DNA of 64,000 nucleotides from an uncultured virus (IMG/VR IMGVR_UViG_3300042507_002727) (IMGVR_UViG_3300042507_002727), one strand, 5' to 3'. Positions 1 through 64,000 are shown, counted from the stretch's first letter. Made by a program: numbers and translations. The notes: generated by a model not told the origin, from the letters alone.

Positions 1-622
1 ATTCGTCTTTGTCGTTTGAATAGTGATCTATCGTTCCGCCATACTTCATTGACATTACCTGGTCTGAAGCTGGAATAAAGAGATCATGTTTAACATTGAC
101 TAACTCTTTCATTCTATTATTTTGAAAGGCAAACTTTTCTATATGAGAGTACGGTCCATTACTTATCTCTACTCCATACATATGCTCTATTAGATCCTTT
201 GCGAACCAGGGCTGAATGATATAGCTACCCATTGCAGCGCGATCGTAGAATGTAATTCCGTAAAGATTGTTACACCAAAGTTTTGAAGGATCTTGTAATA
301 TGCAGTCGTGTTCGAGTATTAGAATAGGTTTGTTCGTAAAGACTGATTCTTGCCAGAGACGAAAATGACTGTAGAAGCATGCACGTTCTGTTTCGGTTAT
401 CTCAACCTTCAATCCTCTTACTACATACTTAGGAGAAGTAGAGTATTTTGCGAACTTTAGGTCTTTCTGTCTGTGTAACGTCTTTGGTGTTATCGCGTTA
501 AAGCGATTGACTGTGATCCCTACACTTTCCCAACTCGGCTTGCAATAATCGTGATAGTACTCAGACCTTTCGTCGTTCTCTATCACTATCATAAAACATG
601 ATATGTTTTTAAATATATCCAT
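1..622 (-). CDS. Glycosyltransferase family 25-like protein (partial, runs off window start)
   Basis: Not in the ORF track; translated by hand from ATG at 622: MDIFKNISCFMIVIE...VNRFNAITP...TERACFYSHFRLWQE...PILILEHDC, matching the GT25 pattern C-x-x-SH-x-x-LW...ILE-[DH]-D. The frame stays open to the window edge. Confidence 0.6.
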   Translation of the reverse strand, partial: MDIFKNISCFMIVIENDERSEYYHDYCKPSWESVGITVNRFNAITPKTLHRQKDLKFAKYSTSPKYVVRGLKVEITETERACFYSHFRLWQESVFTNKPILILEHDCILQDPSKLWCNNLYGITFYDRAAMGSYIIQPWFAKDLIEHMYGVEISNGPYSHIEKFAFQNNRMKELVNVKHDLFIPASDQVMSMKYGGTIDHYSNDKDE

Positions 623-1328
623 TTGATTTAAGATCTTTAAGTGGTCCTTGAGATTCTATAGCATGCTTATCGTAATCGCTATCTGTAATGTACTCCACCA
701 TATTAACCCACATGTCTCTATTGTGTATAACAAAGGCGATCGACAATCTGGCTTTCTTAGTTGAAGCTGCATGCCAGTACACTCTATTCGGTTCCTTGAC
801 TTCTGAAGGATAGTATCCGCACTTAACGTTCCAACCTGGCTTGTCATACATATACACTACTTCGTCTTTTTCTTTATCGTAGTACTTAAAGTGCCCATCG
901 CCGTCCTGGCTATATGAGAACAATACATTATATCCTGGAGCGTTACCGTTATGATGCCACCCGATGTAACCGTCGTCAGGATACAACATACATAGCGCGT
1001 TTTGTGCAGACCCAACGGTGTTCTGAAGACGCATTAACTTTTTTGCCACTAATTCGTGAAAGAAACTACTTTTATCAATGTCAGTACTTATGGTTCCTAT
1101 ACCTAACGCAGCTCTAGGATACGCAAAATCTTTTAATGGGTACTTTAATGCTTTTCTAAAATATGCATCGTCTACAGAATGTAAATCTGTAATTAGATTA
1201 TCTTTTTTTTCTTTACGTCTAGCTTCTTCAGATAGTCTTTTTATATTTTCTTCTTTAAAGACATCTTCAGTTATACCAGATAGAATTTTCGTCAGTCTTT
1301 GACTTTTTAGGCAAACTTCTTTCATCAT
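609..1328 (-). CDS. 2OG-Fe(II) oxygenase-like (double-stranded beta-helix) protein
   Basis: YPDDGYIGWHHN...YWHAA...RLSIAF gives a proximal His, a distal His and a 2OG-binding R-x-S; the usual HxD is HxN here. Confidence 0.55.
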   Translation of the reverse strand: MMKEVCLKSQRLTKILSGITEDVFKEENIKRLSEEARRKEKKDNLITDLHSVDDAYFRKALKYPLKDFAYPRAALGIGTISTDIDKSSFFHELVAKKLMRLQNTVGSAQNALCMLYPDDGYIGWHHNGNAPGYNVLFSYSQDGDGHFKYYDKEKDEVVYMYDKPGWNVKCGYYPSEVKEPNRVYWHAASTKKARLSIAFVIHNRDMWVNMVEYITDSDYDKHAIESQGPLKDLKSNGYI

Positions 1329-2094
1329 TCAATCCCTTCTGTAGTCTTTCATAAAAATGTGTCATATCCTTAGATCTCATGGATACCTTATCTATCTGAT
1401 ATACGATCGGACGTTTTCCATCGTATAGATCCTTTCCATCGTGTATCGTAGCGTTGTACACCTTTGGGCCTATCTTTATATTTAAGTTGTTAAATCGTTC
1501 AAACTCTTTCCATCTGCCGGAAGTTAGTCTCCAAAGAGTAAACATATCAAATATTTTCCAATCGGGCCAAGCGAAGTCGTATGTCCACGGTTCGGTTCTT
1601 TGTTTTAGATATTCATCGAACCACGTCTGCATAAAATCTATCGTTAGGTCTGTCTTTCTGTAACCGCAGACCGCACCATGATACTTTACTGGTATCTTTT
1701 GTTCCTTATCAAAGAAAGACCACTTATAGTTACCGGTTGTATACCAGTAACTCTCTGTGAAGAACATGTCGCAGTCTTTAATCTCGTCGAATACGTTCTT
1801 TATCTTACTGCTTACGATCTGCGAGTCTACGTCGTTGTAGAATGTATTCTCGTATGGAGTCCTTGCCATACACCACATCTTTGCTCGCTCGTGAACCGGA
1901 ATGCCGGTGATCACGTTATTAAAAATCTCTCTTGCTCTATCGTCAACCCAAGCTTCGTGAGTAAAGAGAGTTATGTGAGCGTTTCTATGCATTGTTCGAA
2001 GAGACTCTCCGGACAGCATGGCGAGTTCATAGAATAGTTTTTCTTTTGAAGCAACGTATATGAAACCATTTTCACTTTTTTCTACATCATTCAT
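1267..2094 (-). CDS. GT-A fold nucleotide-diphospho-sugar transferase-like protein
   Basis: GFIYVA N-terminal strand and K...TPYENTFYNDVDS with a DxD motif, typical of GT8/GT77-like proteins. Confidence 0.6.
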   Translation of the reverse strand: MNDVEKSENGFIYVASKEKLFYELAMLSGESLRTMHRNAHITLFTHEAWVDDRAREIFNNVITGIPVHERAKMWCMARTPYENTFYNDVDSQIVSSKIKNVFDEIKDCDMFFTESYWYTTGNYKWSFFDKEQKIPVKYHGAVCGYRKTDLTIDFMQTWFDEYLKQRTEPWTYDFAWPDWKIFDMFTLWRLTSGRWKEFERFNNLNIKIGPKVYNATIHDGKDLYDGKRPIVYQIDKVSMRSKDMTHFYERLQKGLNDERSLPKKSKTDENSIWYN

Positions 2095-2108
2095 AAATCA
2101 ATCTCATT

Positions 2109-2600
2109 TCAAGTTGTTTCGGCTTCTTCCTCGAGATCATCTAGGTAGTCTAGATAATCGTTGTAGTCCATACCCTGATTTTCCATAAACTTTCTCGTGA
2201 TATCTGTAACAATAAAGTCTAATACAGCTTTCGTTGGCGCTCTTCGTATTGCAGATTTTATATCTGTTCCTGCGTCACGAATAAATGGAAGTTCTAGGAC
2301 TTTTGTTTTTTCGTTGAAAAGAGTCTTAAGCTCTATGACTTTCTCTTGAGTCCTTCTCTTTTCGTCGGCGTGCTTTTTATGATTTCTCTGTTCCGCTTCG
2401 ATGCGGTTTCTTTTCTGACGCATTTCTTCGATATCAAATTCATCAACGATTCGATCCCAATACTTATTCACGCCTTTTCTTTTATTATTCGGAACAGTAA
2501 GTTCAGCAACGCTTTCGATTCCATCTTCACGTATTATCTTAAATCTTACTCTCGTCTTTTCCAAGTCTACATATTCAGGGTTTAGTATTTTTTCAACCAT
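2109..2600 (-). CDS. Hypothetical protein, possible assembly chaperone for the adjacent repeat protein
   Basis: 163 aa charged, helical ORF starting 3 nt after the stop of the Tyr-repeat gene; function inferred from position only. Confidence 0.45.
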   Translation of the reverse strand: MVEKILNPEYVDLEKTRVRFKIIREDGIESVAELTVPNNKRKGVNKYWDRIVDEFDIEEMRQKRNRIEAEQRNHKKHADEKRRTQEKVIELKTLFNEKTKVLELPFIRDAGTDIKSAIRRAPTKAVLDFIVTDITRKFMENQGMDYNDYLDYLDDLEEEAETT

Positions 2601-2603
2601 AAT

Positions 2604-5228
2604 TTAAAGAATCCTTCTCCAAAGAGTTTTCGTAGAGATTACTGAGCTATTATTATTTATTATCGATCCTGCATATGTACTCTGATAGTCTACAGCTCCA
2701 GCATAATCGTTTGGTACTGTAGAGTCATAATTTACCGTATCCGGGACGGCTGCAATGTATGTTGTAGTATATGCAGGACCATCATAAGAGCTAGTATAGC
2801 TGGATGGTAAAGGACTAGAGAAGACCCCACCTGTGACTCCTATGTAATCGGTAATATATGACAGGGTCCCAACATAAAACACTGGAGCAAATCCTACAAA
2901 TTGTCCTAGATATGTAGTTTCACTTATATACGACACCGGTCCAATACCAACGTAGTCTCCTAGATAAGCAACTGTGTTGTCATAGTTTGCCGCCGTCACT
3001 CCTAAGTAATCTATATCGTATGTTAACACTCCAACGTAGCTTGCGGGAGTCACACCGGCGTATTCACTCTCGTATGTAACAGATAATATATAACTGCCAG
3101 CATCTGGAGTTAATCCAGCGTAGTTGCCAAGATAGGCTATAACCGTATCATAAACCGCTCCATCTGGGTTTGTTCCGAGATAATCTGCAGCAATGAGCGC
3201 AGTATATAATACTTCCGGTATACCAATATATCCGGCTCCGTCTGGAGTAGTTCCTGGACCGATATATGTAGGGCCGTCAAGAGGGCCCAAGTAACTAACA
3301 TCAGGCCCGGCACCGAGATAGTTAACTGGTGCACCAGATCCAAGATAATTTATTGCGTTGTCTGACTCGTAGTTTATGGCATCCGGAGTCGCAGGACCTA
3401 CGTAGTTAATTGATGGTATGGAAGTATAATCTACGAAGTTTAGTTTTTGCGACCCTTGATAATCTTGGTTTCCTGGGCCTAAGTAGTTGGTATCCGCGCC
3501 AGGGCCGAGGTAGCTTGTAGCTGCACCAGGGCCGAGGTAGTTTGTAGCATTCGCCGGGCCAGGGCCAACGTATGATAATGTTTTGGTTCTCACGTACGTG
3601 ATGCCCGGCCCTGGCCCGAGATAGTTTATAGAATTCGCTGCGCCTGGCCCAACATAATTTATAGCATTCGCCGTGCCCGGGCCAAGATAGTTTGTGACGT
3701 TAGCAACTAACGAAGTGTAGTTCGCAGCAGGACCTCCTGGGCCAAGGTAGTTAACAGTTGTAATGTCTCCTAGATAGAAAGGTTCTGCGCTAGGACCTAA
3801 GTATAGAGGAAATAACGTATAGTTTGTAAAGTTTGCCGGGCCAGGACCAAGATAGTTTACGTTTGGGACTCCGGATTGAGATGCATAAGGAGCACCGTCC
3901 GTATCCGTAGATACATATAGAACTCCATCCAAAGGCCCAATATATGTGACTGGCGCAGAGGGTCCTAGATATGAAGCCGGAGTCGTTCCTGCATAGTTAA
4001 TAGAGTCCGCCAACGGACCAAGATAGTTAACTGTCACGAATCGAGTACTATCATAGGTAACCTCTGCAGGTCCAACGTATGTGACTGGACCAATAAACCC
4101 AGTCACATACGTGATAGGAGTGATACCAACGTACGTAGCTGGTCCTACATAATCTGCTACGTAAGTAGCCGGTGTAACGCCGACATAAGAAATAGGACCG
4201 ATGTAATCGCCGACATAGTTCGTTGGCGCAACTCCATCGTATACAATCCCGCCAAGATAGTCTCCATCGTATGTTGCAAAACCCGGACCTAGATAGTTTA
4301 TACCACTAGGCCCTTCAAAGGTGGTAGTGTATGCCGCCGGTGCAACACCGTCATAACCAACAATAACAGAAGAAACGTAATCAGTGTCGTATGTTCCTAT
4401 GTAATCTGTGTCATACGGTACGTCCGAACCGCCAAGATAGCTTATAGGAATAATACCGGTATAATTCACATCAGAAGTATATATCGGGCCTACATAATCT
4501 TGCGCAGATATCGTAGGTCTTGTGTCAAGGATAGTACCCATTTCAGCCCAAGTCCCTGGCGTTGGCGCAGCTAGCTGAAATGCATAGTAACCTATCTGTG
4601 TTGTTATAATTCTTTCTCTTACTTTTTCGACTAGCTGTTCTATTTCGGCCTGAGTCATGATCTGAATGGTTCCGCCAGATACATGTTTAAGAGGACTGTG
4701 TGTAAGAGTGGTAGTACCCGATATCTTTTTAAATAACGTGGTTACAGTAGTATTTGCTGTGTCTTGAACGTTGTTAATGCTTCCGATGGATACCCAAGTA
4801 CCTCCAGCCGGCGCGGCGCTTGTTAACACGTAACCACCTGGGCCATCTCCAATAACCATATATTGTATAATAGCATCGGCAAGATCGTTGAGCTCTGTAT
4901 TGTTCGCGATCTTAATATCAGTTCCGTTCCAATGTAATGGTGGATTCGTGACAGATCCGTAGTTACTCGTTCTATCCTGATAAAGAGTGTATGTTGTAGA
5001 AAGAAGTGTAACGTCTCCAGTTCCAATAGCTCCCTGATATCGTGTATCAGTGAAATCACCTATTGCTACATAAGCGGTGTTTGCACCTTGTGCGTTGTAT
5101 ATGTTACCGGGCCCGTCAACAGAAGCAAACTTTTCAAGAACAACTTCAGCGATCGCTTCAAACTCAGAGTCGTTTATGATCTGTAATATGCCACTGCCCT
5201 TATAGGTAAGGACATTTGGTCTTGCCAT
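2604..5228 (-). CDS. Putative virion fibre or appendage protein with long Tyr-x-Gly(-Pro) repeat region
   Basis: 874 aa: about 240 aa N-terminal region with internal repeats, then about 620 aa of NYLGP/SYVG-type repeats. Confidence 0.6.
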   Translation of the reverse strand: MARPNVLTYKGSGILQIINDSEFEAIAEVVLEKFASVDGPGNIYNAQGANTAYVAIGDFTDTRYQGAIGTGDVTLLSTTYTLYQDRTSNYGSVTNPPLHWNGTDIKIANNTELNDLADAIIQYMVIGDGPGGYVLTSAAPAGGTWVSIGSINNVQDTANTTVTTLFKKISGTTTLTHSPLKHVSGGTIQIMTQAEIEQLVEKVRERIITTQIGYYAFQLAAPTPGTWAEMGTILDTRPTISAQDYVGPIYTSDVNYTGIIPISYLGGSDVPYDTDYIGTYDTDYVSSVIVGYDGVAPAAYTTTFEGPSGINYLGPGFATYDGDYLGGIVYDGVAPTNYVGDYIGPISYVGVTPATYVADYVGPATYVGITPITYVTGFIGPVTYVGPAEVTYDSTRFVTVNYLGPLADSINYAGTTPASYLGPSAPVTYIGPLDGVLYVSTDTDGAPYASQSGVPNVNYLGPGPANFTNYTLFPLYLGPSAEPFYLGDITTVNYLGPGGPAANYTSLVANVTNYLGPGTANAINYVGPGAANSINYLGPGPGITYVRTKTLSYVGPGPANATNYLGPGAATSYLGPGADTNYLGPGNQDYQGSQKLNFVDYTSIPSINYVGPATPDAINYESDNAINYLGSGAPVNYLGAGPDVSYLGPLDGPTYIGPGTTPDGAGYIGIPEVLYTALIAADYLGTNPDGAVYDTVIAYLGNYAGLTPDAGSYILSVTYESEYAGVTPASYVGVLTYDIDYLGVTAANYDNTVAYLGDYVGIGPVSYISETTYLGQFVGFAPVFYVGTLSYITDYIGVTGGVFSSPLPSSYTSSYDGPAYTTTYIAAVPDTVNYDSTVPNDYAGAVDYQSTYAGSIINNNSSVISTKTLWRRIL
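2650..4500 (-). repeat. Coding repeat array (N/S/T/D)-Y-(L/V/I)-G-(P)
   Basis: Dozens of YxG units; densest NYLGPG copies at about 3300-4030, seen in DNA as recurring gggccnagrtag-type words. Confidence 0.85.
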
Positions 5229-5229
5229 A

Positions 5230-5397
5230 TTATACAGAACCCCAGACTACAGTTCCTGCCGCATTAAGGATCTTTAGAGTTCTATTTGAACTGTCCTGCA
5301 AATAAGTAATCACGGCAGTGTTTGAGGTTGCCGTGAGTATGTTTGTTATATTTCTGCTATCGTCAATAACGGTTGTTCCAGATATCTTAACAGCCAT
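5230..5397 (-). CDS. Small putative virion protein (55 aa)
   Basis: Hand-translated MAVKISGTTVIDDSRNITN...LKILNAAGTVVWGSV; AAGGAGA Shine-Dalgarno upstream and a late-promoter-like GATAAATA at 5430-5437. Confidence 0.65.
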   Translation of the reverse strand: MAVKISGTTVIDDSRNITNILTATSNTAVITYLQDSSNRTLKILNAAGTVVWGSV

Positions 5398-5442
5398 CTT
5401 CGCTCTCCTTTAGAACTATTAGCTGTATCTATTTATCACAAC

Positions 5443-6468
5443 TTATGTCTTTAGCCATCTTTCGTTCTCTAGAGTCCACTTTACTACTTCTGCAATTCTT
5501 TCGCGGACTGAAGTGGCTGGTTCCCATCCAAGACTCTTCATCTTGTTTCCGTCTAGGGCATAGCGAAGATCGTGGCCTGGGCGACTCGAGTGAAAGTCGA
5601 CAAACTCGTAGTTGAGTTCCTTACCTTGCGCGTCTGCGATGATCCTTGCAAGTTCGTAGTTATCGATCTCTTCTGCGCCGACGATGTTAAACTTGGGGCA
5701 CTTAGCTCCACCCCATTCTTCCTTTAGATCAAAATTCCCATTTAGTAAGAATAAAACTGCATCTGCTACATCTTCTGCGTGGATGTAGTGACGTGATCCC
5801 GGGATCGTCTTTGTTCTATCGCTATGGATTGTAATCTTCTCGCCATCACGAGCTTTCTTGATGCACATTGGTATGTACTTCTCCGGGTGTTGTCTCTGAC
5901 CAAAGACGTTCATAGTATGAGTGATATAGATCGGCAAGCCGTAGGTATTCTCATACGCAACAGCAAGTTCTTCGCCGCCTGCTTTTGATGCGCTATAAGG
6001 ATTCGTAGAGTTATAGCGATCGTTTTCACCATACTTAATTCCATCCGGCGCAGGACCAAAGACTTCATCGGTACTGAAGTAGATGAACCTCTTAAGATTG
6101 CTCTTTTGCGCTCTTGCAAATTCGAGAATGTTACACGTTCCGACAACATTATCAAGAACGAACTCCATCGGATAGTCGATAGAACGATCAACATGTGACC
6201 CTGCTGCAAGGTGAGCGATGTAGTCTACGGATCCTACTTCTGAACGAACGAGTGGGTTCATGTCGGCCTTCAGGTCGTGAAATACCACGCTTACTCTCTT
6301 ACGAGTTTCGGCGTCGAACTCCTGTAGTGAGTCGTGGAGGCGATTCAAGTTTCCACTGTAGTCCAATCTATCTAGAGTAACTACCTCCCAATCCGTCTCT
6401 TTGAGCACTTTACATACGAGGTGGTGGGCAATAAAACCGGCTCCGCCAGTGATTAATATTCTTTTCAT
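5443..6468 (-). CDS. rmlB: NDP-glucose 4,6-dehydratase (RmlB/RfbB-like SDR)
   Basis: MKRILITGGAGFI, HLAAGSHVDRSI, STDEVFG, YSASK, RPGHDLRYALD; start corrected to ATG at 6468 with AAGGA upstream. Confidence 0.9.
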   Translation of the reverse strand: MKRILITGGAGFIAHHLVCKVLKETDWEVVTLDRLDYSGNLNRLHDSLQEFDAETRKRVSVVFHDLKADMNPLVRSEVGSVDYIAHLAAGSHVDRSIDYPMEFVLDNVVGTCNILEFARAQKSNLKRFIYFSTDEVFGPAPDGIKYGENDRYNSTNPYSASKAGGEELAVAYENTYGLPIYITHTMNVFGQRQHPEKYIPMCIKKARDGEKITIHSDRTKTIPGSRHYIHAEDVADAVLFLLNGNFDLKEEWGGAKCPKFNIVGAEEIDNYELARIIADAQGKELNYEFVDFHSSRPGHDLRYALDGNKMKSLGWEPATSVRERIAEVVKWTLENERWLKT

Positions 6469-6491
6469 AATGTATTCCTTTTCATTGTATG

Positions 6492-6516
6492 AAGAAGCGG
6501 GCAATGCCCGCTTCTT
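6492..6516. terminator. Intrinsic terminator-like hairpin
   Basis: AAGAAGCGGGC-AAT-GCCCGCTTCTT perfect inverted repeat between the TctC-like gene and the dehydratase gene. Confidence 0.7.
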
Positions 6517-6526
6517 TTCTATATGA

Positions 6527-7354
6527 TTACTGCACCTGACTTTGGTAGGCAGACACTTCTTTCTGTATAGCTTCGAGCTGTGCTTCTCTATCGAGTAATG
6601 AAAGCTCACGACTATATGTGTTAAACATTTCTTTCCAAGAATCTGAAGAGGTAGAATCGTTTAAAACCTGCTTCATCTCTTCTAGATCAACATTTACTCC
6701 AAGGAATGCGAACTTCATACCGGCTGTAGAGAAGACGTCATCACTGTAATTAACTAGCGGTGTAATTTCAGTGCTGTTTGGATCTGTAGTCAGCACGCAG
6801 CTCATAATATCGCTTGGCTTGGTCGTATAGACAAAGTCTATCTCGTCTATTTCAAAAGCTGCCATATATTCATTCGCGCTCTTATACGGAATGATCGTAG
6901 CATTACTCTGTACTGCTTTTACATTATTTTCTAAAGATAACTTGTATAGAAAATCAATAGCATAACCTATCTTTGCGTTTCCGTTTATAAAGTATTCGAG
7001 ATCTTTACCGGAATCTTTCTTTGTGCAGATATAGTTATACGAAGAGATGTGAACAGTGATAAAATTATCTTTTGTGAGTGTTTCCTTACATTCTTCACTT
7101 GCTGAAAAAGGTTCTGCAATTGGCTGCCATATTACTATGGTTGGGTTAGTCTCAGTTTTAAGAATGCTTGCTGCTGTGGCACAGGACTCTACTTTTTCTA
7201 CACTTCCAAAAAGAGAAGGGTTTGACTCGTGTAGATAGTTTCCTAGTTTAAAGGCAGCTCCGGTTGGATTGTATGGATTTATGATGCGAACTAATTCGTT
7301 TGCGTAGAGCGGTGTAGAAATCATCATAAAGAGCGCTGTGATGTATTTAATCAT
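6527..7354 (-). CDS. TctC/Bug-like periplasmic solute-binding protein (divergent)
   Basis: Signal peptide MIKYITALFMMISTPLYA, then IINPYNPTG resembling the TctC IVPF-x-PGG motif, plus IPYKS; directly downstream of a tctA-like gene. Confidence 0.6.
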   Translation of the reverse strand: MIKYITALFMMISTPLYANELVRIINPYNPTGAAFKLGNYLHESNPSLFGSVEKVESCATAASILKTETNPTIVIWQPIAEPFSASEECKETLTKDNFITVHISSYNYICTKKDSGKDLEYFINGNAKIGYAIDFLYKLSLENNVKAVQSNATIIPYKSANEYMAAFEIDEIDFVYTTKPSDIMSCVLTTDPNSTEITPLVNYSDDVFSTAGMKFAFLGVNVDLEEMKQVLNDSTSSDSWKEMFNTYSRELSLLDREAQLEAIQKEVSAYQSQVQ

Positions 7355-7362
7355 ATTTTACC

Positions 7363-8694
7363 TCATAAGTATAGAGCGTTGAATGTCATTATGCTGTAGT
7401 ACAGCATGTCGTGAAGCAGAAATGCAAAGACTATTGGTGTTCTATCGTAACTCTTGAGCAGATAACCAATTGGTATCAAAGCTATAAGAAGTACTACATA
7501 GTACACGGACTGACCATACATAGATCCAGTAATATACGCGACGACAAAGAGCATCGCAATAATAAAGATATATATGTATCTAAAGTCTATCCTTGAAAAA
7601 ACTCTTATCCAATTTACATACTTTCCTGCTATGAATACGCCGATAATCGCGCTAAGCATATAGACAACCATCATATAAGGAAGCATGTGATAGAAGAAGT
7701 TTGTTGTTATATGTATTCCTTTACTCTCGACTATACTATATATAAAAGATTGTGTACTAGTAATTGGAAGACCTACGAGAAATAAAGGAATTATTTGTGA
7801 AAAAACACCTGCGTTGTTTGCAGTCTCGGCCGCAACAAGACAGTCTATATCACCAACCTGATACTTGTTTTGTTTCTTTTTTATTCTTTTTTCGAGTAGA
7901 TACGCAAGTGTTGTTCCAAGATGATACGTAACTCCTGGTATAAACCCGGATACATAACCTATCAAGAATCCACGAACTACAACTCCCCAATGTTGTAACA
8001 TATTCTTAAACGACACAACATAACCTGAAAGTTGCAACTTATTCATCACTATCTTTCTTGAGCCTACTTCAAGTTGATCTAGGATATACGGTATTACGTA
8101 TATTCCTAAGACGACACTGATTGTAGGAAGCCCGCTTAACAGATAATTGTTACCAAATGTAAGAAATGCGGTGTTTGTATTTTTATCCATCCCGACGTGC
8201 GCTAAGATAAAACCCAAGATTATAAATGCGCAACTGATCCAGTACTTATTCTTACTCACTACTATAAATGCTATTAGACACAGAAAAGTAAGCAGCATTT
8301 TTATGCGCGTATCAAACATAGAGAACATATAGTAACTATACTGAATAAAGATGTACGACACCATGATAGAGAGAAGAGATCCTATGAAGCTTCCTATCGC
8401 TGCATACATTATTGCCCTATCACCATCTCCACGACGAAACAATTCGTGACCTTCGATTAACGAAGGAATGGATGTCATAGAACCAGGGACAGCAAAGATA
8501 GTTGCTGACACAGATCCAAAGTATTGGCTCAGGCTTGCAACTACTACATATACTGCTAACGCGTTTGCTGGGTCAATTCCCATTAGAAACGGATACATTA
8601 GAGACAGCGTCACAAACACGGACACTCCTGGTATCAATCCGGACAAGACGCCAAAGAAGGTCGCAACAAGAAAAGAAACAACCATTTCTATCAT
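7363..8694 (-). CDS. tctA: Tripartite tricarboxylate transporter large membrane subunit, TctA family
   Basis: Multi-pass hydrophobic 443 aa protein with GLIPG, YFGSVSATIFAVPG, EGH...GDGDRA, GFIPG and AAETANNA signature motifs. Confidence 0.85.
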   Translation of the reverse strand: MIEMVVSFLVATFFGVLSGLIPGVSVFVTLSLMYPFLMGIDPANALAVYVVVASLSQYFGSVSATIFAVPGSMTSIPSLIEGHELFRRGDGDRAIMYAAIGSFIGSLLSIMVSYIFIQYSYYMFSMFDTRIKMLLTFLCLIAFIVVSKNKYWISCAFIILGFILAHVGMDKNTNTAFLTFGNNYLLSGLPTISVVLGIYVIPYILDQLEVGSRKIVMNKLQLSGYVVSFKNMLQHWGVVVRGFLIGYVSGFIPGVTYHLGTTLAYLLEKRIKKKQNKYQVGDIDCLVAAETANNAGVFSQIIPLFLVGLPITSTQSFIYSIVESKGIHITTNFFYHMLPYMMVVYMLSAIIGVFIAGKYVNWIRVFSRIDFRYIYIFIIAMLFVVAYITGSMYGQSVYYVVLLIALIPIGYLLKSYDRTPIVFAFLLHDMLYYSIMTFNALYL

Positions 8695-8695
8695 T

Positions 8696-9868
8696 TCAAC
8701 TATCTCTTAACTCTAAAGTGGATTTTCTTATGTATATGGACCTAGAAGGAATCGAATTTAATGTTTTATTTTCTTCATCTATGTATCTTGCGTCAACTCT
8801 TCTAGATATTTCTTCTTCAAAGAAATGCTGAGTTTCTCGAATAATTCCAATCTTTTCTCTTTTTAAATGAAGATGTTTTAACCATCCGGAATAATCTGGA
8901 CTCGCTCTCCAATAATTTCCATTCAATACATGACTCAAGGCTTTATATCCCATTGATTCATTTATAAGTGTATAGTAAGAACTAGAAAAGTGTTGAACTT
9001 CACTCACAAGTTTTTCTGCTTCGCTCTTACTAATATTTCCACGTGCCTTGACAATACTTTCAATCGCTGATATCTTAAGCCACGCGAGCTTTATCTGTAT
9101 TTCTGGGACGTCGTCAGTAGAGAAAAAGAAGATTGTATCGTAGTCATTAGATGATGGAGTATCATATTGCCACCACATTCCAGAATTAGTAGCCCAAAAC
9201 CAATCTCCGTTTACCAAAGTTACACGAGGTTTTTCTAATCCCCATATCATACAAGATCGCGGTTTAGTCTTATTCACTCTCTTGTGTCTTGAGTGATATT
9301 GGCCTATAGATTCCGGTAACTTAACCATAGTACGATAATCACCTACGAAATTCTCAAGAGCAAGTCTCCATTCTGCCGGGTCGTTTGGTGCAAGATAATT
9401 CGGTTTGTCTAAACCTTCTACCGTGTAGTTGAGTTGCTTTAACTTCTCGCTGTATTTACTCATAAGAGTATCACGAATCTGTCCAAAGAGTTTTATTTTT
9501 GGATTAAAATCTTCGAAACCAAACCCGGCTCTATGCCAAAGTTTAACATTTCTTATACCTTCATCTATAAATGCATCGAGTATTGTATGACTATCAGTTC
9601 CTCCACTGTAGTGAATCGTAATGTCATCATACTTTTCCGCAAGGATTCTTGCGTGCTTCCTGAAATAGTCTTTAGATTCAAGAAGAGGTTCTACTCTCCA
9701 TGCCTGCGGATTACGATACACGTCATAGTCAAGAACAAACTCTATCCTAGAGTCTCTTCTCTTACTTGCTTCTGAAAATGCTTCTACGTTATTATAAAAC
9801 TTAGATCCGTTCGCGAGAAAGTAGAAGTTTGGTTTTGAAGAAGGAATATCGCGAAATAAATTTATCAC
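8696..9868 (-). CDS. PP-loop (adenine nucleotide alpha-hydrolase superfamily) protein
   Basis: ITIHYSGGTDSHTILDAF contains the SGGxDS PP-loop; GTG start. Confidence 0.65.
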   Translation of the reverse strand: MINLFRDIPSSKPNFYFLANGSKFYNNVEAFSEASKRRDSRIEFVLDYDVYRNPQAWRVEPLLESKDYFRKHARILAEKYDDITIHYSGGTDSHTILDAFIDEGIRNVKLWHRAGFGFEDFNPKIKLFGQIRDTLMSKYSEKLKQLNYTVEGLDKPNYLAPNDPAEWRLALENFVGDYRTMVKLPESIGQYHSRHKRVNKTKPRSCMIWGLEKPRVTLVNGDWFWATNSGMWWQYDTPSSNDYDTIFFFSTDDVPEIQIKLAWLKISAIESIVKARGNISKSEAEKLVSEVQHFSSSYYTLINESMGYKALSHVLNGNYWRASPDYSGWLKHLHLKREKIGIIRETQHFFEEEISRRVDARYIDEENKTLNSIPSRSIYIRKSTLELRDS

Positions 9869-9880
9869 AATTCAATAAGT

Positions 9881-12853
9881 CTACTTTTTCTCAACTTCGT
9901 CTAGACGAGCAGATAGCTCCTTTACAGCTTCAATAAGAACGGCTGTTATGTTACCATACGCTACTGATTTATATTCACCTATGTCATGAACTACTTCTGG
10001 GAGTATCTTTTCAACTTCCTGCGCGATCACACCTACGTTCTGCTTTCCGTCTCTTTCGAAATACACACCTCTCATTAGATCAACTTTTTCAAGAGCGCTA
10101 TCGATTGTGCGAATATTCGTCTTAAGTCTTTCATCAGAATAAGCTGTTACGTTTCCACCGACGGCTAGGTTTCCGGTTGATGGTTGGAATGAGAACGCTG
10201 TGGCTGTAGTTCTTACTCTTGCTGTTTGGTCGCTTCCAGAACCGGCAACAAAGACTGGGTAGTGAACCGTAGAAGACGTCGAGTCTGCTGCATTGATTGT
10301 GCTAGATGGTCCGGCCAAGCCTTGTGTACCAGTAGTTCCTTGTCTACCTTGAATGCCTTGCGAACCGTTCAATCCGTTCGATCCTAGAACACCCGCGGTA
10401 CCTTGTACACCAGTACTACCCGCTGTTCCGGTCAATCCTTGAGAACCGGATCCTGTTGTACCTTGTCTCCCTTGAATACCCTGAAGCCCTTGTCCGCCAG
10501 TTGTTCCGGTTAATCCTTGAGAGCCAGACCCTGTTGTACCCTGTGTACCTAGAGTACCTTGAATGCCTTGAGTACCTTGACGACCTTGGAAGCCTTGCGC
10601 TACTGCTCCACCGTCTTGACCTTGAATACCTTGGCTTCCTTGGAAGCCTTGAGCAACTGCACCACCATTGAGACCTTGAATACCTTGACTACCAGCTCCG
10701 CTAATGCCTTGTGTACCTTGTCTACCTTGGAAACCTTGGACAGTACCGGCAGTACCTTGGAAACCTTGGTTACCTTCTCCAGGTATACCTTGGACGCCCT
10801 GTCTTCCCTGGAAACCTTGCGCTGCGGCAGCACCAGTAAGACCTTGGATACCCTGATTACCGGTTCCAGCAATACCTTGAGTACCCTGGTTACCTTGGAA
10901 ACCTTGGAATGTAGCTGAGCCGCTAAGACCTTGGATACCAAACGTACCTTGAATACCTTGTGAACCAGTTGCACCAGTTGCACCCGATCCAGCAATACCC
11001 TGGAACCCTTGCGTACCCTGTCTTCCCTGGAACCCTTGCGTACCTTGAATACCTTGATCGCCGCTAGCACCAGTTGCGCCTGTTCCTACAAGACCCTGTA
11101 GTCCTTGGCCACCCGTTGTACCTTGCCTACCCTGGAAACCTTGAGCGGCGACTACACCTGCAATACCTTGATTTCCCTGAGTGCCGGTTCCAGAAATGCC
11201 TTGCCCGCCTTGCCTACCTTGAATACCTTGAGCAGCCACAGCTCCTTCAATGCCTTGGTTTCCAAGTCTACCTTGAAGACCTTGCGTGCCTTGAATACCT
11301 TGAGCAGCCGCGGCTCCTTCAATGCCTTGGTTTCCAAGTCTACCTTGAAGGCCCTGGAATCCTTGTGTTCCAGTTCGACCTTGGATACCTTGCGCAGCTG
11401 CCTGTCCGGCAAGACCTTGATTACCAAAAGTTCCTTGCAAACCTTGAAGACCTTGAGAAGCAGCAGCGCCAGTCGCACCTTGAATGCTAATTCCTTGAGC
11501 GCCTTGGATACCAAGCGTACCTTGAATACCTTGATTGGCGGCTGCGCCGGCCTGTCCTTGTAAACCTTGGGTTCCAATTCCCTGTATACCTTGTATACCT
11601 TGTCTACCTTGGCTTCCCTGTATACCTTGAAGACCTTGGATACCTTGAGTACCTTGTCTTCCTTGTGTTCCCTGTATACCCTGAAGACCTTGAGTTCCTT
11701 GAGTTCCCTGTGTCCCTTGACGACCTTGCGTACCCTGAGGACCTTTGATCTGGCCTCCGTTTGTCCACGTAGTTCCGTTATACGCCCAAACATCTCCTTC
11801 CAACTCGTCTATAACTGCATCTCCGGCAGTTGCGCTTGGAAATGCTGCGTTTAGAGTAGTCTGTGGATTGTTAGGCGGAGCTACGTTTACGTCTGCAACA
11901 GAACCGATAAGATTAATGGATGGACCGATAAGACCTTGTATACCTTGACGTCCCTGTGTTCCCTGCAGTCCTTGTATACCCTGAGTACCTTGAATACCCT
12001 GAAGACCTTGAGTTCCTTGTGTACCCTGAAGACCTTGAGTTCCTTGAGTTCCTTGACGACCCTGTGTACCCTGAAGACCTTGAATACCCTGTGATCCCTG
12101 GGTGCCTTGTGTCCCTTGCGGTCCTTGAATACCCTGATTGCCTAAAGAACCCTGAATACCTTGAACACCTTGTGAGCCAGCAGCACCAGTTGCACCTACA
12201 CCCTGAATACCCTGCAGACCTTGCGATCCTTGAGTACCCTGCCGACCTTGAGTACCTTGGGTTCCTTGTCTACCTTGAGTACCCTGAGTTCCAGTTTCGC
12301 CTTGTAAACCTTGCCCGCCTTGTCTACCTTGAGTACCCTGTGTACCTTGGTTACCCTGACGACCTTGGTTACCTTGGTTACCCTGAACTCCTTGCGGTCC
12401 CTGCGGTCCCTGAATACCCTGTGTACCTCTAAACGGGCCGAGGTTTAACCAATCGTCATTTCCGATATAAGCCCATAGTTCATCTAATGCCTGGTCAACA
12501 ACCGTATCGCCAACTAGCGCTGATGGAAAGAAAGCTGAAAGAAGGCCGTCTGGGTTGGTGTTAGCATTTACATCTGCGACCTCACCGATGATTTTAATCG
12601 CAGGGCCAAAGTTACCTTGTACACCTTGTACTCCTTGTGGACCTTGTGGACCTTGAAGACCCTGGACTGATATCCCGATTTCTATCCAATCAGAACCATC
12701 AGAATAGTACATAATACTAGTGTTTGAAGAATCTGTGTTTGCATAAACAATCGAGCCTTCGTATACACCAGGATCTAGAGCGATAGGGTAGGACTGCCTA
12801 ATACCGGGTCCTATTATAGGTGTTCTTCCTCTTACTGTCTTAAGCGACATCAT
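9881..12853 (-). CDS. Collagen-like tail fibre with C-terminal peptidase S74 intramolecular chaperone
   Basis: Long G-X-Q triplet runs, two related globular interruptions, C-terminal YSDERLKTNI...GVIAQEVE...YGNITAVLIEAVKEL. Confidence 0.88.
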   Translation of the reverse strand: MMSLKTVRGRTPIIGPGIRQSYPIALDPGVYEGSIVYANTDSSNTSIMYYSDGSDWIEIGISVQGLQGPQGPQGVQGVQGNFGPAIKIIGEVADVNANTNPDGLLSAFFPSALVGDTVVDQALDELWAYIGNDDWLNLGPFRGTQGIQGPQGPQGVQGNQGNQGRQGNQGTQGTQGRQGGQGLQGETGTQGTQGRQGTQGTQGRQGTQGSQGLQGIQGVGATGAAGSQGVQGIQGSLGNQGIQGPQGTQGTQGSQGIQGLQGTQGRQGTQGTQGLQGTQGTQGLQGIQGTQGIQGLQGTQGRQGIQGLIGPSINLIGSVADVNVAPPNNPQTTLNAAFPSATAGDAVIDELEGDVWAYNGTTWTNGGQIKGPQGTQGRQGTQGTQGTQGLQGIQGTQGRQGTQGIQGLQGIQGSQGRQGIQGIQGIGTQGLQGQAGAAANQGIQGTLGIQGAQGISIQGATGAAASQGLQGLQGTFGNQGLAGQAAAQGIQGRTGTQGFQGLQGRLGNQGIEGAAAAQGIQGTQGLQGRLGNQGIEGAVAAQGIQGRQGGQGISGTGTQGNQGIAGVVAAQGFQGRQGTTGGQGLQGLVGTGATGASGDQGIQGTQGFQGRQGTQGFQGIAGSGATGATGSQGIQGTFGIQGLSGSATFQGFQGNQGTQGIAGTGNQGIQGLTGAAAAQGFQGRQGVQGIPGEGNQGFQGTAGTVQGFQGRQGTQGISGAGSQGIQGLNGGAVAQGFQGSQGIQGQDGGAVAQGFQGRQGTQGIQGTLGTQGTTGSGSQGLTGTTGGQGLQGIQGRQGTTGSGSQGLTGTAGSTGVQGTAGVLGSNGLNGSQGIQGRQGTTGTQGLAGPSSTINAADSTSSTVHYPVFVAGSGSDQTARVRTTATAFSFQPSTGNLAVGGNVTAYSDERLKTNIRTIDSALEKVDLMRGVYFERDGKQNVGVIAQEVEKILPEVVHDIGEYKSVAYGNITAVLIEAVKELSARLDEVEKK
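10320..12670 (-). repeat. Collagen-like Gly-X-Gln triplet repeat (9-nt periodic ccttg motif)
   Basis: Recurring accttg/ccctg every 9 nt; near-identical duplication with 72-nt period starting at 11221 and 11293. Confidence 0.9.
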
Positions 12854-13265
12854 CCTGCTCCGCTTGTCCTATTGTGTAGGATATTGTTACATTTACTGAC
12901 CCATTTATAGATGCTTTTACATCAACCGTGTCTCCAGTGTATATGAACTGACCGTTTAATGGAAGTGGAAGAACATCAAACGCAGGAACTGGTAGTTCGT
13001 TAGCTATTATGAATGACGTGTTAGAACTTGCTCTGTATATTCTTACGCTTACATCTACAGTCTGAACATCAATATTAGTGATAATCATTGGACTGATAAT
13101 TTCTGCCACCCCGGGAACGACGACGGTGTCGCCGCCGAATACTAATTCGGGTACTTCAAAACTAGGAACTTCAATAATAGTCTCCCAGTCGTCAGTTAAG
13201 GTTACGCTTAGACCAATTGGCTTTGCGTCAGGCGCTTGGCTTGTTGTAACTATGCTATATGTCAT
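12840..13265 (-). CDS. Putative virion structural protein (beta-rich, 141 aa)
   Basis: Overlaps both neighbours in the fibre operon; alternating hydrophobic beta pattern. Confidence 0.5.
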   Translation of the reverse strand: MTYSIVTTSQAPDAKPIGLSVTLTDDWETIIEVPSFEVPELVFGGDTVVVPGVAEIISPMIITNIDVQTVDVSVRIYRASSNTSFIIANELPVPAFDVLPLPLNGQFIYTGDTVDVKASINGSVNVTISYTIGQAEQDDVA

Positions 13266-15826
13266 ATTGATGCCCTACTTTGCGAAGCTCTACGAGCTAG
13301 TTTTCTAACAGATGATGTGAATGGCCTTCCTTCAATTCTTCCGGTACGACCGTTAATTTTAAGACCTCTAGCGAAGTACTGGTTATTTAGTTCGTCGGCT
13401 CCAGACCAACGTACTCTTCCACCATCTTCTTGAAGAACAGATGCAGCGGCTGATATAGGCTGGCCAAGTCTTCTGAAGTTAAGTGGAAGCGCGTTAACGT
13501 TAACGCCTGCACTTGCGAGGTTAAACTGGTGTGAGAGACTCTCTACGAGGCTACCGAAACGAAGAATGCGAGGATTTCTTAAGCTTGCTATGAGGACGTC
13601 ATCTACAAGACCGTCAACCATATTTTCTTCTGTGGCGGTTAGTGTAAAGTTTATCTTAATATAGTCACCCATATGAGTAAACGAATCTGTAAAGGCGTTA
13701 AGAAGAGTTATATCATTTGGCCCGTCGTTAGTCCACGCAGATCCATCCCAGTAGTAGACGTCTCCGTCATAGATATTTGATACACTGGTATATACAACAT
13801 ACGCATCATTTACTTCTACCGTAACTCCACTAGGTAGAGCTCCAACAGTAGCTACGCTTCCTATGTATCTTAAGCCATCGGTGTTTGGATTAAACACCGA
13901 GAATACATGTCTTCCTTCATAATTAAAGAGGCCAGCTGTAAATATACGAGTTCCTGTTTGTGTACCTTCACGAAAATCGTTTGTGATAGAACGTATAAAG
14001 TTTAGAGCATCTCTACGAGTAAGTTCTTCGTTTACAGTGTTTGCAGAATACCCTTCAGTGATCGTTAGATAGTCCCACATGTCGTCTATGATTGTGTTTG
14101 CGCCTGCGAGTATTTCATCTGCAAGACCGTCGTTCTCTACAAGAGTAGCGGTCGTTAATCTAGGGTTTTGGACCGGAGTAGATCCCTTCGCGCGCATAGA
14201 TATGTCGCCGAACTGAGTACCAGAGTTGTTTAGAGTAATCTGACCGCCGTTTAGAGAATAGAACGCACAGCGCGAGAAGATGGAAAGAGAGCTGATGCCA
14301 TTAATACCTGCGCCATTCTTCGCAACATAACCCAAACCATTCTGAGTTCTAGGTGTAACACCAAAGCAAAGTATGTATGGGAAGATTGAGTCTTGGTCGA
14401 CTAATGCTCGGTCTGCGAGTACAGTCCCCCCACCTCTTCCTACTTCTTTGTTAGGATAGTCTTCTTCTAGAACTGCATCAATGATAGCCGTTCCGCCGGA
14501 TGAAGATGTAATGAGTGACCCAACTTCAAGATCATCGCTATTGTTTCTGATGTATATCGTTCCAGATCCAATCTCGGTGACTCTTGACACATATCCTGTT
14601 ACGCCGTTGTTAGCCGTAACTAGGTCGTCAACTTCCCAAGTTCCGGTAACTCCGGTAACTTCTACCTCGTATCCTAGATCCTCAATTGTACCACGGCTGT
14701 TGAATGGATTTAATAGAGGAGGGATCTCTCTTCCAAAGTAGTTCGCTATCTGACTGCAGTCTCTTAAATATGGCGAACGAATGATTTTAGCACCAGGGCG
14801 GAACGAAAAAGCGAACCCTTTAGACGGATAGTCAAAGTTATCAACAATATTATTAAAGAAAGAAAAACCTTGAACATAGCAGCCAGATCCTATGAGTATG
14901 ACGTTTTCTCTTTCGTATCCAGGGTTCTGAATGATACGAGTTGCATACTGTCCGTTTGTCGACACCATCGTGCAACGATCCGGAAGAGAAAGGTTTCCGT
15001 TTGTGTAATAGTCGCCAGGAAAAACGGTAATCGCCGTTGGGATGCCTGGGCTGTTATCTCCAGGATAACCAGAAGGTATACCACCGGCCGCAGCTTCTTG
15101 TGCAAGTTCGAATGCCCGCGCGAGAGTTGCAACTGGCTTTAGATAACTTCCTGGGTTCGTATCATCTCCATCAACACCGACGTATACTTTGTTTGCTTTC
15201 TTTGCGGTTTTAGATATCTCTTTGTATAGATCCTCGTAAGAGATCGCGACAGTTCTGCCTAAAGAAACGTCCTTAAGATAGAAGTAATCCGTATTTGATA
15301 TGTCAGGAGCAAATGCTTCATCAACGTTAATGTTCGGGTCGTTTATTGTTGAGTCATTTATGATCCCGTCGTTTATAGTGGAATCATTTATAATTGCGTC
15401 GTTTATAGTTGAATCGTCTATGATAACGTCTGTTAGTATCGATGCGTTAATAAACGACGCATTCATAGTTGAAATGTTAATGACGGATGATTCCATCGTA
15501 GAGTTCGTGATATCGGATTCGTCTATGTCAGAGTTATTAATATCCGAGTTATTCAACACCGACGTATTGATAGTCGAGTTGTTCATCGTAGAAGTGTTGA
15601 TGACCGAGCCCGTAATCGTTACGTTTGTAAGCGGGATGTTTTGAATATAATCGCCGCCATTAATCTTTATATTAGTAAAAACTTCTTGCTGAATAGCTTT
15701 TACTAGTTCGGCACGAGTAATATTCTTCGTGCCGTCGTCGCCCTGATCGAGGCTGACAGTTACAAACAAGTCTCTGGATTTTGTATTACCGCCGGTAATT
15801 TTACCAAGTTCGGATATTTTAGACAT
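13262..15826 (-). CDS. Virion structural or fibre protein with pentapeptide repeat and beta-helix-like region
   Basis: MSKISEL fibre-like N-terminus, (I/M)N(D/N)S(T/D) 5-residue repeats, VYVGVDGDDTNPGS...PVATLARA pectin-lyase-like start motif. Confidence 0.6.
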   Translation of the reverse strand: MSKISELGKITGGNTKSRDLFVTVSLDQGDDGTKNITRAELVKAIQQEVFTNIKINGGDYIQNIPLTNVTITGSVINTSTMNNSTINTSVLNNSDINNSDIDESDITNSTMESSVINISTMNASFINASILTDVIIDDSTINDAIINDSTINDGIINDSTINDPNINVDEAFAPDISNTDYFYLKDVSLGRTVAISYEDLYKEISKTAKKANKVYVGVDGDDTNPGSYLKPVATLARAFELAQEAAAGGIPSGYPGDNSPGIPTAITVFPGDYYTNGNLSLPDRCTMVSTNGQYATRIIQNPGYERENVILIGSGCYVQGFSFFNNIVDNFDYPSKGFAFSFRPGAKIIRSPYLRDCSQIANYFGREIPPLLNPFNSRGTIEDLGYEVEVTGVTGTWEVDDLVTANNGVTGYVSRVTEIGSGTIYIRNNSDDLEVGSLITSSSGGTAIIDAVLEEDYPNKEVGRGGGTVLADRALVDQDSIFPYILCFGVTPRTQNGLGYVAKNGAGINGISSLSIFSRCAFYSLNGGQITLNNSGTQFGDISMRAKGSTPVQNPRLTTATLVENDGLADEILAGANTIIDDMWDYLTITEGYSANTVNEELTRRDALNFIRSITNDFREGTQTGTRIFTAGLFNYEGRHVFSVFNPNTDGLRYIGSVATVGALPSGVTVEVNDAYVVYTSVSNIYDGDVYYWDGSAWTNDGPNDITLLNAFTDSFTHMGDYIKINFTLTATEENMVDGLVDDVLIASLRNPRILRFGSLVESLSHQFNLASAGVNVNALPLNFRRLGQPISAAASVLQEDGGRVRWSGADELNNQYFARGLKINGRTGRIEGRPFTSSVRKLARRASQSRASI

Positions 15827-15850
15827 GGTTGTCGAGATCCCTTTTTCTTT

Positions 15851-15858
15851 TATTTATA
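15851..15858 (-). promoter_or_regulatory. T4-type late promoter TATAAATA
   Basis: Exact gp55-dependent consensus about 25 nt upstream of the 854 aa structural gene. Confidence 0.8.
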
Positions 15859-15898
15859 TCGAAGAAATACCAACATGATATTTAGAGAACAAAGAGTT

Positions 15899-16921
15899 TT
15901 AACTACCATTCTTCAAAGTTTTTATTTCTTCGTGAAGTTCTTTAATCGCTTCGATTAATAGCGGTACTAATTTTTCATAACGAACAGCCATGTATCCGTT
16001 TTCTCGAGTTGTTACGACTTCCGGTAATACTTGGTTTACTTCTTGAGCGATGACACCAACTTCTTTAACACTAGTATCTTTACTCTCAACTTCTTTAGCT
16101 AAGTCATTCCAATTAAAAGTAACACCATTCAGTTTTTCAATCTTTGATAGAGCGTCTGTAATATTTTCTACATTTGTTTTCAATTCTCTATCAGAAGTAG
16201 CAAAAGCCGTGATCTCGCCACCTGCGTTAATAGCTCCGCTTACACCTAGACCGCCCGTGATGACGACAGAACCAGTCGTCCTACTAGTACTCGGTGTGTT
16301 ATTAGTAAATGTCTTAATGCCAGCAATTGATTGGTTGCCAATCGTGTATACACCGTTTGTGACTGTGGCTGCGTTTCCAGTTATATTTCCAGTCACTGCA
16401 CCAGAAATATTTCCAGTTATCGTTCCAGTTACAGTAAGGTTATTATCAACAACAAGATTGTTTCCAACATTCATATTTCCTGCAATAGTAAGATCGCCAG
16501 ATGGAGATACAGAAAGTTTTCTAGTTCCCGATCCAGTGTCAACTATAAAACTGGTGTTTGCGTTTGACTCAAAGCCAACTTGCCATATCACGGAAGCATT
16601 TGAATAATTCACTCTAGGTGCGTTCGTGCTTATAAGAGTTTGAATCGTTTGTGTTGGTGTATTAATTGTTACAGGTGACGTAACTTCTATTGCTGACGAT
16701 CCTACTTTAGGAGATAAGGTATTAGCGCGCAAAGTATTAAATGCAATCACAGTATTTGCAGTGAACGATCCAATCAGAGTCGAATTACCAGTTGTGGTAT
16801 CGCCTAATGCTGAGGCCGTCATAGCATCGGAACTCACTATATCTACTAAGTCGTTGGTCCTATCCAACCATTGTTGAAACGTGTCCGAAGTAGTGACCTG
16901 ACTTATACCGGTTTTTGCCAT
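15899..16921 (-). CDS. Short tail fibre-like protein with S74 chaperone domain
   Basis: N-terminal DTFQQWLDRTN motif; C-terminal SDRELKTNVENI...VGVIAQEV...VRYEKLVPLLIEAIKEL. Confidence 0.8.
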   Translation of the reverse strand: MAKTGISQVTTSDTFQQWLDRTNDLVDIVSSDAMTASALGDTTTGNSTLIGSFTANTVIAFNTLRANTLSPKVGSSAIEVTSPVTINTPTQTIQTLISTNAPRVNYSNASVIWQVGFESNANTSFIVDTGSGTRKLSVSPSGDLTIAGNMNVGNNLVVDNNLTVTGTITGNISGAVTGNITGNAATVTNGVYTIGNQSIAGIKTFTNNTPSTSRTTGSVVITGGLGVSGAINAGGEITAFATSDRELKTNVENITDALSKIEKLNGVTFNWNDLAKEVESKDTSVKEVGVIAQEVNQVLPEVVTTRENGYMAVRYEKLVPLLIEAIKELHEEIKTLKNGS

Positions 16922-16923
16922 GT

Positions 16924-17100
16924 TTATGTGCTCTCTATCTTGTCTAATCTTTCACATAAGGAAGAAAGAACTCTTCTTATCTCTGGTAACTCTTTATAGA
17001 TTTGTTCTATCTTTCTCACTCGATCCCTGTCTACTTTGTATTTATTTAGAGCAGCCAGGTCATCGTTGATAAGTGCTCTCGATCTTTCGTCTCTTATCAT
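16924..17100 (-). CDS. Small hypothetical protein (58 aa)
   Basis: Hand-translated MIRDERSRALINDDLAALNKYK...; ATGA overlap with the upstream stop and fills the gap exactly. Confidence 0.65.
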   Translation of the reverse strand: MIRDERSRALINDDLAALNKYKVDRDRVRKIEQIYKELPEIRRVLSSLCERLDKIEST

Positions 17101-20100
17101 GTTAGTGATATTCCTCTGTAGTCTAGAAGTCTTGGCGCTTTAAAGATATCTTCGGAGAGTAACTCTATCTTTATTGCAAATCTGCGATAACCTTCAAAGG
17201 TTCCAATACCATTCGTATATGTAATCACACCTAAGTTTTTATTGGTGTTAGATACTTGATACACATACTCTTTAAAGTCATTAACATTGCTTACAGATGA
17301 ATATAGATTAACTCCACCAGTAAGTTCTAACTCTATCCAATCGTTCGTTTCGAACACAGTTGGGTCATCTGCTGATTGCACTTTGATGTATACTGCGATA
17401 TCTGTACCACGTGGTCTGTATCCTGTTACATAGATACGGAAATCTTCTGCATCTAGGTTTTCAGCCAATTCTACGGTTTTAGATATGTACTTAGAAGTAG
17501 TTGTCGAATCGTTGGTGATCTTCCACTGATAAGCAAGAATGGACGCAGTCTCGATGTCAATGAAAGGAGACGAAGTGACATTCGAGTTGTTAGACATAGA
17601 CACCGTAAGGTCTAGAGTCTTTTCTCTTGCGATGTCATTAGACTTACTATACACAACCATGCCGGTCTTACTAAACAACGCCTTGTCATTGAATTGCATC
17701 GGCAAGCTATATGTGTTTGACGGGTTGGCTGGATCGACGAGTGTTCCAGATAGAGTCGTTGCGGTTACGCTATCGTTCGTTCTATGAATCATTGGCTGAA
17801 TGTAGCTGAACTCAACGTTATCAACCGTGGTTATCGTCGCAGCTGCAGCGCTATCAAATCCGTACACTGTGTTACCGGCAGCAAACTTTCGTGTAGAAGT
17901 TGCAGAAGATTCTTCGAGAATGATAAAATCCGGATATCTAAAGTCATAGTGACGAAGTATACCCATTGTAATCGGTAAACCACTTGTACTATCCGTGAAA
18001 TATGATGGTCTATCCGCAACTATCACTGTAGAGTTTGCGCTAACAACTTTAAAGATCTGTCTGTTTGTAGTACCGTTGCTTATCAGAACAAAGTCGCCGG
18101 CAGAATATGTGGCTGAAAGATTCGTTCCGCTGATCTGATTATTTCCGGAAACGGTGCTTAAGTTAGCTCCAGTAGTCCCGTCTTTAGACTCAAGCTTGTA
18201 TACGGTCTCTCCAACTTTAAATGTTCCGATGTTGTTCTCTGTTGAGATAAACTCGTGGTCATCATTTGTAAGTGTGATAGTGCCAGCACTTGCATTGAAG
18301 TTATGGCGATACAGTACAAACTTAATGTCCTCGTCTTGATATGACTTCCACGCGCGATTGTTTGTAGATGTGAATAGAACACCATCACCCCAGTCTTGGA
18401 CGATTGGAAGTCCTTGATTCGCGCCTGGTGTTAGATCAACTCCACCAACCTTTGATGTAAAGATTAGATAGTCAGGATCGGCTGCATCTGGTATTACGAC
18501 TACTGCATATTCTTTTTCAACATCAAGACGAACTGGGGCATTAAAAGTTACCGTTGTTTCGACAGAAGCATCATCTGAAGTAAGTACTTCTGATGGAGTT
18601 AGGTGTACTTTAGAGAACGGTATCACGTCATATGAAGGATAACCATTTATAACTTCTCTTAATTCAACATTTACGCCGTTTATATTACTTCTTCTCTTGA
18701 AGAACAGATCTATTTTAGAGACAAATACAGTGTCAGATCCAAGACCCATGCCAGATTTTATGAAGAAGGTCTGAGCAATTGGATCTGGCGACGGGTCTCG
18801 CCCGCGATCACCTTCAGTTGGTCTTCTTGTAACATTTCTATCCGTGGTTGTTGTTGCAGTAGAAGCTGCACGGCGAGTTGAGACTGTTAAAGATGCTTTT
18901 TCTACAGAGAAGTTATATGCTCTATAGGTTACAAAACCATACGATGTGCTGGCGCTATCAATCGCAGCGTGCGTGTCAACGTCAACTACTTCTAGTTTTC
19001 TGTCTCCAACATAGAACCTTGATGATGGTAGACTAAACACCGCCCTCAAGACGCCGTTCGCATCTGTTTCGACCGCCGCGTTAGCAACACCGCGTCTTCT
19101 TATTTCACTCGGGGAGTTAACATTGCTTCCTGGGAACACAAATTGGTTCACATCTTCTTCATCAAAGAAGAAATAGTGGCGAGTGTTAGGGCGAAGACCA
19201 GACATGTATATATTAATGTCACGGCCTCTCATGAATGGATTAAATGTAAAGTTCGTAACAAAATCGCCAACGCGGCGTTGGTTCGTGTTATTTGTGTTGG
19301 CTTGAATAGCGGTTGACGTTAACGGATTAAGCTCTTGTGTAGCGGCAGTCGACACAGTTAAGCGTCTTCTATTCAAACCTATATTAACTGGGTTAGTGAC
19401 AGTATCATAGACTGCGTCGTATTCCGGTTCTATTTCGCCAATGCCACGATATGAATAGAAGTTACTTACGCAGTTTCTAAATTCTGTGGCGTAGGGTTGC
19501 GATATGATGGATACGTCGGTGTTTCTCTGAAGTGTTCCGACCTTTGCATTTGACGTGGTTGGGAACAGCGTCGCAGAAGATGCAGACTTATACTTAAGGT
19601 TTAACGGGAATGTTTTTACAGATGGCATAAGCGATTGTTCTGTAAAGTCCAGCGCAGCATTAAATTCCACATTCTCTAGGTTGGCTATACTAAGATCGTT
19701 AAAGGGATCAACTATGATGCCGTTCTTAAAACGATCTAGACCGTTTTCATCAACAATGTTTAGATTTTTTGTATCGGCTTCTAGGGTGTTCAGCAGAACA
19801 TAATACTCTAAGCTGTCGATCTTCTTTTCTAAGTTTTCGATATCTTTCATACGATAAGATTTTGTACCTTTAGGAACGATCTGCACAGCATACTGAGGTC
19901 TATCCTGTTCGTCAGCTTCTTCTGGTGTAAGTGCTGGCGCTCCTGGTACGAATATTTCCGCGATCTTAACCTGATCGCCAGATATGATTGGCGGAATAGA
20001 ATTCTCTACTTCCGTTCCTCTTAACAATGATATTCTGCCATAAGAGTCAAGAATTACCGCATCGGTTCTGTTTAGGTAGAACTCGTAGTCTATCTCTCCA

Positions 20101-22376
20101 AACTGATCGTGAGATGGTGTAAGTATCGTATATGAACCGGAGAAGCTCGGCGCAACGTTAACACCTGTTGATCCATTGCTTACAGTTGGCGCTGTACCAA
20201 GAACAGCCGCATTTATATATGTGGCCGGCGATAGCGGTTGTACGTATGGTCTAAAGTCAAGACAGTCTCTGAGATTATAGACCTTTCCTGAAGATGAAAC
20301 GAACGGCTGTATCTTATTCTTGGCGACAGCACCAGGGTAACTATCTACAGTAAAGAAGTAGCTTCCTGTTGTGTCGTTTAGTTTAAATGCTTTAAAACGA
20401 ACTGTCATTAAACCGGCCGCGGGTACTGGTCTTCCAGGAATATATTCTATATAAGAATGATCGTAGAAGTTATCTCTTTGGTTGGTTTTAAGCTTAAAGC
20501 TAGAAGTAACAGTTTTGCTTTCTGAGTCTGTAATAGAGACGATCTCATACACATCTGGAAAACCTAGATTATATCTAGTTGTGGATGATACGATGTCGTT
20601 ATTTGCGAAGGTGCACTTAACATATAGTTCAGCGCTAACTTTCGTAAACGGGCTTGCACTAGTAATTCTCTTATTGTAATAGATCGTAGAAGGAGTCGAT
20701 GGTGTAGAACCAAGGGTGACTTGGAGGTCAGCACCAGATAGAACAGCACTAGTCACATCTCTTCTAGTACTTGTGTTATCTACAAAGAGTATATCATCAT
20801 TCTCTAGATTAAAATCTTCGCCAGCGTCAGGCGTGATGTTAAAAGTAGTAGCAGTTCCAGTAATAGTTTTTCTTGCTCTTACTGGAATTGACAGGTTGCT
20901 AGTAGATTTAAGACTCAGCATTCCCGTGTCAAATACCATTGATGAAGAACTTGTTTCTTTTATAACAGAATTGTTTGCAACTGGTATGTACCCGGAAGTT
21001 CCAACAACTCTTTCCACTTGCGATATCTGATTAGCACCCGACAATCTAACATCAAACAGGAAGATTTTGGTATCAGTGATGTTACGAACTCTCGCAGTTC
21101 CTAGGACAGAGTTTCCACCGTCTCTGAGAGAAACGGTTGCAAATGTTCCTAATGGGACTACGCCTCCTACGCTAGTATCGAGTATGTCAAGGTACCCGCC
21201 ATAGTTAAAAGATACGCCCTGATTTGCTCTATCATCAACCGAAGCTTCCGATATGTCATCTATATCGAGGAAAATCTCTCTAAGATTTTCTACTCTATGA
21301 CCCTTAACATACGCGACTCCACTTCCGATAGAAGCTTTTAGATTACCATCTCTTCTTACGACTGTAGTTTGAAAGTCATTGACAATGTAGTCACCAGATT
21401 CTTCATACGTGCGACGAGCCATCTCTTCGCCTAAAATGTTATACTGTGATACGTCTCTAAGAAGAACTGCATTACCGTTTACATAGCGTGTAAGAGTAAA
21501 GAATGTAGTGTCAGCATCAGCTTCAGAAGTTGGAAGAGCTGTAAGTATTGGAATAAGTTTTAGTCTATCTGCGCCAGGAGCATTTTGGTTAAAAGATCCG
21601 TTTGCATTGTCATATAGAGACGAGTCTTGGAACGCATTAATTACTCTTTCCTGAACTGTGTAACCTATCGACACACTGTTCGGTACATTCGTATACTTTG
21701 AAACAATTACAAGCTGCTCTTCAGCGTATAGGAAGTGACCCTTTTGGAATATGATACCTGGCGCAGATTTAAGTCCGAAAGAGTTGCCAACTGCCCCAGC
21801 GAACGTAGTAACGTTGATAGTCTTATCAGTCAGAACTTCTGTTTCGTCTCTATTGATGCTCGTTCCTTGTTCGTACACACTTACTTTGTATATTCTAAGT
21901 CTTTCGCCAGCCTGAAAGACTTTATTTCCAGAAGATGTTGTTTTGTAGTTAATAAAGAACGTGTTAAGATCTGGGTTTCTTGTTTCAAAACCACGCGTCG
22001 CAGCTAAGACGGTCGCTCGGACTCCTGTCACAACTCCTTCGAGTTCGTATGTGTTATCTCTTACGTAATCAACACCGCTTATAGTGACCGTATCTGTAAA
22101 TCCAACATATTGAGTTGGGTCAAATCCAGTAACATCCGTAAGCTTAACGTAGTTTAAGTCTGATAACTCTGTAAAGTTGCATCCCTTTATGATAGATCCT
22201 TCTTTAAATATATTATCACCAAACTGCTCGATCTGATTCTGAAGAATCGTTTGCATCTGAGTCAATTCTCTAGCTTGAACCGCGTAAGACGGTTTAAAAA
22301 GCACGCGATGGAACTGATTCGTTATATCAAAATCATCAAAGTACGGCGCAACATTCAGGTCTTTATTAATTGGCAT
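17097..22376 (-). CDS. Large virion structural protein, DUF4815/VrlC-like
   Basis: PYFDDFD...RVLFKP...QARELTQMQTILQNQI, APGADRLK, ARRTYEESGDY, DRFKNGIIVDPF, DPIAQTFF motifs. Confidence 0.8.
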   Translation of the reverse strand: MPINKDLNVAPYFDDFDITNQFHRVLFKPSYAVQARELTQMQTILQNQIEQFGDNIFKEGSIIKGCNFTELSDLNYVKLTDVTGFDPTQYVGFTDTVTISGVDYVRDNTYELEGVVTGVRATVLAATRGFETRNPDLNTFFINYKTTSSGNKVFQAGERLRIYKVSVYEQGTSINRDETEVLTDKTINVTTFAGAVGNSFGLKSAPGIIFQKGHFLYAEEQLVIVSKYTNVPNSVSIGYTVQERVINAFQDSSLYDNANGSFNQNAPGADRLKLIPILTALPTSEADADTTFFTLTRYVNGNAVLLRDVSQYNILGEEMARRTYEESGDYIVNDFQTTVVRRDGNLKASIGSGVAYVKGHRVENLREIFLDIDDISEASVDDRANQGVSFNYGGYLDILDTSVGGVVPLGTFATVSLRDGGNSVLGTARVRNITDTKIFLFDVRLSGANQISQVERVVGTSGYIPVANNSVIKETSSSSMVFDTGMLSLKSTSNLSIPVRARKTITGTATTFNITPDAGEDFNLENDDILFVDNTSTRRDVTSAVLSGADLQVTLGSTPSTPSTIYYNKRITSASPFTKVSAELYVKCTFANNDIVSSTTRYNLGFPDVYEIVSITDSESKTVTSSFKLKTNQRDNFYDHSYIEYIPGRPVPAAGLMTVRFKAFKLNDTTGSYFFTVDSYPGAVAKNKIQPFVSSSGKVYNLRDCLDFRPYVQPLSPATYINAAVLGTAPTVSNGSTGVNVAPSFSGSYTILTPSHDQFGEIDYEFYLNRTDAVILDSYGRISLLRGTEVENSIPPIISGDQVKIAEIFVPGAPALTPEEADEQDRPQYAVQIVPKGTKSYRMKDIENLEKKIDSLEYYVLLNTLEADTKNLNIVDENGLDRFKNGIIVDPFNDLSIANLENVEFNAALDFTEQSLMPSVKTFPLNLKYKSASSATLFPTTSNAKVGTLQRNTDVSIISQPYATEFRNCVSNFYSYRGIGEIEPEYDAVYDTVTNPVNIGLNRRRLTVSTAATQELNPLTSTAIQANTNNTNQRRVGDFVTNFTFNPFMRGRDINIYMSGLRPNTRHYFFFDEEDVNQFVFPGSNVNSPSEIRRRGVANAAVETDANGVLRAVFSLPSSRFYVGDRKLEVVDVDTHAAIDSASTSYGFVTYRAYNFSVEKASLTVSTRRAASTATTTTDRNVTRRPTEGDRGRDPSPDPIAQTFFIKSGMGLGSDTVFVSKIDLFFKRRSNINGVNVELREVINGYPSYDVIPFSKVHLTPSEVLTSDDASVETTVTFNAPVRLDVEKEYAVVVIPDAADPDYLIFTSKVGGVDLTPGANQGLPIVQDWGDGVLFTSTNNRAWKSYQDEDIKFVLYRHNFNASAGTITLTNDDHEFISTENNIGTFKVGETVYKLESKDGTTGANLSTVSGNNQISGTNLSATYSAGDFVLISNGTTNRQIFKVVSANSTVIVADRPSYFTDSTSGLPITMGILRHYDFRYPDFIILEESSATSTRKFAAGNTVYGFDSAAAATITTVDNVEFSYIQPMIHRTNDSVTATTLSGTLVDPANPSNTYSLPMQFNDKALFSKTGMVVYSKSNDIAREKTLDLTVSMSNNSNVTSSPFIDIETASILAYQWKITNDSTTTSKYISKTVELAENLDAEDFRIYVTGYRPRGTDIAVYIKVQSADDPTVFETNDWIELELTGGVNLYSSVSNVNDFKEYVYQVSNTNKNLGVITYTNGIGTFEGYRRFAIKIELLSEDIFKAPRLLDYRGISLT

Positions 22377-22386
22377 TTATTTTTCC

Positions 22387-24039
22387 TTAAAATTCAAGAA
22401 GTATCTTAAATCGTTCCCTTGACTCTTCAGTTCTCGTAATTGGAAAGAAGCTATTCATATAGTAAACTTCTCCAGTTCTCTGAACATATGGTGATATTGA
22501 AAACCCTGGGTAATCTATGTCATATTCTAGTGGATACTCTGGATCGTTATCTGTATTTATATTAAGTATTTGATTGTCTGCAGATCTTATCGGCAGATTT
22601 ATGTTAAGCGAGATGTCGCTAAAATCAGTGTTTGCAAATGAAGAGGAATTTGGATACGGCCCCATGTACTCACATATATACACAAAGTTATTTGAAACTT
22701 GATGAACTTTACCGCTAAATATTACCTCGTTATAGAATGAACTATTAACATCCGTTTCTATCTGTGTAACTATTTCATTTACAGAAAGAGAGTGACTGTC
22801 AAGAGCTAGTTCTATACGGTTATCAAATATGTCATTGTTTCCTGCATTTTTAAACTCAGGGTTCTTAACAATACCAATGCTCGTGAAGTCGTTTGTAGCT
22901 GGAACTGTAAAGTTGTCTGTCTCCGTAAGAGTCGTGTACGCAAGAATGTGCCTGCACATAAGTTCATCGATTAAGTTCGAAGCATGATCACCAGCCGAAG
23001 AAAGAATTGGTCTTAGTATAGCTCTTTCATTAAGAGAGTTTAGCGAATTTGGGTCGAAAGAAAACGGGTCTGGAACAAACGCGGTTGCATTCTTATAACC
23101 AGAACCTTTGGACAGCATTGTGACACCTATTATAGAACCATTTGCCGACACATCGGCTAGCCCAACTGCTCCAGTTCCATCGCCCTTTATTTCAATGCGA
23201 GGTAATAGTTTGTAAGAAGCGGAGTCAGTAAGAACGGTATAATCCGGTGCTTCGGTTAACGTAATGACTGCTCTTTTTGAAGCAGGATCGTAAGTATAAG
23301 TATCTACTACGTAAGACCTCGAGTCATTACCAAATACGCTTGTTACGTAGAATGTATATCCTGAGTAATAGTTTTCAATCGCATTAAGAGTTCCACTACT
23401 TGCCGTTATAACTATCTCGCCAGTTCCAGTTGCTGTTTGAAAAACAAATCCTTCAGACTTTTCATATCCTCTATTTGTTGAATTTGTTATGACAATCTGA
23501 CTTATAGAACTTGTTTGAACTGCCGTGTTACCACTCTCAGTCGACATAATAGGTATGTATCCGCGAGTATTGTAATCATCAAATTCTAACTCACTAATAT
23601 TAAACAGATACTTCCAAACATACCCATCTGCCAAAGCATAAATCTGATCCTGTTGAGATACACTGTAATTAGGCGGTGTTAAAGATTTTGCTCCGCCGTT
23701 ATTGAATAGACACTTATAGACTCTATAGTCACCAACCTCGTTATTCACTGGATAGACAACTGTGTAGAACTTCTTGTTTGACATATCTAAATTATCGTCG
23801 TACTGGTCGTATACTGCATCTATTTCCCAAGGATAATTCTTAATCATATAGAAAACTTCTTGTGCACCTATCTTCTTTCCAAAGATAGTTTTTTCAAGAA
23901 ATTCCGTTTTTGATTTTTCTGAATTAATCACGGTTGTGTTTGCTGTGCTTGACACAAACATATAGTAATCGTTGAATGTTACATCATCAACGAAGCGTCG
24001 TGCAGTATCAGATCTATATTTACTTGTGATGACAGACAT
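22387..24039 (-). CDS. gp8: Baseplate wedge subunit gp8-like
   Basis: YRVYKCLFNN...DGYVWKYLF motif; synteny with gp7 and gp6. Confidence 0.8.
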   Translation of the reverse strand: MSVITSKYRSDTARRFVDDVTFNDYYMFVSSTANTTVINSEKSKTEFLEKTIFGKKIGAQEVFYMIKNYPWEIDAVYDQYDDNLDMSNKKFYTVVYPVNNEVGDYRVYKCLFNNGGAKSLTPPNYSVSQQDQIYALADGYVWKYLFNISELEFDDYNTRGYIPIMSTESGNTAVQTSSISQIVITNSTNRGYEKSEGFVFQTATGTGEIVITASSGTLNAIENYYSGYTFYVTSVFGNDSRSYVVDTYTYDPASKRAVITLTEAPDYTVLTDSASYKLLPRIEIKGDGTGAVGLADVSANGSIIGVTMLSKGSGYKNATAFVPDPFSFDPNSLNSLNERAILRPILSSAGDHASNLIDELMCRHILAYTTLTETDNFTVPATNDFTSIGIVKNPEFKNAGNNDIFDNRIELALDSHSLSVNEIVTQIETDVNSSFYNEVIFSGKVHQVSNNFVYICEYMGPYPNSSSFANTDFSDISLNINLPIRSADNQILNINTDNDPEYPLEYDIDYPGFSISPYVQRTGEVYYMNSFFPITRTEESRERFKILLEF

Positions 24040-24063
24040 TTTCCTAAACCTATTTTGCTCTAT

Positions 24064-26196
24064 TTATTCCGCGTCAATAATAATTCTAGAAGATATCGGT
24101 GTTGACATAACGTCTTCTAGGTTAAATCTACCAAAGACTTTTGTTCCAGCAACGTGCACGATTTCTCTTAAAGACTCTTCGTATTCCGGAAGATTTACTG
24201 TAGAAAGAATCTCATATGAAAATTCTTGATAGTAATTACTATCCTGAACTCTCTTACCGGAGTCATAGTATGTTAGACTCGCACCGTCTAAAACATATCC
24301 GTTTATATGCGAGTCCAATGAAGCCCAATATCCTTCTGTAGATCCTGGGCCTAAAGCTGAGATCGTTCCTTTTGATGCCAATTCTCCATCCGCGTCTATG
24401 ATATCGGCAATCGTATTATGAGTATAACCGTAACCAGAATCGATTACAGATACGTTGGTTATCTTTCCTACTCCGAAAGATGTTACTGCATTTATAGTAG
24501 CATTAAATCCGGCAATTGGCGAATTAAAGTCTGTCGACACACCAACAATGCCATAGTTAACACCTTTGAATATAAGACCTGATGTATTATTAAATCCGGC
24601 GTAAGTGTATGGCGTAATCGTAAGAGTATTATTATTTATAGAGACTACTTTTCCATTCGTACTTTCCTGTGTTACCAAACTTCCAACACTTATCGTTGCT
24701 GGCATATTAGAAAGAGTAACTAGCTGATTTCTCTTTTTGAAAAGTGATATTCGTGTATCATATGCTATAGCAAATACATCGTTTTCATAATCAGTACCTG
24801 GGTTTATATTATCAAACCTAACAATTCTTCCTATATCGATAGGCGTTAAATCGAACGCCTCGTTAAGAGGTGTACTGATTGTAATTGGATCGGTGTCAGG
24901 AAAACCACTCATAGGCTGTTCTGCCGGCGGGTCGTTGTAGTTTGCAGCATTAAGAGCAACGTTTGCGTAATCACCAATTAGATCAAAGATAAGAGACACG
25001 CTCTCCTCGTTATCAATCTCTGCGAGAATAACGTCGTCAGTATCTAACGTTTCTGGATAGAGAGGACCTGGTGAGCTATCATTCTTCTCCAAAATTCGTA
25101 TTGGAGTCAATGGCGATAGTGTTGTAATATTAACATTTATGTCTCTATCCATTGTCGTAATGATAGACGTGTTCGTAAATTCATCTCCAACATCCATCTT
25201 TAAACCAATTGCAGTATTACTCTGCCCGATCACGATGCCTCTATTTCCAGAATCATCTTCTAAAGCTTCTAGCAGTTGAAACTTTCCGCCCTCGTTATCA
25301 AGGAATATCGTTTGGTTAGAAACAAGAAGCTTTGTTGTATCTACAGAGTAACCCCAGCCCCCGTCCTCAATATCGTATCTAACGAAACCCGAAAAATTCT
25401 CAGTAACTGCGGTGACGAGCCCTTTTGCGCCAAACCCATTGTCGGTTCTAAATGTTACTATGTCACCTATTTCGTTTCCTATCGATCCACCAAAATTATC
25501 ATCCACTGCTATTGATGTTAGAGATCCATTGATAACACCAAAGCTTATAGGTATACCACTGAATTCACTTATTATGTTTTCTTTACCAATAAAACTTCCA
25601 GTCTCATCATTAATGAAAAGTATTGGAGTAATAGTATTACCGACGATGACGAAGTTTATCTTATCAACTGTAGCCTTTACTCTTGAAGATGCACCAATGA
25701 TTTGTTTACCGATTAGGTCTTTATATGTATATGTCTGAGTTGTTTTTGTTGAAGTGAATAGCCCATTGTTAGGCATCATCTGAAGATAGGTGCCTTTCTT
25801 CCACTCAGAATCGGAAGGTCTAAACATATCTTTGGCTGGGTAGTATACTTTGATGCTTTCGTTATAAAAAATATTGAAGAAGAGCTCGAGCCCGCCTTGA
25901 GTTCCTTTTCTACGATACAGACCTAATATGTTCTTTACAACAATTCTTACGGTGTCACCATCGAACGGAAGATCTGCGAGATACTTTTTCTTAAAGAATA
26001 TCAGCATACTTTCAAGAGTAGTATCTATATCTTTATACTCAAAGAGTCTTCTTCCGTTATATAAACTCTGTTCGGTGTTTGTTTCTAAAAACTTATAGTA
26101 TTCTTTTACCAATTGAATAAGTTCTTGACCATCTTCACGATAGATGGCCGGGAACTGTCGTTCTATATGAAACGATATTAGCTTTTCTACTGGCAT
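24064..26196 (-). CDS. gp7: Baseplate wedge subunit gp7-like
   Basis: LYRRKGT...LFFNIFY and C-terminal QDSNYYQEFSYEI...VHVAGTKVFG. Confidence 0.7.
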   Translation of the reverse strand: MPVEKLISFHIERQFPAIYREDGQELIQLVKEYYKFLETNTEQSLYNGRRLFEYKDIDTTLESMLIFFKKKYLADLPFDGDTVRIVVKNILGLYRRKGTQGGLELFFNIFYNESIKVYYPAKDMFRPSDSEWKKGTYLQMMPNNGLFTSTKTTQTYTYKDLIGKQIIGASSRVKATVDKINFVIVGNTITPILFINDETGSFIGKENIISEFSGIPISFGVINGSLTSIAVDDNFGGSIGNEIGDIVTFRTDNGFGAKGLVTAVTENFSGFVRYDIEDGGWGYSVDTTKLLVSNQTIFLDNEGGKFQLLEALEDDSGNRGIVIGQSNTAIGLKMDVGDEFTNTSIITTMDRDINVNITTLSPLTPIRILEKNDSSPGPLYPETLDTDDVILAEIDNEESVSLIFDLIGDYANVALNAANYNDPPAEQPMSGFPDTDPITISTPLNEAFDLTPIDIGRIVRFDNINPGTDYENDVFAIAYDTRISLFKKRNQLVTLSNMPATISVGSLVTQESTNGKVVSINNNTLTITPYTYAGFNNTSGLIFKGVNYGIVGVSTDFNSPIAGFNATINAVTSFGVGKITNVSVIDSGYGYTHNTIADIIDADGELASKGTISALGPGSTEGYWASLDSHINGYVLDGASLTYYDSGKRVQDSNYYQEFSYEILSTVNLPEYEESLREIVHVAGTKVFGRFNLEDVMSTPISSRIIIDAE

Positions 26197-27980
26197 CAGT
26201 TTGTCTCTATGAAGTTGACTAATACATCTTCGTCGCGAACTGTAAGAATTCTGCTTTTTGGCGCTGTTATATCAACAGATGTTGTTGCCGCATAGATCTT
26301 AATACCATTTCCTGTGAAAGACTCTACTATAAAGTTTATGAGCCTTACTTCGCCTGTTGTGTAATCCACGGTGCCAGCATTTGGTTTAAGTATTTCAGTA
26401 TTAACTGCGCCAGCACTGATAATTTGCATATTTCCAGCGCCATCATCCTGTATCTTTGATAGAATTCCGCGATAAGTAAATGGTGTACTTACGATGGCTG
26501 GTTTAAAGTCAGCGAAACCATTTACTGATTTGTAAGGATAAGGTTTTACGAGTTGACTTTCAAACTTAAACTTAGGATTGAGCGCAAGGTTTAGAACCGG
26601 CTTATATTCAATAATAGGGTTCACGCAGAGCGAGTTACTCAGAATTCCATCGTCCAAGTCATCTATGATTGAAGATAGTCTCGATGATCTAAGAATTTCA
26701 CCGAAATCATCTAGGTTCGTTTGATTAAAGTTAAGTATGGCCGATCTTATAAGAGTTTCGAGCTGAGCTGTTGACTTGGTCGTAAGCTTACGAGAAAATG
26801 ATATGTCCACGATAGCTTCTATGTATAGGAATTCTGGATCAACGAATATCGGTTCTATAGAAAGAGGACTCTTGTCTGAAAGAAAAGCAACATAGGAATT
26901 CTTATTCGTGTTTGAAAGAATTCTTTCTCCCTGTAGATTTACCGATATCGCGACTCTTCCATACTGCGGAGGATCCAACTCGTCTCCACCATAGACTGAC
27001 ACTGACTGAATGTCTGGAAATCTTTGACGAAGAAGAACTTCGTAGTCTCTTGCGGTTATAGCTCTTTCTTGGATCTGCAGTGACTTTGGAGCAAAGTACT
27101 TTATGCTATCAATCGTCTCACGCTCAGCTCCACCACTCGCAGCTTCTACTGTCGTGACCGTTGCGTTTGGAATAAAACTAGTACCAAAGCGAGCTGCGCC
27201 GTTTGGTTCTGAACCGCTACAAATTCTATACTGTACCTTAACATCAATGTCTACGCCTGGTTGCTCACCGTAGATGTTTCTTCCGAAGTAGATCGAGTAT
27301 CTATCATCAAAGTATGGATCTAAATAAAACACCTTACTCGTTGGTGTGACACCGAAGATATCTGGCGTGTATAGGAATTGATTTTGATTTTCAGTAGCGA
27401 CTTCATCTACATACACTTCGATTGTACTAGTGTCTATGTTATCGTTCGTAAGATTACATCTCAAGAAATTCTGGTCATCCAGGAAGAAGCCGTCTTTCTC
27501 AAAGTTCGTAAGTATCTCTCCTTCAAATATTTCTACGTTGGCCGCAACGAACGTGCTTCCTGATGTTCTACGCGCAGCATACACTTCATTCGTTATGAAT
27601 GTAAAAGTAGATCCTTGGTAAGTAGATGTGAATTCGGTGAAACGAGGTATAGTAATCGTCTGTGAAGTCTCTGTCGGTGCAGAGATGGACAGGTTAACTA
27701 TAGCCTTCGCAGAAGTTCTAGATCTTGGAAGATAGTTTAATTCCTTTGCGTGCGATACGACCGAGTTCTTAAGAACCGCAGAGTCAAGAAACATCTCGCC
27801 AATTGCCATGTTCGTATAAAAGTTATTCATATACGTGTTGTATGATAGAACATCCAAAAGAACGTTCATATTTGAACCAGCAAAATTGTAATCCTTAAAC
27901 TGAGTCTGGCCCTTAAGGAATGTAATGAACTGATCTTTTAATGCTGCGAAATCTAGTTCGTTAATTGGTTTCGTAGCCAT
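26196..27980 (-). CDS. gp6: Baseplate wedge subunit gp6
   Basis: ELDF...FKDYNFAGSNMNVLLDVLSYNT...EMFLDSA...QERAITARDY. Confidence 0.92.
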   Translation of the reverse strand: MATKPINELDFAALKDQFITFLKGQTQFKDYNFAGSNMNVLLDVLSYNTYMNNFYTNMAIGEMFLDSAVLKNSVVSHAKELNYLPRSRTSAKAIVNLSISAPTETSQTITIPRFTEFTSTYQGSTFTFITNEVYAARRTSGSTFVAANVEIFEGEILTNFEKDGFFLDDQNFLRCNLTNDNIDTSTIEVYVDEVATENQNQFLYTPDIFGVTPTSKVFYLDPYFDDRYSIYFGRNIYGEQPGVDIDVKVQYRICSGSEPNGAARFGTSFIPNATVTTVEAASGGAERETIDSIKYFAPKSLQIQERAITARDYEVLLRQRFPDIQSVSVYGGDELDPPQYGRVAISVNLQGERILSNTNKNSYVAFLSDKSPLSIEPIFVDPEFLYIEAIVDISFSRKLTTKSTAQLETLIRSAILNFNQTNLDDFGEILRSSRLSSIIDDLDDGILSNSLCVNPIIEYKPVLNLALNPKFKFESQLVKPYPYKSVNGFADFKPAIVSTPFTYRGILSKIQDDGAGNMQIISAGAVNTEILKPNAGTVDYTTGEVRLINFIVESFTGNGIKIYAATTSVDITAPKSRILTVRDEDVLVNFIETN

Positions 27981-28397
27981 TTATCTTGTCCTCTCTAGGA
28001 ACACCGTTAAGGTGATCGGCTGTTCAATGTTATTTATGTAGAAATAGATCGCGACTTCTACAGTAGATTCATCTAATGAAGATTGAACTATAACATCCAA
28101 GAGTGTTGCTCTCGGTTCGTAAAAGTTAATCGTTTCTTTGATTGATTCTTGAATGATCTTTATGGTCGATGGCGTGTTATTCTCGAAAAGCATGGCGCGA
28201 ATGTTTCCGCCGACGAGTGGTTGCATTAGTCTCTCGCCACGATCCGTAAGAATGAGGTTCTTAATGGCTTCCTTTACAGCTTCTTCGTCTCTCTTCACTG
28301 CCAAGTCTTCGGTAATAGGATTCTGCGTGAGATCCTTGTGAAAGTCTGAGAACAGACTAACTCTCTTACGAACTGGTGTTACGATCTGTACTACCAC
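27981..28397 (-). CDS. gp25: Baseplate wedge subunit gp25
   Basis: AVKEAIKNLILTDRGERLMQP...YEPRA. Confidence 0.9.
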   Translation of the reverse strand: MVVQIVTPVRKRVSLFSDFHKDLTQNPITEDLAVKRDEEAVKEAIKNLILTDRGERLMQPLVGGNIRAMLFENNTPSTIKIIQESIKETINFYEPRATLLDVIVQSSLDESTVEVAIYFYINNIEQPITLTVFLERTR

Positions 28398-28432
28398 TTA
28401 TTATGCCTCCCTAGGCAAGGATTGTGTTCTTA

Positions 28433-29947
28433 CTAGCCGGACCACGATCTTTCTGGTCCTACGTCTATATGAATGAAGCTGTTGTATCTTCCTATTCCTC
28501 TGAATCCACGCGTTCTCGCCAATCTTATAAACTCTTCTTTAGTTTCATTGTTTAGACCAGACCAAGATATATCTAAAGCCTTTCCTTGCATATGATACGA
28601 GTTCTTAGCGGCCCCGTCTAATTTTGCATTATATTCAGGCGATCTGTATCCACTATTTACAAACAGAGGTCGGCCAAAGTCTTTCTGAACCTTCATTAAC
28701 ATTGCTCTTACTCCAATGTCAACTTTCTCCCAACCATCTCTGCCTAAAGCAGCAACCCACCTACCGTTAAACGTTACTCTAGAGTCACCCTTGCCTTCGT
28801 TCCAAGGAGTTACTGCTTGAAAATCTTCCGGGCCCATTGGCGGAATATCTCCAGCTGCTGTATAAATTTCTCTACTTGTATTTATTCCAGTACCACGAGC
28901 AGGAAGATCGTAACGAATTCCACCAGCAGTGACGGATCGCGCGCTATTTGCGGCTGAGTTTGATGTTAGAATGCTTATCGTATCTTTATATGAATTCACA
29001 AAGGTGTCGAGGGGGTTTTTAATTGCATTGATGCCGTTCTCTACTTGTGAAACGAATTGGCAGAATCTATATAGAAGAAACTGGATATCTTCAAGAGTCG
29101 GGTTTTTAAACACGCCGACCGCATAGTCTATGATTGCTTGTATCTTATTCTTAAAGTTCTTTAAGTTTTCAGGATCAAAGAACTTCATCGCAGCTTCTTT
29201 TATCTTTTGAAACTGACCACCTATCTTTTCTACTATAAATGTCTTTACTTCAGAAATAACATCTGCGATTGAAAAGTTTTCGATAATGTTCTTCACTTTA
29301 TCAATTACTTTATCCAATACTTTTGTTATATTATCTTTAAGCTGATTCAACAGACCTGCTAGAGAAAAGTTAAGTGCGAAGTTCTTTAGCTTATTGACTA
29401 AATCTGCAATTCCGTCAAGGGCCGTAAAGAATGCTCCTATAGCACCAAATATGCTAGGAACGAGAGCGCAGAAACTGCCGATAGTACTCTGAGTAAAGTT
29501 CTTTGTGTAGAACGCTTCGAATTCATTAATTAACTTGATAGATACGATGGAGCTAGATACAGATAGAGTAATCGGGGTATAGCCATACTCACGTATAAAA
29601 TCTGCTATCTCTACAGGAGTGAAGACAACACCGGTGTTTACTCTCTCATCTAACAGGGGGTGTCTATCCGGATTAATGAGGTTTCTAACGTCGGGTCTCG
29701 TAAAGTATTGGTTAACCGCCGCAACGGAAGAATAGAAAGGATCCGTTCCATACTGTCTTGTAATCACGGTGATAGGATCGTTATCTCCAGGAGAAGAGAC
29801 AACACCGCTCTGGTATAAGTCGTTGAGTGATGCGGCACTAAACTCTCCGATATCAAGAGCCTGAGGAATCTCAAGCTCTATGATCTCGCCAGAATCACCA
29901 ACTCTAGTTACGCAATTTCTTCTACTGCACAGACCACTCGTGGTCAT
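28433..29947 (-). CDS. Tail-associated protein with C-terminal peptidase M15 domain
   Basis: NSGYRSPEYNA...AKNSYHMQGKALDI...GIGRYNSFIHIDV; helical middle region. Confidence 0.8.
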   Translation of the reverse strand: MTTSGLCSRRNCVTRVGDSGEIIELEIPQALDIGEFSAASLNDLYQSGVVSSPGDNDPITVITRQYGTDPFYSSVAAVNQYFTRPDVRNLINPDRHPLLDERVNTGVVFTPVEIADFIREYGYTPITLSVSSSIVSIKLINEFEAFYTKNFTQSTIGSFCALVPSIFGAIGAFFTALDGIADLVNKLKNFALNFSLAGLLNQLKDNITKVLDKVIDKVKNIIENFSIADVISEVKTFIVEKIGGQFQKIKEAAMKFFDPENLKNFKNKIQAIIDYAVGVFKNPTLEDIQFLLYRFCQFVSQVENGINAIKNPLDTFVNSYKDTISILTSNSAANSARSVTAGGIRYDLPARGTGINTSREIYTAAGDIPPMGPEDFQAVTPWNEGKGDSRVTFNGRWVAALGRDGWEKVDIGVRAMLMKVQKDFGRPLFVNSGYRSPEYNAKLDGAAKNSYHMQGKALDISWSGLNNETKEEFIRLARTRGFRGIGRYNSFIHIDVGPERSWSG

Positions 29948-29965
29948 AGGTTATCCTCCGAATAC

Positions 29966-31813
29966 TTAAACAAGTGTACCGCTGCTAGTACCAGCGAGAC
30001 CGTTTAAAAACTTTTGTCTTTCAATAGTTCTTCTCTGAACAAGAGCGCTCAAAGTAACGCCGCCAGCTTTTGAATACTCTAACATCTTGGCCGCGATCGT
30101 GGCATTATCTCTTGTACCATTGGCCGTAAGTTCATTTATACTGCCAATGTTATAAGCAAAGCAAGTAAGAGCGTCTTTCGACTCTTGCGTCCAATTATAG
30201 TTACCCTTCTGATTTATCGTCTCAACGTTAACAATAAACTTCTGCAGGTTCTCGCTTAGAAGGCGTGTCGCCTCTTGCTCGGATATAGGTCCGGGTATCT
30301 TAGGCGGTTGACTTGAAGGACCAACACCACTGCCGTAACCAATCGACCATTGTCCGTAATCCTCGTACGGGTACTCACTAAATCCTTCGAAAGATTTTAC
30401 AAGCGTAAGAAGATCCATACTTGCGTTTGCCGATCCGGTATACTCTACCGCAGGATCTGCACCGCTAGCGCTAGAAGAAGAACCTCCACCACCTTCATCC
30501 TGGGATGCGTATCCAGCGGATCCAAGCGATGAACTGTTTCTATATTGAGTCGTGCTTGCACTCTTTGATGCAGGTTCTGGAAGCTCTGTACCCTCTGCAG
30601 CTACCGCAGTTGTTGCTACTGACGGGCTTACTGCAGATCCGTTAGCCATACTAACGTTGTCGTCTATATAAACATTAGAAGCATTAATGTCAACCCGAGA
30701 CTGTCCGCCTATTCTAACAGTCTGAGCTCGAAGATGTCCTATGTCTTCTGCATTTAAGAATAGATTTGTTCCAGACTTAATATCAAGTCGGTCTGTTGAT
30801 TGTATAGCTATAGCCTCACCAGACTTGACACTGATTGACTTTCCGCTCTCAATGTTGATTGCTCTGCTCGATTTTAAATTGATGTTCTCAACGTTAGCTT
30901 CAAAACGAAGCTTGGCGGCTCGCATCTGAACTTCTTCGCTTCCGTTTAAGTTCATCTGACCGGCAACAGATAACAGATGGTTACCGTGAACGATCTGCAT
31001 AAAGTCGCCTTCAACTTCTTCTACCTTATTTCCTTTTACGAGAACTCGGCTATCTCCCATGATAGTCACTTGACTCTTACCACCAACATATACGTGTTGA
31101 TGTGTATCGTTGACCTCGTACTTATCAGAGATTGACTTATGAACCGATGTGCCGTTCGAGTCAATAGATACGTATGAACCTGATCTATGGAATATCGTAA
31201 TTCTCTCTGCACCTGGAGTGTCATCAAGTTCTATCGAGTGGCTTGCCGTTTCAATAACTCTATTGTATGGATACTGTGCGTTGTATGCTGGAGCTGGTTC
31301 TTCGAATGCAGGCGACGGATCATCGCTGTTCATCTTTGCGGTAGGCACGTCCTTTACACGGTTCAATTCTTGCAGAAGAACATATGTCTGATCTAGGTTC
31401 TCTCCTCTTTCGAGTCTCGAGTTTGACGGCTGGCCGTAATCGTCAGGAGTAGATCCTTTTGCGATTATACTTGAGTCACGACCAGGAACTGCGCCCCACC
31501 CGGTGACCGAAGGATTAATCACTTCGGTTAACTGTGTAGGTATAAGACCAAGGATCATAGGTTGCTGTGCATCACGGCCATCAACAAAGAAGCCGAATAC
31601 AAATGAGTTTATAGGAGGTAGAGGGGAGTTTGGATCGTAGCTACCGTATATAAGAGTAGCCCACGGCAGACTCTCGGTTGGTACCTGATCCACAGTTCCA
31701 TGCACTCCGAAGGCACGGACCTGTACTCTCTTTTCAAGTCTCTCATCAACGTTGTTTTCTACAACTCCGATAAAGAAGAGCGGCTCGTATAACCCAACAC
31801 CAGTCTCTCTCAT
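29966..31813 (-). CDS. gp5: Baseplate hub/spike gp5 with C-terminal GH24-type lysozyme
   Basis: FIGVVENNVD...RVQVRAFGVH...LPWA OB-fold, YPYNRV...ELDDTPGAERI, beta-helix repeats, then KSFEGF...SIGYG...FAYNIG...LVQRR; start set at the ATGA overlap at 31813. Confidence 0.88.
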   Translation of the reverse strand: MRETGVGLYEPLFFIGVVENNVDERLEKRVQVRAFGVHGTVDQVPTESLPWATLIYGSYDPNSPLPPINSFVFGFFVDGRDAQQPMILGLIPTQLTEVINPSVTGWGAVPGRDSSIIAKGSTPDDYGQPSNSRLERGENLDQTYVLLQELNRVKDVPTAKMNSDDPSPAFEEPAPAYNAQYPYNRVIETASHSIELDDTPGAERITIFHRSGSYVSIDSNGTSVHKSISDKYEVNDTHQHVYVGGKSQVTIMGDSRVLVKGNKVEEVEGDFMQIVHGNHLLSVAGQMNLNGSEEVQMRAAKLRFEANVENINLKSSRAINIESGKSISVKSGEAIAIQSTDRLDIKSGTNLFLNAEDIGHLRAQTVRIGGQSRVDINASNVYIDDNVSMANGSAVSPSVATTAVAAEGTELPEPASKSASTTQYRNSSSLGSAGYASQDEGGGGSSSSASGADPAVEYTGSANASMDLLTLVKSFEGFSEYPYEDYGQWSIGYGSGVGPSSQPPKIPGPISEQEATRLLSENLQKFIVNVETINQKGNYNWTQESKDALTCFAYNIGSINELTANGTRDNATIAAKMLEYSKAGGVTLSALVQRRTIERQKFLNGLAGTSSGTLV

Positions 31814-33096
31814 TCTGTTGTACTCCAATCATACTTAACAAGTTTCATATCAGTCTGATGTATGTCTTTATTAAAGACATGCGTTAGATCATTTATCATA
31901 TAGTAGCCGGATAGCTGTCTATTCTGCTGCGGGTTAGGCGACATCTTAAACTCAGGAATCTTAATGTTAACGATATCACCAACACTGAAATCAAGGCGGC
32001 CATGCGCCTTCGCGTACACGATAGTGTGATTTAAGTGATGGCGATATGCAAGACGGTTAGATACTATCTCAGGAATGAACTGATCACCTCTCAGTTGCTG
32101 AGTGCCCGAGTCGTCATAGTCCCGTATGACGATATATCTTCTTTCATTCTCAGGAGTAAAGTATCCGTTTATGAATTCGTCCGTATGAGAGTCTTCACCC
32201 TCTCCCTTTCCTGACACGGACATGTACTTCTTCTTGGCATCCTGATAGTTATACTCATACTTATTTGACTTGCCAGGGAGTGTAACTTGTCTCTTTATGA
32301 GGTCGATCTCAATTACGTTGCTACGATAGGAACCGGACGCGAGATCCATCGCGGTGTTGACTCTATCTGAGTTTCTTATCTCAACGAGGTTCTTCATCTG
32401 AGCGAGAAACGCTGTACCAGACTTGTCTACTGCATCACTAAATGTAAACTCTTTAATCTCTTCTTTATTCTCAAGGAAGCGATTGATAAGATACTCGTCA
32501 GATACGAAGTAGTAGTTATCAGATGTTTCAAAAAAACGGAAAGAGCACGACGGACTCTTTCGACTGTATGCTCTGTTTGCAAGAAAGTTCATAGTTTGCA
32601 TAGGAGTATAGTTTGGAACGATGCAACGGAATAATCCAATCGTATCTTCGAGAATGAGCTGTTTAGGTCCTACATAGTAGTTTTGAAACACGTTTTCTAC
32701 TATATTAGAAATCGTATCGTTAAACGGTTCGATAATTCTTCGAAACATTGCTTCAAACGAATACTTAGACATAAAGTGTATTTTATAAGTAAGACCATCG
32801 TTCGTCTTTTTAATATTCACATCTGTGATTTTGTATATCGCAAACTCATGCGTTACTTTATTCTTTAGCGAGTCTTCGATTTGAATCGTAAGGAGTTCTT
32901 CTCCTCTTAAAGGAAGATCTTCTAACAGACCGATATTGTCATACACAGATGCAGTTCCACGTATGCTATCCTTATCAAGAGACTCTTCTATCGTAAACTC
33001 TGGAATTAAGCTAAGTATCTCTATGCCGTCGCCGTTCAGCGGCGTGACTACCGCTGAGATAAGCTTATAGTAACCAGGTAAAACAAATCCACTCAT
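31810..33096 (-). CDS. Baseplate hub / tail protein (gp27-like)
   Basis: Lies between gp53 and gp5; LPLRGEE, FRFFET, SGYYMI...HVF motifs of hub proteins. Confidence 0.6.
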   Translation of the reverse strand: MSGFVLPGYYKLISAVVTPLNGDGIEILSLIPEFTIEESLDKDSIRGTASVYDNIGLLEDLPLRGEELLTIQIEDSLKNKVTHEFAIYKITDVNIKKTNDGLTYKIHFMSKYSFEAMFRRIIEPFNDTISNIVENVFQNYYVGPKQLILEDTIGLFRCIVPNYTPMQTMNFLANRAYSRKSPSCSFRFFETSDNYYFVSDEYLINRFLENKEEIKEFTFSDAVDKSGTAFLAQMKNLVEIRNSDRVNTAMDLASGSYRSNVIEIDLIKRQVTLPGKSNKYEYNYQDAKKKYMSVSGKGEGEDSHTDEFINGYFTPENERRYIVIRDYDDSGTQQLRGDQFIPEIVSNRLAYRHHLNHTIVYAKAHGRLDFSVGDIVNIKIPEFKMSPNPQQNRQLSGYYMINDLTHVFNKDIHQTDMKLVKYDWSTTE

Positions 33097-33344
33097 CTTA
33101 TCTTGTCTTCAATCTCTTTTTCGATCTGCGATAGGTATACACGATCAACGAGTTGTATATTTCTCTTATTATCGTTTAATGCCTGTTCGTATTCGTAAAC
33201 GCGATAAGGAACCCATTCAGCAGGAATGATACGCTTAATTACGATACGTCTTCCAGCTTCTGTTCTTAGGATTACACGATCTTCTTTACGAAGAAAGATA
33301 GTTCGAAAACTATCTGGTGCAAGTCTAATAAAATCAACTGCCAT
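33093..33344 (-). CDS. gp53 C-terminal part (split gene)
   Basis: YEYEQALNDNKRNIQLVD...YLSQIEKE matches the gp53 C-terminal motif; own GAGG Shine-Dalgarno. Confidence 0.6.
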   Translation of the reverse strand: MAVDFIRLAPDSFRTIFLRKEDRVILRTEAGRRIVIKRIIPAEWVPYRVYEYEQALNDNKRNIQLVDRVYLSQIEKEIEDKIR

Positions 33345-33346
33345 GT

Positions 33347-33733
33347 TTATACCTCTTTATAGTAATAGACTATATTGTCGCCAAATGCATCCGTAGTATC
33401 ACGCGCCCAGTCTATCACTTCGTATCCTGTTTTTCCTGATTTCTCAGCATACTTATCGATTAGATAATTATGGAACGTATCTTCATCCATAGGCCAATCG
33501 TGATACGGGTCAATGATATTATTTGATAGATACACGAGCCATGCATAGTTCGGATCGCCGTAGTAATGATAGGCGATGTCTTCTGCGCGATCGCCTTCTT
33601 CTATCGTATAGGGAAGAAACGCGTACGGGTTTTCTATCGACTGTTTAAGAAAGTTAACTCGTCTTGTGATATCTCTCACAAGAACGTTGTTATATCTTAC
33701 CTCTGGTAGTTTTTGAAAATATTCGCCGCTCAT
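33347..33733 (-). CDS. gp53: Baseplate wedge gp53 (N-terminal part)
   Basis: YFQKLP...YTIEEGDRAEDIAYHYYGDPNYAWLVYLSNNIIDPYHDWPM. Confidence 0.85.
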   Translation of the reverse strand: MSGEYFQKLPEVRYNNVLVRDITRRVNFLKQSIENPYAFLPYTIEEGDRAEDIAYHYYGDPNYAWLVYLSNNIIDPYHDWPMDEDTFHNYLIDKYAEKSGKTGYEVIDWARDTTDAFGDNIVYYYKEV

Positions 33734-33735
33734 TT

Positions 33736-34695
33736 TTATCTTTCATCTATGCTAGTTTGTACAACAGACGGTGAAAATGTTGAAGCACCACCATAATCTT
33801 CTGCGGTATGGATGTCAGCTTCAACGAGATTCATGCTCAAACTAACCATTGCTGGCTTTCCACCCTTTACGATAGCTAGGCCGTGTGGAGTATAGCTCAC
33901 GTTAAATCCCTGTATCATGGATGTCTTAAAGTACATATAGTACTGCTGGTCTACGCCCAGTAGGAATATATCTACGGTGCTTGGATAGTTTAAGAGAGCT
34001 TGTGAAAATCCAACGGCGGTGCCGTATGTCGGTAGCATGTTTCGCTTAATCGTATTCGTTATATCACGTATTACATCGGATTCCCGAGCGTCTTGTGGAG
34101 CTAGGTTCCAATCAAACGTTAGTTGCTTTAAGTTAACACCATCAAAGTAGAGTGATGTCTTTGGGTTAATAGTGTTTCCTAGTCCAGTGTCAACAGCTCT
34201 TCCTAGATTAGAAGGAAGGCTTCTTCTTCCGAGAAACGCAACGTTTCTAGATATATCACCCATGTTAGGAGATAGTATAGAGTTTGCATCCAATCCAGAA
34301 CCACTAAGCACACCGCCGAGCGCAGTAGCGATGTTTCCTGAGCTCAAGTCTCCAGCGCCTGCAAATTGAGATGCTGCTCCGGCAACTAGAGCACCACTGA
34401 GTTCTGCGTCGTATCCTTGAACACGAACGTTGTATGAATCTTGAAGATTTACCGGCAGCGGTAGTTCTATTGTGGTCTTTCCAGCAGGAGTTGGACCGGT
34501 GACGTTACCTCTTCCGGTACTTCCTAGTTTGTTCAATCCTCTTTGACCCGGAGCTACATACTTATACTGATTGAAAACCATCAGCATTCTATGAGCACCC
34601 TGATTATGAATAGGGAACCTTAAGCTCTGTATTGTTGCAGAAGCTTTACTTGTTCTGATGGCTGGCTGCGGAAAGTCGTTTATATTTCCCAACAC
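33736..34695 (-). CDS. gp48: Baseplate tail-tube cap gp48-like
   Basis: IELPLP...INPKTSLYFDGV...FDWNLAPQDARES...VSYTP. Confidence 0.75.
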   Translation of the reverse strand: MLGNINDFPQPAIRTSKASATIQSLRFPIHNQGAHRMLMVFNQYKYVAPGQRGLNKLGSTGRGNVTGPTPAGKTTIELPLPVNLQDSYNVRVQGYDAELSGALVAGAASQFAGAGDLSSGNIATALGGVLSGSGLDANSILSPNMGDISRNVAFLGRRSLPSNLGRAVDTGLGNTINPKTSLYFDGVNLKQLTFDWNLAPQDARESDVIRDITNTIKRNMLPTYGTAVGFSQALLNYPSTVDIFLLGVDQQYYMYFKTSMIQGFNVSYTPHGLAIVKGGKPAMVSLSMNLVEADIHTAEDYGGASTFSPSVVQTSIDER

Positions 34696-34705
34696 GCGTT
34701 TCCTT

Positions 34706-34738
34706 TATAAATAGGATATGAGATTGATTCTATTTATA
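34706..34738. promoter_or_regulatory. Pair of face-to-face T4 late promoters
   Basis: TATAAATA on + at 34706-34713 (towards gp4) and on - at 34731-34738 (towards gp48). Confidence 0.8.
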
Positions 34739-34754
34739 TTGAAAACGGAAAGAC

Positions 34755-35213
34755 ATGTCCTACAAAGGCCGATTTAGACCAAAACACCCAGAGAAGTACA
34801 ACGGCGATCCGACTAAAATTACATATCGTTCGTTATGGGAATTTAAATTCTTTCGTCACCTTGATGAACATCCTGACGTATTATGGTGGGCTTCTGAAGA
34901 ATACATTGTTCCATACGTGTCGCCGGTAGATGGAAGAATGCATCGTTATTTTCCAGACGTCGTTTTAAGGAAAAAGAACGCAAGCGGAACTACCGAGACA
35001 TTAATGATAGAGATAAAACCCAAGGCTCAAACAAAGCCACCGGATATAAGGAAAAAGAATGCGACGCCATCCGGCAGAGTTTCAAGAAGGTACATCAACG
35101 AAGTGAAGACCTACGGTGTAAACGAAGCAAAATGGATAGCAGCAAGAAAGTTCTGCGCCGAAAAGGGTTGGCAGTTTCAAATCATAACCGAAGATCATTT
35201 AGGAATTAAGTAA
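34755..35213 (+). CDS. gp4: Head completion nuclease gp4
   Basis: YKGRFRPKHPEKYNGD...YRSLWE...HRYFPD...IEIKP...NEAKWIAA. Confidence 0.92.
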   Translation: MSYKGRFRPKHPEKYNGDPTKITYRSLWEFKFFRHLDEHPDVLWWASEEYIVPYVSPVDGRMHRYFPDVVLRKKNASGTTETLMIEIKPKAQTKPPDIRKKNATPSGRVSRRYINEVKTYGVNEAKWIAARKFCAEKGWQFQIITEDHLGIK

Positions 35214-35214
35214 G

Positions 35215-35832
35215 ATGGCAGCAAAGGTTTTTGACGATCTTCTCCTAAAGGGAATTCGTTCCGGCCAAGTTCCTGCGAGAACAAAGGCTGCTCGTGATTG
35301 GTATCGCGACCAAGCAAACGGCATTGCAAGATCTGAGTTTAGAGATAAAGAATTAAAATTCGTACGTGAAATGGGAACTGACCGATACGAAAACAGATTT
35401 CGCATCGGTCATATGTACATGTTTGTGTATGATCCAAAGCACAAAGAAACACTTCCTTATTACGATAGGTTTCCTCTTATATTCCCGATAAATAAAGCAA
35501 AGGGCGGGTTCCTTGGCATTAACTTTCACTACTTGCCGCTGCCACAAAGAGCTAAATTAATGGATGCGTTATATAATGTCACATCAAATGATAACTTTGA
35601 CGAAACAACTAAACTAAGGGCTTCATATAGTTTATTGAATGGTGCTTCTCAATACAAAGAGTTCAGGCCGACCGTGAAACACTACCTAGCGTCACAAGTA
35701 AGAACGAGACTTGTGTACATCAATCCAGCTGAGTGGGACATGGCACTTTTCTTGCCGACAGAAAACTTCGTTGGAGCAAGTAAGACTAAAGTCTGGGAAG
35801 ACTCAAGAAAGATCATAAGAGGCGGAAGATAA
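35215..35832 (+). CDS. gp2: DNA end protector protein gp2
   Basis: YDPKHKETLPYYDRFPL...GINFHYLP...KHYL. Confidence 0.92.
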   Translation: MAAKVFDDLLLKGIRSGQVPARTKAARDWYRDQANGIARSEFRDKELKFVREMGTDRYENRFRIGHMYMFVYDPKHKETLPYYDRFPLIFPINKAKGGFLGINFHYLPLPQRAKLMDALYNVTSNDNFDETTKLRASYSLLNGASQYKEFRPTVKHYLASQVRTRLVYINPAEWDMALFLPTENFVGASKTKVWEDSRKIIRGGR

Positions 35833-36630
35833 ATGCCATTCAATATAAACGAGTTTAAGAGCACAATGAATAAGTACGGTGGACCAGCCCGTAAGAATTT
35901 GTTTGTTGTTGAGATTATGAACGTGCCGCCATTTAATAACGGAATGTCTCTGCGTGATTTAAGATTCTTTTGTCAAACTGCGCAGGCGCCTGGAGTAAAC
36001 GTTGCGGTCACTGATAACTTTCCAAACGGGTTCGGCGTAAGACAATCCATCCCAACACAGATGACGCACTCGCCATTTAATGCAGTCTTTATGTTGGACT
36101 CGGATCATCAAGTATTGCGCTTTTTTCACCAATGGTTACAAAGTGTTATAAACTTTGACTATACTAGAGGTGGGTATAATTCAGTTAACGATCAGCTTCC
36201 GTATGAAGTTGGGTACGTAAAGGACATATCGACTCGTATTGTAATACGAAGCTATAGCACAGACTCAAACGGTTACTATGAGTATGTTCTCGAGGACGCG
36301 TTTCCAACAGAGATATCTGGAGAAACTCTATCTTGGTCAGACACCGATTCATACGCAACAGCTACAGTCAACTTTGCATACTCGCATCTAAGTGTATCTG
36401 GTTTTAAACCAGGTACTTACTCTGAAAGAAATAATAGAGGAAACGGCTTCTTAGAACTAATCAACAGAATTGGCACAACAGGTCAACTTATAAACCAAGG
36501 TAACCTGCCGACTTCTGTTCAAGATGCAATTAACTCATTCACTAATTTTAACACAAAGCTCATAAATGTGAACAATTCATTGTCTCAGATAAAAACCGGT
36601 CTGAGCAATATTGGAAATATTTTTAGATAA
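35833..36630 (+). CDS. Tail tube family protein (gp54/gp19-like)
   Basis: GGPARKNLFVV...FCQTAQAPG...FFHQW...LEDAFPT...VNFAY; lies between gp2 and gp26. Confidence 0.7.
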   Translation: MPFNINEFKSTMNKYGGPARKNLFVVEIMNVPPFNNGMSLRDLRFFCQTAQAPGVNVAVTDNFPNGFGVRQSIPTQMTHSPFNAVFMLDSDHQVLRFFHQWLQSVINFDYTRGGYNSVNDQLPYEVGYVKDISTRIVIRSYSTDSNGYYEYVLEDAFPTEISGETLSWSDTDSYATATVNFAYSHLSVSGFKPGTYSERNNRGNGFLELINRIGTTGQLINQGNLPTSVQDAINSFTNFNTKLINVNNSLSQIKTGLSNIGNIFR

Positions 36631-36645
36631 TAAGGAGACTATGAT

Positions 36646-37347
36646 ATGGCGCTACCTAAGATTACCCTACCTATATACGAACTTAAACTTCCGTCGAACG
36701 ATAAGAAAGTTAAGTTTAGACCCTTCACTGTAAAGGAAGAAAAGATACTTCTCATCGCTCAAGAGACTCAAGATCCGGCACAGATTATAAACTCAGTGAA
36801 ACAAGTCGTGAATAACTGTTTAATTGATTACGACATCGAAGATCTTGCGTTGTTTGATCTAGAGTATCTTCTTATTAATATAAGAGCGAAGTCGATCGAT
36901 AACATCGTAAAGTTTAAGATCGAAGATCCGGATACAAAAGACGAGGTGCAGCTCGAATTGGATCTAAATAACGTTAAGGTAGAAAGAGACGATAAACATA
37001 CGAATAGAATAAAACTTAATGACACATATACTCTATTCTTAAAGTATCCTAGCATAGATGTATTCTTTGACTTCTTAACGCAAGAGAAACCAAGCGCTGA
37101 AAAGAACTTAGAAATAATGCTATCTTGCATGGATAGATTAGTATCAGAAGAAGAAGTGTATAACTTTAAAGACTTTACGAAAAAAGAAGTAGACACTTTT
37201 GTTGAGAGTCTTCACGCAGATTCCGTTAAGAAGCTTAAAGAATTCTTTGATACAATTCCTAAGATAAGACACGAGATACCGTATAGAAATAGAGCAGGCG
37301 AAGATAAGACTTTCGTAATACAAGGAACCCAAACTTTTTTTATCTAA
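36646..37347 (+). CDS. gp26: Baseplate hub subunit gp26
   Basis: MALPKI...PIYELKLPS...FRPFTVKEEKILL...IRAKS...FFDTIPK. Confidence 0.9.
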   Translation: MALPKITLPIYELKLPSNDKKVKFRPFTVKEEKILLIAQETQDPAQIINSVKQVVNNCLIDYDIEDLALFDLEYLLINIRAKSIDNIVKFKIEDPDTKDEVQLELDLNNVKVERDDKHTNRIKLNDTYTLFLKYPSIDVFFDFLTQEKPSAEKNLEIMLSCMDRLVSEEEVYNFKDFTKKEVDTFVESLHADSVKKLKEFFDTIPKIRHEIPYRNRAGEDKTFVIQGTQTFFI

Positions 37348-37514
37348 TGTTGAGTCATACAAACCTGTCCATATATTATAATAAGATGTTTGGTATGGTT
37401 CAACACCACAAATACAGTATGTTTGATATTGAAAGTTCTATGCCTTTTGAAAGAGATCTATACTACGATCTTTTAGTGGACTACATTAAGAAAGAAGAAG
37501 AAAAGAGAAAGTAG
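37347..37514 (+). CDS. gp51: Baseplate hub assembly protein gp51-like (55 aa)
   Basis: Hand-translated MLSHTNLSIYY...MVQHHKYSMFDIESSMPFERDLYYDLL; TAATG overlap with gp26. Confidence 0.8.
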   Translation: MLSHTNLSIYYNKMFGMVQHHKYSMFDIESSMPFERDLYYDLLVDYIKKEEEKRK

Positions 37515-37522
37515 GCCAAGAC

Positions 37523-39391
37523 ATGGCAACATTAGACGACCTAAAAATAGTCCTAGAATCTATTAACACGAACATCTCTGGTCAGAGCTCCGTGTTGTCA
37601 AACATACTTGTTTTACAGCAAGGTATGTCTGCATCGCAACAAAGGGCATCACAGCTTGGGAGCGCAAATAGAAGCTCTTTAGGTGGAGCTTTATCTGGGA
37701 TTGGCAGTATAGGAACTGGTATAGGCAGCGCAGTATCTAGTGTTGGTAATGTAGCATCGGGGATTGGAAGCGGAATAGGAAGCGCTGCGTCTGGCATCGG
37801 CATGGGTGTTGGGGCAGCTGGTCTTGGTATCGGTGCATTGCTAGCTGGTGGGGGTTATTTTTTACAAGCGCTTGAAGATTTTGATGGTGCAAAAGTAAAA
37901 GAAAACGTATTAGAGCTTTTCTCTATTTCTGAATCCTTCTCGGCTGGAATGTTACAGTTCTTTGCAGAAGGTGGCTTATTTGCAGCTGCAATGACAGGTA
38001 TCGGTATAGGTTTAGCATCGTTCGGAGTTGGTAGTGCAGCGGCCGGATTGGCTGACGCCTTAAATAATTACTTAGGTGTAGATAACTGGGCTCAGAGTGT
38101 AAAAGATAATGTATTAACTCTACTATCAATTTCTGACGCCGCTGGAGGCAATATAGATTTTCTTCTTACAGGCGGAACGTTTGGTTTGGCGATGACTGGG
38201 CTGGCTCTCGGTCTTGCAGCATTCGGCATTGGCAGTGGAATTGCTGGCATTGGCGAAGTGCTTGCGCGGTTCGGCGGTGGAGAAGAGTGGGCGCAAAATA
38301 CCAAGAATAACGTCCTAACATTACTATCTATTTCTGATTCTCTTGGTGGTAAACTAGAATCATTCGGTGAAACCGGTACTTTCCTGGCAGTCATGAGTGG
38401 TATCGCAGCAGGTCTTGCATTGTTTGGGGCAGGTTCGGCTGGCGTAGGTATAGCAGAATTAATAAACAACACAGACTGGGCGCAAAAGATCAAAGACGAC
38501 GTTGGAATATTAATGTCGATAGAAGATTCTCTTGGCGGCACAACTGAAGCATTCGGTGAAACTGGTACGTTCCTAGCAGCCATGACTGGCATAGGAACAG
38601 GTCTTGCAGTCTTTAGTGCAGGTAGTGCGATTTCAGGCCTGTCTGCCTTAATGAATGATGAAGATTGGGCACTTAAGATCAAGAGTGACGTGCTTGCGCT
38701 TCTTTCTATTGGCGACTCACTTCCTGGAGATGATACTTTTATTGGAGAAAGCAGCAAGTTTTTCTTATCGATGGTTGGTATTGGCGCTGGTCTTACAGCA
38801 TTTGCCGCAGGTAACTTTGTAGGAACGATGGCCAACGCGGTCACGGCTGTCCTTTCATTCTTCGGTGTTGATAGCCCATTTGAACAGCTCATGAAATTGG
38901 CGGATAATGCCGATGAGCTTACTCAAGGAGCAGACGCATTAGATAGATTGACCGTATCTCTAGATAAGATCGGCCAACTTCAGTTTGATGGGAAAAAACT
39001 TAGAATAAGAGAGTTTGCTGAAGATCTTAAGGAAGCAGTTCCTATTATAGAAGCCGCGATCATGGGAGAAGAAGGCGGATATATCTTTGGCGCCGCGATC
39101 AAAGGGCTAGCTTCTCCGGATGTTGATTACGATACTGCTATTAAGAATATCGTAATGTTAAGACAAGCTCTCTCGGGTGTTGTCTCAGAAGATACCGTAA
39201 GTGGTATAGCAACTGTGAATGGCGCTGGAGCAGGCGGCGGTGCTCAGCAAGTTAATGTCAATGTAGACAATAGCGATAACAGTGTAACCAGTTCAAGCAT
39301 TAACGGTGGAAGCCCTGCAACAACCGTGAATGTGATTGGGTCTAGCAGATCCGATCTAGACTTTCTATCACGCCCATCCGGCGCGCAATAA
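37523..39391 (+). CDS. Tape-measure / gp29-like protein with hydrophobic Gly-Ala repeats
   Basis: Follows gp26-gp51; about five 65-aa repeats of WAQ-x-K-x-x-V-x-x-LLSI...MTGIG-x-GLA-x-F. Confidence 0.55.
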   Translation: MATLDDLKIVLESINTNISGQSSVLSNILVLQQGMSASQQRASQLGSANRSSLGGALSGIGSIGTGIGSAVSSVGNVASGIGSGIGSAASGIGMGVGAAGLGIGALLAGGGYFLQALEDFDGAKVKENVLELFSISESFSAGMLQFFAEGGLFAAAMTGIGIGLASFGVGSAAAGLADALNNYLGVDNWAQSVKDNVLTLLSISDAAGGNIDFLLTGGTFGLAMTGLALGLAAFGIGSGIAGIGEVLARFGGGEEWAQNTKNNVLTLLSISDSLGGKLESFGETGTFLAVMSGIAAGLALFGAGSAGVGIAELINNTDWAQKIKDDVGILMSIEDSLGGTTEAFGETGTFLAAMTGIGTGLAVFSAGSAISGLSALMNDEDWALKIKSDVLALLSIGDSLPGDDTFIGESSKFFLSMVGIGAGLTAFAAGNFVGTMANAVTAVLSFFGVDSPFEQLMKLADNADELTQGADALDRLTVSLDKIGQLQFDGKKLRIREFAEDLKEAVPIIEAAIMGEEGGYIFGAAIKGLASPDVDYDTAIKNIVMLRQALSGVVSEDTVSGIATVNGAGAGGGAQQVNVNVDNSDNSVTSSSINGGSPATTVNVIGSSRSDLDFLSRPSGAQ

Positions 39392-39416
39392 AAAAGGGAG
39401 CTTTCGCTCCCTTTTT
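39391..39416. terminator. Bidirectional intrinsic terminator
   Basis: AAAAAGGGAGC-TTTC-GCTCCCTTTTT between convergent genes. Confidence 0.9.
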
Positions 39417-39419
39417 CAT

Positions 39420-39866
39420 TCACTCTAAAAGAAGTTCTTTATTACTTGCAATTGGAATTTTCTTTGGTTTCTTTTCCTCAGGTATCACGTTGAGCAATTG
39501 AACTCTGAGCATACCGTTCTCAAGAGATACACTGCTTACTTCAATCGTGTCCGCTAGAGTAAACTTACGAATAAAGCTTCTTGCTGCGATCCCTTTATGA
39601 AGGTAGTTCGTGACTGTTTCGTTTTCGGCGACTTCAGCACGAATAGTAAGAATACTGTTATGCAGTTCTACGTCAAAGTCTTTCTCGTTAAAACCTGCGA
39701 CAGCAAGTTCAATTAGAAATGTATCTTCGCCCGTTTTAATTAAATTGTATGGTGGATAGTTTGATGCATTGGATTTATTAATTTGATCGAACTTATCTAA
39801 GAACGAGTCAAAACCAATGAAGAATGGATCATTTAATAGATCTAGGTTTATTCTACGAGTATTCAT
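39420..39866 (-). CDS. hsp20: Small heat-shock protein Hsp20 (IbpA-like)
   Basis: NYPPYNL...IELAVAGF...YLHKGIAARSF...LENGML...IPEEKKPKKIPI. Confidence 0.95.
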   Translation of the reverse strand: MNTRRINLDLLNDPFFIGFDSFLDKFDQINKSNASNYPPYNLIKTGEDTFLIELAVAGFNEKDFDVELHNSILTIRAEVAENETVTNYLHKGIAARSFIRKFTLADTIEVSSVSLENGMLRVQLLNVIPEEKKPKKIPIASNKELLLE

Positions 39867-39950
39867 ATCTTTCTCCTTATTAAAGCGAGTTGTGTTTAAC
39901 CGTCATCTGACCGGTTTATAAAAGCGGAGACCCGATTGGCATCTCCGCAT
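39867..39950 (-). promoter_or_regulatory. ROSE-like RNA thermometer in the hsp20 5' UTR
   Basis: Two upstream hairpins, then CUCGCUU-UAAU-AAGGAG in which U(U/C)GCU pairs with the Shine-Dalgarno leaving a bulged G. Confidence 0.65.
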
Positions 39951-39951
39951 T

Positions 39952-39959
39952 TATTTATA
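39952..39959 (-). promoter_or_regulatory. T4-type late promoter TATAAATA for hsp20
   Basis: Exact consensus directly upstream of the structured UTR. Confidence 0.75.
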
Positions 39960-40023
39960 TCACATGCATAGGTCTTCATACTTTGTTGTATGAATTCTGT
40001 GCGTGCTCATATCTTTATGAATA

Positions 40024-40629
40024 TTACTTGTGATTAAGTTCATCAGCCATTTCATGATTTCTATCCCTGTGACCTGCTTCATCTTCTCTTACTACGAGAA
40101 CAACGTCACGTAGAGTTGCGTCTTCTGGCAGCTTCCAATAATCAATTGCGATCCTTGGAGCCGGAACGTTCTGTATCTTTCCGCTGTCTATCTCAGAAAG
40201 AAACTCTGTATAGGATCGAACGGCTTCTTCTTCAAAGTAACCAATGATGCGATGTGCAGTCTTTGGAAAAAAGAAATATACGATTGCATAGAAACCAACA
40301 AAGATTGCCTGTGCGATTAAGATGATGATACGCTCAAACATATTTGGTTTTGCGAGTTCAACGAATGTCATAAGATGCATACGTTCGTTATCTGCTTCAT
40401 CTAAAAGTTCTTTAATCCAACCTCGATCGTCTTTCATTGTGCGCAAAGATTTAAGATGCAATCCTGCGCCCGCGACCATTCCTGGTACTGCCGCCACGGT
40501 CTCTAGAACCACAGCTCGATGACCGTATCTCTTTTTAAAGAAGGTATCCGCAATAAAGCGAAGGGCCTTTGTAAAGCCCAACGCGATCCTATCAGAAACA
40601 TCCTTTGGTGCGTGATGTTTCTCTGTCAT
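40024..40629 (-). CDS. aox: Alternative oxidase (ubiquinol oxidase, di-iron)
   Basis: LETVAAVPGMV, EADNERMHL, HRIIGYFEEEAVRSYT, VREDEAGHRD: all iron-binding motifs present. Confidence 0.93.
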   Translation of the reverse strand: MTEKHHAPKDVSDRIALGFTKALRFIADTFFKKRYGHRAVVLETVAAVPGMVAGAGLHLKSLRTMKDDRGWIKELLDEADNERMHLMTFVELAKPNMFERIIILIAQAIFVGFYAIVYFFFPKTAHRIIGYFEEEAVRSYTEFLSEIDSGKIQNVPAPRIAIDYWKLPEDATLRDVVLVVREDEAGHRDRNHEMADELNHK

Positions 40630-40632
40630 ATA

Positions 40633-40854
40633 TTAGTCCTTCTTAGAAACAAAGGTGTACATTTCCTGAGCCTTCTTCATAAGGTCGTCAGTAGAATACA
40701 TTTTTGCGGCTTCTTGATATTCTTCGAAGGTCTTTCTACCTTCTTCCATGGACTTTTGCATGAAATTCAAATTCATATGATAGCTTTGATCCATATAATC
40801 CTTGGCAAGCTGAAGGATCTCTGCGCGGATCTCGAATGGGTTCTTAGTGGTCAT
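40633..40854 (-). CDS. Small hypothetical protein
   Basis: KNPFEIRAEILQLAKD...AQEMYTFV; strong CAGGAG Shine-Dalgarno. Confidence 0.7.
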   Translation of the reverse strand: MTTKNPFEIRAEILQLAKDYMDQSYHMNLNFMQKSMEEGRKTFEEYQEAAKMYSTDDLMKKAQEMYTFVSKKD

Positions 40855-40877
40855 CTTGTTCTCCTGTGTGTTGCGTG

Positions 40878-41387
40878 TTAAGAGATCCCGGTGCTTCCGA
40901 AACCTCCGTTTCTTTCCGTCTTCTGAGACGGTCTCTCTTCTACTTCTTCGATGGTATACACCAAAGTCTTCTCAAGCATTGCCTGCGCAATGCGTTCGCC
41001 ATCCTCGATGATGACTACTGCATCCGATGTATTCTGTAGAATCACATATGTTTCTTCTACATAATCGGAATCTATAATACCGGTTCCATTCGCAAGAACT
41101 AGACTCTTTTTTAGCGACGAACCGGATCTCGGATATATCTTTAGGACGTGACCTTCTGGAATATCAAAGATAAGACCAGTTGGTATTAACATTTTCTGCA
41201 TTGGATACAACTGCACGCATACTTTATTATTGATAACACGCGCATGTGATACAGATTCTTTATTTAGAGCATTGTAGTACGTGATCTTGCTGTTATTATC
41301 AAAACATGCTTTAATATCAAAGCAAGCAGAACCGGTCGTAGAAAACTTTGGTAGTTCTGCTTTTTTATTTAAACGAAACGCCTTCAT
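40878..41387 (-). CDS. dut: Trimeric dUTPase
   Basis: SACFDI, IPTGL, PRSG, GIIDSDY, GERIAQ, RNGGFGSTG. Confidence 0.93.
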   Translation of the reverse strand: MKAFRLNKKAELPKFSTTGSACFDIKACFDNNSKITYYNALNKESVSHARVINNKVCVQLYPMQKMLIPTGLIFDIPEGHVLKIYPRSGSSLKKSLVLANGTGIIDSDYVEETYVILQNTSDAVVIIEDGERIAQAMLEKTLVYTIEEVEERPSQKTERNGGFGSTGIS

Positions 41388-41403
41388 AATATAATTCCTT
41401 AAA

Positions 41404-41808
41404 TTACTTCTTTTTTCCGATATTATACTTTGGTTCTAATATCCATTCATCTTTTTCTTTATGCGATAGTATCTTTATCTGGCTAAGTGGAGCAACCGGA
41501 TCTTCAGACTTGGATGGGTCGACTATCTTAAGTAGATCCCATTCTTCTAGGAGGTTTATTACAGTGTTTCTTCTAGATCTATCTTCGTCAGCAAAAGTAT
41601 TCTCTTTACCGTCAAGTATAAACAGTTCTTTAAAGTGAAGAATCGCATAGCGCCCTTGCTTGTGTAGAATATGGCAGGACTGATATAGTTTCTTTTCTTT
41701 TTTCGAGGATATACCAATACGAGTTAACGTTTCTTTTATCTTAAGAAAGTTATCAGGATTCGGAAGTGTTATCTCTACGCCAACCCCTCGGAATAAGTCT
41801 TTCTCCAT
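41404..41808 (-). CDS. regA: Translational repressor RegA
   Basis: FLKIKETLTRIGI...LYQSCHILHKQGRYAILHFKELF; start moved to ATG at 41808. Confidence 0.95.
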   Translation of the reverse strand: MEKDLFRGVGVEITLPNPDNFLKIKETLTRIGISSKKEKKLYQSCHILHKQGRYAILHFKELFILDGKENTFADEDRSRRNTVINLLEEWDLLKIVDPSKSEDPVAPLSQIKILSHKEKDEWILEPKYNIGKKK

Positions 41809-41866
41809 GATGAGTTCACCTTTATAGTTATTATTATTGCGATGATGCTCATAAAGACCATCCGAG

Positions 41867-41874
41867 TATTTATA
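41867..41874 (-). promoter_or_regulatory. T4-type late promoter TATAAATA upstream of regA
   Basis: Exact consensus overlapping the gp62 stop codon. Confidence 0.6.
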
Positions 41875-42286
41875 ATTTAGCTTCTCCACCTTTGTTGAAT
41901 CTCTTATGAAGCTTAACCAGGTCTTCCTTAGACATAACTTTCAGATACATCTTTGCGACGGTTCTGTTCACCGAGTAGTGTTCCTGAATTGCATCAAGGT
42001 CTGGGTTCTTCTCTTCCTTGAGCCATTTTGAAAAACGATTGCGTGGACGCAGGGCACCGAGATAATACCGGTACTGCGCGTCTTTGAATAGATGATGATT
42101 GATATTCATCGTGTTAGCATGTAGTATACTATCTTCAAAGGCAGCGAATGCTCGGTTTACAATAAACGGAACATACTGCTTCTCAGCTTGTTCTGGATAG
42201 TCTGCCTCACGGATAAGATCCTTCTTATTATGAGATGCAGACTTTACAAAATCAAAAGGAGTCAAATCTTGAGGCATGCGCTTCAT
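41870..42286 (-). CDS. gp62: Clamp loader small subunit gp62
   Basis: PFDFV...YVPFIVNRAF...ANTMN...RFSKW; the start may be the ATG at 42277. Confidence 0.85.
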   Translation of the reverse strand: MKRMPQDLTPFDFVKSASHNKKDLIREADYPEQAEKQYVPFIVNRAFAAFEDSILHANTMNINHHLFKDAQYRYYLGALRPRNRFSKWLKEEKNPDLDAIQEHYSVNRTVAKMYLKVMSKEDLVKLHKRFNKGGEAKL

Positions 42287-42458
42287 CCTTTATATCTGCA
42301 AAATCGTCAAAAGTTTTTGCGCATTCACTGCACATCTTTGCACTGTGAAGTCCTTCTGTAGATGAGTACTGCAGAGTGAACGCGCTGCTTTCTTTCAGAT
42401 CTGTTTTACAAAAGAAACAGACTTTTGGTTTTTTAGAAAAGAAAGAAAGCCAACTCAT
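42252..42458 (-). CDS. Small Cys-x2-Cys protein (putative zinc ribbon)
   Basis: CFFC...CSEC; inserted between gp44 and gp62. Confidence 0.55.
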   Translation of the reverse strand: MSWLSFFSKKPKVCFFCKTDLKESSAFTLQYSSTEGLHSAKMCSECAKTFDDFADIKDEAHASRFDSF

Positions 42459-43408
42459 TTATAGCTGGCCTCGAACATTACCTCCGTCAAGAAGGCAACC
42501 ATATTGACTTCGTGGTCGGCAACGAAGCTAGACTTATACATATAATCAGCAAGAGTAACGATAAACCCTGGAAGACTCTTAAGTTCTACACGGTCTGTTG
42601 CGGCGTCATAGATGGTACGAAACATTTCATTCGCGTCTTGGTCACTGTTATTCGAACACCACTTGCGCATCTCAACGAAGTTCTTTTCTTTCAACATCAA
42701 AAAGAGTTGTTCGATCGACTCCTGCTTGATGTTTGTGAAGATACCCTCATCGATCCTACCTGATGCTGCATAAGATTGAAGTTCGGTAAGTACACGCCGA
42801 AAATCTGGGAAATGCCTTTCGATAATCTTTGCGACGACATCCTTATCGTGTTCTACGTTTTCTGCGTTTAGAATTGCGAGAACACGTTTATAGAACTGAG
42901 CAGCCATCTTTGGACGATCTGACTTCTCAATCGTAAAGTCAACTTCAGAAAGACGAGAACGAAGTGGCTCGATAACACGGTTCTTAAAGTTACACGTAAA
43001 GATAAAGCCACAGTTCTTTGAATATTCTTCGATAAAGTTACGAAGAGCAGGCTGAACGTTAGCTGCATTGAGATAGTCGGCTTCATCAAGGATAACGTAT
43101 TTACGACCACCACTGAATGAAACGGAAGATGCAAAGGTCGAGATCTCGTAACGAAGAGTATCGAGGTTAACATTCAACGAACCGTTCTTTACGATGTAAT
43201 CGCAACCGAGCTCGTTCAGCATTGCTTTCGCAATTGTGGTCTTACCCATACCTGGGCCACCAGTCAGTAGCAGGTTAGGAATGGATTTATCTGCAACGAA
43301 TCTTTTGAAGACATCTTTAGTCTTCTGAGGAAGAATTGTATCCTCAATGACTCTGGGTCGATAACGTTCAACCCAGAGTACTTCTTCAGTATTTGTATCA
43401 AGTGCCAT
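42455..43408 (-). CDS. gp44: Clamp loader large subunit gp44
   Basis: LWVERYRP, GGPGMGKTT, ILDEADYL, PLRSR, FPDFRR. Confidence 0.95.
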   Translation of the reverse strand: MALDTNTEEVLWVERYRPRVIEDTILPQKTKDVFKRFVADKSIPNLLLTGGPGMGKTTIAKAMLNELGCDYIVKNGSLNVNLDTLRYEISTFASSVSFSGGRKYVILDEADYLNAANVQPALRNFIEEYSKNCGFIFTCNFKNRVIEPLRSRLSEVDFTIEKSDRPKMAAQFYKRVLAILNAENVEHDKDVVAKIIERHFPDFRRVLTELQSYAASGRIDEGIFTNIKQESIEQLFLMLKEKNFVEMRKWCSNNSDQDANEMFRTIYDAATDRVELKSLPGFIVTLADYMYKSSFVADHEVNMVAFLTEVMFEASYK

Positions 43409-43443
43409 AATATAATCTCCGGTGTGGTGTGTAAGGTTGGAGC

Positions 43444-43635
43444 TCAGTTTTCAGTTTTTACCGGTTCCTTTGTTTCCTTTGGCTTATTCTGCTCAATGAA
43501 TAGAGCAAACTTATCACGGATAGTACCAACAGTAGTAAGCTCAGAACCTTCGATAGCTCCGCGCTTAACACAGATATCGATAATAGAAAGGACTGTGTAG
43601 ATATCTTGAAGAGAGATGTTAACTTGTTCAGACAT
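43444..43635 (-). CDS. Small hypothetical protein
   Basis: MSEQVNISLQD...IIDICVKRGAIEGSEL; start moved to 43635 with AAGGAG upstream. Confidence 0.65.
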   Translation of the reverse strand: MSEQVNISLQDIYTVLSIIDICVKRGAIEGSELTTVGTIRDKFALFIEQNKPKETKEPVKTEN

Positions 43636-43636
43636 A

Positions 43637-44302
43637 TTACTCTCCTTTCTTGTACGTTGACTTAGAGTCAACACCAACGTAATAGGATACATCAGCACCC
43701 TTGAAGAGCGATACACCCTTTGCGCAGAGAGTCACTTCGTAATCCTGAGGAAGCAACTTAAAGTTGTCAGTCTTAAGGATGAGAGTAAACGTGTCGTTGG
43801 TGGTACCAATCTCTACACCAAATGCGTCTGACGATTTGTTATTACTGTCGATTGCTCGAAGGAAGCACTTGCCATCTTCGCCGACGAATGCGATTTCGCT
43901 AAACTGCAAAACACCAGCAGCCTTGATCACAGACTGAAGATCGGACCATTTCACGCTAACCGAAACGTCGGAAGAAGGAATGGCGATTTCTTTTTCTGGA
44001 GCTGCATGGACCATCGAGATGTCTGCATAGACATATTTCATCTTAAGCTTGCCTTCAGAGATGATGAAATGATTTTCAAGGAATTCCACATCTGGGTCTT
44101 GATAAAGGCTCAGCATCGAAAGAAAACGTGAGAGATCATAGATAACAGCAGTGGTTGGGAACTGATCTTCAATGTTTGCGATGGCGATGAAGTTTTTTTC
44201 CGGAGTAATCGTACGCAAGACCTGGCCAGGCTTCAGTACGATTGATTTGTTGATTGTAGCAAAACTCTTGAGAATTGTAAGAGTGCGGTCAGAAAATTTC
44301 AT
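43637..44302 (-). CDS. gp45: Sliding clamp gp45
   Basis: MKFSDRTLTILKSFATINKSI...IYDLSRFLS. Confidence 0.93.
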   Translation of the reverse strand: MKFSDRTLTILKSFATINKSIVLKPGQVLRTITPEKNFIAIANIEDQFPTTAVIYDLSRFLSMLSLYQDPDVEFLENHFIISEGKLKMKYVYADISMVHAAPEKEIAIPSSDVSVSVKWSDLQSVIKAAGVLQFSEIAFVGEDGKCFLRAIDSNNKSSDAFGVEIGTTNDTFTLILKTDNFKLLPQDYEVTLCAKGVSLFKGADVSYYVGVDSKSTYKKGE

Positions 44303-44335
44303 AGTATAGTCTCCTATTCATTATTAAGTAGTTTA

Positions 44336-44364
44336 TCTATATCACATTTTTTATGATATGTCAA
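44336..44364 (-). promoter_or_regulatory. Sigma70-type promoter upstream of gp45
   Basis: TTGACA-17-TATAGA. Confidence 0.7.
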
Positions 44365-44369
44365 CTGTT

Positions 44370-45248
44370 TCACGGTCTAAATGCTTGTTTCTTCTTTTCT
44401 TTATATGTCTTTTCGTTTGATCTCTTTCCTGCGGTTGGCGTTTCACCGATAGAAGCGATCGCGCCCATCGATCCCTTAAAGATATACGAACCGACGTGCT
44501 GCAGTTCCATCCAAGGACACAGGTGCAACTTAATTCCCACTTCTCTTGCTTTGCGACAGAAGAAGTAATCTTCAGACAGGTACCGCTTTGAAATAGGATC
44601 GATAATGCAATCAAAGAAAGCGGTGATCTCACGCGAACCATCGAAGTTCTTCGTGCGAGCGTGGTCAGGAATATACTTGAGTTCTGGGTATGCGTCTCTG
44701 TATTTTTCCAACACGGCTCGAGGTATAAGCATAAATCCGGTACCAGCCTCGCTCACTTCGATAGGTTGGTCAATACGGAAAGACGTGGTTCCCTTTGCTG
44801 GGTTGAACACGTAGTCGGCTGTATAGAAGTCCAAGTCGAAAGGATTCTCCGCCTTTCCCATCTCTACCGCCTTCTTTACCTTTTCCCAAGCAATCGTTTT
44901 CTTTGGATACGGACCAGTCATGATATCATACTGATCCGGGTGCATGGTCTGAATACCGAGCATCGACAGTACATCATTAGGTCTGAAACCAATATCAGCA
45001 TCGATAAACATAAGATGTGTGCAGTCTGACCTCATGAATTCATCTACTACATAGTTCCTTGCCCTTTGAACTAAGCTTTCATTAAATAGATAATAGAACT
45101 TAAGATCGATGTTGTATTTGGCACAGAGAGATGCTAGGTCGTTCGTAGATTTACAGAACATTCCTGCGCACTGCCCACCATACATCGGCGTTCCAACAAA
45201 GATAGAATATTTTCGTAGGTGTTCTGCTGTAATCTGTAGTTGCATCAT
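44370..45248 (-). CDS. GT-A fold (GT2-like) glycosyltransferase-like protein
   Basis: TPMYGG, ESLVQRARN, THLMFIDADI (DxD), GTGFMLI, YLSEDYFFC. Confidence 0.7.
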   Translation of the reverse strand: MMQLQITAEHLRKYSIFVGTPMYGGQCAGMFCKSTNDLASLCAKYNIDLKFYYLFNESLVQRARNYVVDEFMRSDCTHLMFIDADIGFRPNDVLSMLGIQTMHPDQYDIMTGPYPKKTIAWEKVKKAVEMGKAENPFDLDFYTADYVFNPAKGTTSFRIDQPIEVSEAGTGFMLIPRAVLEKYRDAYPELKYIPDHARTKNFDGSREITAFFDCIIDPISKRYLSEDYFFCRKAREVGIKLHLCPWMELQHVGSYIFKGSMGAIASIGETPTAGKRSNEKTYKEKKKQAFRP

Positions 45249-45257
45249 TTTTACTCC

Positions 45258-45881
45258 TTATGATAGTTCAAGATCGTTCTCTGCGCGATAGATCTGCTGA
45301 AGACGAAGAACGTCAGCGAGAATATCCCAGGAACTATCGTGTTTCTTAAATACTTTATTCCACTTGTCAGAATCAACGAGCGGAGAAAACGAGTTTTCTT
45401 TTGGAAAGTTAAGTTTAGCATCAATAAACGTACGCGTATCACGAACACGCCAATACTTAAGATACTCATCAAGATGCAGAAGCTTTCCTTCGGCTGCAAA
45501 GAGTCGTGATAGGATGATTGGATCGAAAGTATTCGAACGACTCCACCAGTAATCTACCTTTGGAGACTCAATAAGGAATTCGTGAAACTGCTTTACAAAT
45601 TCCTTCACAGTCAGGTCAGATTTCTTTGGAGCAATGTTTGCACGAACTTCAGGACTCTGTTCTTCCCAGAACTGAAGAGTACTCTTATCAATCTCGAAAC
45701 CATAGTTCTTTACCTGATCCGTCACGGATAGTTTAAAACGTTTCGCGTAGGAGATACTCTCGATCGTATAAGGATTTGTTAGAAAACGATCGAAGTCAAA
45801 GACCATGACTGAACAGTCGATAACGGCGCACTTTCCTGCGTCCTTACCCATTGTCTCAAAGTCAATAATTAGGTGAGTCAT
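45258..45881 (-). CDS. dexA: DEDDh 3'-5' exonuclease, DexA-like
   Basis: IIDFETMG, WSRSNTFD, YWRVRDTRT, HDSSWDILAD. Confidence 0.8.
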   Translation of the reverse strand: MTHLIIDFETMGKDAGKCAVIDCSVMVFDFDRFLTNPYTIESISYAKRFKLSVTDQVKNYGFEIDKSTLQFWEEQSPEVRANIAPKKSDLTVKEFVKQFHEFLIESPKVDYWWSRSNTFDPIILSRLFAAEGKLLHLDEYLKYWRVRDTRTFIDAKLNFPKENSFSPLVDSDKWNKVFKKHDSSWDILADVLRLQQIYRAENDLELS

Positions 45882-47095
45882 ACAAAGAATCCTTCAAGTG
45901 TTGCGTTTTGACTTCCCGAACCTAGCGGGTCGTACTCGTTCTTTTCGTAGTGATTGTTCTGACGAAGATAGTTTGTTCCGGATAGAGGAAGCTCTCCGCG
46001 AATGAACTTGGCGATTTCAGAATGAATATCGCGCGACGTAGGAACCGGAACGTTCTGAGCGATGTGGTTCATCTTTGCGAGTCCACCGACCAATTCAAAA
46101 TCGTGAGGGAAACCCATCATATGCAGAGCTTCACGAATCGTAAGCGAACGATCGTGAATAGGATGGATCGTATCAGCAAGGTTACGACCAATCACAGCGT
46201 TCATGCATTCGTCAAAGACGTGTGTTGAGCTATCCCAGATACCCTTGTTGTCCGCAAACTTTTTAATAGCGTGTTCCGATACTTTAATTCCGCGTTCGTG
46301 GCCAACCTGATGCATCCACTTATTTGCTTCTTCAAGCAGACCAGCACGATTGATATAGTTGAAAGCTGTAATGTTACCGCTCTTAATAATAACATCCCTC
46401 GGATTGTCGTTCGTTCTTGATTTAATAAACGCGTAATACGGTTCATCATCCAACTTGGAATTGATAACCAAGTCTTGCTGAAGCGTGTTCTGTTGCAACT
46501 CGGACAAGTACTCTTTAAAGTTTTTACGATCGCGTTTAAACCAAGACATGATCGGAGCCTTCTCTGATTTCCAGCCGATAGCAAAGGTTCGATCGCGAGC
46601 TTGCGGAATGCCGTGATACATCGTTGATGTTTTGTACAGAGTTAAACTATACCCTCTTTTATTACAAATGTCAAACAAATTGTTTGCGACTGCACGACCT
46701 TTATTCGTATAGAGAGCAGGCGCGTTCTCGACTACTACAGCCTTTGCTTCAAACAGATCAATCGCGTCCTCGAAGACTTTATACATCCATTCGTTCTTTG
46801 CACAAGCAGCACCTTTTGATTCAACTGTCTGACCTGTGTTTAGCTGCGATAGAGCTGCACAAGGAGGAGTACCAGAGACAACATCTACCTTATGAATAGG
46901 TGGGCCGTTATCCAAGAGTCGATACTCGAGTCCTCTGCCCTTTACGTTATTCTGATAGTTTACGTAGTGACTATCGTTTGCTTGAAATCCATCGTATGAA
47001 TAGATAGCAAGAGGTGGAACGCCAAAAGCTTTTTCGGCTCCTAGCATCTGTCCACCGATAAGTGGGATATGAGGTACCCAAGTAATATCACTCAT
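45878..47095 (-). CDS. DNA cytosine-5 methyltransferase-like protein with atypical motif I
   Basis: GTPPCAALS (motif IV), VVENAP (VI), PQARDRTF (VIII), RSLTIREALHMMGFP (IX), IAQNVP (X); motif I reads IPLIGG instead of FxGxGG. Confidence 0.8.
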   Translation of the reverse strand: MSDITWVPHIPLIGGQMLGAEKAFGVPPLAIYSYDGFQANDSHYVNYQNNVKGRGLEYRLLDNGPPIHKVDVVSGTPPCAALSQLNTGQTVESKGAACAKNEWMYKVFEDAIDLFEAKAVVVENAPALYTNKGRAVANNLFDICNKRGYSLTLYKTSTMYHGIPQARDRTFAIGWKSEKAPIMSWFKRDRKNFKEYLSELQQNTLQQDLVINSKLDDEPYYAFIKSRTNDNPRDVIIKSGNITAFNYINRAGLLEEANKWMHQVGHERGIKVSEHAIKKFADNKGIWDSSTHVFDECMNAVIGRNLADTIHPIHDRSLTIREALHMMGFPHDFELVGGLAKMNHIAQNVPVPTSRDIHSEIAKFIRGELPLSGTNYLRQNNHYEKNEYDPLGSGSQNATLEGFFV

Positions 47096-47108
47096 TATTC
47101 TTTATCCT

Positions 47109-48353
47109 TTATACGAAAAAATCTGCAAGTGTTGTTATAGTCTTTTTTTCAAATGCTTGAACATCAGGACGAGTGTAGTTCGTGTCGAAAGCATTCATAA
47201 TCTTATCATTAATAAAAGTACCATCGTAGTACTCAGGCTTAAGCACTGCCTTGCGTAGTTCCTTAAGAAGGTTCTGATGCGCTTCATGTGTATCTACCAT
47301 CTCCATACGGCGAAAGAACTCTTCTGGAGTCTTTGGACGTAGAAACTCTGGAATTGGTAGATGACCTTGCATATCATAGGTCGGATGCAGGAATGGAATA
47401 ACACCAGCATGGATCATCTCAATATACTTAGATGTAACCCAGCCTTCCTTAATCGGAATGATGAAAGTAAACTTTACGTCCTGAAGTTTCTTCTGCAGCT
47501 CGTTGATGTGCAACGATCCTTTAAACCGAGAGTCAACAGTTGCTGCACCATGTTCCCACTTGCCATAGACTTCAACGTTATCGAACTTGTTGAGAACCCA
47601 TTCCTTCAGAAGGTCGTAGCGAGACGGCTTGCCTTCGTTAAGAACGACCATAAAGTTTGTGTTACGATTTACGTTGACTTCTTCAGTGTATTCGTAGTCT
47701 CCGCAGAAGGCCGTCTCCATACCTGCATATTCCGAATGAACTACGCGAGTGATGCGTTCCTGATCAACATAGTCGCGAATCGCAAACGTTTCATAATCAT
47801 AATCATACTGACCAAGAGAACGCATTGGCATGTGAAACAGATCGCGAGGTTGCTTAATCGTATAGCGAGGATCATTAACGATTTCAATATACGGAACCTG
47901 CTCTTGGTTCAGCCAAGTAACGATTGGAGTCGTATACCACTTGGTCATATCGAGAGTCGCAGCAGGCTTTCCATCGTTACCTTCACGAACCTTCTGAATG
48001 CGATCCGGAATCGTAACGTTGCTGAGCTGACCAACCATCATAATGGTAAAGTCGAGAGTAACTTTCTTTTCTTTAAAGTAATTGACGACGTGATCAAAGT
48101 ACTTCTGAGAAATCTCAAGACCAACACCTTCCCATACATCAATCACGTTATCGTATGGAAAGAGATCTGCTTTCTCAGATTCTGTAAGAGTACCGAAGTC
48201 AGAGCGACCAACGATATAGAACTTCTTATCAGGATTGTTGTTCGCAACTGCTCGTAGTGTGCAAGAAGCTTCGTTGTCTCCGCCGATAGGCGAGTACTTA
48301 TTCGTCTTAAACTTTACAGATTTACCAATCTTGCAAAAACCAATGTTCTTCAT
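47109..48353 (-). CDS. Putative GT-B fold DNA glycosyltransferase
   Basis: N-terminal GGDNE, NDPRY, VEVYGKW, C-terminal WVTSKYIEMIHAGVIPF; loosely like T4 beta-glucosyltransferase in layout; start moved to ATG at 48353. Confidence 0.5.
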   Translation of the reverse strand: MKNIGFCKIGKSVKFKTNKYSPIGGDNEASCTLRAVANNNPDKKFYIVGRSDFGTLTESEKADLFPYDNVIDVWEGVGLEISQKYFDHVVNYFKEKKVTLDFTIMMVGQLSNVTIPDRIQKVREGNDGKPAATLDMTKWYTTPIVTWLNQEQVPYIEIVNDPRYTIKQPRDLFHMPMRSLGQYDYDYETFAIRDYVDQERITRVVHSEYAGMETAFCGDYEYTEEVNVNRNTNFMVVLNEGKPSRYDLLKEWVLNKFDNVEVYGKWEHGAATVDSRFKGSLHINELQKKLQDVKFTFIIPIKEGWVTSKYIEMIHAGVIPFLHPTYDMQGHLPIPEFLRPKTPEEFFRRMEMVDTHEAHQNLLKELRKAVLKPEYYDGTFINDKIMNAFDTNYTRPDVQAFEKKTITTLADFFV

Positions 48354-48715
48354 AGTGTATCCCATTCTATAAATTTCACAAATTCATCTGGCCTTAGAGC
48401 CTTATCATCAACGTAGTAGACCGCATTCGGTTTACCAAACATTAGTTCATCGTATGGAACGTTGTTTTCTTTAAGCCAATTAACCGTAAGATCGCCAACA
48501 TCCTCTATGACTTTATTTATATCACCATTATGAGTGGCCATTCGCCTCGCAGTAAACAGAACGATACGAAAGCCCTTTTCTTTTGCTTTACGAATGCTTT
48601 CGATCATTTCGAGTTTTGGTGTCGCCTTGCCATACTTTTCGAACGTATCCTTCTCGCCATCGTTAGGCGTACAGATCGTATGATCAATATCAATGACTAG
48701 AGTTTGCGTACTCAA
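48350..48715 (-). CDS. HAD phosphatase, capsule-biosynthesis (EcbF/BcbF-like) type
   Basis: VIDIDHTIC, LFTARRM, WLKENNVPYDELMFGKP, YYVDDKA. Confidence 0.85.
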   Translation of the reverse strand: MSTQTLVIDIDHTICTPNDGEKDTFEKYGKATPKLEMIESIRKAKEKGFRIVLFTARRMATHNGDINKVIEDVGDLTVNWLKENNVPYDELMFGKPNAVYYVDDKALRPDEFVKFIEWDTL

Positions 48716-50198
48716 TTACATATTCCTTCATTTGTTCCTGTCGAATAGAGCTGTCATAGTGAAGAGGAATGGCTGTCGCGATAAGCAATGCGCCACCATC
48801 GATGATCTCACGATACTCTTTTGAATAATACTTTCGAATAATCTTTGAGAAACTTTCACGAACATACTTAGGATACGCCTTGCTCTGAAACAGCGAGTTG
48901 TATCCATGATAGAGATCGTGAGAGAGTTTACACAGGTCGTATAGATGATCGCCGCCGCAACCAACATGATTGCCGTATTCTCCACGAGGATCCAAGAGAG
49001 TAATGCTATCGTTATATGGATTATACAATATATTTCCAAAATGTAAATCGCCATGCATAGCCAGAACAGGCTCAGCTCGGTTCATACATCTTTCAGCGAT
49101 CCGCCCGTAATATCCTTGCTCAGAAGAACTTAGGCCAGACTTATTGAGTCTTTCAGTTGTCTTTTGGATCCACATGGCATTTGCGTTACTGCTAAAGTCT
49201 TTTAGAAACTCAAGACTAGGTCTCTGATGAAAGTTGTTTCGAACAGAAAGTACAACCTTTTCAATTAGATAGTCGATAGTACTCTTAGAAATGTCCTCGT
49301 GGATGAATAGATCCGAGAGCAGAGTACCGGACTCATAAGACAGAGATAGGCCGTAGTCATCATCTAGCACCTTTGGAACGAACATTCGCTGCTTTGAATT
49401 GAGAGCTTTGTACCAAGACTTTTCGTTCATGACAGTACGAACAGCGAACTCATTCGTATAGTTTGGTACCTTCGTAACTACGTTGAGTTCTGGGTCGTAC
49501 TGAAACGAATTGAATGCACGAGCTTTAAAAGTAAGGAACTCTGCGCATGTACGATGATACGAAGCAATGTCACCAATGTCGTACCAGTTGCTCGTATTAA
49601 TACGGTTAAAAGATCTTGAAGTTGAACGCGCATACTTCTCAAGGGCAAACGAGATGTCGTACTCAGTCGCTGAGGAGAACGCATAGTCAGCGCCTACACC
49701 ATCTGCGAAACTATACAGGCCAACGAGTGCAGCAGCATTTGGAACCGTCTCCGTTGGTTTATTGAAGAATTCCTTACCATCCCACATACACCACGCAAAG
49801 TGGTCTTCAACTTCTTTCGTAAGAAGAAAGTCGGTGCCTAGTGGAAGATCATTATCAAGAATGATTGCGTCTCCAAGCCATACGACGAGCGGCATATCTT
49901 TATTCGACAGCTCTGCAATACCAACACGAATAGCATCACGGGGACCGTTCAACGATCCCTGCTTTACGCAACGAATATCATCGCTATAGGCACTCTTTGT
50001 AGCCCATTCACGAATATCATCATGCTTGCCGTCAACGATTACGATCTCTCCGATATCTGGAGTATTCTTATAGATCGACTCGATGATGTACTCGATTGTT
50101 GGTTTACCATGTACGCGAACCATTGCTTTGGAACAGTTCGATGTTAGCGGCCGAAGACGAGTAGCCTCACCCGCCGCTGGAATTACTACGTTGATCAT
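48690..50198 (-). CDS. Sugar-phosphate nucleotidyltransferase fused to an APH/choline-kinase-like domain
   Basis: N-terminal VIPAAGEATRLRPLT...K, WLGD, WYDIG; C-terminal HGDLHFGNIL...LLDPRG...YDLCKL; start moved to ATG at 50198. Confidence 0.85.
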   Translation of the reverse strand: MINVVIPAAGEATRLRPLTSNCSKAMVRVHGKPTIEYIIESIYKNTPDIGEIVIVDGKHDDIREWATKSAYSDDIRCVKQGSLNGPRDAIRVGIAELSNKDMPLVVWLGDAIILDNDLPLGTDFLLTKEVEDHFAWCMWDGKEFFNKPTETVPNAAALVGLYSFADGVGADYAFSSATEYDISFALEKYARSTSRSFNRINTSNWYDIGDIASYHRTCAEFLTFKARAFNSFQYDPELNVVTKVPNYTNEFAVRTVMNEKSWYKALNSKQRMFVPKVLDDDYGLSLSYESGTLLSDLFIHEDISKSTIDYLIEKVVLSVRNNFHQRPSLEFLKDFSSNANAMWIQKTTERLNKSGLSSSEQGYYGRIAERCMNRAEPVLAMHGDLHFGNILYNPYNDSITLLDPRGEYGNHVGCGGDHLYDLCKLSHDLYHGYNSLFQSKAYPKYVRESFSKIIRKYYSKEYREIIDGGALLIATAIPLHYDSSIRQEQMKEYVIEYANSSH

Positions 50199-50835
50199 AA
50201 TGTGTTCTCCATTCGTCATATTCATCTTCTAATAAAGCCCAGTGCAGCTTTGTTGAACGATCGAAGTTGCTCGACCTTCTGTCCCAGACGATCCACATAT
50301 ATGCGATCATGCCGCCAAGCTGATGTGTCTTATTTATGGGCTCTACTAAGCCCGAACCAAAATTAATTCTATCACTTAGAAATATAATATCACTTGGAGG
50401 GTATTTTGTAAACAAGTTTTTTCGCTTCTTTCCTTCAAGAAACGTAAGACGAACAAACATTGCTACGTATGGATATTCCGATAGAGCTTTCTCTGTAATC
50501 TTTCGAGGAAGATCCTTATGATACGGAGGGTTCGTAATCAAACCTTCGTATCCGGTTGGTCGTTCGAGCTCAAGAACATCAATGCTAGTTTCGATGTCTA
50601 CGAGACTATTATCATATTCGTTAAGATCGAACGATTTTACATTATGACCGTTTCTTTGGAGTTCGATCGAAATATTACCTCGGCCCGCGCAGGGTTCAAC
50701 CACATTCTTTGGTGGACGAACATACTTACACAGAATGTAAGTTGCGAGTGGCGGTGTTGGATAGAAGTCGTTTTCTTTACGATCTGGGTCGTCCTTCTTT
50801 ACACCAACGTATATATCAGTTAAGTTCTTAGCCAC
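50167..50835 (-). CDS. DNA amino-methyltransferase (N6-adenine/N4-cytosine type)
   Basis: DFYPTP, EPCAGRG (motif I), ITNPPY (motif IV). Confidence 0.8.
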   Translation of the reverse strand: MAKNLTDIYVGVKKDDPDRKENDFYPTPPLATYILCKYVRPPKNVVEPCAGRGNISIELQRNGHNVKSFDLNEYDNSLVDIETSIDVLELERPTGYEGLITNPPYHKDLPRKITEKALSEYPYVAMFVRLTFLEGKKRKNLFTKYPPSDIIFLSDRINFGSGLVEPINKTHQLGGMIAYMWIVWDRRSSNFDRSTKLHWALLEDEYDEWRTHYDQRSNSSGG

Positions 50836-51179
50836 TCTTTACATTCCTTTAGACAATTGTTTTCATATTCTCTATCGTTTAGCTTTCGGTTCAATGGAGA
50901 CGGGTGCGGAAGGGTATAGTGTTCCACTCCTGCTCGCTTAAGTGCCTGCGAGGCAAAACCACCGAGAGCAATTACCTTCCTATATCCATTCACAAAGGAT
51001 CGAACAAAGTTTAGATCAACATCCTTCATCTTGTACTCGCCTTCGTATGGAATTACATTCGAAAAAGAATAGTGATGGAAACCGAGAGCTTCCATCCATA
51101 CATTCATCTTATCTAACGAACAGTTCTTACGAAAAGGTTTTCCTGAAGGGTTGATACCAACGAGAATTACTTCACTCAT
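50820..51179 (-). CDS. Minimal uracil-DNA glycosylase superfamily protein
   Basis: LVGINPS, VIALGGFA, LPHPSPLN. Confidence 0.7.
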   Translation of the reverse strand: MSEVILVGINPSGKPFRKNCSLDKMNVWMEALGFHHYSFSNVIPYEGEYKMKDVDLNFVRSFVNGYRKVIALGGFASQALKRAGVEHYTLPHPSPLNRKLNDREYENNCLKECKEWLRT

Positions 51180-51646
51180 TCAAAGTTCCAATGACGCTCG
51201 TTGATATAAGTAATCGAGACACCAGCCTCTTCATACATCGGCCGAGACATTCCATTCCACTGGTTCTGCCACTTCTCAGGAGAATGTTCAGGGTACGTGA
51301 TCACGACTCGTTTAATGCCGGATTGAATGACCGACTTAGTGCACTCAGCACAGATTGGCAGACCCCATACGTAGATCGTTGCGTCTTTGACGGATACGCC
51401 ACTATAGAGTGCATTCATCAGAGCATTCATCTCGCCGTGAACGATACGTGGATACTTTTGTTCACGATCATTAAGACGCTCCTCGGTATCTTCAATACCA
51501 CGAGGAAACCCGTTATATCCGGTCGCAAGGATACGACGTTCATCATTAACGATTACAGCGCCAATCTTGCTCGAAGGATCCTTACTCCAAGTTGAAATCT
51601 CGCGCGCGAGTTTCATAAAGCGGTTGTCCCATTTACTATCAATCAT
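51176..51646 (-). CDS. cd: dCMP deaminase
   Basis: SKDPSSKIGAVI, TGYNGFPRG, HGEMNA, PICAECTK. Confidence 0.92.
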   Translation of the reverse strand: MIDSKWDNRFMKLAREISTWSKDPSSKIGAVIVNDERRILATGYNGFPRGIEDTEERLNDREQKYPRIVHGEMNALMNALYSGVSVKDATIYVWGLPICAECTKSVIQSGIKRVVITYPEHSPEKWQNQWNGMSRPMYEEAGVSITYINERHWNFE

Positions 51647-51812
51647 TTATCTTACTCCATTTAATTCCAAAGAAGAGTCTCTGCATAAAGCGATGAAAAG
51701 CGTTTGGTTGCTTGCCTTCTTCTAAGTTCCAATATACGCCGTTTATTAGTTGGCACTTCCAAGCAGGTTCGGGTGGTGCGGAGATAGTATAAGTTACACC
51801 TATATCACGCAT
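51639..51812 (-). CDS. Small hypothetical protein (57 aa)
   Basis: Hand-translated MRDIGVTYTISAPPEPAWKC...PNAFHRFMQRLFFGIKW; overlaps both neighbours and fills the gap. Confidence 0.55.
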   Translation of the reverse strand: MRDIGVTYTISAPPEPAWKCQLINGVYWNLEEGKQPNAFHRFMQRLFFGIKWSKIND

Positions 51813-52467
51813 CCATCAACTCCTCGATGAACTTGAAGTGGCGTTCGTATACATGCAGGTTCGTTGCAGTCCAGATGAGATCACCGACTCCAACTCTAAG
51901 GTCCGCAGCAAGTTTCTTTTGAACATGCATTGCCCAGTGAACATCGTTGTCATAACCGAACACTGCGTCGTTCGAACGCATCAGATAGTGGCTGATGAGT
52001 TTACCGTCACGGATCATAAAAGTGTTTGCATAGGTGCAGATGAAATCTGACATATCGTCTTCGTAATAGTCAGTATGCATGGAAGGACGATTGTAGATCA
52101 TGACAGCACGGCGGCTGTTAGGGTTATTCAAAAGTTCAGTAAGAACGTTCATATACTGAAAACCGTTCTTTTCAGACCAAATGAGATGACCATAGTTTGA
52201 ATTGATACGACCATGTTTTGAAGCAACATTTTTCCAGATCGCAGGAGTCTCACCAGGAATATCTTCAACATACAGAGACTGCGACTCGTACCATTCGAGT
52301 TCACGTTCGATGTATTCGTAGTTTGGTTTACGAATGATCCAATCCTCATCAGCGATAAAGGATTGTCCGATAAGCTCGATGGTTTTAACACCGGTCTTAT
52401 CAGTCACAAAGTCTTGATCACGATACTTTTGAATGAGTTGATTGCGAATATTAAAAACTCTTTGCAT
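51805..52467 (-). CDS. gp42: dCMP hydroxymethylase (T4 gp42-like, thymidylate synthase fold)
   Basis: DKTGVKTIE, YIERELEWY, DIPGETP-x-IW, INSNYG, MSDFICT, MRSNDAVFGYDND and LHVYERHF follow T4 gp42 as recalled; Asp at the cytosine-specificity position. Confidence 0.88.
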   Translation of the reverse strand: MQRVFNIRNQLIQKYRDQDFVTDKTGVKTIELIGQSFIADEDWIIRKPNYEYIERELEWYESQSLYVEDIPGETPAIWKNVASKHGRINSNYGHLIWSEKNGFQYMNVLTELLNNPNSRRAVMIYNRPSMHTDYYEDDMSDFICTYANTFMIRDGKLISHYLMRSNDAVFGYDNDVHWAMHVQKKLAADLRVGVGDLIWTATNLHVYERHFKFIEELMDA

Positions 52468-52951
52468 ATTCCATTACTCCATGTCTCATATATTTTTGAA
52501 CGATGCTCATATCAGTAATTGTACCAATAAGAGTCATTTTGTCAATAGGAAAGTGAGCAACGTATCGCTTATCACGAGTATTTTGTCTGATTACAAAATT
52601 TCTTTTACCGAGAGGAGGGGCACTGTAAATCCTAAGGACTGGATCATCAGGCTCTGGGCGTTGACAAAAGATAAGAATGTCGACATTCATACACTTGCTT
52701 AGCTGATTGCTATGGATGCCACTCGCTTTTTCATTTGATGAGATCGGAACTGTAAAACTATTGAACATATGAAAACGCGTTTCCAACTTATTCTCTAGAG
52801 AATGGTCTTCACCGTTCACGGTAAGAATCAAATCTTTATCAGCGTCGAACGGATCTTTAGAAAGTTTAGCCGTGATGCCTCGCTTAGAGAAAAATTCTAC
52901 GATAAGATGCTCGATGTCAACGCCGAGTTGTCTATCTGCTTGAGTACCCAT
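52451..52951 (-). CDS. PD-(D/E)xK nuclease-like protein
   Basis: E helix, then DPFDADKDL...LENK pattern. Confidence 0.45.
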   Translation of the reverse strand: MGTQADRQLGVDIEHLIVEFFSKRGITAKLSKDPFDADKDLILTVNGEDHSLENKLETRFHMFNSFTVPISSNEKASGIHSNQLSKCMNVDILIFCQRPEPDDPVLRIYSAPPLGKRNFVIRQNTRDKRYVAHFPIDKMTLIGTITDMSIVQKYMRHGVMEYAKSF

Positions 52952-53496
52952 TATTTAAATCCTTTCAAAAATTGCTCAACAGAAGGAACGGTGTTTGCAA
53001 ATCCGCCATTGATGCTGATGTTGATATGAAGCTTGTGCATGCAGGAAGAAACGGTGTATGCTTCGATAAAAGCAGACATCGTTTCATTGTATTCATGTAG
53101 AGATTTCTCAAGACTATCGCCGTCGTCACGAGCAGCGATAGCTTCAGGATCATCAGTCAGAAGAATGAGAGCTGCTTCTGGATAATTACGAAGATACCGA
53201 TAGTCCAACTCATAGATATCAGCTGGGTTTGCACCACGATACTTCTCGCCATAGACAGCCGCGCCAAGGTGAAAGCGGTCGAAGATCACATCATAGAAGT
53301 AGTCGTCAACGAGCATCTGACTCGATTGAAACAACGACTCGTAGTGTTTAATTTCCCATGCATTTGGGTCCTCTACCTTAGGAGGAGAAGACGAGTGATG
53401 CACGAGAATGTTTGGCGATGTAAAGTGTCGCTTACGTAGATGTTCAACGAGCGTTGACTTACCACAGCGATCCATACCTTCAACGATGAGTAGCAT
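52951..53496 (-). CDS. dNMP kinase (thymidylate kinase-like)
   Basis: IVEGMDRCGKST P-loop and FDRFHL...VYG. Confidence 0.82.
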   Translation of the reverse strand: MLLIVEGMDRCGKSTLVEHLRKRHFTSPNILVHHSSSPPKVEDPNAWEIKHYESLFQSSQMLVDDYFYDVIFDRFHLGAAVYGEKYRGANPADIYELDYRYLRNYPEAALILLTDDPEAIAARDDGDSLEKSLHEYNETMSAFIEAYTVSSCMHKLHINISINGGFANTVPSVEQFLKGFK

Positions 53497-53504
53497 TATA
53501 CCTC

Positions 53505-53969
53505 CTATTTTAGTTGTTTTGAGAAAGGAAGATTGTGTAGTTCACTTTCACTAAGATATCGACTAGTAAGATTTTGTTCTATAGTGCGATTTACTTCTAC
53601 TTCACCGTTAATAATATCACCAGTCAAAGGACATGTCAATGATATTGGCATCTTAGGAGCAGCAACAGCATAAATGTCAATCTTAGACTCTCCAAGTTCC
53701 TTCATCACTCTAAGAATACGTCTATTTGTTGCATCACCACGTTTACTCGCGCCACCTTTATACTTATCAACACGACCGTACCACCCACGAGAACCACCGG
53801 CAATGCCGATCTTCATTAAGCGACCTTTTACATACATAAAGTAAACGATGTTGCCCATGTCACGAAAGTTAGACCACGTCTTATCAGTAACATAATCTAT
53901 CTCTGTTTCCGTGACATTGAAATGCCCGATATATTCAGCCGTTTTCGCGAGTTCAGAAATTGACTTCAT
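53505..53969 (-). CDS. GIY-YIG family nuclease, DenA (endonuclease II)-like
   Basis: NIVYFMYVKGRLMKIG, RVDKY, DATNRRI, IDIYA, E and terminal P-x-x-x-Q follow the T4 endonuclease II layout. Confidence 0.55.
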   Translation of the reverse strand: MKSISELAKTAEYIGHFNVTETEIDYVTDKTWSNFRDMGNIVYFMYVKGRLMKIGIAGGSRGWYGRVDKYKGGASKRGDATNRRILRVMKELGESKIDIYAVAAPKMPISLTCPLTGDIINGEVEVNRTIEQNLTSRYLSESELHNLPFSKQLK

Positions 53970-54481
53970 TTGGTTTTCCTATGTTTTACGAAGTTTTTAT
54001 ACACGATTGGTTCTGGATGTACTTTGATACCAACTGCACTATAACGATCACCATTTTCCGGCATCATTCTTTGATAGCCAGCTTCGTTTAGCATCTTATC
54101 TTCTTCTTTAGTTACGAAGACGATGCGATTATGCTTACTTAAGAAATCATAGATCGATTTCTCGTCAGTGCACTCCTCTACCATCTTTTGAATGAGTATG
54201 TTTAGAGGAACGACGTGTTCATGAATACCAAACTTCTTTAAAGCATCGCCACCAGCTGGCTTGCCAAGAGACTCCCACTTCTCTTTAAATCTTTCGGACA
54301 TATAGGCGAAGTCAGGACTATCAATGCCTTTATCGATCCCGAGTCTTTCGTGAGTAGCTGCATTGTAAACATTGCAGAAAATGTATCTCATGGATCGAGT
54401 ATCGTTAGAATTGTATTTTGCTCCTGAACGTATGTCGTTCAGGAGCAACTTGATCATTGTAAGATTTGTTTCTAAAGTCAT
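53966..54481 (-). CDS. Hypothetical protein
   Basis: IHEHVVP motif, reminiscent of HNH-like folds. Confidence 0.55.
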   Translation of the reverse strand: MTLETNLTMIKLLLNDIRSGAKYNSNDTRSMRYIFCNVYNAATHERLGIDKGIDSPDFAYMSERFKEKWESLGKPAGGDALKKFGIHEHVVPLNILIQKMVEECTDEKSIYDFLSKHNRIVFVTKEEDKMLNEAGYQRMMPENGDRYSAVGIKVHPEPIVYKNFVKHRKTK

Positions 54482-54726
54482 TATCGGTATCGAGTGTATA
54501 CATAGACGTCAGCAGACGTGGCGTAAGGAAGAGGAAGCGAGTCATTGTAGCGACGAACTCCGCGACGATGACCGCGACCCTGCAGCTTGACATACTGAGT
54601 GGTACCGAAAGCAGTGTTACCAAGCTTGACGACGGTACGCAGACCGTCAACAGCGGCTTGGTCCTCAGGAGCAACTTGGCCGTTAACCATACGAACAGTG
54701 AAGCGATAAGCAGAAGTGCGAGTCAT
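54481..54726 (-). CDS. Small early hypothetical protein
   Basis: Strong AAGGAAAGGA Shine-Dalgarno and its own sigma70 promoter. Confidence 0.7.
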   Translation of the reverse strand: MTRTSAYRFTVRMVNGQVAPEDQAAVDGLRTVVKLGNTAFGTTQYVKLQGRGHRRGVRRYNDSLPLPYATSADVYVYTRYR

Positions 54727-54755
54727 AGGATGGTTCCTTTCCTTTTCCTATTGTC

Positions 54756-54784
54756 AATCTATACTGATTCTAAACGAATGTCAA
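54756..54784 (-). promoter_or_regulatory. Early sigma70-type promoter with GAATC in the spacer
   Basis: TTGACA-TTCGTTTAGAATCAGTA-TAGATT. Confidence 0.7.
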
Positions 54785-54787
54785 TAG

Positions 54788-54958
54788 TTAAGAAGCGAAG
54801 TTGCGGTCCTGAAGACCAACTTTTTTCGCACCCTTTGCCCAGGCGCCCGACTTACCGCGCCAGGTCTTAAACCGCTTGCGAGACGGCGAGAGAACTTTTA
54901 CCTCACCGCCGTTAGCGGCGAAATTTGCGACGAGCTTTGCGATGTCAGTTTTAGTCAT
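54788..54958 (-). CDS. Small basic early protein (56 aa)
   Basis: Hand-translated MTKTDIAKLVANFAANGGEVKVL...; GAGGAG Shine-Dalgarno and its own promoter. Confidence 0.7.
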   Translation of the reverse strand: MTKTDIAKLVANFAANGGEVKVLSPSRKRFKTWRGKSGAWAKGAKKVGLQDRNFAS

Positions 54959-54984
54959 AGTTGTTCTCCTCTCGTTATAGATAT

Positions 54985-55013
54985 AGAATATCTGATTCGG
55001 GAGGAGATGTCAA
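54985..55013 (-). promoter_or_regulatory. Early sigma70-type promoter with GAATC in the spacer
   Basis: TTGACA-TCTCCTCCCGAATCAGA-TATTCT. Confidence 0.7.
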
Positions 55014-55016
55014 CCA

Positions 55017-55433
55017 TTAAATGAGAACATTTGGAAGGTGGCCATGATTTCCTTCATGAGATGGAGCTTGCCAACCCTCAGGCTTGAGCAGATCCGGCAA
55101 TCCAAAAGGATTCGGGCGCCCAGGCTTGACACCAGGAGACTTAGACATGTTTGCTTCGTATACTTTATCCCAAGCAGCCTTTGCATCAACACCAAACACG
55201 TCGAGAGTACCGAGTGCAAAGACAACGAGATCGATGAGACCGTCGACTACCTCTTCAGAATCTTTTGCGGCGTATGCAGCGACCGTTTCGTCAAGTTCTT
55301 CCTTGCACATAGAGAGACGGAACTCAAGATACTTGTCCATCAGATCTTTGTCGTGCTTGTTCTTTTCGAACCACTCGTGCACTCCAAACTTGTTGTGCAT
55401 CATATACATGTCATGGATAAGGTCAGCTGACAT
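55017..55433 (-). CDS. MazG-like all-alpha NTP pyrophosphohydrolase
   Basis: EELDE...EEVVDGLIDL...VYEANMSK...DLLKPEGW. Confidence 0.8.
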   Translation of the reverse strand: MSADLIHDMYMMHNKFGVHEWFEKNKHDKDLMDKYLEFRLSMCKEELDETVAAYAAKDSEEVVDGLIDLVVFALGTLDVFGVDAKAAWDKVYEANMSKSPGVKPGRPNPFGLPDLLKPEGWQAPSHEGNHGHLPNVLI

Positions 55434-55626
55434 ATTTAACTCCTTCAGATTTCAAACAGGCTTCGATAGAAGTGATCTCATCTTTAATTGATAGCTTAAT
55501 TCGCTTTTGAGTGTTGATCATTTCTTCAGGAGCTTTCTCTCCTTCCAATGCTTCAACCAAGTTATGTACTGCAGTATGCTTTTCTTTTAGAGACGCTAGT
55601 CTTTCTAGTCTGGTCTTTGGATCCAT
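55423..55626 (-). CDS. DUF465/YdcH-like small coiled-coil protein
   Basis: LKEKH...KRIKLSIKDEI pattern. Confidence 0.6.
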   Translation of the reverse strand: MDPKTRLERLASLKEKHTAVHNLVEALEGEKAPEEMINTQKRIKLSIKDEITSIEACLKSEGVKYVS

Positions 55627-55656
55627 TCTAATCTCCCCCTTGTTAGTTGATAATTC

Positions 55657-55684
55657 TTTATACCATAATATTTCAAAATGTCAA
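55657..55684 (-). promoter_or_regulatory. Sigma70-type promoter
   Basis: TTGACA-16-TATAAA just after the gp43 stop. Confidence 0.65.
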
Positions 55685-58213
55685 TCACATAAAAAACGAT
55701 TCGAGACTCGCAACCTTCTTGGATCTCCAACCGATCGCTTCAAGAATGCTTTCGATAGGTCCCAAGAAAACTTTTTCAAACTGAGTGTTATAGTCAATGT
55801 ACTTGTCCACGTTGAGTTCCTTTGGAAGAACGTTAGGAAACGAGATTACATTTTCTTTAATCGGGTTTGGTATATTGAGATACACGATCTTAATCTTGTC
55901 ACCACCACGGATCAGCTGATACCTATTCTCTAGCTTGTTTTCCTTCAAAGCTTTGTTGTATAGGATCGAACCACGAACGTGCATTGGGCAACCTCTTTTG
56001 TAGTCATTGCCTACCATGTACTTTTCAATATCGTCGGTACCAGAGATCTTTGCGATGTCTTCAGCCGGAAGATTAAAGAACTCTTCTCGGAAATCTTCGA
56101 TGAAGATTTGCACGTCGGACTCTGAGCCGTTCATAATCACCTCGAACGACTTTTTCATCTTCTCACGGCAAACTTCAGGAGTCGACGAACGAACCGACTC
56201 GATACCGGTAACACTGATCTTTGGCTTTGCGTAGTGAACACCTTCAGAGTTGAGAACGTTCATAATGTATCGCTTTTTGGCGACGAACACAGACTTATCT
56301 GTAATCTTTTCGCGTTTCATAACCATCGCGTTACGGCAAGCACCCATCTTTTTTGCGAGGTTCTCGTATCCGAGAGCGATGACCGCCTCGAGCTTTTCCT
56401 TACATACGTTGTCAAGGAATTCTTCACCGGTCTTTCGATCGATGTCTGTTGTTCCGAACACTGCCTGGATAAGAGGACCAAAGTTCACGTAGATGGAGTC
56501 GGTATCGATATAGACGATGTAGTCTACATCGGTCGTCTTTAGTACTTTATTGAGATATTTGTTGACAGATTTTTCGGCATAACGAATTGACAGTTGACCT
56601 GAAGTGGTAATCGCTTCTGCCATCTCGCCGATATAGTAAAGGAAGTAGACGTTTGCGGTCGCACCATATAGAGAGTTCATAGCAATCTTAATCGCCATCT
56701 GAGAGTTATGCAGCTGAGTCATCTGCTTCTTCAGATCCTTCTTTTTGTCCGGATCCTTCTCGTTTTCCATGGCTTGTTCAACAGCAAGCATTTCTTTCTT
56801 GATCTTTGAACGATTGCCATAGTACTCGTCAATGATCTCAGGAATTACACCTTTTACTTTATTGGTAAAGCAGACGCCATTTGCGCATGCAGAATATTCG
56901 GTGTCTGTGTTTTCAAACTGATCGTTAAGAACCATGTCTTGTGTAACATAGACTCTCTTATCTTGCATATGAGTCTCAGGCGACATATTATACTGAAGCA
57001 TCAGATGCGGATACAGAGAGTTAAGGTCGAACGATACGATCCACTTATGCATACCGACCTTTGGATCCTTCACGTAACCACCGACGAGATCCTTTCCACG
57101 ATCACCAGGACCACCCTTGATCTGCGGAACACGATTGTCTCGAATAAGTCGACGATACAGAGTGGTTTCCCAGATACCAACGGTGCCGAAGGCATCGCTG
57201 AAGTTAACGCCGCCGCCATATGCGACAGTCATAACGAGAGCGAGAAGAGCCGTTTCGTCTTCGAACTGTTGAATGAGCCATGTATCCTTGAGGTTATAGT
57301 CGAGATACAGTTGCGGGTTTTGATCGTATAGAGCCGTAAGGTTACCATACTCGGAATAATCCAGCTTCTTTTCGCCAAGGATAACGTGAGCGATATGATC
57401 GAGTTTGTAGGACTCTTGAGGACCATACTTATAACCGAACTTCTTAAACGCGTCCATATAGTCAATCACGGTCATACCAGAGATTGCATATGTTGACTGT
57501 GGCTTGCCAAAGATCTCTCGAGTATTCTTACGAATGGATCCCCACGGCGACAGCTTCTTTGCAGTATCCTCGCCAAACAGACGAATGATACGAGTTACGA
57601 TGTACATAATGTCAAAGTACTCAACGTTCCAACCGGTTACAACATCGGGATAGTCGTTCTGCCAGATCTGCATGAACCTACGAAGCAGAGCCTGCTCAGT
57701 GTCAAACTTCATGAACTGAATGTTTTCTGGATCGATCTTAAGAAGAGTCTTGCTCTTATCATAATCTTTACGACCGAGCAGATGATACGTATCAGACTTA
57801 GACGATTTAATCGCGATCGAGGTAATCTCTTTATCGGCTTCATCGATGTTGGCATAACCGTCTCGAATATCAACTTCGATGTCGAACGAAAAGATGTTAA
57901 TCTTTTTCATATCGAACTGAATGTTGTCAGGATATTGTTCTTGAATAAACTGAGTTACGTAGTTTGTGTTGCCGTGGATCTCAAGGCCACGAACGTCTTT
58001 GTGGCGTTCAATAAACTCTTTTGCTTCAGCCATCGAGTCACAGACTCGCGGACCAAGTGGCCGATCACCAATCAGCGACTTATATGCGCCGTCCTTGGAT
58101 GGAAGAAAGAGCGTTGGACGATACTGATGGCGTCGCATGAACTGCTTTCCATCTTCATATCCACGCCAGAGAATTGTATTGCCGTATCGTTCAACGTTCG
58201 TATAGAAATTCAT
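55685..58213 (-). CDS. gp43: DNA polymerase, family B (gp43)
   Basis: FDIEV, TGWNVEYFDI, SFDLNSLYPH, KIAMNSLYGA, YIDTDS, AKKRY. Confidence 0.97.
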   Translation of the reverse strand: MNFYTNVERYGNTILWRGYEDGKQFMRRHQYRPTLFLPSKDGAYKSLIGDRPLGPRVCDSMAEAKEFIERHKDVRGLEIHGNTNYVTQFIQEQYPDNIQFDMKKINIFSFDIEVDIRDGYANIDEADKEITSIAIKSSKSDTYHLLGRKDYDKSKTLLKIDPENIQFMKFDTEQALLRRFMQIWQNDYPDVVTGWNVEYFDIMYIVTRIIRLFGEDTAKKLSPWGSIRKNTREIFGKPQSTYAISGMTVIDYMDAFKKFGYKYGPQESYKLDHIAHVILGEKKLDYSEYGNLTALYDQNPQLYLDYNLKDTWLIQQFEDETALLALVMTVAYGGGVNFSDAFGTVGIWETTLYRRLIRDNRVPQIKGGPGDRGKDLVGGYVKDPKVGMHKWIVSFDLNSLYPHLMLQYNMSPETHMQDKRVYVTQDMVLNDQFENTDTEYSACANGVCFTNKVKGVIPEIIDEYYGNRSKIKKEMLAVEQAMENEKDPDKKKDLKKQMTQLHNSQMAIKIAMNSLYGATANVYFLYYIGEMAEAITTSGQLSIRYAEKSVNKYLNKVLKTTDVDYIVYIDTDSIYVNFGPLIQAVFGTTDIDRKTGEEFLDNVCKEKLEAVIALGYENLAKKMGACRNAMVMKREKITDKSVFVAKKRYIMNVLNSEGVHYAKPKISVTGIESVRSSTPEVCREKMKKSFEVIMNGSESDVQIFIEDFREEFFNLPAEDIAKISGTDDIEKYMVGNDYKRGCPMHVRGSILYNKALKENKLENRYQLIRGGDKIKIVYLNIPNPIKENVISFPNVLPKELNVDKYIDYNTQFEKVFLGPIESILEAIGWRSKKVASLESFFM

Positions 58214-58434
58214 AGTATACCTTTCAAGTATTCAACAACAAAGTGTTCTGTCGGTTGGTCAGATCTTTGTATCATTTTTCCATCATACACCATAACTTGA
58301 TATTTGTCAACCAACTTAACTACAGTTATGCGAGAGTCGCTTCGAAAAAAATCCATGGCATCACCAGTTTCTTTGCGAAAATGAGAGTCATATGCGTATC
58401 CTTTCTCTCCGAGGAATGCGTTTACTTCTTTCAA
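58210..58434 (-). CDS. Hypothetical protein
   Basis: 74 aa ORF with AGGAG upstream and ATGA overlap with gp43. Confidence 0.6.
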   Translation of the reverse strand: MKEVNAFLGEKGYAYDSHFRKETGDAMDFFRSDSRITVVKLVDKYQVMVYDGKMIQRSDQPTEHFVVEYLKGIL

Positions 58435-58443
58435 TCTTTACTC

Positions 58444-60156
58444 CTATGCTGCGATCTGGCTGAAGTTCTTTACCTTTTCAAATTTAATATGCGAGTCGAA
58501 CTTTTCTCCAAACTGATCTGACCGGTGAGAGATCACAAAGATGTTATCGTTGTTGTTCAGATTGTGCAGAGTGTCAATTAGATTTTCAACACCGGCGCCA
58601 TCCATCGCACCATCCAACGTTTCATCAAGTATCAGCAGGTTCGTTGAGACTGAGTTGCGAAGTTTTGCTACGGCTCGCCACGACAACATGATGGACAAAG
58701 AAATTCTCAGCTTTTCGCCTTCCGAGAACGAAGCATACGAAAAGGCGTCACGAAAGCGAGACTTAATTACCTCGTTAAAGTTTTCATCAAGATGAAAGTC
58801 AACAAAGAGTTCAAACGCAGACAGATATTTGTTGATGAGTTTGTTCATAACTGGAATGTACTGGCGAATGATACGAGTCTTAATACCGCCGTCCTTTAGC
58901 ATTGCTGCAGCTACACCAAGAGTTTCTCTTTCATCAAACAGTTTTGTCTGATCCGCCTGAAGATCCTTCAGACCTTTATTATATTCTTCGAGCTTGCTTG
59001 TGTCAACTTCTTCGACTTCTTTCTCTGCGGCATCGAGGTCATCCTTAAACGATTTAAGAGCATTCATAGACATCTTAATATGAGCTCGGTGTTCGCCGAT
59101 CTTTAGGTTGTGCGTTTGAATTGTATCCTCGACCTTTGAGATCTCCTCGACACGAGCTTCGATCTCAGCAATCTTTGCTTCGATCTCTGTAAGACCAGTT
59201 TCGGCTTCGTTCTTCTTTTGGTTACGGTCAGTGACGATCGTTTCCTTAAAGTCGTGATCGATTCCTTGCTTACACGTCGGGCAGTTGTCATTATCGTGAT
59301 AGAAGTTTAGATCCTTGAGATAACCACGAAGAACGCCGTCCAGTTCCTGTCGAATGCTCTTTGTTCTATCGAGTTTCTTCTTCACCGCTGGTTTGTCCTC
59401 GATCGAGGCAATCAAACCACTAATGATCGTTTCGATACCTTCGATATGAATCTTTTCTTCTTCAATACGATCGATATGTTCCTGCATACGTTCACGTATC
59501 TTGCTAACTTCGCTTTCACGGATCTTACGGATTGAGTCGTTATGTTCGACTGCGGACTCGATCTTTGATTTGATTAGATCAATCTGATAGTTATTGTCTG
59601 TGATCGATTCCTTATTCAGACTTACACGATCCTTTAGAAGAAGGTTCATTGTACTGAACACCTGAATGTCTAGCAGATCCTCAATAATCTCTCTTCGCTG
59701 ATAAGCCGGCAGTTCCATAAACGGAACATATGTTGCACTACCAAGGACAACGATCTGATTGAACGACTTGTAGTTTAGACCAAGGATGTTCTGCTCGAGG
59801 TATGCCTGATAGTCACGAGCTGCAGCATCCTGGTTGACGAGTTCACCGTTTCGATAGATCTCAAAGATGTTTGGTTTCATACCACGACGAATTCGATAAT
59901 CGTTGCCGGATACAGTAAAGTCCACTTCAACGACGAGATCTTTTACGTTGATCGTATTAATCAACTGCGGCTTATTGATCTTACGAAACGGTTTTCCGTA
60001 TAGAGCAAAGGTAATCGCATCGAGGATAGTACTCTTTCCGCTACCATTCGTTCCGCTCACCAACGTGGTTCTACTCTTATTAAGTTGTATCTCAGTGAAA
60101 ACATTCCCGGTCGACAGAATGTTCTTATATCGTATCTTATTAAATTGGATATTCAT
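58444..60156 (-). CDS. gp46: Recombination ATPase gp46 (Rad50/SbcC-like)
   Basis: GTNGSGKST, CPTC hook, FSEGEK, LILDE. Confidence 0.96.
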   Translation of the reverse strand: MNIQFNKIRYKNILSTGNVFTEIQLNKSRTTLVSGTNGSGKSTILDAITFALYGKPFRKINKPQLINTINVKDLVVEVDFTVSGNDYRIRRGMKPNIFEIYRNGELVNQDAAARDYQAYLEQNILGLNYKSFNQIVVLGSATYVPFMELPAYQRREIIEDLLDIQVFSTMNLLLKDRVSLNKESITDNNYQIDLIKSKIESAVEHNDSIRKIRESEVSKIRERMQEHIDRIEEEKIHIEGIETIISGLIASIEDKPAVKKKLDRTKSIRQELDGVLRGYLKDLNFYHDNDNCPTCKQGIDHDFKETIVTDRNQKKNEAETGLTEIEAKIAEIEARVEEISKVEDTIQTHNLKIGEHRAHIKMSMNALKSFKDDLDAAEKEVEEVDTSKLEEYNKGLKDLQADQTKLFDERETLGVAAAMLKDGGIKTRIIRQYIPVMNKLINKYLSAFELFVDFHLDENFNEVIKSRFRDAFSYASFSEGEKLRISLSIMLSWRAVAKLRNSVSTNLLILDETLDGAMDGAGVENLIDTLHNLNNNDNIFVISHRSDQFGEKFDSHIKFEKVKNFSQIAA

Positions 60157-61217
60157 TGTATACTCATTGCCTCAATGTAAAGATCGTCGATAACTTTCTT
60201 AATCTTCTTTTTATCAGTCGTGGTTTCGATTGAATCAATATAGTTATGAAGAATATCCTTCGTGTCTTGCGTTTCGTCAAGTATGTCAGAGACTCCAGCC
60301 GACTCAAGGTTCAGAGAGTCATCGACCGACTTGACATCGGCTGCGCCAGACTCAGACAGCTTGTTGAGAAACATATCGTACAGGTATGAATTGGTTCGAT
60401 ACTTGACGATCACCTTCACGTATGTATTCTTAAGAACGTCTGTATTGATATTCGCAACATCATCGATAGTCATATCACGATCATCATAGTCTATCTTATG
60501 AAAGATGCGGTTTGGATTTTCAACAAGCGTGATGTCTCGAGTGTTTGCGTCGAACACATGAAAACCACGACGGCCTGCATAATCCGACCAAGTCATTTCA
60601 TACTGTGCGCCAAGGTACTTGATGTTACCATATTCAGACGGATGATGAAAGTGACCGGAGTAGACAGCTTGAAACCGCGTAAACACATCCTTTTTCAGAC
60701 CATGATCGCACACCGATCCCTTTAACATCTCGAAACCTTCGATTGCGAAATGGCCGAGTAGTACTTGAGCATTCGTCTTTTCGATAGCTTCGAGACAGAT
60801 GTCCTCATTATCCTTCGTGATCCATGGAACCATCATAAACTGAGTTGAGCCAAATGTCAACTCCTTTGGTTCTTTCTCGTATATATGAAATTTATCGTAC
60901 TCTCGAAGCAGCAGATCCATCGAGTTGACTTCATTTGTATTCGTAAAGTATACACTGTGGTTTCCAACGATCGCATGATACTCGATACCTCGAGCCCAAA
61001 GCTGATTAAAGAAGAACTCCTTGACTCTCTTGAGAGTAACATAATTGATGTACTTTCTACGATCAAACGTGTCACCAAGGTCAAACACGATACGAATGCC
61101 ATGTTCGTCAAGATATGGAAAGAATACTTCACGAAAGAATTTCTCTTGATGGTCTAAAAATACTTGACTATCACCTCTCACACCAAAGTGTGTATCATTA
61201 ATAATTGCAATCTTCAT
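60153..61217 (-). CDS. gp47: Recombination nuclease gp47 (Mre11/SbcD-like)
   Basis: DTHFG, LGDTFDRR, GNH, SGHFH. Confidence 0.95.
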   Translation of the reverse strand: MKIAIINDTHFGVRGDSQVFLDHQEKFFREVFFPYLDEHGIRIVFDLGDTFDRRKYINYVTLKRVKEFFFNQLWARGIEYHAIVGNHSVYFTNTNEVNSMDLLLREYDKFHIYEKEPKELTFGSTQFMMVPWITKDNEDICLEAIEKTNAQVLLGHFAIEGFEMLKGSVCDHGLKKDVFTRFQAVYSGHFHHPSEYGNIKYLGAQYEMTWSDYAGRRGFHVFDANTRDITLVENPNRIFHKIDYDDRDMTIDDVANINTDVLKNTYVKVIVKYRTNSYLYDMFLNKLSESGAADVKSVDDSLNLESAGVSDILDETQDTKDILHNYIDSIETTTDKKKIKKVIDDLYIEAMSIQ

Positions 61218-61234
61218 TTACGATTTCTTCCCAT

Positions 61235-61753
61235 TCACTTGTCAACGCCGTTAGCTTTTTCTTTACTCTTTGTCAACTTATTTTCAAAATCTTCAATGAA
61301 AGAATTCATATAGTCAGCACTGGTATTGAGATGCAGCTTTACTTCATCAGACTCATATGTTTCACCGTTCATCATCATGTTATGGGACGATTTAAAACGA
61401 ATGTACATCTGCTTCTTTTCTTTTTGAATTCTTCGAAGAAACGCATACCAGATCACCTGAGTAAAGTATGCGAATGGATTTGAAGACTTCATATGATCGA
61501 AATTGTTGATATACAGCAGACAGTTCTCAATACCGTCCATGATCATATCTTCTTTATATGAATACCCTGAAAAGTTTGGTTTGGTCGCCAATCTCGTTGC
61601 AATCTGATATATGCACTCACCGATGTAGTTTGGAACCTTCGGTATCTCGTCGCCTTGATCTTCAGCCTCTTTGCACTTGTTCTTGTAGTTGATAAGAGCT
61701 TCGAGTAAGTCTTTGTTGTTAACGTAGTTTCTTTTAATTCTTTTTTGTGTCAT
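61235..61753 (-). CDS. gp55: Late sigma factor gp55
   Basis: NYVNNKDL...PNFSGYSYKEDMIMDGIENC...NPFAYFTQ...AFLRRIQKEKKQ. Confidence 0.95.
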   Translation of the reverse strand: MTQKRIKRNYVNNKDLLEALINYKNKCKEAEDQGDEIPKVPNYIGECIYQIATRLATKPNFSGYSYKEDMIMDGIENCLLYINNFDHMKSSNPFAYFTQVIWYAFLRRIQKEKKQMYIRFKSSHNMMMNGETYESDEVKLHLNTSADYMNSFIEDFENKLTKSKEKANGVDK

Positions 61754-61783
61754 AAGGAGCCCTTCTTATACTAACGTATTGTT

Positions 61784-61813
61784 ATAATATAAACCAAAAT
61801 AGAAAAATGTCAA
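61784..61813 (-). promoter_or_regulatory. Sigma70-type promoter for gp55
   Basis: TTGACA followed by TATATT (16 nt spacer) or TATTAT (18 nt spacer). Confidence 0.6.
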
Positions 61814-61859
61814 CTACTTAGTGACCGATAACTTATTTCGTTATAGATGCATTTTTTGG

Positions 61860-61887
61860 TTGACATTTCCTGTAGAGCTTGTATAAT
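61860..61887 (+). promoter_or_regulatory. Consensus sigma70 promoter pointing antisense into uvsW
   Basis: TTGACA-16-TATAAT. Confidence 0.6.
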
Positions 61888-61916
61888 CAGAATTAATATT
61901 CTGGCAGTTGTGGAAT

Positions 61917-63410
61917 CTACTCCAATGGAATCGTGTAGATCTTAAACTCAAACTGTTCCGATGAGTAGATCTCGATACGACGTCTGAAGTGGTTCAGAGT
62001 ATAGTTCGTAAACTCTCCGATAGAGAGATCGTCTGCGATGTCGTAGAGAGTTGCTTTGTCGGATCCGTTTCCTTTTCGCAAGGATCTTCCGATAGACTGA
62101 AGTACTTTGATCTCTGACTTTGATCCAGATGCAAAGATAACATTGTCCAAACGTTTAATGTTGACACCTGTTGAAAACACTCCGTAGGAGGCAAGGATGT
62201 CATGCTTTTTTTCTGGATCATTCTCGACCAAGTGACGTATAGCTTCACGGTCTTCCCCATCGACTCCACCATATATAAAATGGAGTTCACGATCGCCTCT
62301 GCGAAGCAGAGGCTCGAGGACCTTACCATGTTTTTCGACCAAGTCAAATAGAATAAGATTGTTCTGACCCTTGAGAGACCAGACAAGGTTTCGAATGAAA
62401 AGATTTCTTTTTTCGTTGGTTATCAGATATTCTCTTTCAGCAGGCCACTTTTTCTGTTTCACCTTTATGGTGTTGAGTGCCTTACGAAACTCTTTCTTCT
62501 TATCCTCTGGGTACTGAAGAACGAGAGCGTTTACCTTAAACTCTGCGACGGTTCCATCGTCTATCAGATCCTTCGTTTTCACGTATCGCTTTATGCTACC
62601 GAAGCAGCCTTCGAGAACAAGGTGGTGAGCTTTACTCTCTGAAGAGATCGTGCCTGTGAACCCGTGACGATATGGAGCATTCGTTAGCTTTTCCATGATC
62701 GTTGTGAGAGATTTTGCTTGGAACAAATGAGCTTCGTCTCCAAGTACTACACGGAACTGATCAAACCATTCCTTCGGCTGCTTGATGAGCGACTGCCAAG
62801 TACTGATTACGATTGGCGCTACTGTTTCCTTATCAACACCGCCCTGTATCTTGTACACTAACTTAGGATCGCATCCATAGTCAACAAAGTCTCCAGCCAT
62901 CTGATGAACGAGAGAAATCGTTGGAACGATAATCAGAGTCCTGTGACCAAAGCACTGATAGTAGTGTTGCTGTATTAAATATATGATGAGTGACTTACCA
63001 GAAGAAGTCGGCGATAACGAAAGCGATCTACGAGATCTGAGAGCATTCACTATGTAGTCGTTCTGATAGTCACGAGGAGAAAACTTTGAGTTGATCTCCT
63101 TGGCGATTTCGTAACCATAATCATCCGGAATATCTTCCGGCTTGATCATATCATCTGGAGCATCCAGAGTATAGTTACGATCATCGCAAAATTTTTTGAG
63201 GTAGTTGAGTAGTCCCGTGTATAGAACCGGTCTGAGTGGCTGATATAATCTGACGTAGCCGTCCCAGACTCTTGCTTTGAACGCCGGTGAGAATTGATAG
63301 CCTTCTGGGCGAAATGAAAAGTAGTTCATTATCTCCTGACGTATAGCAGGATCTGCGAGCACTTTCATATGCACATCATTAAGACTCTCTACTCTAACTA
63401 CGTCACCCAT
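61917..63410 (-). CDS. uvsW: RNA-DNA/DNA helicase UvsW
   Basis: PRDYQ, SPTSSGKS, GDEAH, GFTGT, FSTGVNI, LQSIGRSLR; start set at ATG 63410. Confidence 0.95.
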   Translation of the reverse strand: MGDVVRVESLNDVHMKVLADPAIRQEIMNYFSFRPEGYQFSPAFKARVWDGYVRLYQPLRPVLYTGLLNYLKKFCDDRNYTLDAPDDMIKPEDIPDDYGYEIAKEINSKFSPRDYQNDYIVNALRSRRSLSLSPTSSGKSLIIYLIQQHYYQCFGHRTLIIVPTISLVHQMAGDFVDYGCDPKLVYKIQGGVDKETVAPIVISTWQSLIKQPKEWFDQFRVVLGDEAHLFQAKSLTTIMEKLTNAPYRHGFTGTISSESKAHHLVLEGCFGSIKRYVKTKDLIDDGTVAEFKVNALVLQYPEDKKKEFRKALNTIKVKQKKWPAEREYLITNEKRNLFIRNLVWSLKGQNNLILFDLVEKHGKVLEPLLRRGDRELHFIYGGVDGEDREAIRHLVENDPEKKHDILASYGVFSTGVNIKRLDNVIFASGSKSEIKVLQSIGRSLRKGNGSDKATLYDIADDLSIGEFTNYTLNHFRRRIEIYSSEQFEFKIYTIPLE

Positions 63411-63850
63411 TATCCACCGCCAGCTTGAAACTTTGACCAATCTATCATATTCTTAATGATATAATTTCTATTATTTATCTGTCTCACGATGTTTTCTAGA
63501 TACTTGGCGTTTTCCTCGTAGAACGAGATCTTAAGACTCAGTTCAATAACTTCTTTGTCGCTCTGAACATATCTCTCCATGTCGTTCTTAAGAACCTTAA
63601 GTGCAAAAGGTTTCCACCCTCTTTCCTTGAGTTCGAGCTCATCCATACTTCCGCTATAGTATTCGGTCTTCGCCTTCTCGAGTTCGATGAGATCGGCCTT
63701 GAGCTTCTTTATCTTAAGAGCTTCTTTATAGAATAGATTATAGTACTTATTATGAAGCTCAGGAATGCGTGCTGACTCGCGAAATAAATTCGTTTCGTCA
63801 ATCTTGCAGTCCTGAGCCCACATCTGATTAATTTTTTCAATGTCCATCAC
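63410..63850 (-). CDS. uvsY: Recombination mediator UvsY
   Basis: WAQDCKID...IPELHNKY...INNRNYIIKNMIDWSKFQAG. Confidence 0.9.
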   Translation of the reverse strand: MMDIEKINQMWAQDCKIDETNLFRESARIPELHNKYYNLFYKEALKIKKLKADLIELEKAKTEYYSGSMDELELKERGWKPFALKVLKNDMERYVQSDKEVIELSLKISFYEENAKYLENIVRQINNRNYIIKNMIDWSKFQAGGG

Positions 63851-63876
63851 AGAACTCCATCATACAAATAATTATA

Positions 63877-63905
63877 ACTATATTATAATATTAGGAAAAT
63901 GTCAA
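63877..63905 (-). promoter_or_regulatory. Sigma70-type promoter for uvsY-uvsW
   Basis: TTGACA-17-TATAGT. Confidence 0.65.
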
Positions 63906-64000
63906 TCGCTTTCTGATTTCAAAAGCTTTTCATAAGCTTCTGAATCAACGACGCCTTCCTTCAGAAGTCTCTCACGATTTACTCTATGCATATCCTGAAC
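63902..64000 (-). CDS. 3' end of an unidentified CDS (partial)
   Basis: Open frame ...VQDMHRVNRERLLKEGVVDSEAYEKLLKSESD* entering from the window edge. Confidence 0.4.
   Translation of the reverse strand, partial: VQDMHRVNRERLLKEGVVDSEAYEKLLKSESD

Follow-up and report, generated by a model that had tools for sequence, protein, structure and literature searches.

A tyrosine-rich repeat array nested in one hairpin of a T4-like phage protein, probably a new kind of adjustable fibre

Introduction

Does the long tyrosine-rich repeat protein encoded beside the tail genes of an uncultured virus form a fibre and, if so, of what kind? Phage fibres decide host range and, to our knowledge, nearly all of them are parallel trimers (collagen-like, coiled-coil or triple beta-helix). 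The window, by which we mean the whole 64,000-nt stretch analysed here (IMG/VR IMGVR_UViG_3300042507_002727), has an open reading frame at 2604-5228 on the minus strand. The product, P0001 (874 aa, with 90 Tyr, 109 Gly and 99 Thr), was described in an initial annotation made from the sequence as an out-and-back hairpin inserted into a single domain, forming a long antiparallel fibre with a tyrosine ladder. We followed this up by sequence comparison, structure prediction and analysis of the repeat order within P0001 and its relatives.

Gene, family and genomic context

The gene comes from a marine, T4-like phage that is uncultured. Its product, P0001, is one of a large and widespread viral family without annotation (262 cluster representatives at E<=1e-3), whose genes are carried by T4-like and related myoviruses. 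Identity in the base domain is 30-48% across the family, and the length of the inserted array varies from ~30 to 1340 aa (605 aa in P0001). Of 158 relatives examined, 137 have an initial M and the terminal motif L[WY]x[RKE]xx, at total lengths of 252-1601 residues. The indels among four close relatives of P0001 are all confined to residues ~489-598, around the predicted tip.

No matches to P0001 were identified in Pfam (E<=1) or PHROGs, or to the family profile among PDB sequences at E<=1. At E<=0.001, Foldseek identified no match to the P0001 model in the PDB and none to the P0152 model (a relative) in BFVD. A tblastn search of 50,697 phage records, with P0001 and the short relative P0157 as the two queries and thus covering their subfamilies only, recovered no family member and hence no cultured one, and megablast of window positions 1-20000 was also without a match. 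We found no experiment, proteome or annotation that places any family member in a virion. Judged by titles and abstract openings, none of the papers retrieved on phage beta-prism/MABP domains, the gp37 needle and tyrosine-rich fibre repeats describes the family.

T4-like baseplate, hub and tail-fibre genes lie upstream of P0001 on the same strand of the window. In all five related IMG/VR loci scanned, the genes preceding the family member match baseplate-wedge and/or tail-fibre PHROGs. Position in a tail/baseplate module and a conserved anchor combined with a hypervariable distal part are features of the fibre/receptor-binding class, and both are present in P0001.

Two genes downstream are also conserved (Table 1). 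Homologues of the 275-aa protein are 27-43% identical (E 7e-18 to 5e-38) and share an invariant D-x-D. There is no Pfam or PDB match, and the atlas neighbour, a 'nucleotide-diphospho-sugar transferase' at 0.97, serves as a lead only; the protein is possibly a GT-A glycosyltransferase, a putative assignment. The 239-aa protein matches nothing in Pfam, PHROGs or the PDB. The products of both genes may modify the P0001 array.

Table 1. Features of the P0001 gene and its conserved neighbours (window positions; res, residues of P0001).
Feature	Position (nt)	Strand	Basis or remark
Whole gene (P0001)	2604..5228	-	874 codons + stop; 262 relatives at E<=1e-3
Base unit A (res 6-86): strand, strand, helix 20-36, hairpin 54-64/75-84	4971..5213	-	blastp; AlphaFold2 pLDDT 83-97
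Base unit B (res 97-170): helix 110-126, hairpin 144-154/160-170	4719..4940	-	blastp; AlphaFold2
Base unit C, N-terminal part (res 179-246): helices 193-210, outgoing strand 227-246, ending in conserved G-T-W...D-T-R	4491..4694	-	blastp; conservation; AlphaFold2
Outgoing arm (res 250-392), with the 4-6-8 18-residue repeat at res 320-392	4053..4481	-	Aromatic spacing; parity
Distal central region (res 393-654): NYLGPG-type units, spacing 8-11, no two-residue alternation	3267..4052	-	All indels of four close relatives lie here
DNA tandem array, 33-nt unit x 2.5 (res 512-540), outgoing side of tip	3610..3693	-	512+585 = 540+557 = 1097
Predicted turn/tip, Y545-VRTKTLS-Y553	3570..3596	-	Suggested by central R547/K549
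DNA tandem array, 27-nt unit x 3.2 (res 557-585), mirroring the 33-nt array about the tip	3475..3560	-	Tandem-array positions
Returning arm (res 655-815), with the 8-6-4 repeat at res 693-803	2784..3266	-	Aromatic spacing; parity
Proximal end of returning arm (res 816-850); block lengths mirror res 245-320	2679..2783	-	Block-length comparison
C-terminal closing strand (res 851-874), ...STKTLWRRIL, partner of strand 227-246	2607..2678	-	AlphaFold2 pLDDT 86-98; conserved end motif
Downstream neighbour, 275 aa, possible glycosyltransferase	1267..2094	-	Follows the family gene in 5/5 related loci compared
Downstream neighbour, 239 aa	609..1328	-	5/5 related loci compared; E 3e-29 to 3e-37

A base closed by the C-terminus

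The three N-terminal units of P0001 (A, 6-86; B, 97-170; C, 179-241) are mutually similar. In pairwise blastp, B and C are 30.5% identical over 59 aa (E 9e-9) and A and B 23.6% over 72 aa (E 1e-5); A and C gave no match by this method. AlphaFold2 pairs strands 54-64/75-84, 144-154/160-170 and 227-246/851-872, so that residues 1-246 (pLDDT mostly >90) and strand 851-872 (86-98) make up one confident domain. The same arrangement is predicted for P0152 (~33% identical to P0001), where 255-274 pairs with 517-538, and in both models the base consists of three helix-plus-hairpin units at pLDDT >90. The C-terminus, STKTLWRRIL, resembles the closing strands of units A (TTYTLYQD) and B (TVTTLFKKI), and within it L869 is invariant and W870 and R872 are at least 90% conserved across the family alignment.

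Closure of the base by the last ~20 residues of the same chain is thus well supported by the models. Because the C-terminal strand completes the third N-terminal unit, the array is predicted to be wholly nested in one hairpin, between strands 227-246 and 851-872. The initial annotation had proposed all three elements, and each stands: the similar units by blastp (B-C and A-B) and by the three predicted hairpins, the C-terminal partner strand by the models of two family members and an end motif in 137 of 158 relatives, and the Y-x-G array within a single hairpin by the pairing just given.

We also asked whether the base could be the T4 gp10/gp11/gp12 collar in single-chain form and rejected this as unsupported. 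A P-G-x-G-T-W motif is common to both: the family profile aligns with T4 gp11 at an hhalign probability of 0.5% over 18 columns. The gp11-type chains superpose on the base with VIA-align Z of 2.1-2.5 over 42-45 residues.

Two arms in mirror order

Aromatic residues recur at spacings of 4, 6 and 8 four times in residues 320-392 (nt 4053-4271), every block opening with Y-h-G. In residues 693-803 (nt 2820-3152) the cycle runs the other way, with about six rounds of spacings 6, 4 and 10 or 8. Both stretches have an 18-residue period (about four and six copies, respectively), composed in the former of unequal 4+6+8 blocks, and between them lie NYLGPG-type units at spacings of 8-11. The order 4-6-8 on the way out and 8-6-4 on the way back, with NYLGPG units in the middle, had been noticed at nt 4070-4220 and 2840-3150; these ranges fall within the true ones.

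The arms are also marked by parity. Counted as even/odd positions, the outgoing arm has aromatics at 24/1, Pro at 0/12 and acidic residues at 0/14, and the returning arm has aromatics at 2/25, Pro at 9/1 and acidic residues at 11/3. This is a strict two-residue alternation in both arms, as in extended beta strands; the central region has no parity preference. Residues 246-850 contain no His and only four basic residues, two of which, R547 and K549, sit at the geometric midpoint (548.5).

Four features mark a register of i+j = 1097 in P0001: the ends of the confidently predicted strands (246 and 851), 15 exact aromatic pairs of which 13 are consecutive (320-384 with 713-777), the central R547/K549, and the only two DNA tandem arrays (residues 512-540 and 557-585). 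The distance from Y245 and from Y852 to the periodic region is 75 residues on each arm. Chiral spacing trigrams common to the two halves number 15 in reversed and 3 in direct order. The longest common subsequence of block lengths between the outgoing arm and the reversed returning arm is 21 of 29 (direct, 17), a value that none of 5000 block-length shuffles reached (mean 16.4, maximum 20).

Two measures were dropped. The number of exact aromatic pairs is highest not at i+j = 1097 (15) but at 1115 (21), a shift of one 18-residue period; being ambiguous by multiples of 18, this count cannot fix the register by itself. A mirror test at ±2 tolerance has too high a null (22.9/30). The aperiodic proximal blocks of P0001, taken alone, are not significantly palindromic (8/13, matched by 1447 of 5000 shuffles).

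Relatives differ in length on both arms together, as had been suggested for a check among homologues. A homologous tip domain (65% identity, two Cys) is carried by P0005 on arms 170 and 164 aa long and by P0017 on arms of 51 and 43 aa, and in P0152 and P0111 odd-sized blocks are equidistant from the base on both arms. The best mirror register is the one predicted from the base (±1) in 32 of 112 proteins, with 2.8 expected and ties resolved towards zero. When the 12 base-proximal residues of each arm are left out, the counts are 16 of 99 (3.7 expected, ties away from zero) and, for unique maxima only, 16 of 61 (2.3 expected). A circular-shift mirror test of 98 inserts gave a mean percentile of 0.67, with 26 in the top and 5 in the bottom decile, and smoothed aromatic density gave a modest family signal (mean z 0.47; 11 of 82 above 2).

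In more than half of the family no register peak falls where the base predicts it. Only in the P0001 clade are chiral spacing triplets mirror-ordered; the other 124 inserts gave 419 matches in direct and 279 in reversed order, and the arms of P0133 resemble direct duplicates with unmirrored irregular blocks. A complex prediction of residues 300-400 with 690-810, run from alignments of four rows each and without controls, scored 0.00 against a mark of 0.32 and counts neither way. That the arms of P0001 are length-matched and mirror-ordered, and likewise those of many relatives, is well supported.

Possible folds of the array

AlphaFold2 leaves 515 of the 874 residues of P0001 at pLDDT <50, including most of the array, and an Atlas model of the whole protein has a mean pLDDT of 0.40. 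The only structured array stretches are solenoid-like coils, at residues 320-413 of P0001 (pLDDT 52-60) and 434-520 of P0152 (58-68), for which the nearest solved folds are LRR, bactofilin, CAP and pentapeptide solenoids (Z 4-7.5, rmsd 2.1-3.6 Å). Monomer prediction, proposed earlier as a check, thus gives a divided answer: the C-terminal strand packs on the N-terminal domain as expected, but the array itself is modelled with low confidence and, where it folds, as solenoid-like coils at pLDDT 52-68. The parallel solenoid, an outcome that the initial annotation had set as refuting, thus keeps some probability. The long antiparallel tyrosine-ladder fibre is favoured by the out-and-back nesting, the matched arms and the alternation, and disfavoured by an array that is mostly below pLDDT 50 with solenoid-like coils.

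An antiparallel ribbon with a tyrosine ladder is plausible, as it fits the alternation in both arms. We infer this geometry and the oligomeric state. Our tentative proposal, to which we give clearly less than even odds, is a new fibrous fold in which a single chain forms a two-stranded antiparallel tyrosine-glycine zipper from one hairpin of a pseudo-trimeric prism. Tyr would pair with Tyr across the strands, Gly would leave room for the rings, and Pro on the free edges would block growth of the sheet. Repeats would be gained and lost in matched fashion on both arms, and downstream gene products may modify the ribbon. Each arm of the ribbon would comprise ~300 residues in P0001 and ~670 in the 1601-aa relative.

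The nested topology could also be kept with each arm folded as a beta-solenoid (coils of ~16-18 residues), the two running antiparallel side by side or as an interleaved two-start coil, in a short, thick object. AlphaFold2 places strands every 18 residues in P0001 (320-413) and every 16 in P0152 (434-520), the coils match bactofilin, LRR, CAP and pentapeptide solenoids (Z 4-7.5), and 18 residues is a period typical of triangular beta-helices. Y-[VIL]-G would put hydrophobic residues on both faces, suiting a buried core, and an interleaved two-start coil would also need the mirror order 4-6-8/8-6-4. However, pLDDT is only 52-68, AlphaFold2 tends to favour solenoids for periodic sequence, and each model coils one arm and leaves its partner unstructured, a misfit with residue-level matching of the arms. 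Independent solenoids would need equal total length but neither mirrored block order nor mirrored irregular blocks, and a solenoid, unlike a continuous strand, does not require Tyr, Pro and acidic residues to keep to a strict parity along 140-160 residues. Pfam pentapeptide and hexapeptide families gave no match. On balance, we consider paired solenoids unlikely.

Several chains, for example those of a homotrimer, might bundle their hairpins as a closed, multi-stranded tube around a Tyr/Gly core, giving a gp37-like needle in which tyrosines replace the His-Fe sites; we judge this improbable. Phage fibres are typically trimers, and a Tyr/Gly face of 140-160 residues would need burial. Genes for fibre chaperones often sit directly after the fibre gene, a position taken here by a gene for a 163-aa protein directly 3' of P0001. 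The gp37 distal needle is itself nested between two parts of D10 (811-881 and 1010-1026) around a core of seven His-coordinated irons (PMC6957217). Yet the base is already a predicted pseudo-trimer within one chain, so that further threefold assembly is less necessary, and the parity of Pro opposite Tyr, about two per 18 residues, would fit a closed barrel less well than the free edge of a strand. Residues 246-850 also lack His altogether, and Pfam and PHROG searches gave no relation to gp37-type fibres.

Least of all do we expect the array to be a disordered, low-complexity Tyr/Gly/Thr loop, fixed to the base by both its ends and working as a sticky and perhaps glycosylated brush: in both models most of the array has pLDDT <50 (Atlas mean 0.40), the composition is dominated by G, Y, T, V, P and A with a net charge of about -44, the [ST]-Y-[ST]-G arrays of relatives resemble phase-separating low-complexity domains and likely glycosyltransferase genes are conserved downstream, but disorder would require neither arms equal to the residue, nor mirrored irregular blocks, nor length-matched tandem arrays about the centre, nor two-residue alternation limited to the two arms.

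Proposed model and implications

P0001 is probably a new kind of adjustable phage fibre. We put the probability of our overall model, a prism base whose opened third hairpin holds the nested array as antiparallel arms with a distal tip, anchored in the virion and in contact with the host, at roughly 60%. The ~245 N-terminal residues and the last ~22 would form a compact pseudo-threefold prism base of three helix-plus-hairpin units. With the third hairpin opened and the hypervariable Tyr-x-Gly array (605 aa) nested inside it, the chain would run out and come back. The proximal ~145-160 residues of each side would be two in-register antiparallel beta arms, forming a ribbon with Tyr opposite Tyr and Gly between on one face, and Pro, Asp/Glu and aliphatic residues on the other. 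The middle ~260 residues (NYLGPG units) would be a differently folded distal part ending in a basic tip at R547/K549. We infer the location in the virion and host binding: the conserved base is most likely the anchor, in the tail or baseplate region, and the variable distal part most likely touches the host surface. Length would be tuned as both arms gain or lose repeats in step.

A family in which both chain ends lie in the anchor, the receptor end is mid-sequence and length ranges ~forty-fold with matched arms has a practical consequence, in that annotation rules which expect the receptor-binding domain at the C-terminus would put the binding region in the wrong place. If the zipper ribbon is correct, phages would have in it a simple ruler with which to cross the surface layers of the host. 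The same ribbon would show long thin proteins built on a new structural principle, and would be a natural case of palindromic repeat evolution under a pairing constraint and a simple scaffold for showing a tip domain at a chosen distance.

Comparison with known systems

How far P0001 departs from known fibres depends on the system compared. The suggestion that it is unlike them holds for collagen-like fibres, since Pfam Collagen does not match P0001 (the neighbouring 990-aa protein matches at 3.5e-74), but it goes too far for topology, as a nested collar in gp37 (PMC6957217) and an elongated hairpin in MPEG1 (PMC6753088) are known. This phage also encodes collagen-like/S74 fibres (window positions 9881-12853 and 15899-16921), which share the strand and late cluster of P0001 and are likewise long, repetitive and Gly/Pro-rich. 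Unlike P0001, they contain collagen-type G-X-Y triplets and have a Peptidase_S74 chaperone domain at the C-terminus; in P0001 both termini are predicted to be proximal.

P0001 resembles beta-solenoids (MfpA 2bm4, bactofilin 2n3d, LRR) in its short repeats and 16-18-residue periods. It differs from them in matching no Pfam repeat family and in a period made of unequal 4+6+8 blocks, and from a single parallel solenoid in having array halves that are mirror-ordered and length-matched.

T4 gp37 is a homotrimer in which the D10 collar (residues 811-881 and 1010-1026) has the distal part nested between its two segments, the chain passing from the collar to a receptor-binding tip and back again, and the stem is held by seven His-coordinated irons (PMC6957217). 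Both are proteins of T4-like myoviruses with a proximal domain built from N- and C-terminal segments, a nested distal part and a variable tip, which in P0001 would bind the host; the likeness is one of architecture only, not of homology. P0001 differs in the absence of His from residues 246-850, in its predicted single-chain pseudo-trimeric base, in having no sequence or PHROG relation to gp37, and in a nested part that is ~five times longer and repetitive.

The nearest solved folds of the base are MABP-type beta-prisms, namely MVB12B MABP (3tow), the C-terminal domains of Plu-MACPF (2qp2) and Mp2Ba1 (8b6v) and the P2 domain of perforin-2/MPEG1 (6sb1), with VIA-align Z of 7.3, 7.2, 6.7 and 5.8 over 112-119 residues for P0001 and 6.1, 6.2, 5.6 and 4.9 over 115-123 residues for P0152, a range that is common with this tool. 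These prisms and the P0001 base, as modelled, have pseudo-threefold internal symmetry in common. There is no sequence relation between them (Pfam at E<=1; family profile against the PDB), each P0001 unit adds an alpha-helix, and the genomic context of P0001 is a phage tail cluster, not that of a pore-forming toxin or ESCRT. The P0001 hairpin also exceeds theirs in length by one to two orders of magnitude and consists of Tyr-x-Gly repeats. In MPEG1 (PMC6753088), one prism hairpin is an 'extraordinary elongated beta-hairpin' whose basic and hydrophobic tip binds membranes. The P0001 hairpin would likewise be elongated, with ~300 residues per side and R547 and K549 at its centre.

The base and its closing strand

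P0001, the 874-aa protein with the Tyr-x-Gly array, contains 90 Tyr, 109 Gly and 99 Thr. Every sequence feature noted in the initial annotation is present. The N-terminal region consists of three copies of one unit (A, B and C; residues 6-86, 97-170 and 179-241). Pairwise blastp aligned B with C (E 9e-9) and A with B (E 1e-5), and gave no match between A and C; the C-terminal end of the protein resembles the closing strand of units A and B. AlphaFold2, run on a family alignment of 137 sequences, models residues 1-246 mostly at pLDDT >90 and the last strand (851-872) at 86-98, with hairpins at 54-64/75-84, 144-154/160-170 and 227-246/851-872, and one helix per unit. The model thus pairs the C-terminal strand with the third unit, as predicted from the sequence. 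The model of P0152, a relative that is ~33% identical, agrees (strand 255-274 with 517-538).

An exhaustive phmmer search identified 262 cluster representatives at E<=1e-3 (41 of them <=1e-30). The family plan is a conserved ~240-residue base and a conserved closing strand, with an insert of ~30 to 1340 residues between them. Of 158 proteins, 137 begin with M and carry L-[WY]-x-[RKE]-x-x at the C-terminus (TLWRRIA being the commonest form), with lengths of 252-1601; most of the remaining 21 look truncated. L869 is invariant, and W870, R872 and the unit G-T-W...D motifs are at least 90% conserved. Family matches were not identified in Pfam, PHROGs, PDB sequences or the phage collection, the protein atlas holds only viral hypothetical clusters for the family, and no description of it was found among literature titles and abstract openings.

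Foldseek returned no match for the P0001 model. With exhaustive VIA-align, both models retrieve four beta-prism domains (the Plu-MACPF C-terminal domain, 2qp2; Mp2Ba1, 8b6v; the MVB12B MABP domain, 3tow; perforin-2 P2, 6sb1) over 112-123 residues, with Z of 7.3-5.8 for P0001 and 6.2-4.9 for P0152. Because these values are middling by the tool's calibration and neither Pfam nor PDB sequences relate the base to MABP prisms, we call the predicted base MABP-like in fold, with membership unproven. The unit motif A-P-x-x-G-T-W-x-x-x-G (P0001 residues 214-231 and 126-170) resembles T4 gp11 180-197 (S-K-P-G-Y-G-T-W-N-L-L-G). This likeness is not significant by hhalign (probability 0.5%), nor are VIA-align matches to gp11-type baseplate chains (Z 2.1-2.5, 22-24% identity over 42-45 residues).

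Tests of pairing between the two arms

The aromatic spacing noted earlier was recovered: four 4,6,8 cycles span residues 320-392 of the outgoing arm, the returning arm runs 6,4,8(10) ~6 times in residues 693-803, which is the opposite cyclic order, and between these periodic stretches the spacing is 8-11. Three blocks make up both arms, an 8-mer (Y-x-G-V-T-P-A-x), a 6-mer and a 4-mer; they are rearranged such that, counted outward from the base, they follow one order on both sides. Chiral spacing triplets common to the two halves number 3 direct versus 15 reversed. Block lengths of the out arm match those of the reversed return arm with a score of 21 of 29, compared with 17 in the direct comparison and a maximum of 20 in 5000 shuffles, none of which reached the observed value.

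A mirror constant of i+j = 1097 is common to four unrelated features of P0001. It fits the ends of the confident strands at 246 and 851 (DSSP boundaries of the AlphaFold2 model), and gives 15 exact aromatic pairs, 13 of them consecutive; from Y245/Y852 to the periodic region there are 75 residues on either arm. Just four residues of the array are basic, and two of these, R547 and K549, sit at its centre (548.5). The only two DNA-level tandem arrays in the gene (residues 512-540 and 557-585) are exact mirror images of equal length, though their units differ (33 versus 27 nt).

Relatives supply further evidence. Arm lengths vary together between two homologues: homologous tip domains, 65% identical, sit on arms of 170/164 residues in P0005 and 51/43 in P0017. 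In four close relatives (80-89% identical) all indels fall within residues ~489-598, around the tip, and P0003 has 11 residues fewer on each side of it. An odd block is equidistant from the base on both arms in P0152 (4x15, 8, 4, 8x5, turn, 8x5, 4, 8, 4x16) and in P0111 (13,13,13,8,13 ... 13,8,13,13,13). We scanned ±60 residues for the mirror constant giving the most aromatic-aromatic coincidences; the best value equalled the base-predicted one in 19 of 112 proteins (0.9 expected) and lay within ±1 of it in 32 (2.8 expected). A ±40-residue rescan with 12 base-proximal residues removed per side gave 16/61 for unique maxima (2.3 expected) and 16/99 with ties resolved away from zero (3.7 expected). 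In a circular-shift control that retains the run structure of each array (98 inserts), the true centre fell on average at the 67th percentile, with 26 inserts in the top decile against 5 in the lowest (Wilcoxon p 2.5e-7, which is optimistic as the sequences are related).

The mirror rule is not universal. In members beyond the P0001 clade, reversed spacing triplets are outnumbered by direct ones (279 versus 419), more than half of the family has no peak at the base-predicted register, and in P0133 the arms resemble direct duplicates, with irregular blocks unmirrored. Within P0001, the aperiodic proximal blocks alone are not significantly palindromic, and exact aromatic matches peak at i+j = 1115, one period off. 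Arm pairing, the key prediction of the initial annotation, is backed by several independent lines in P0001 and some relatives, but not family-wide.

The ~120-aa tip domain that interrupts the Tyr array centrally in P0005 (residues 407-527) and P0017 (288-407) is non-repetitive and has no Pfam match. Two Cys bracket it, and a disulfide at the neck is possible.

Predicted fold of the array

Both arms show strict two-residue alternation, and the return arm is the out arm with parity inverted, as an odd i+j demands.

Residues at even/odd positions in segments of the P0001 array
Segment	Aromatics	Gly	Pro	Asp/Glu
Out arm, 250-392	24/1	17/5	0/12	0/14
Centre, 393-654	19/13	20/17	13/17	8/7
Return arm, 655-815	2/25	4/18	9/1	11/3

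Family-wide, in 4-, 6- and 8-residue blocks, Gly lies on the aromatic parity 2116 times versus 538 off it, with the reverse for Pro (214 versus 596) and acidic residues (255 versus 1151). Continuous extended strands would give this pattern, with Tyr and Gly on one face and Pro, acidic and aliphatic residues on the other. From standard beta-sheet geometry, we infer that Pro occupies positions whose NH would face the free edge of a two-stranded ribbon. The array is strongly acidic (Asp/Glu 48 versus Arg/Lys 4).

One alternative is that each arm coils as a beta-solenoid. AlphaFold2 places 515 of the 874 residues of P0001 at pLDDT <50, and the only ordered array pieces are solenoid-like coils at pLDDT 52-68 (P0001 320-413, 18-residue period; P0152 434-520, 16-residue period) that resemble LRR, bactofilin and pentapeptide proteins (Z 4-7.5). 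Because each model coils one arm and leaves the other unstructured, and the family alignment is unreliable across the repeats (4216 columns for 874 residues), the predicted coils are weak evidence for a solenoid and do not refute the ribbon. The proposed long antiparallel tyrosine-ladder fibre agrees with the alternation in both arms, but gains no support from the AlphaFold2 model.

Genomic context

The source record (217,966 bases) is rated complete by CheckV, and PHROG matches show it to be a T4-like myovirus; further matches in the window include tail tube cap, clamp loader, family-B DNA polymerase, SbcCD-like nuclease and helicase. Identity between the polymerase and its counterparts in Synechococcus T4-like phages is only ~45%, and megablast of window positions 1-20000 matches no phage record, so the lineage is an uncultured one.

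Features of the window around the P0001 gene
Coordinates	Strand	Feature	Remarks
609-1328	-	239-aa protein	kept in 5/5 related loci
609-2600	-	conserved three-gene tail	also in L003, L004, L007, L008, L010
1267-2094	-	275-aa protein	kept in 5/5 related loci
2109-2600	-	163-aa protein	directly downstream of P0001
2604-5228	-	P0001, 874 aa	downstream end of fibre cluster
5443-6609		sugar epimerase/dehydratase	adjoins TctA-family gene
7363-8694	-	TctA-family tripartite tricarboxylate transporter membrane protein	Pfam E 1.5e-69; within fibre-gene region
9881-12853		collagen-like fibre, 990 aa	S74 chaperone domain
13262-15826	-	unannotated ORF, 854 aa	tail region, between two fibre genes
17097-22376	-	1759-aa protein	phrog_358 (E 1e-279), a PHROG without assigned function
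22387-27980		baseplate wedge subunits	PHROG match
29966-31828		hub/lysozyme	PHROG match

The transporter and epimerase/dehydratase genes separate the 990-aa fibre from P0001, and a GT25 glycosyltransferase gene lies farther downstream. T4-like phages do not usually carry a TctA-family gene as an auxiliary gene. PHROGs return nothing for the 854-aa ORF, whose only match, to pentapeptide repeats, is sub-threshold (E 6e-4). In five IMG/VR relatives scanned, baseplate-wedge (phrog_438), phrog_358 and/or tail-fibre matches precede the family gene; in L004 and L008 the phrog_358 region is two adjacent ORFs (~1340 and ~530 aa) just upstream of it.

Downstream of the family gene, each of the five loci compared carries a ~150-aa ORF and homologues of the 275-aa and 239-aa proteins. 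The ~150-aa ORF is weakly conserved, and only that of L010 matches the 163-aa protein (E 2e-9). In Pfam the latter matches the C-terminal portion of HSP70 below threshold (E 0.0054; 15.4 bits versus a cutoff of 20.6); the match may be fortuitous, and would point to a chaperone if genuine. An invariant D-x-D marks the 275-aa family, which may be a GT-A glycosyltransferase; its atlas neighbour, a lead only, is a 'nucleotide-diphospho-sugar transferase' (0.97). The 239-aa family has invariant W-H...H...R residues and no assigned function. Glycosyltransferase genes come next in the window and in L008. Given the D-x-D, the atlas lead and these genes, modification of the array is worth considering.

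Proposed role and comparison with known systems

We propose a receptor-binding or fibre-like role for P0001, from its gene context and a pattern of conserved anchor and variable tip that is typical of receptor-binding proteins. The conserved prism would be the anchor, the nested array of two paired arms the stalk, and the variable middle of the sequence the distal, host-facing end. P0001 has none of the sequence matches that define the gp37 needle, MABP prism, solenoid or collagen-like fibre families. The claim that it is unlike collagen fibres holds for sequence, but nested distal architecture has a precedent in gp37. By these comparisons we rate P0001 as a putative fibre-like phage protein whose distal part is nested, and the array has a real chance of being a fibrous fold of a new type. 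The nearest known architecture is the gp37 needle, whose distal part is nested in a two-segment collar (PMC6957217). For the base, the nearest known fold is the MABP prism with an elongated hairpin; MPEG1 offers the closest parallel to a prism in which a single hairpin is greatly lengthened, since its prism bears an 'extraordinary elongated beta-hairpin' whose tip is basic and hydrophobic (PMC6753088).
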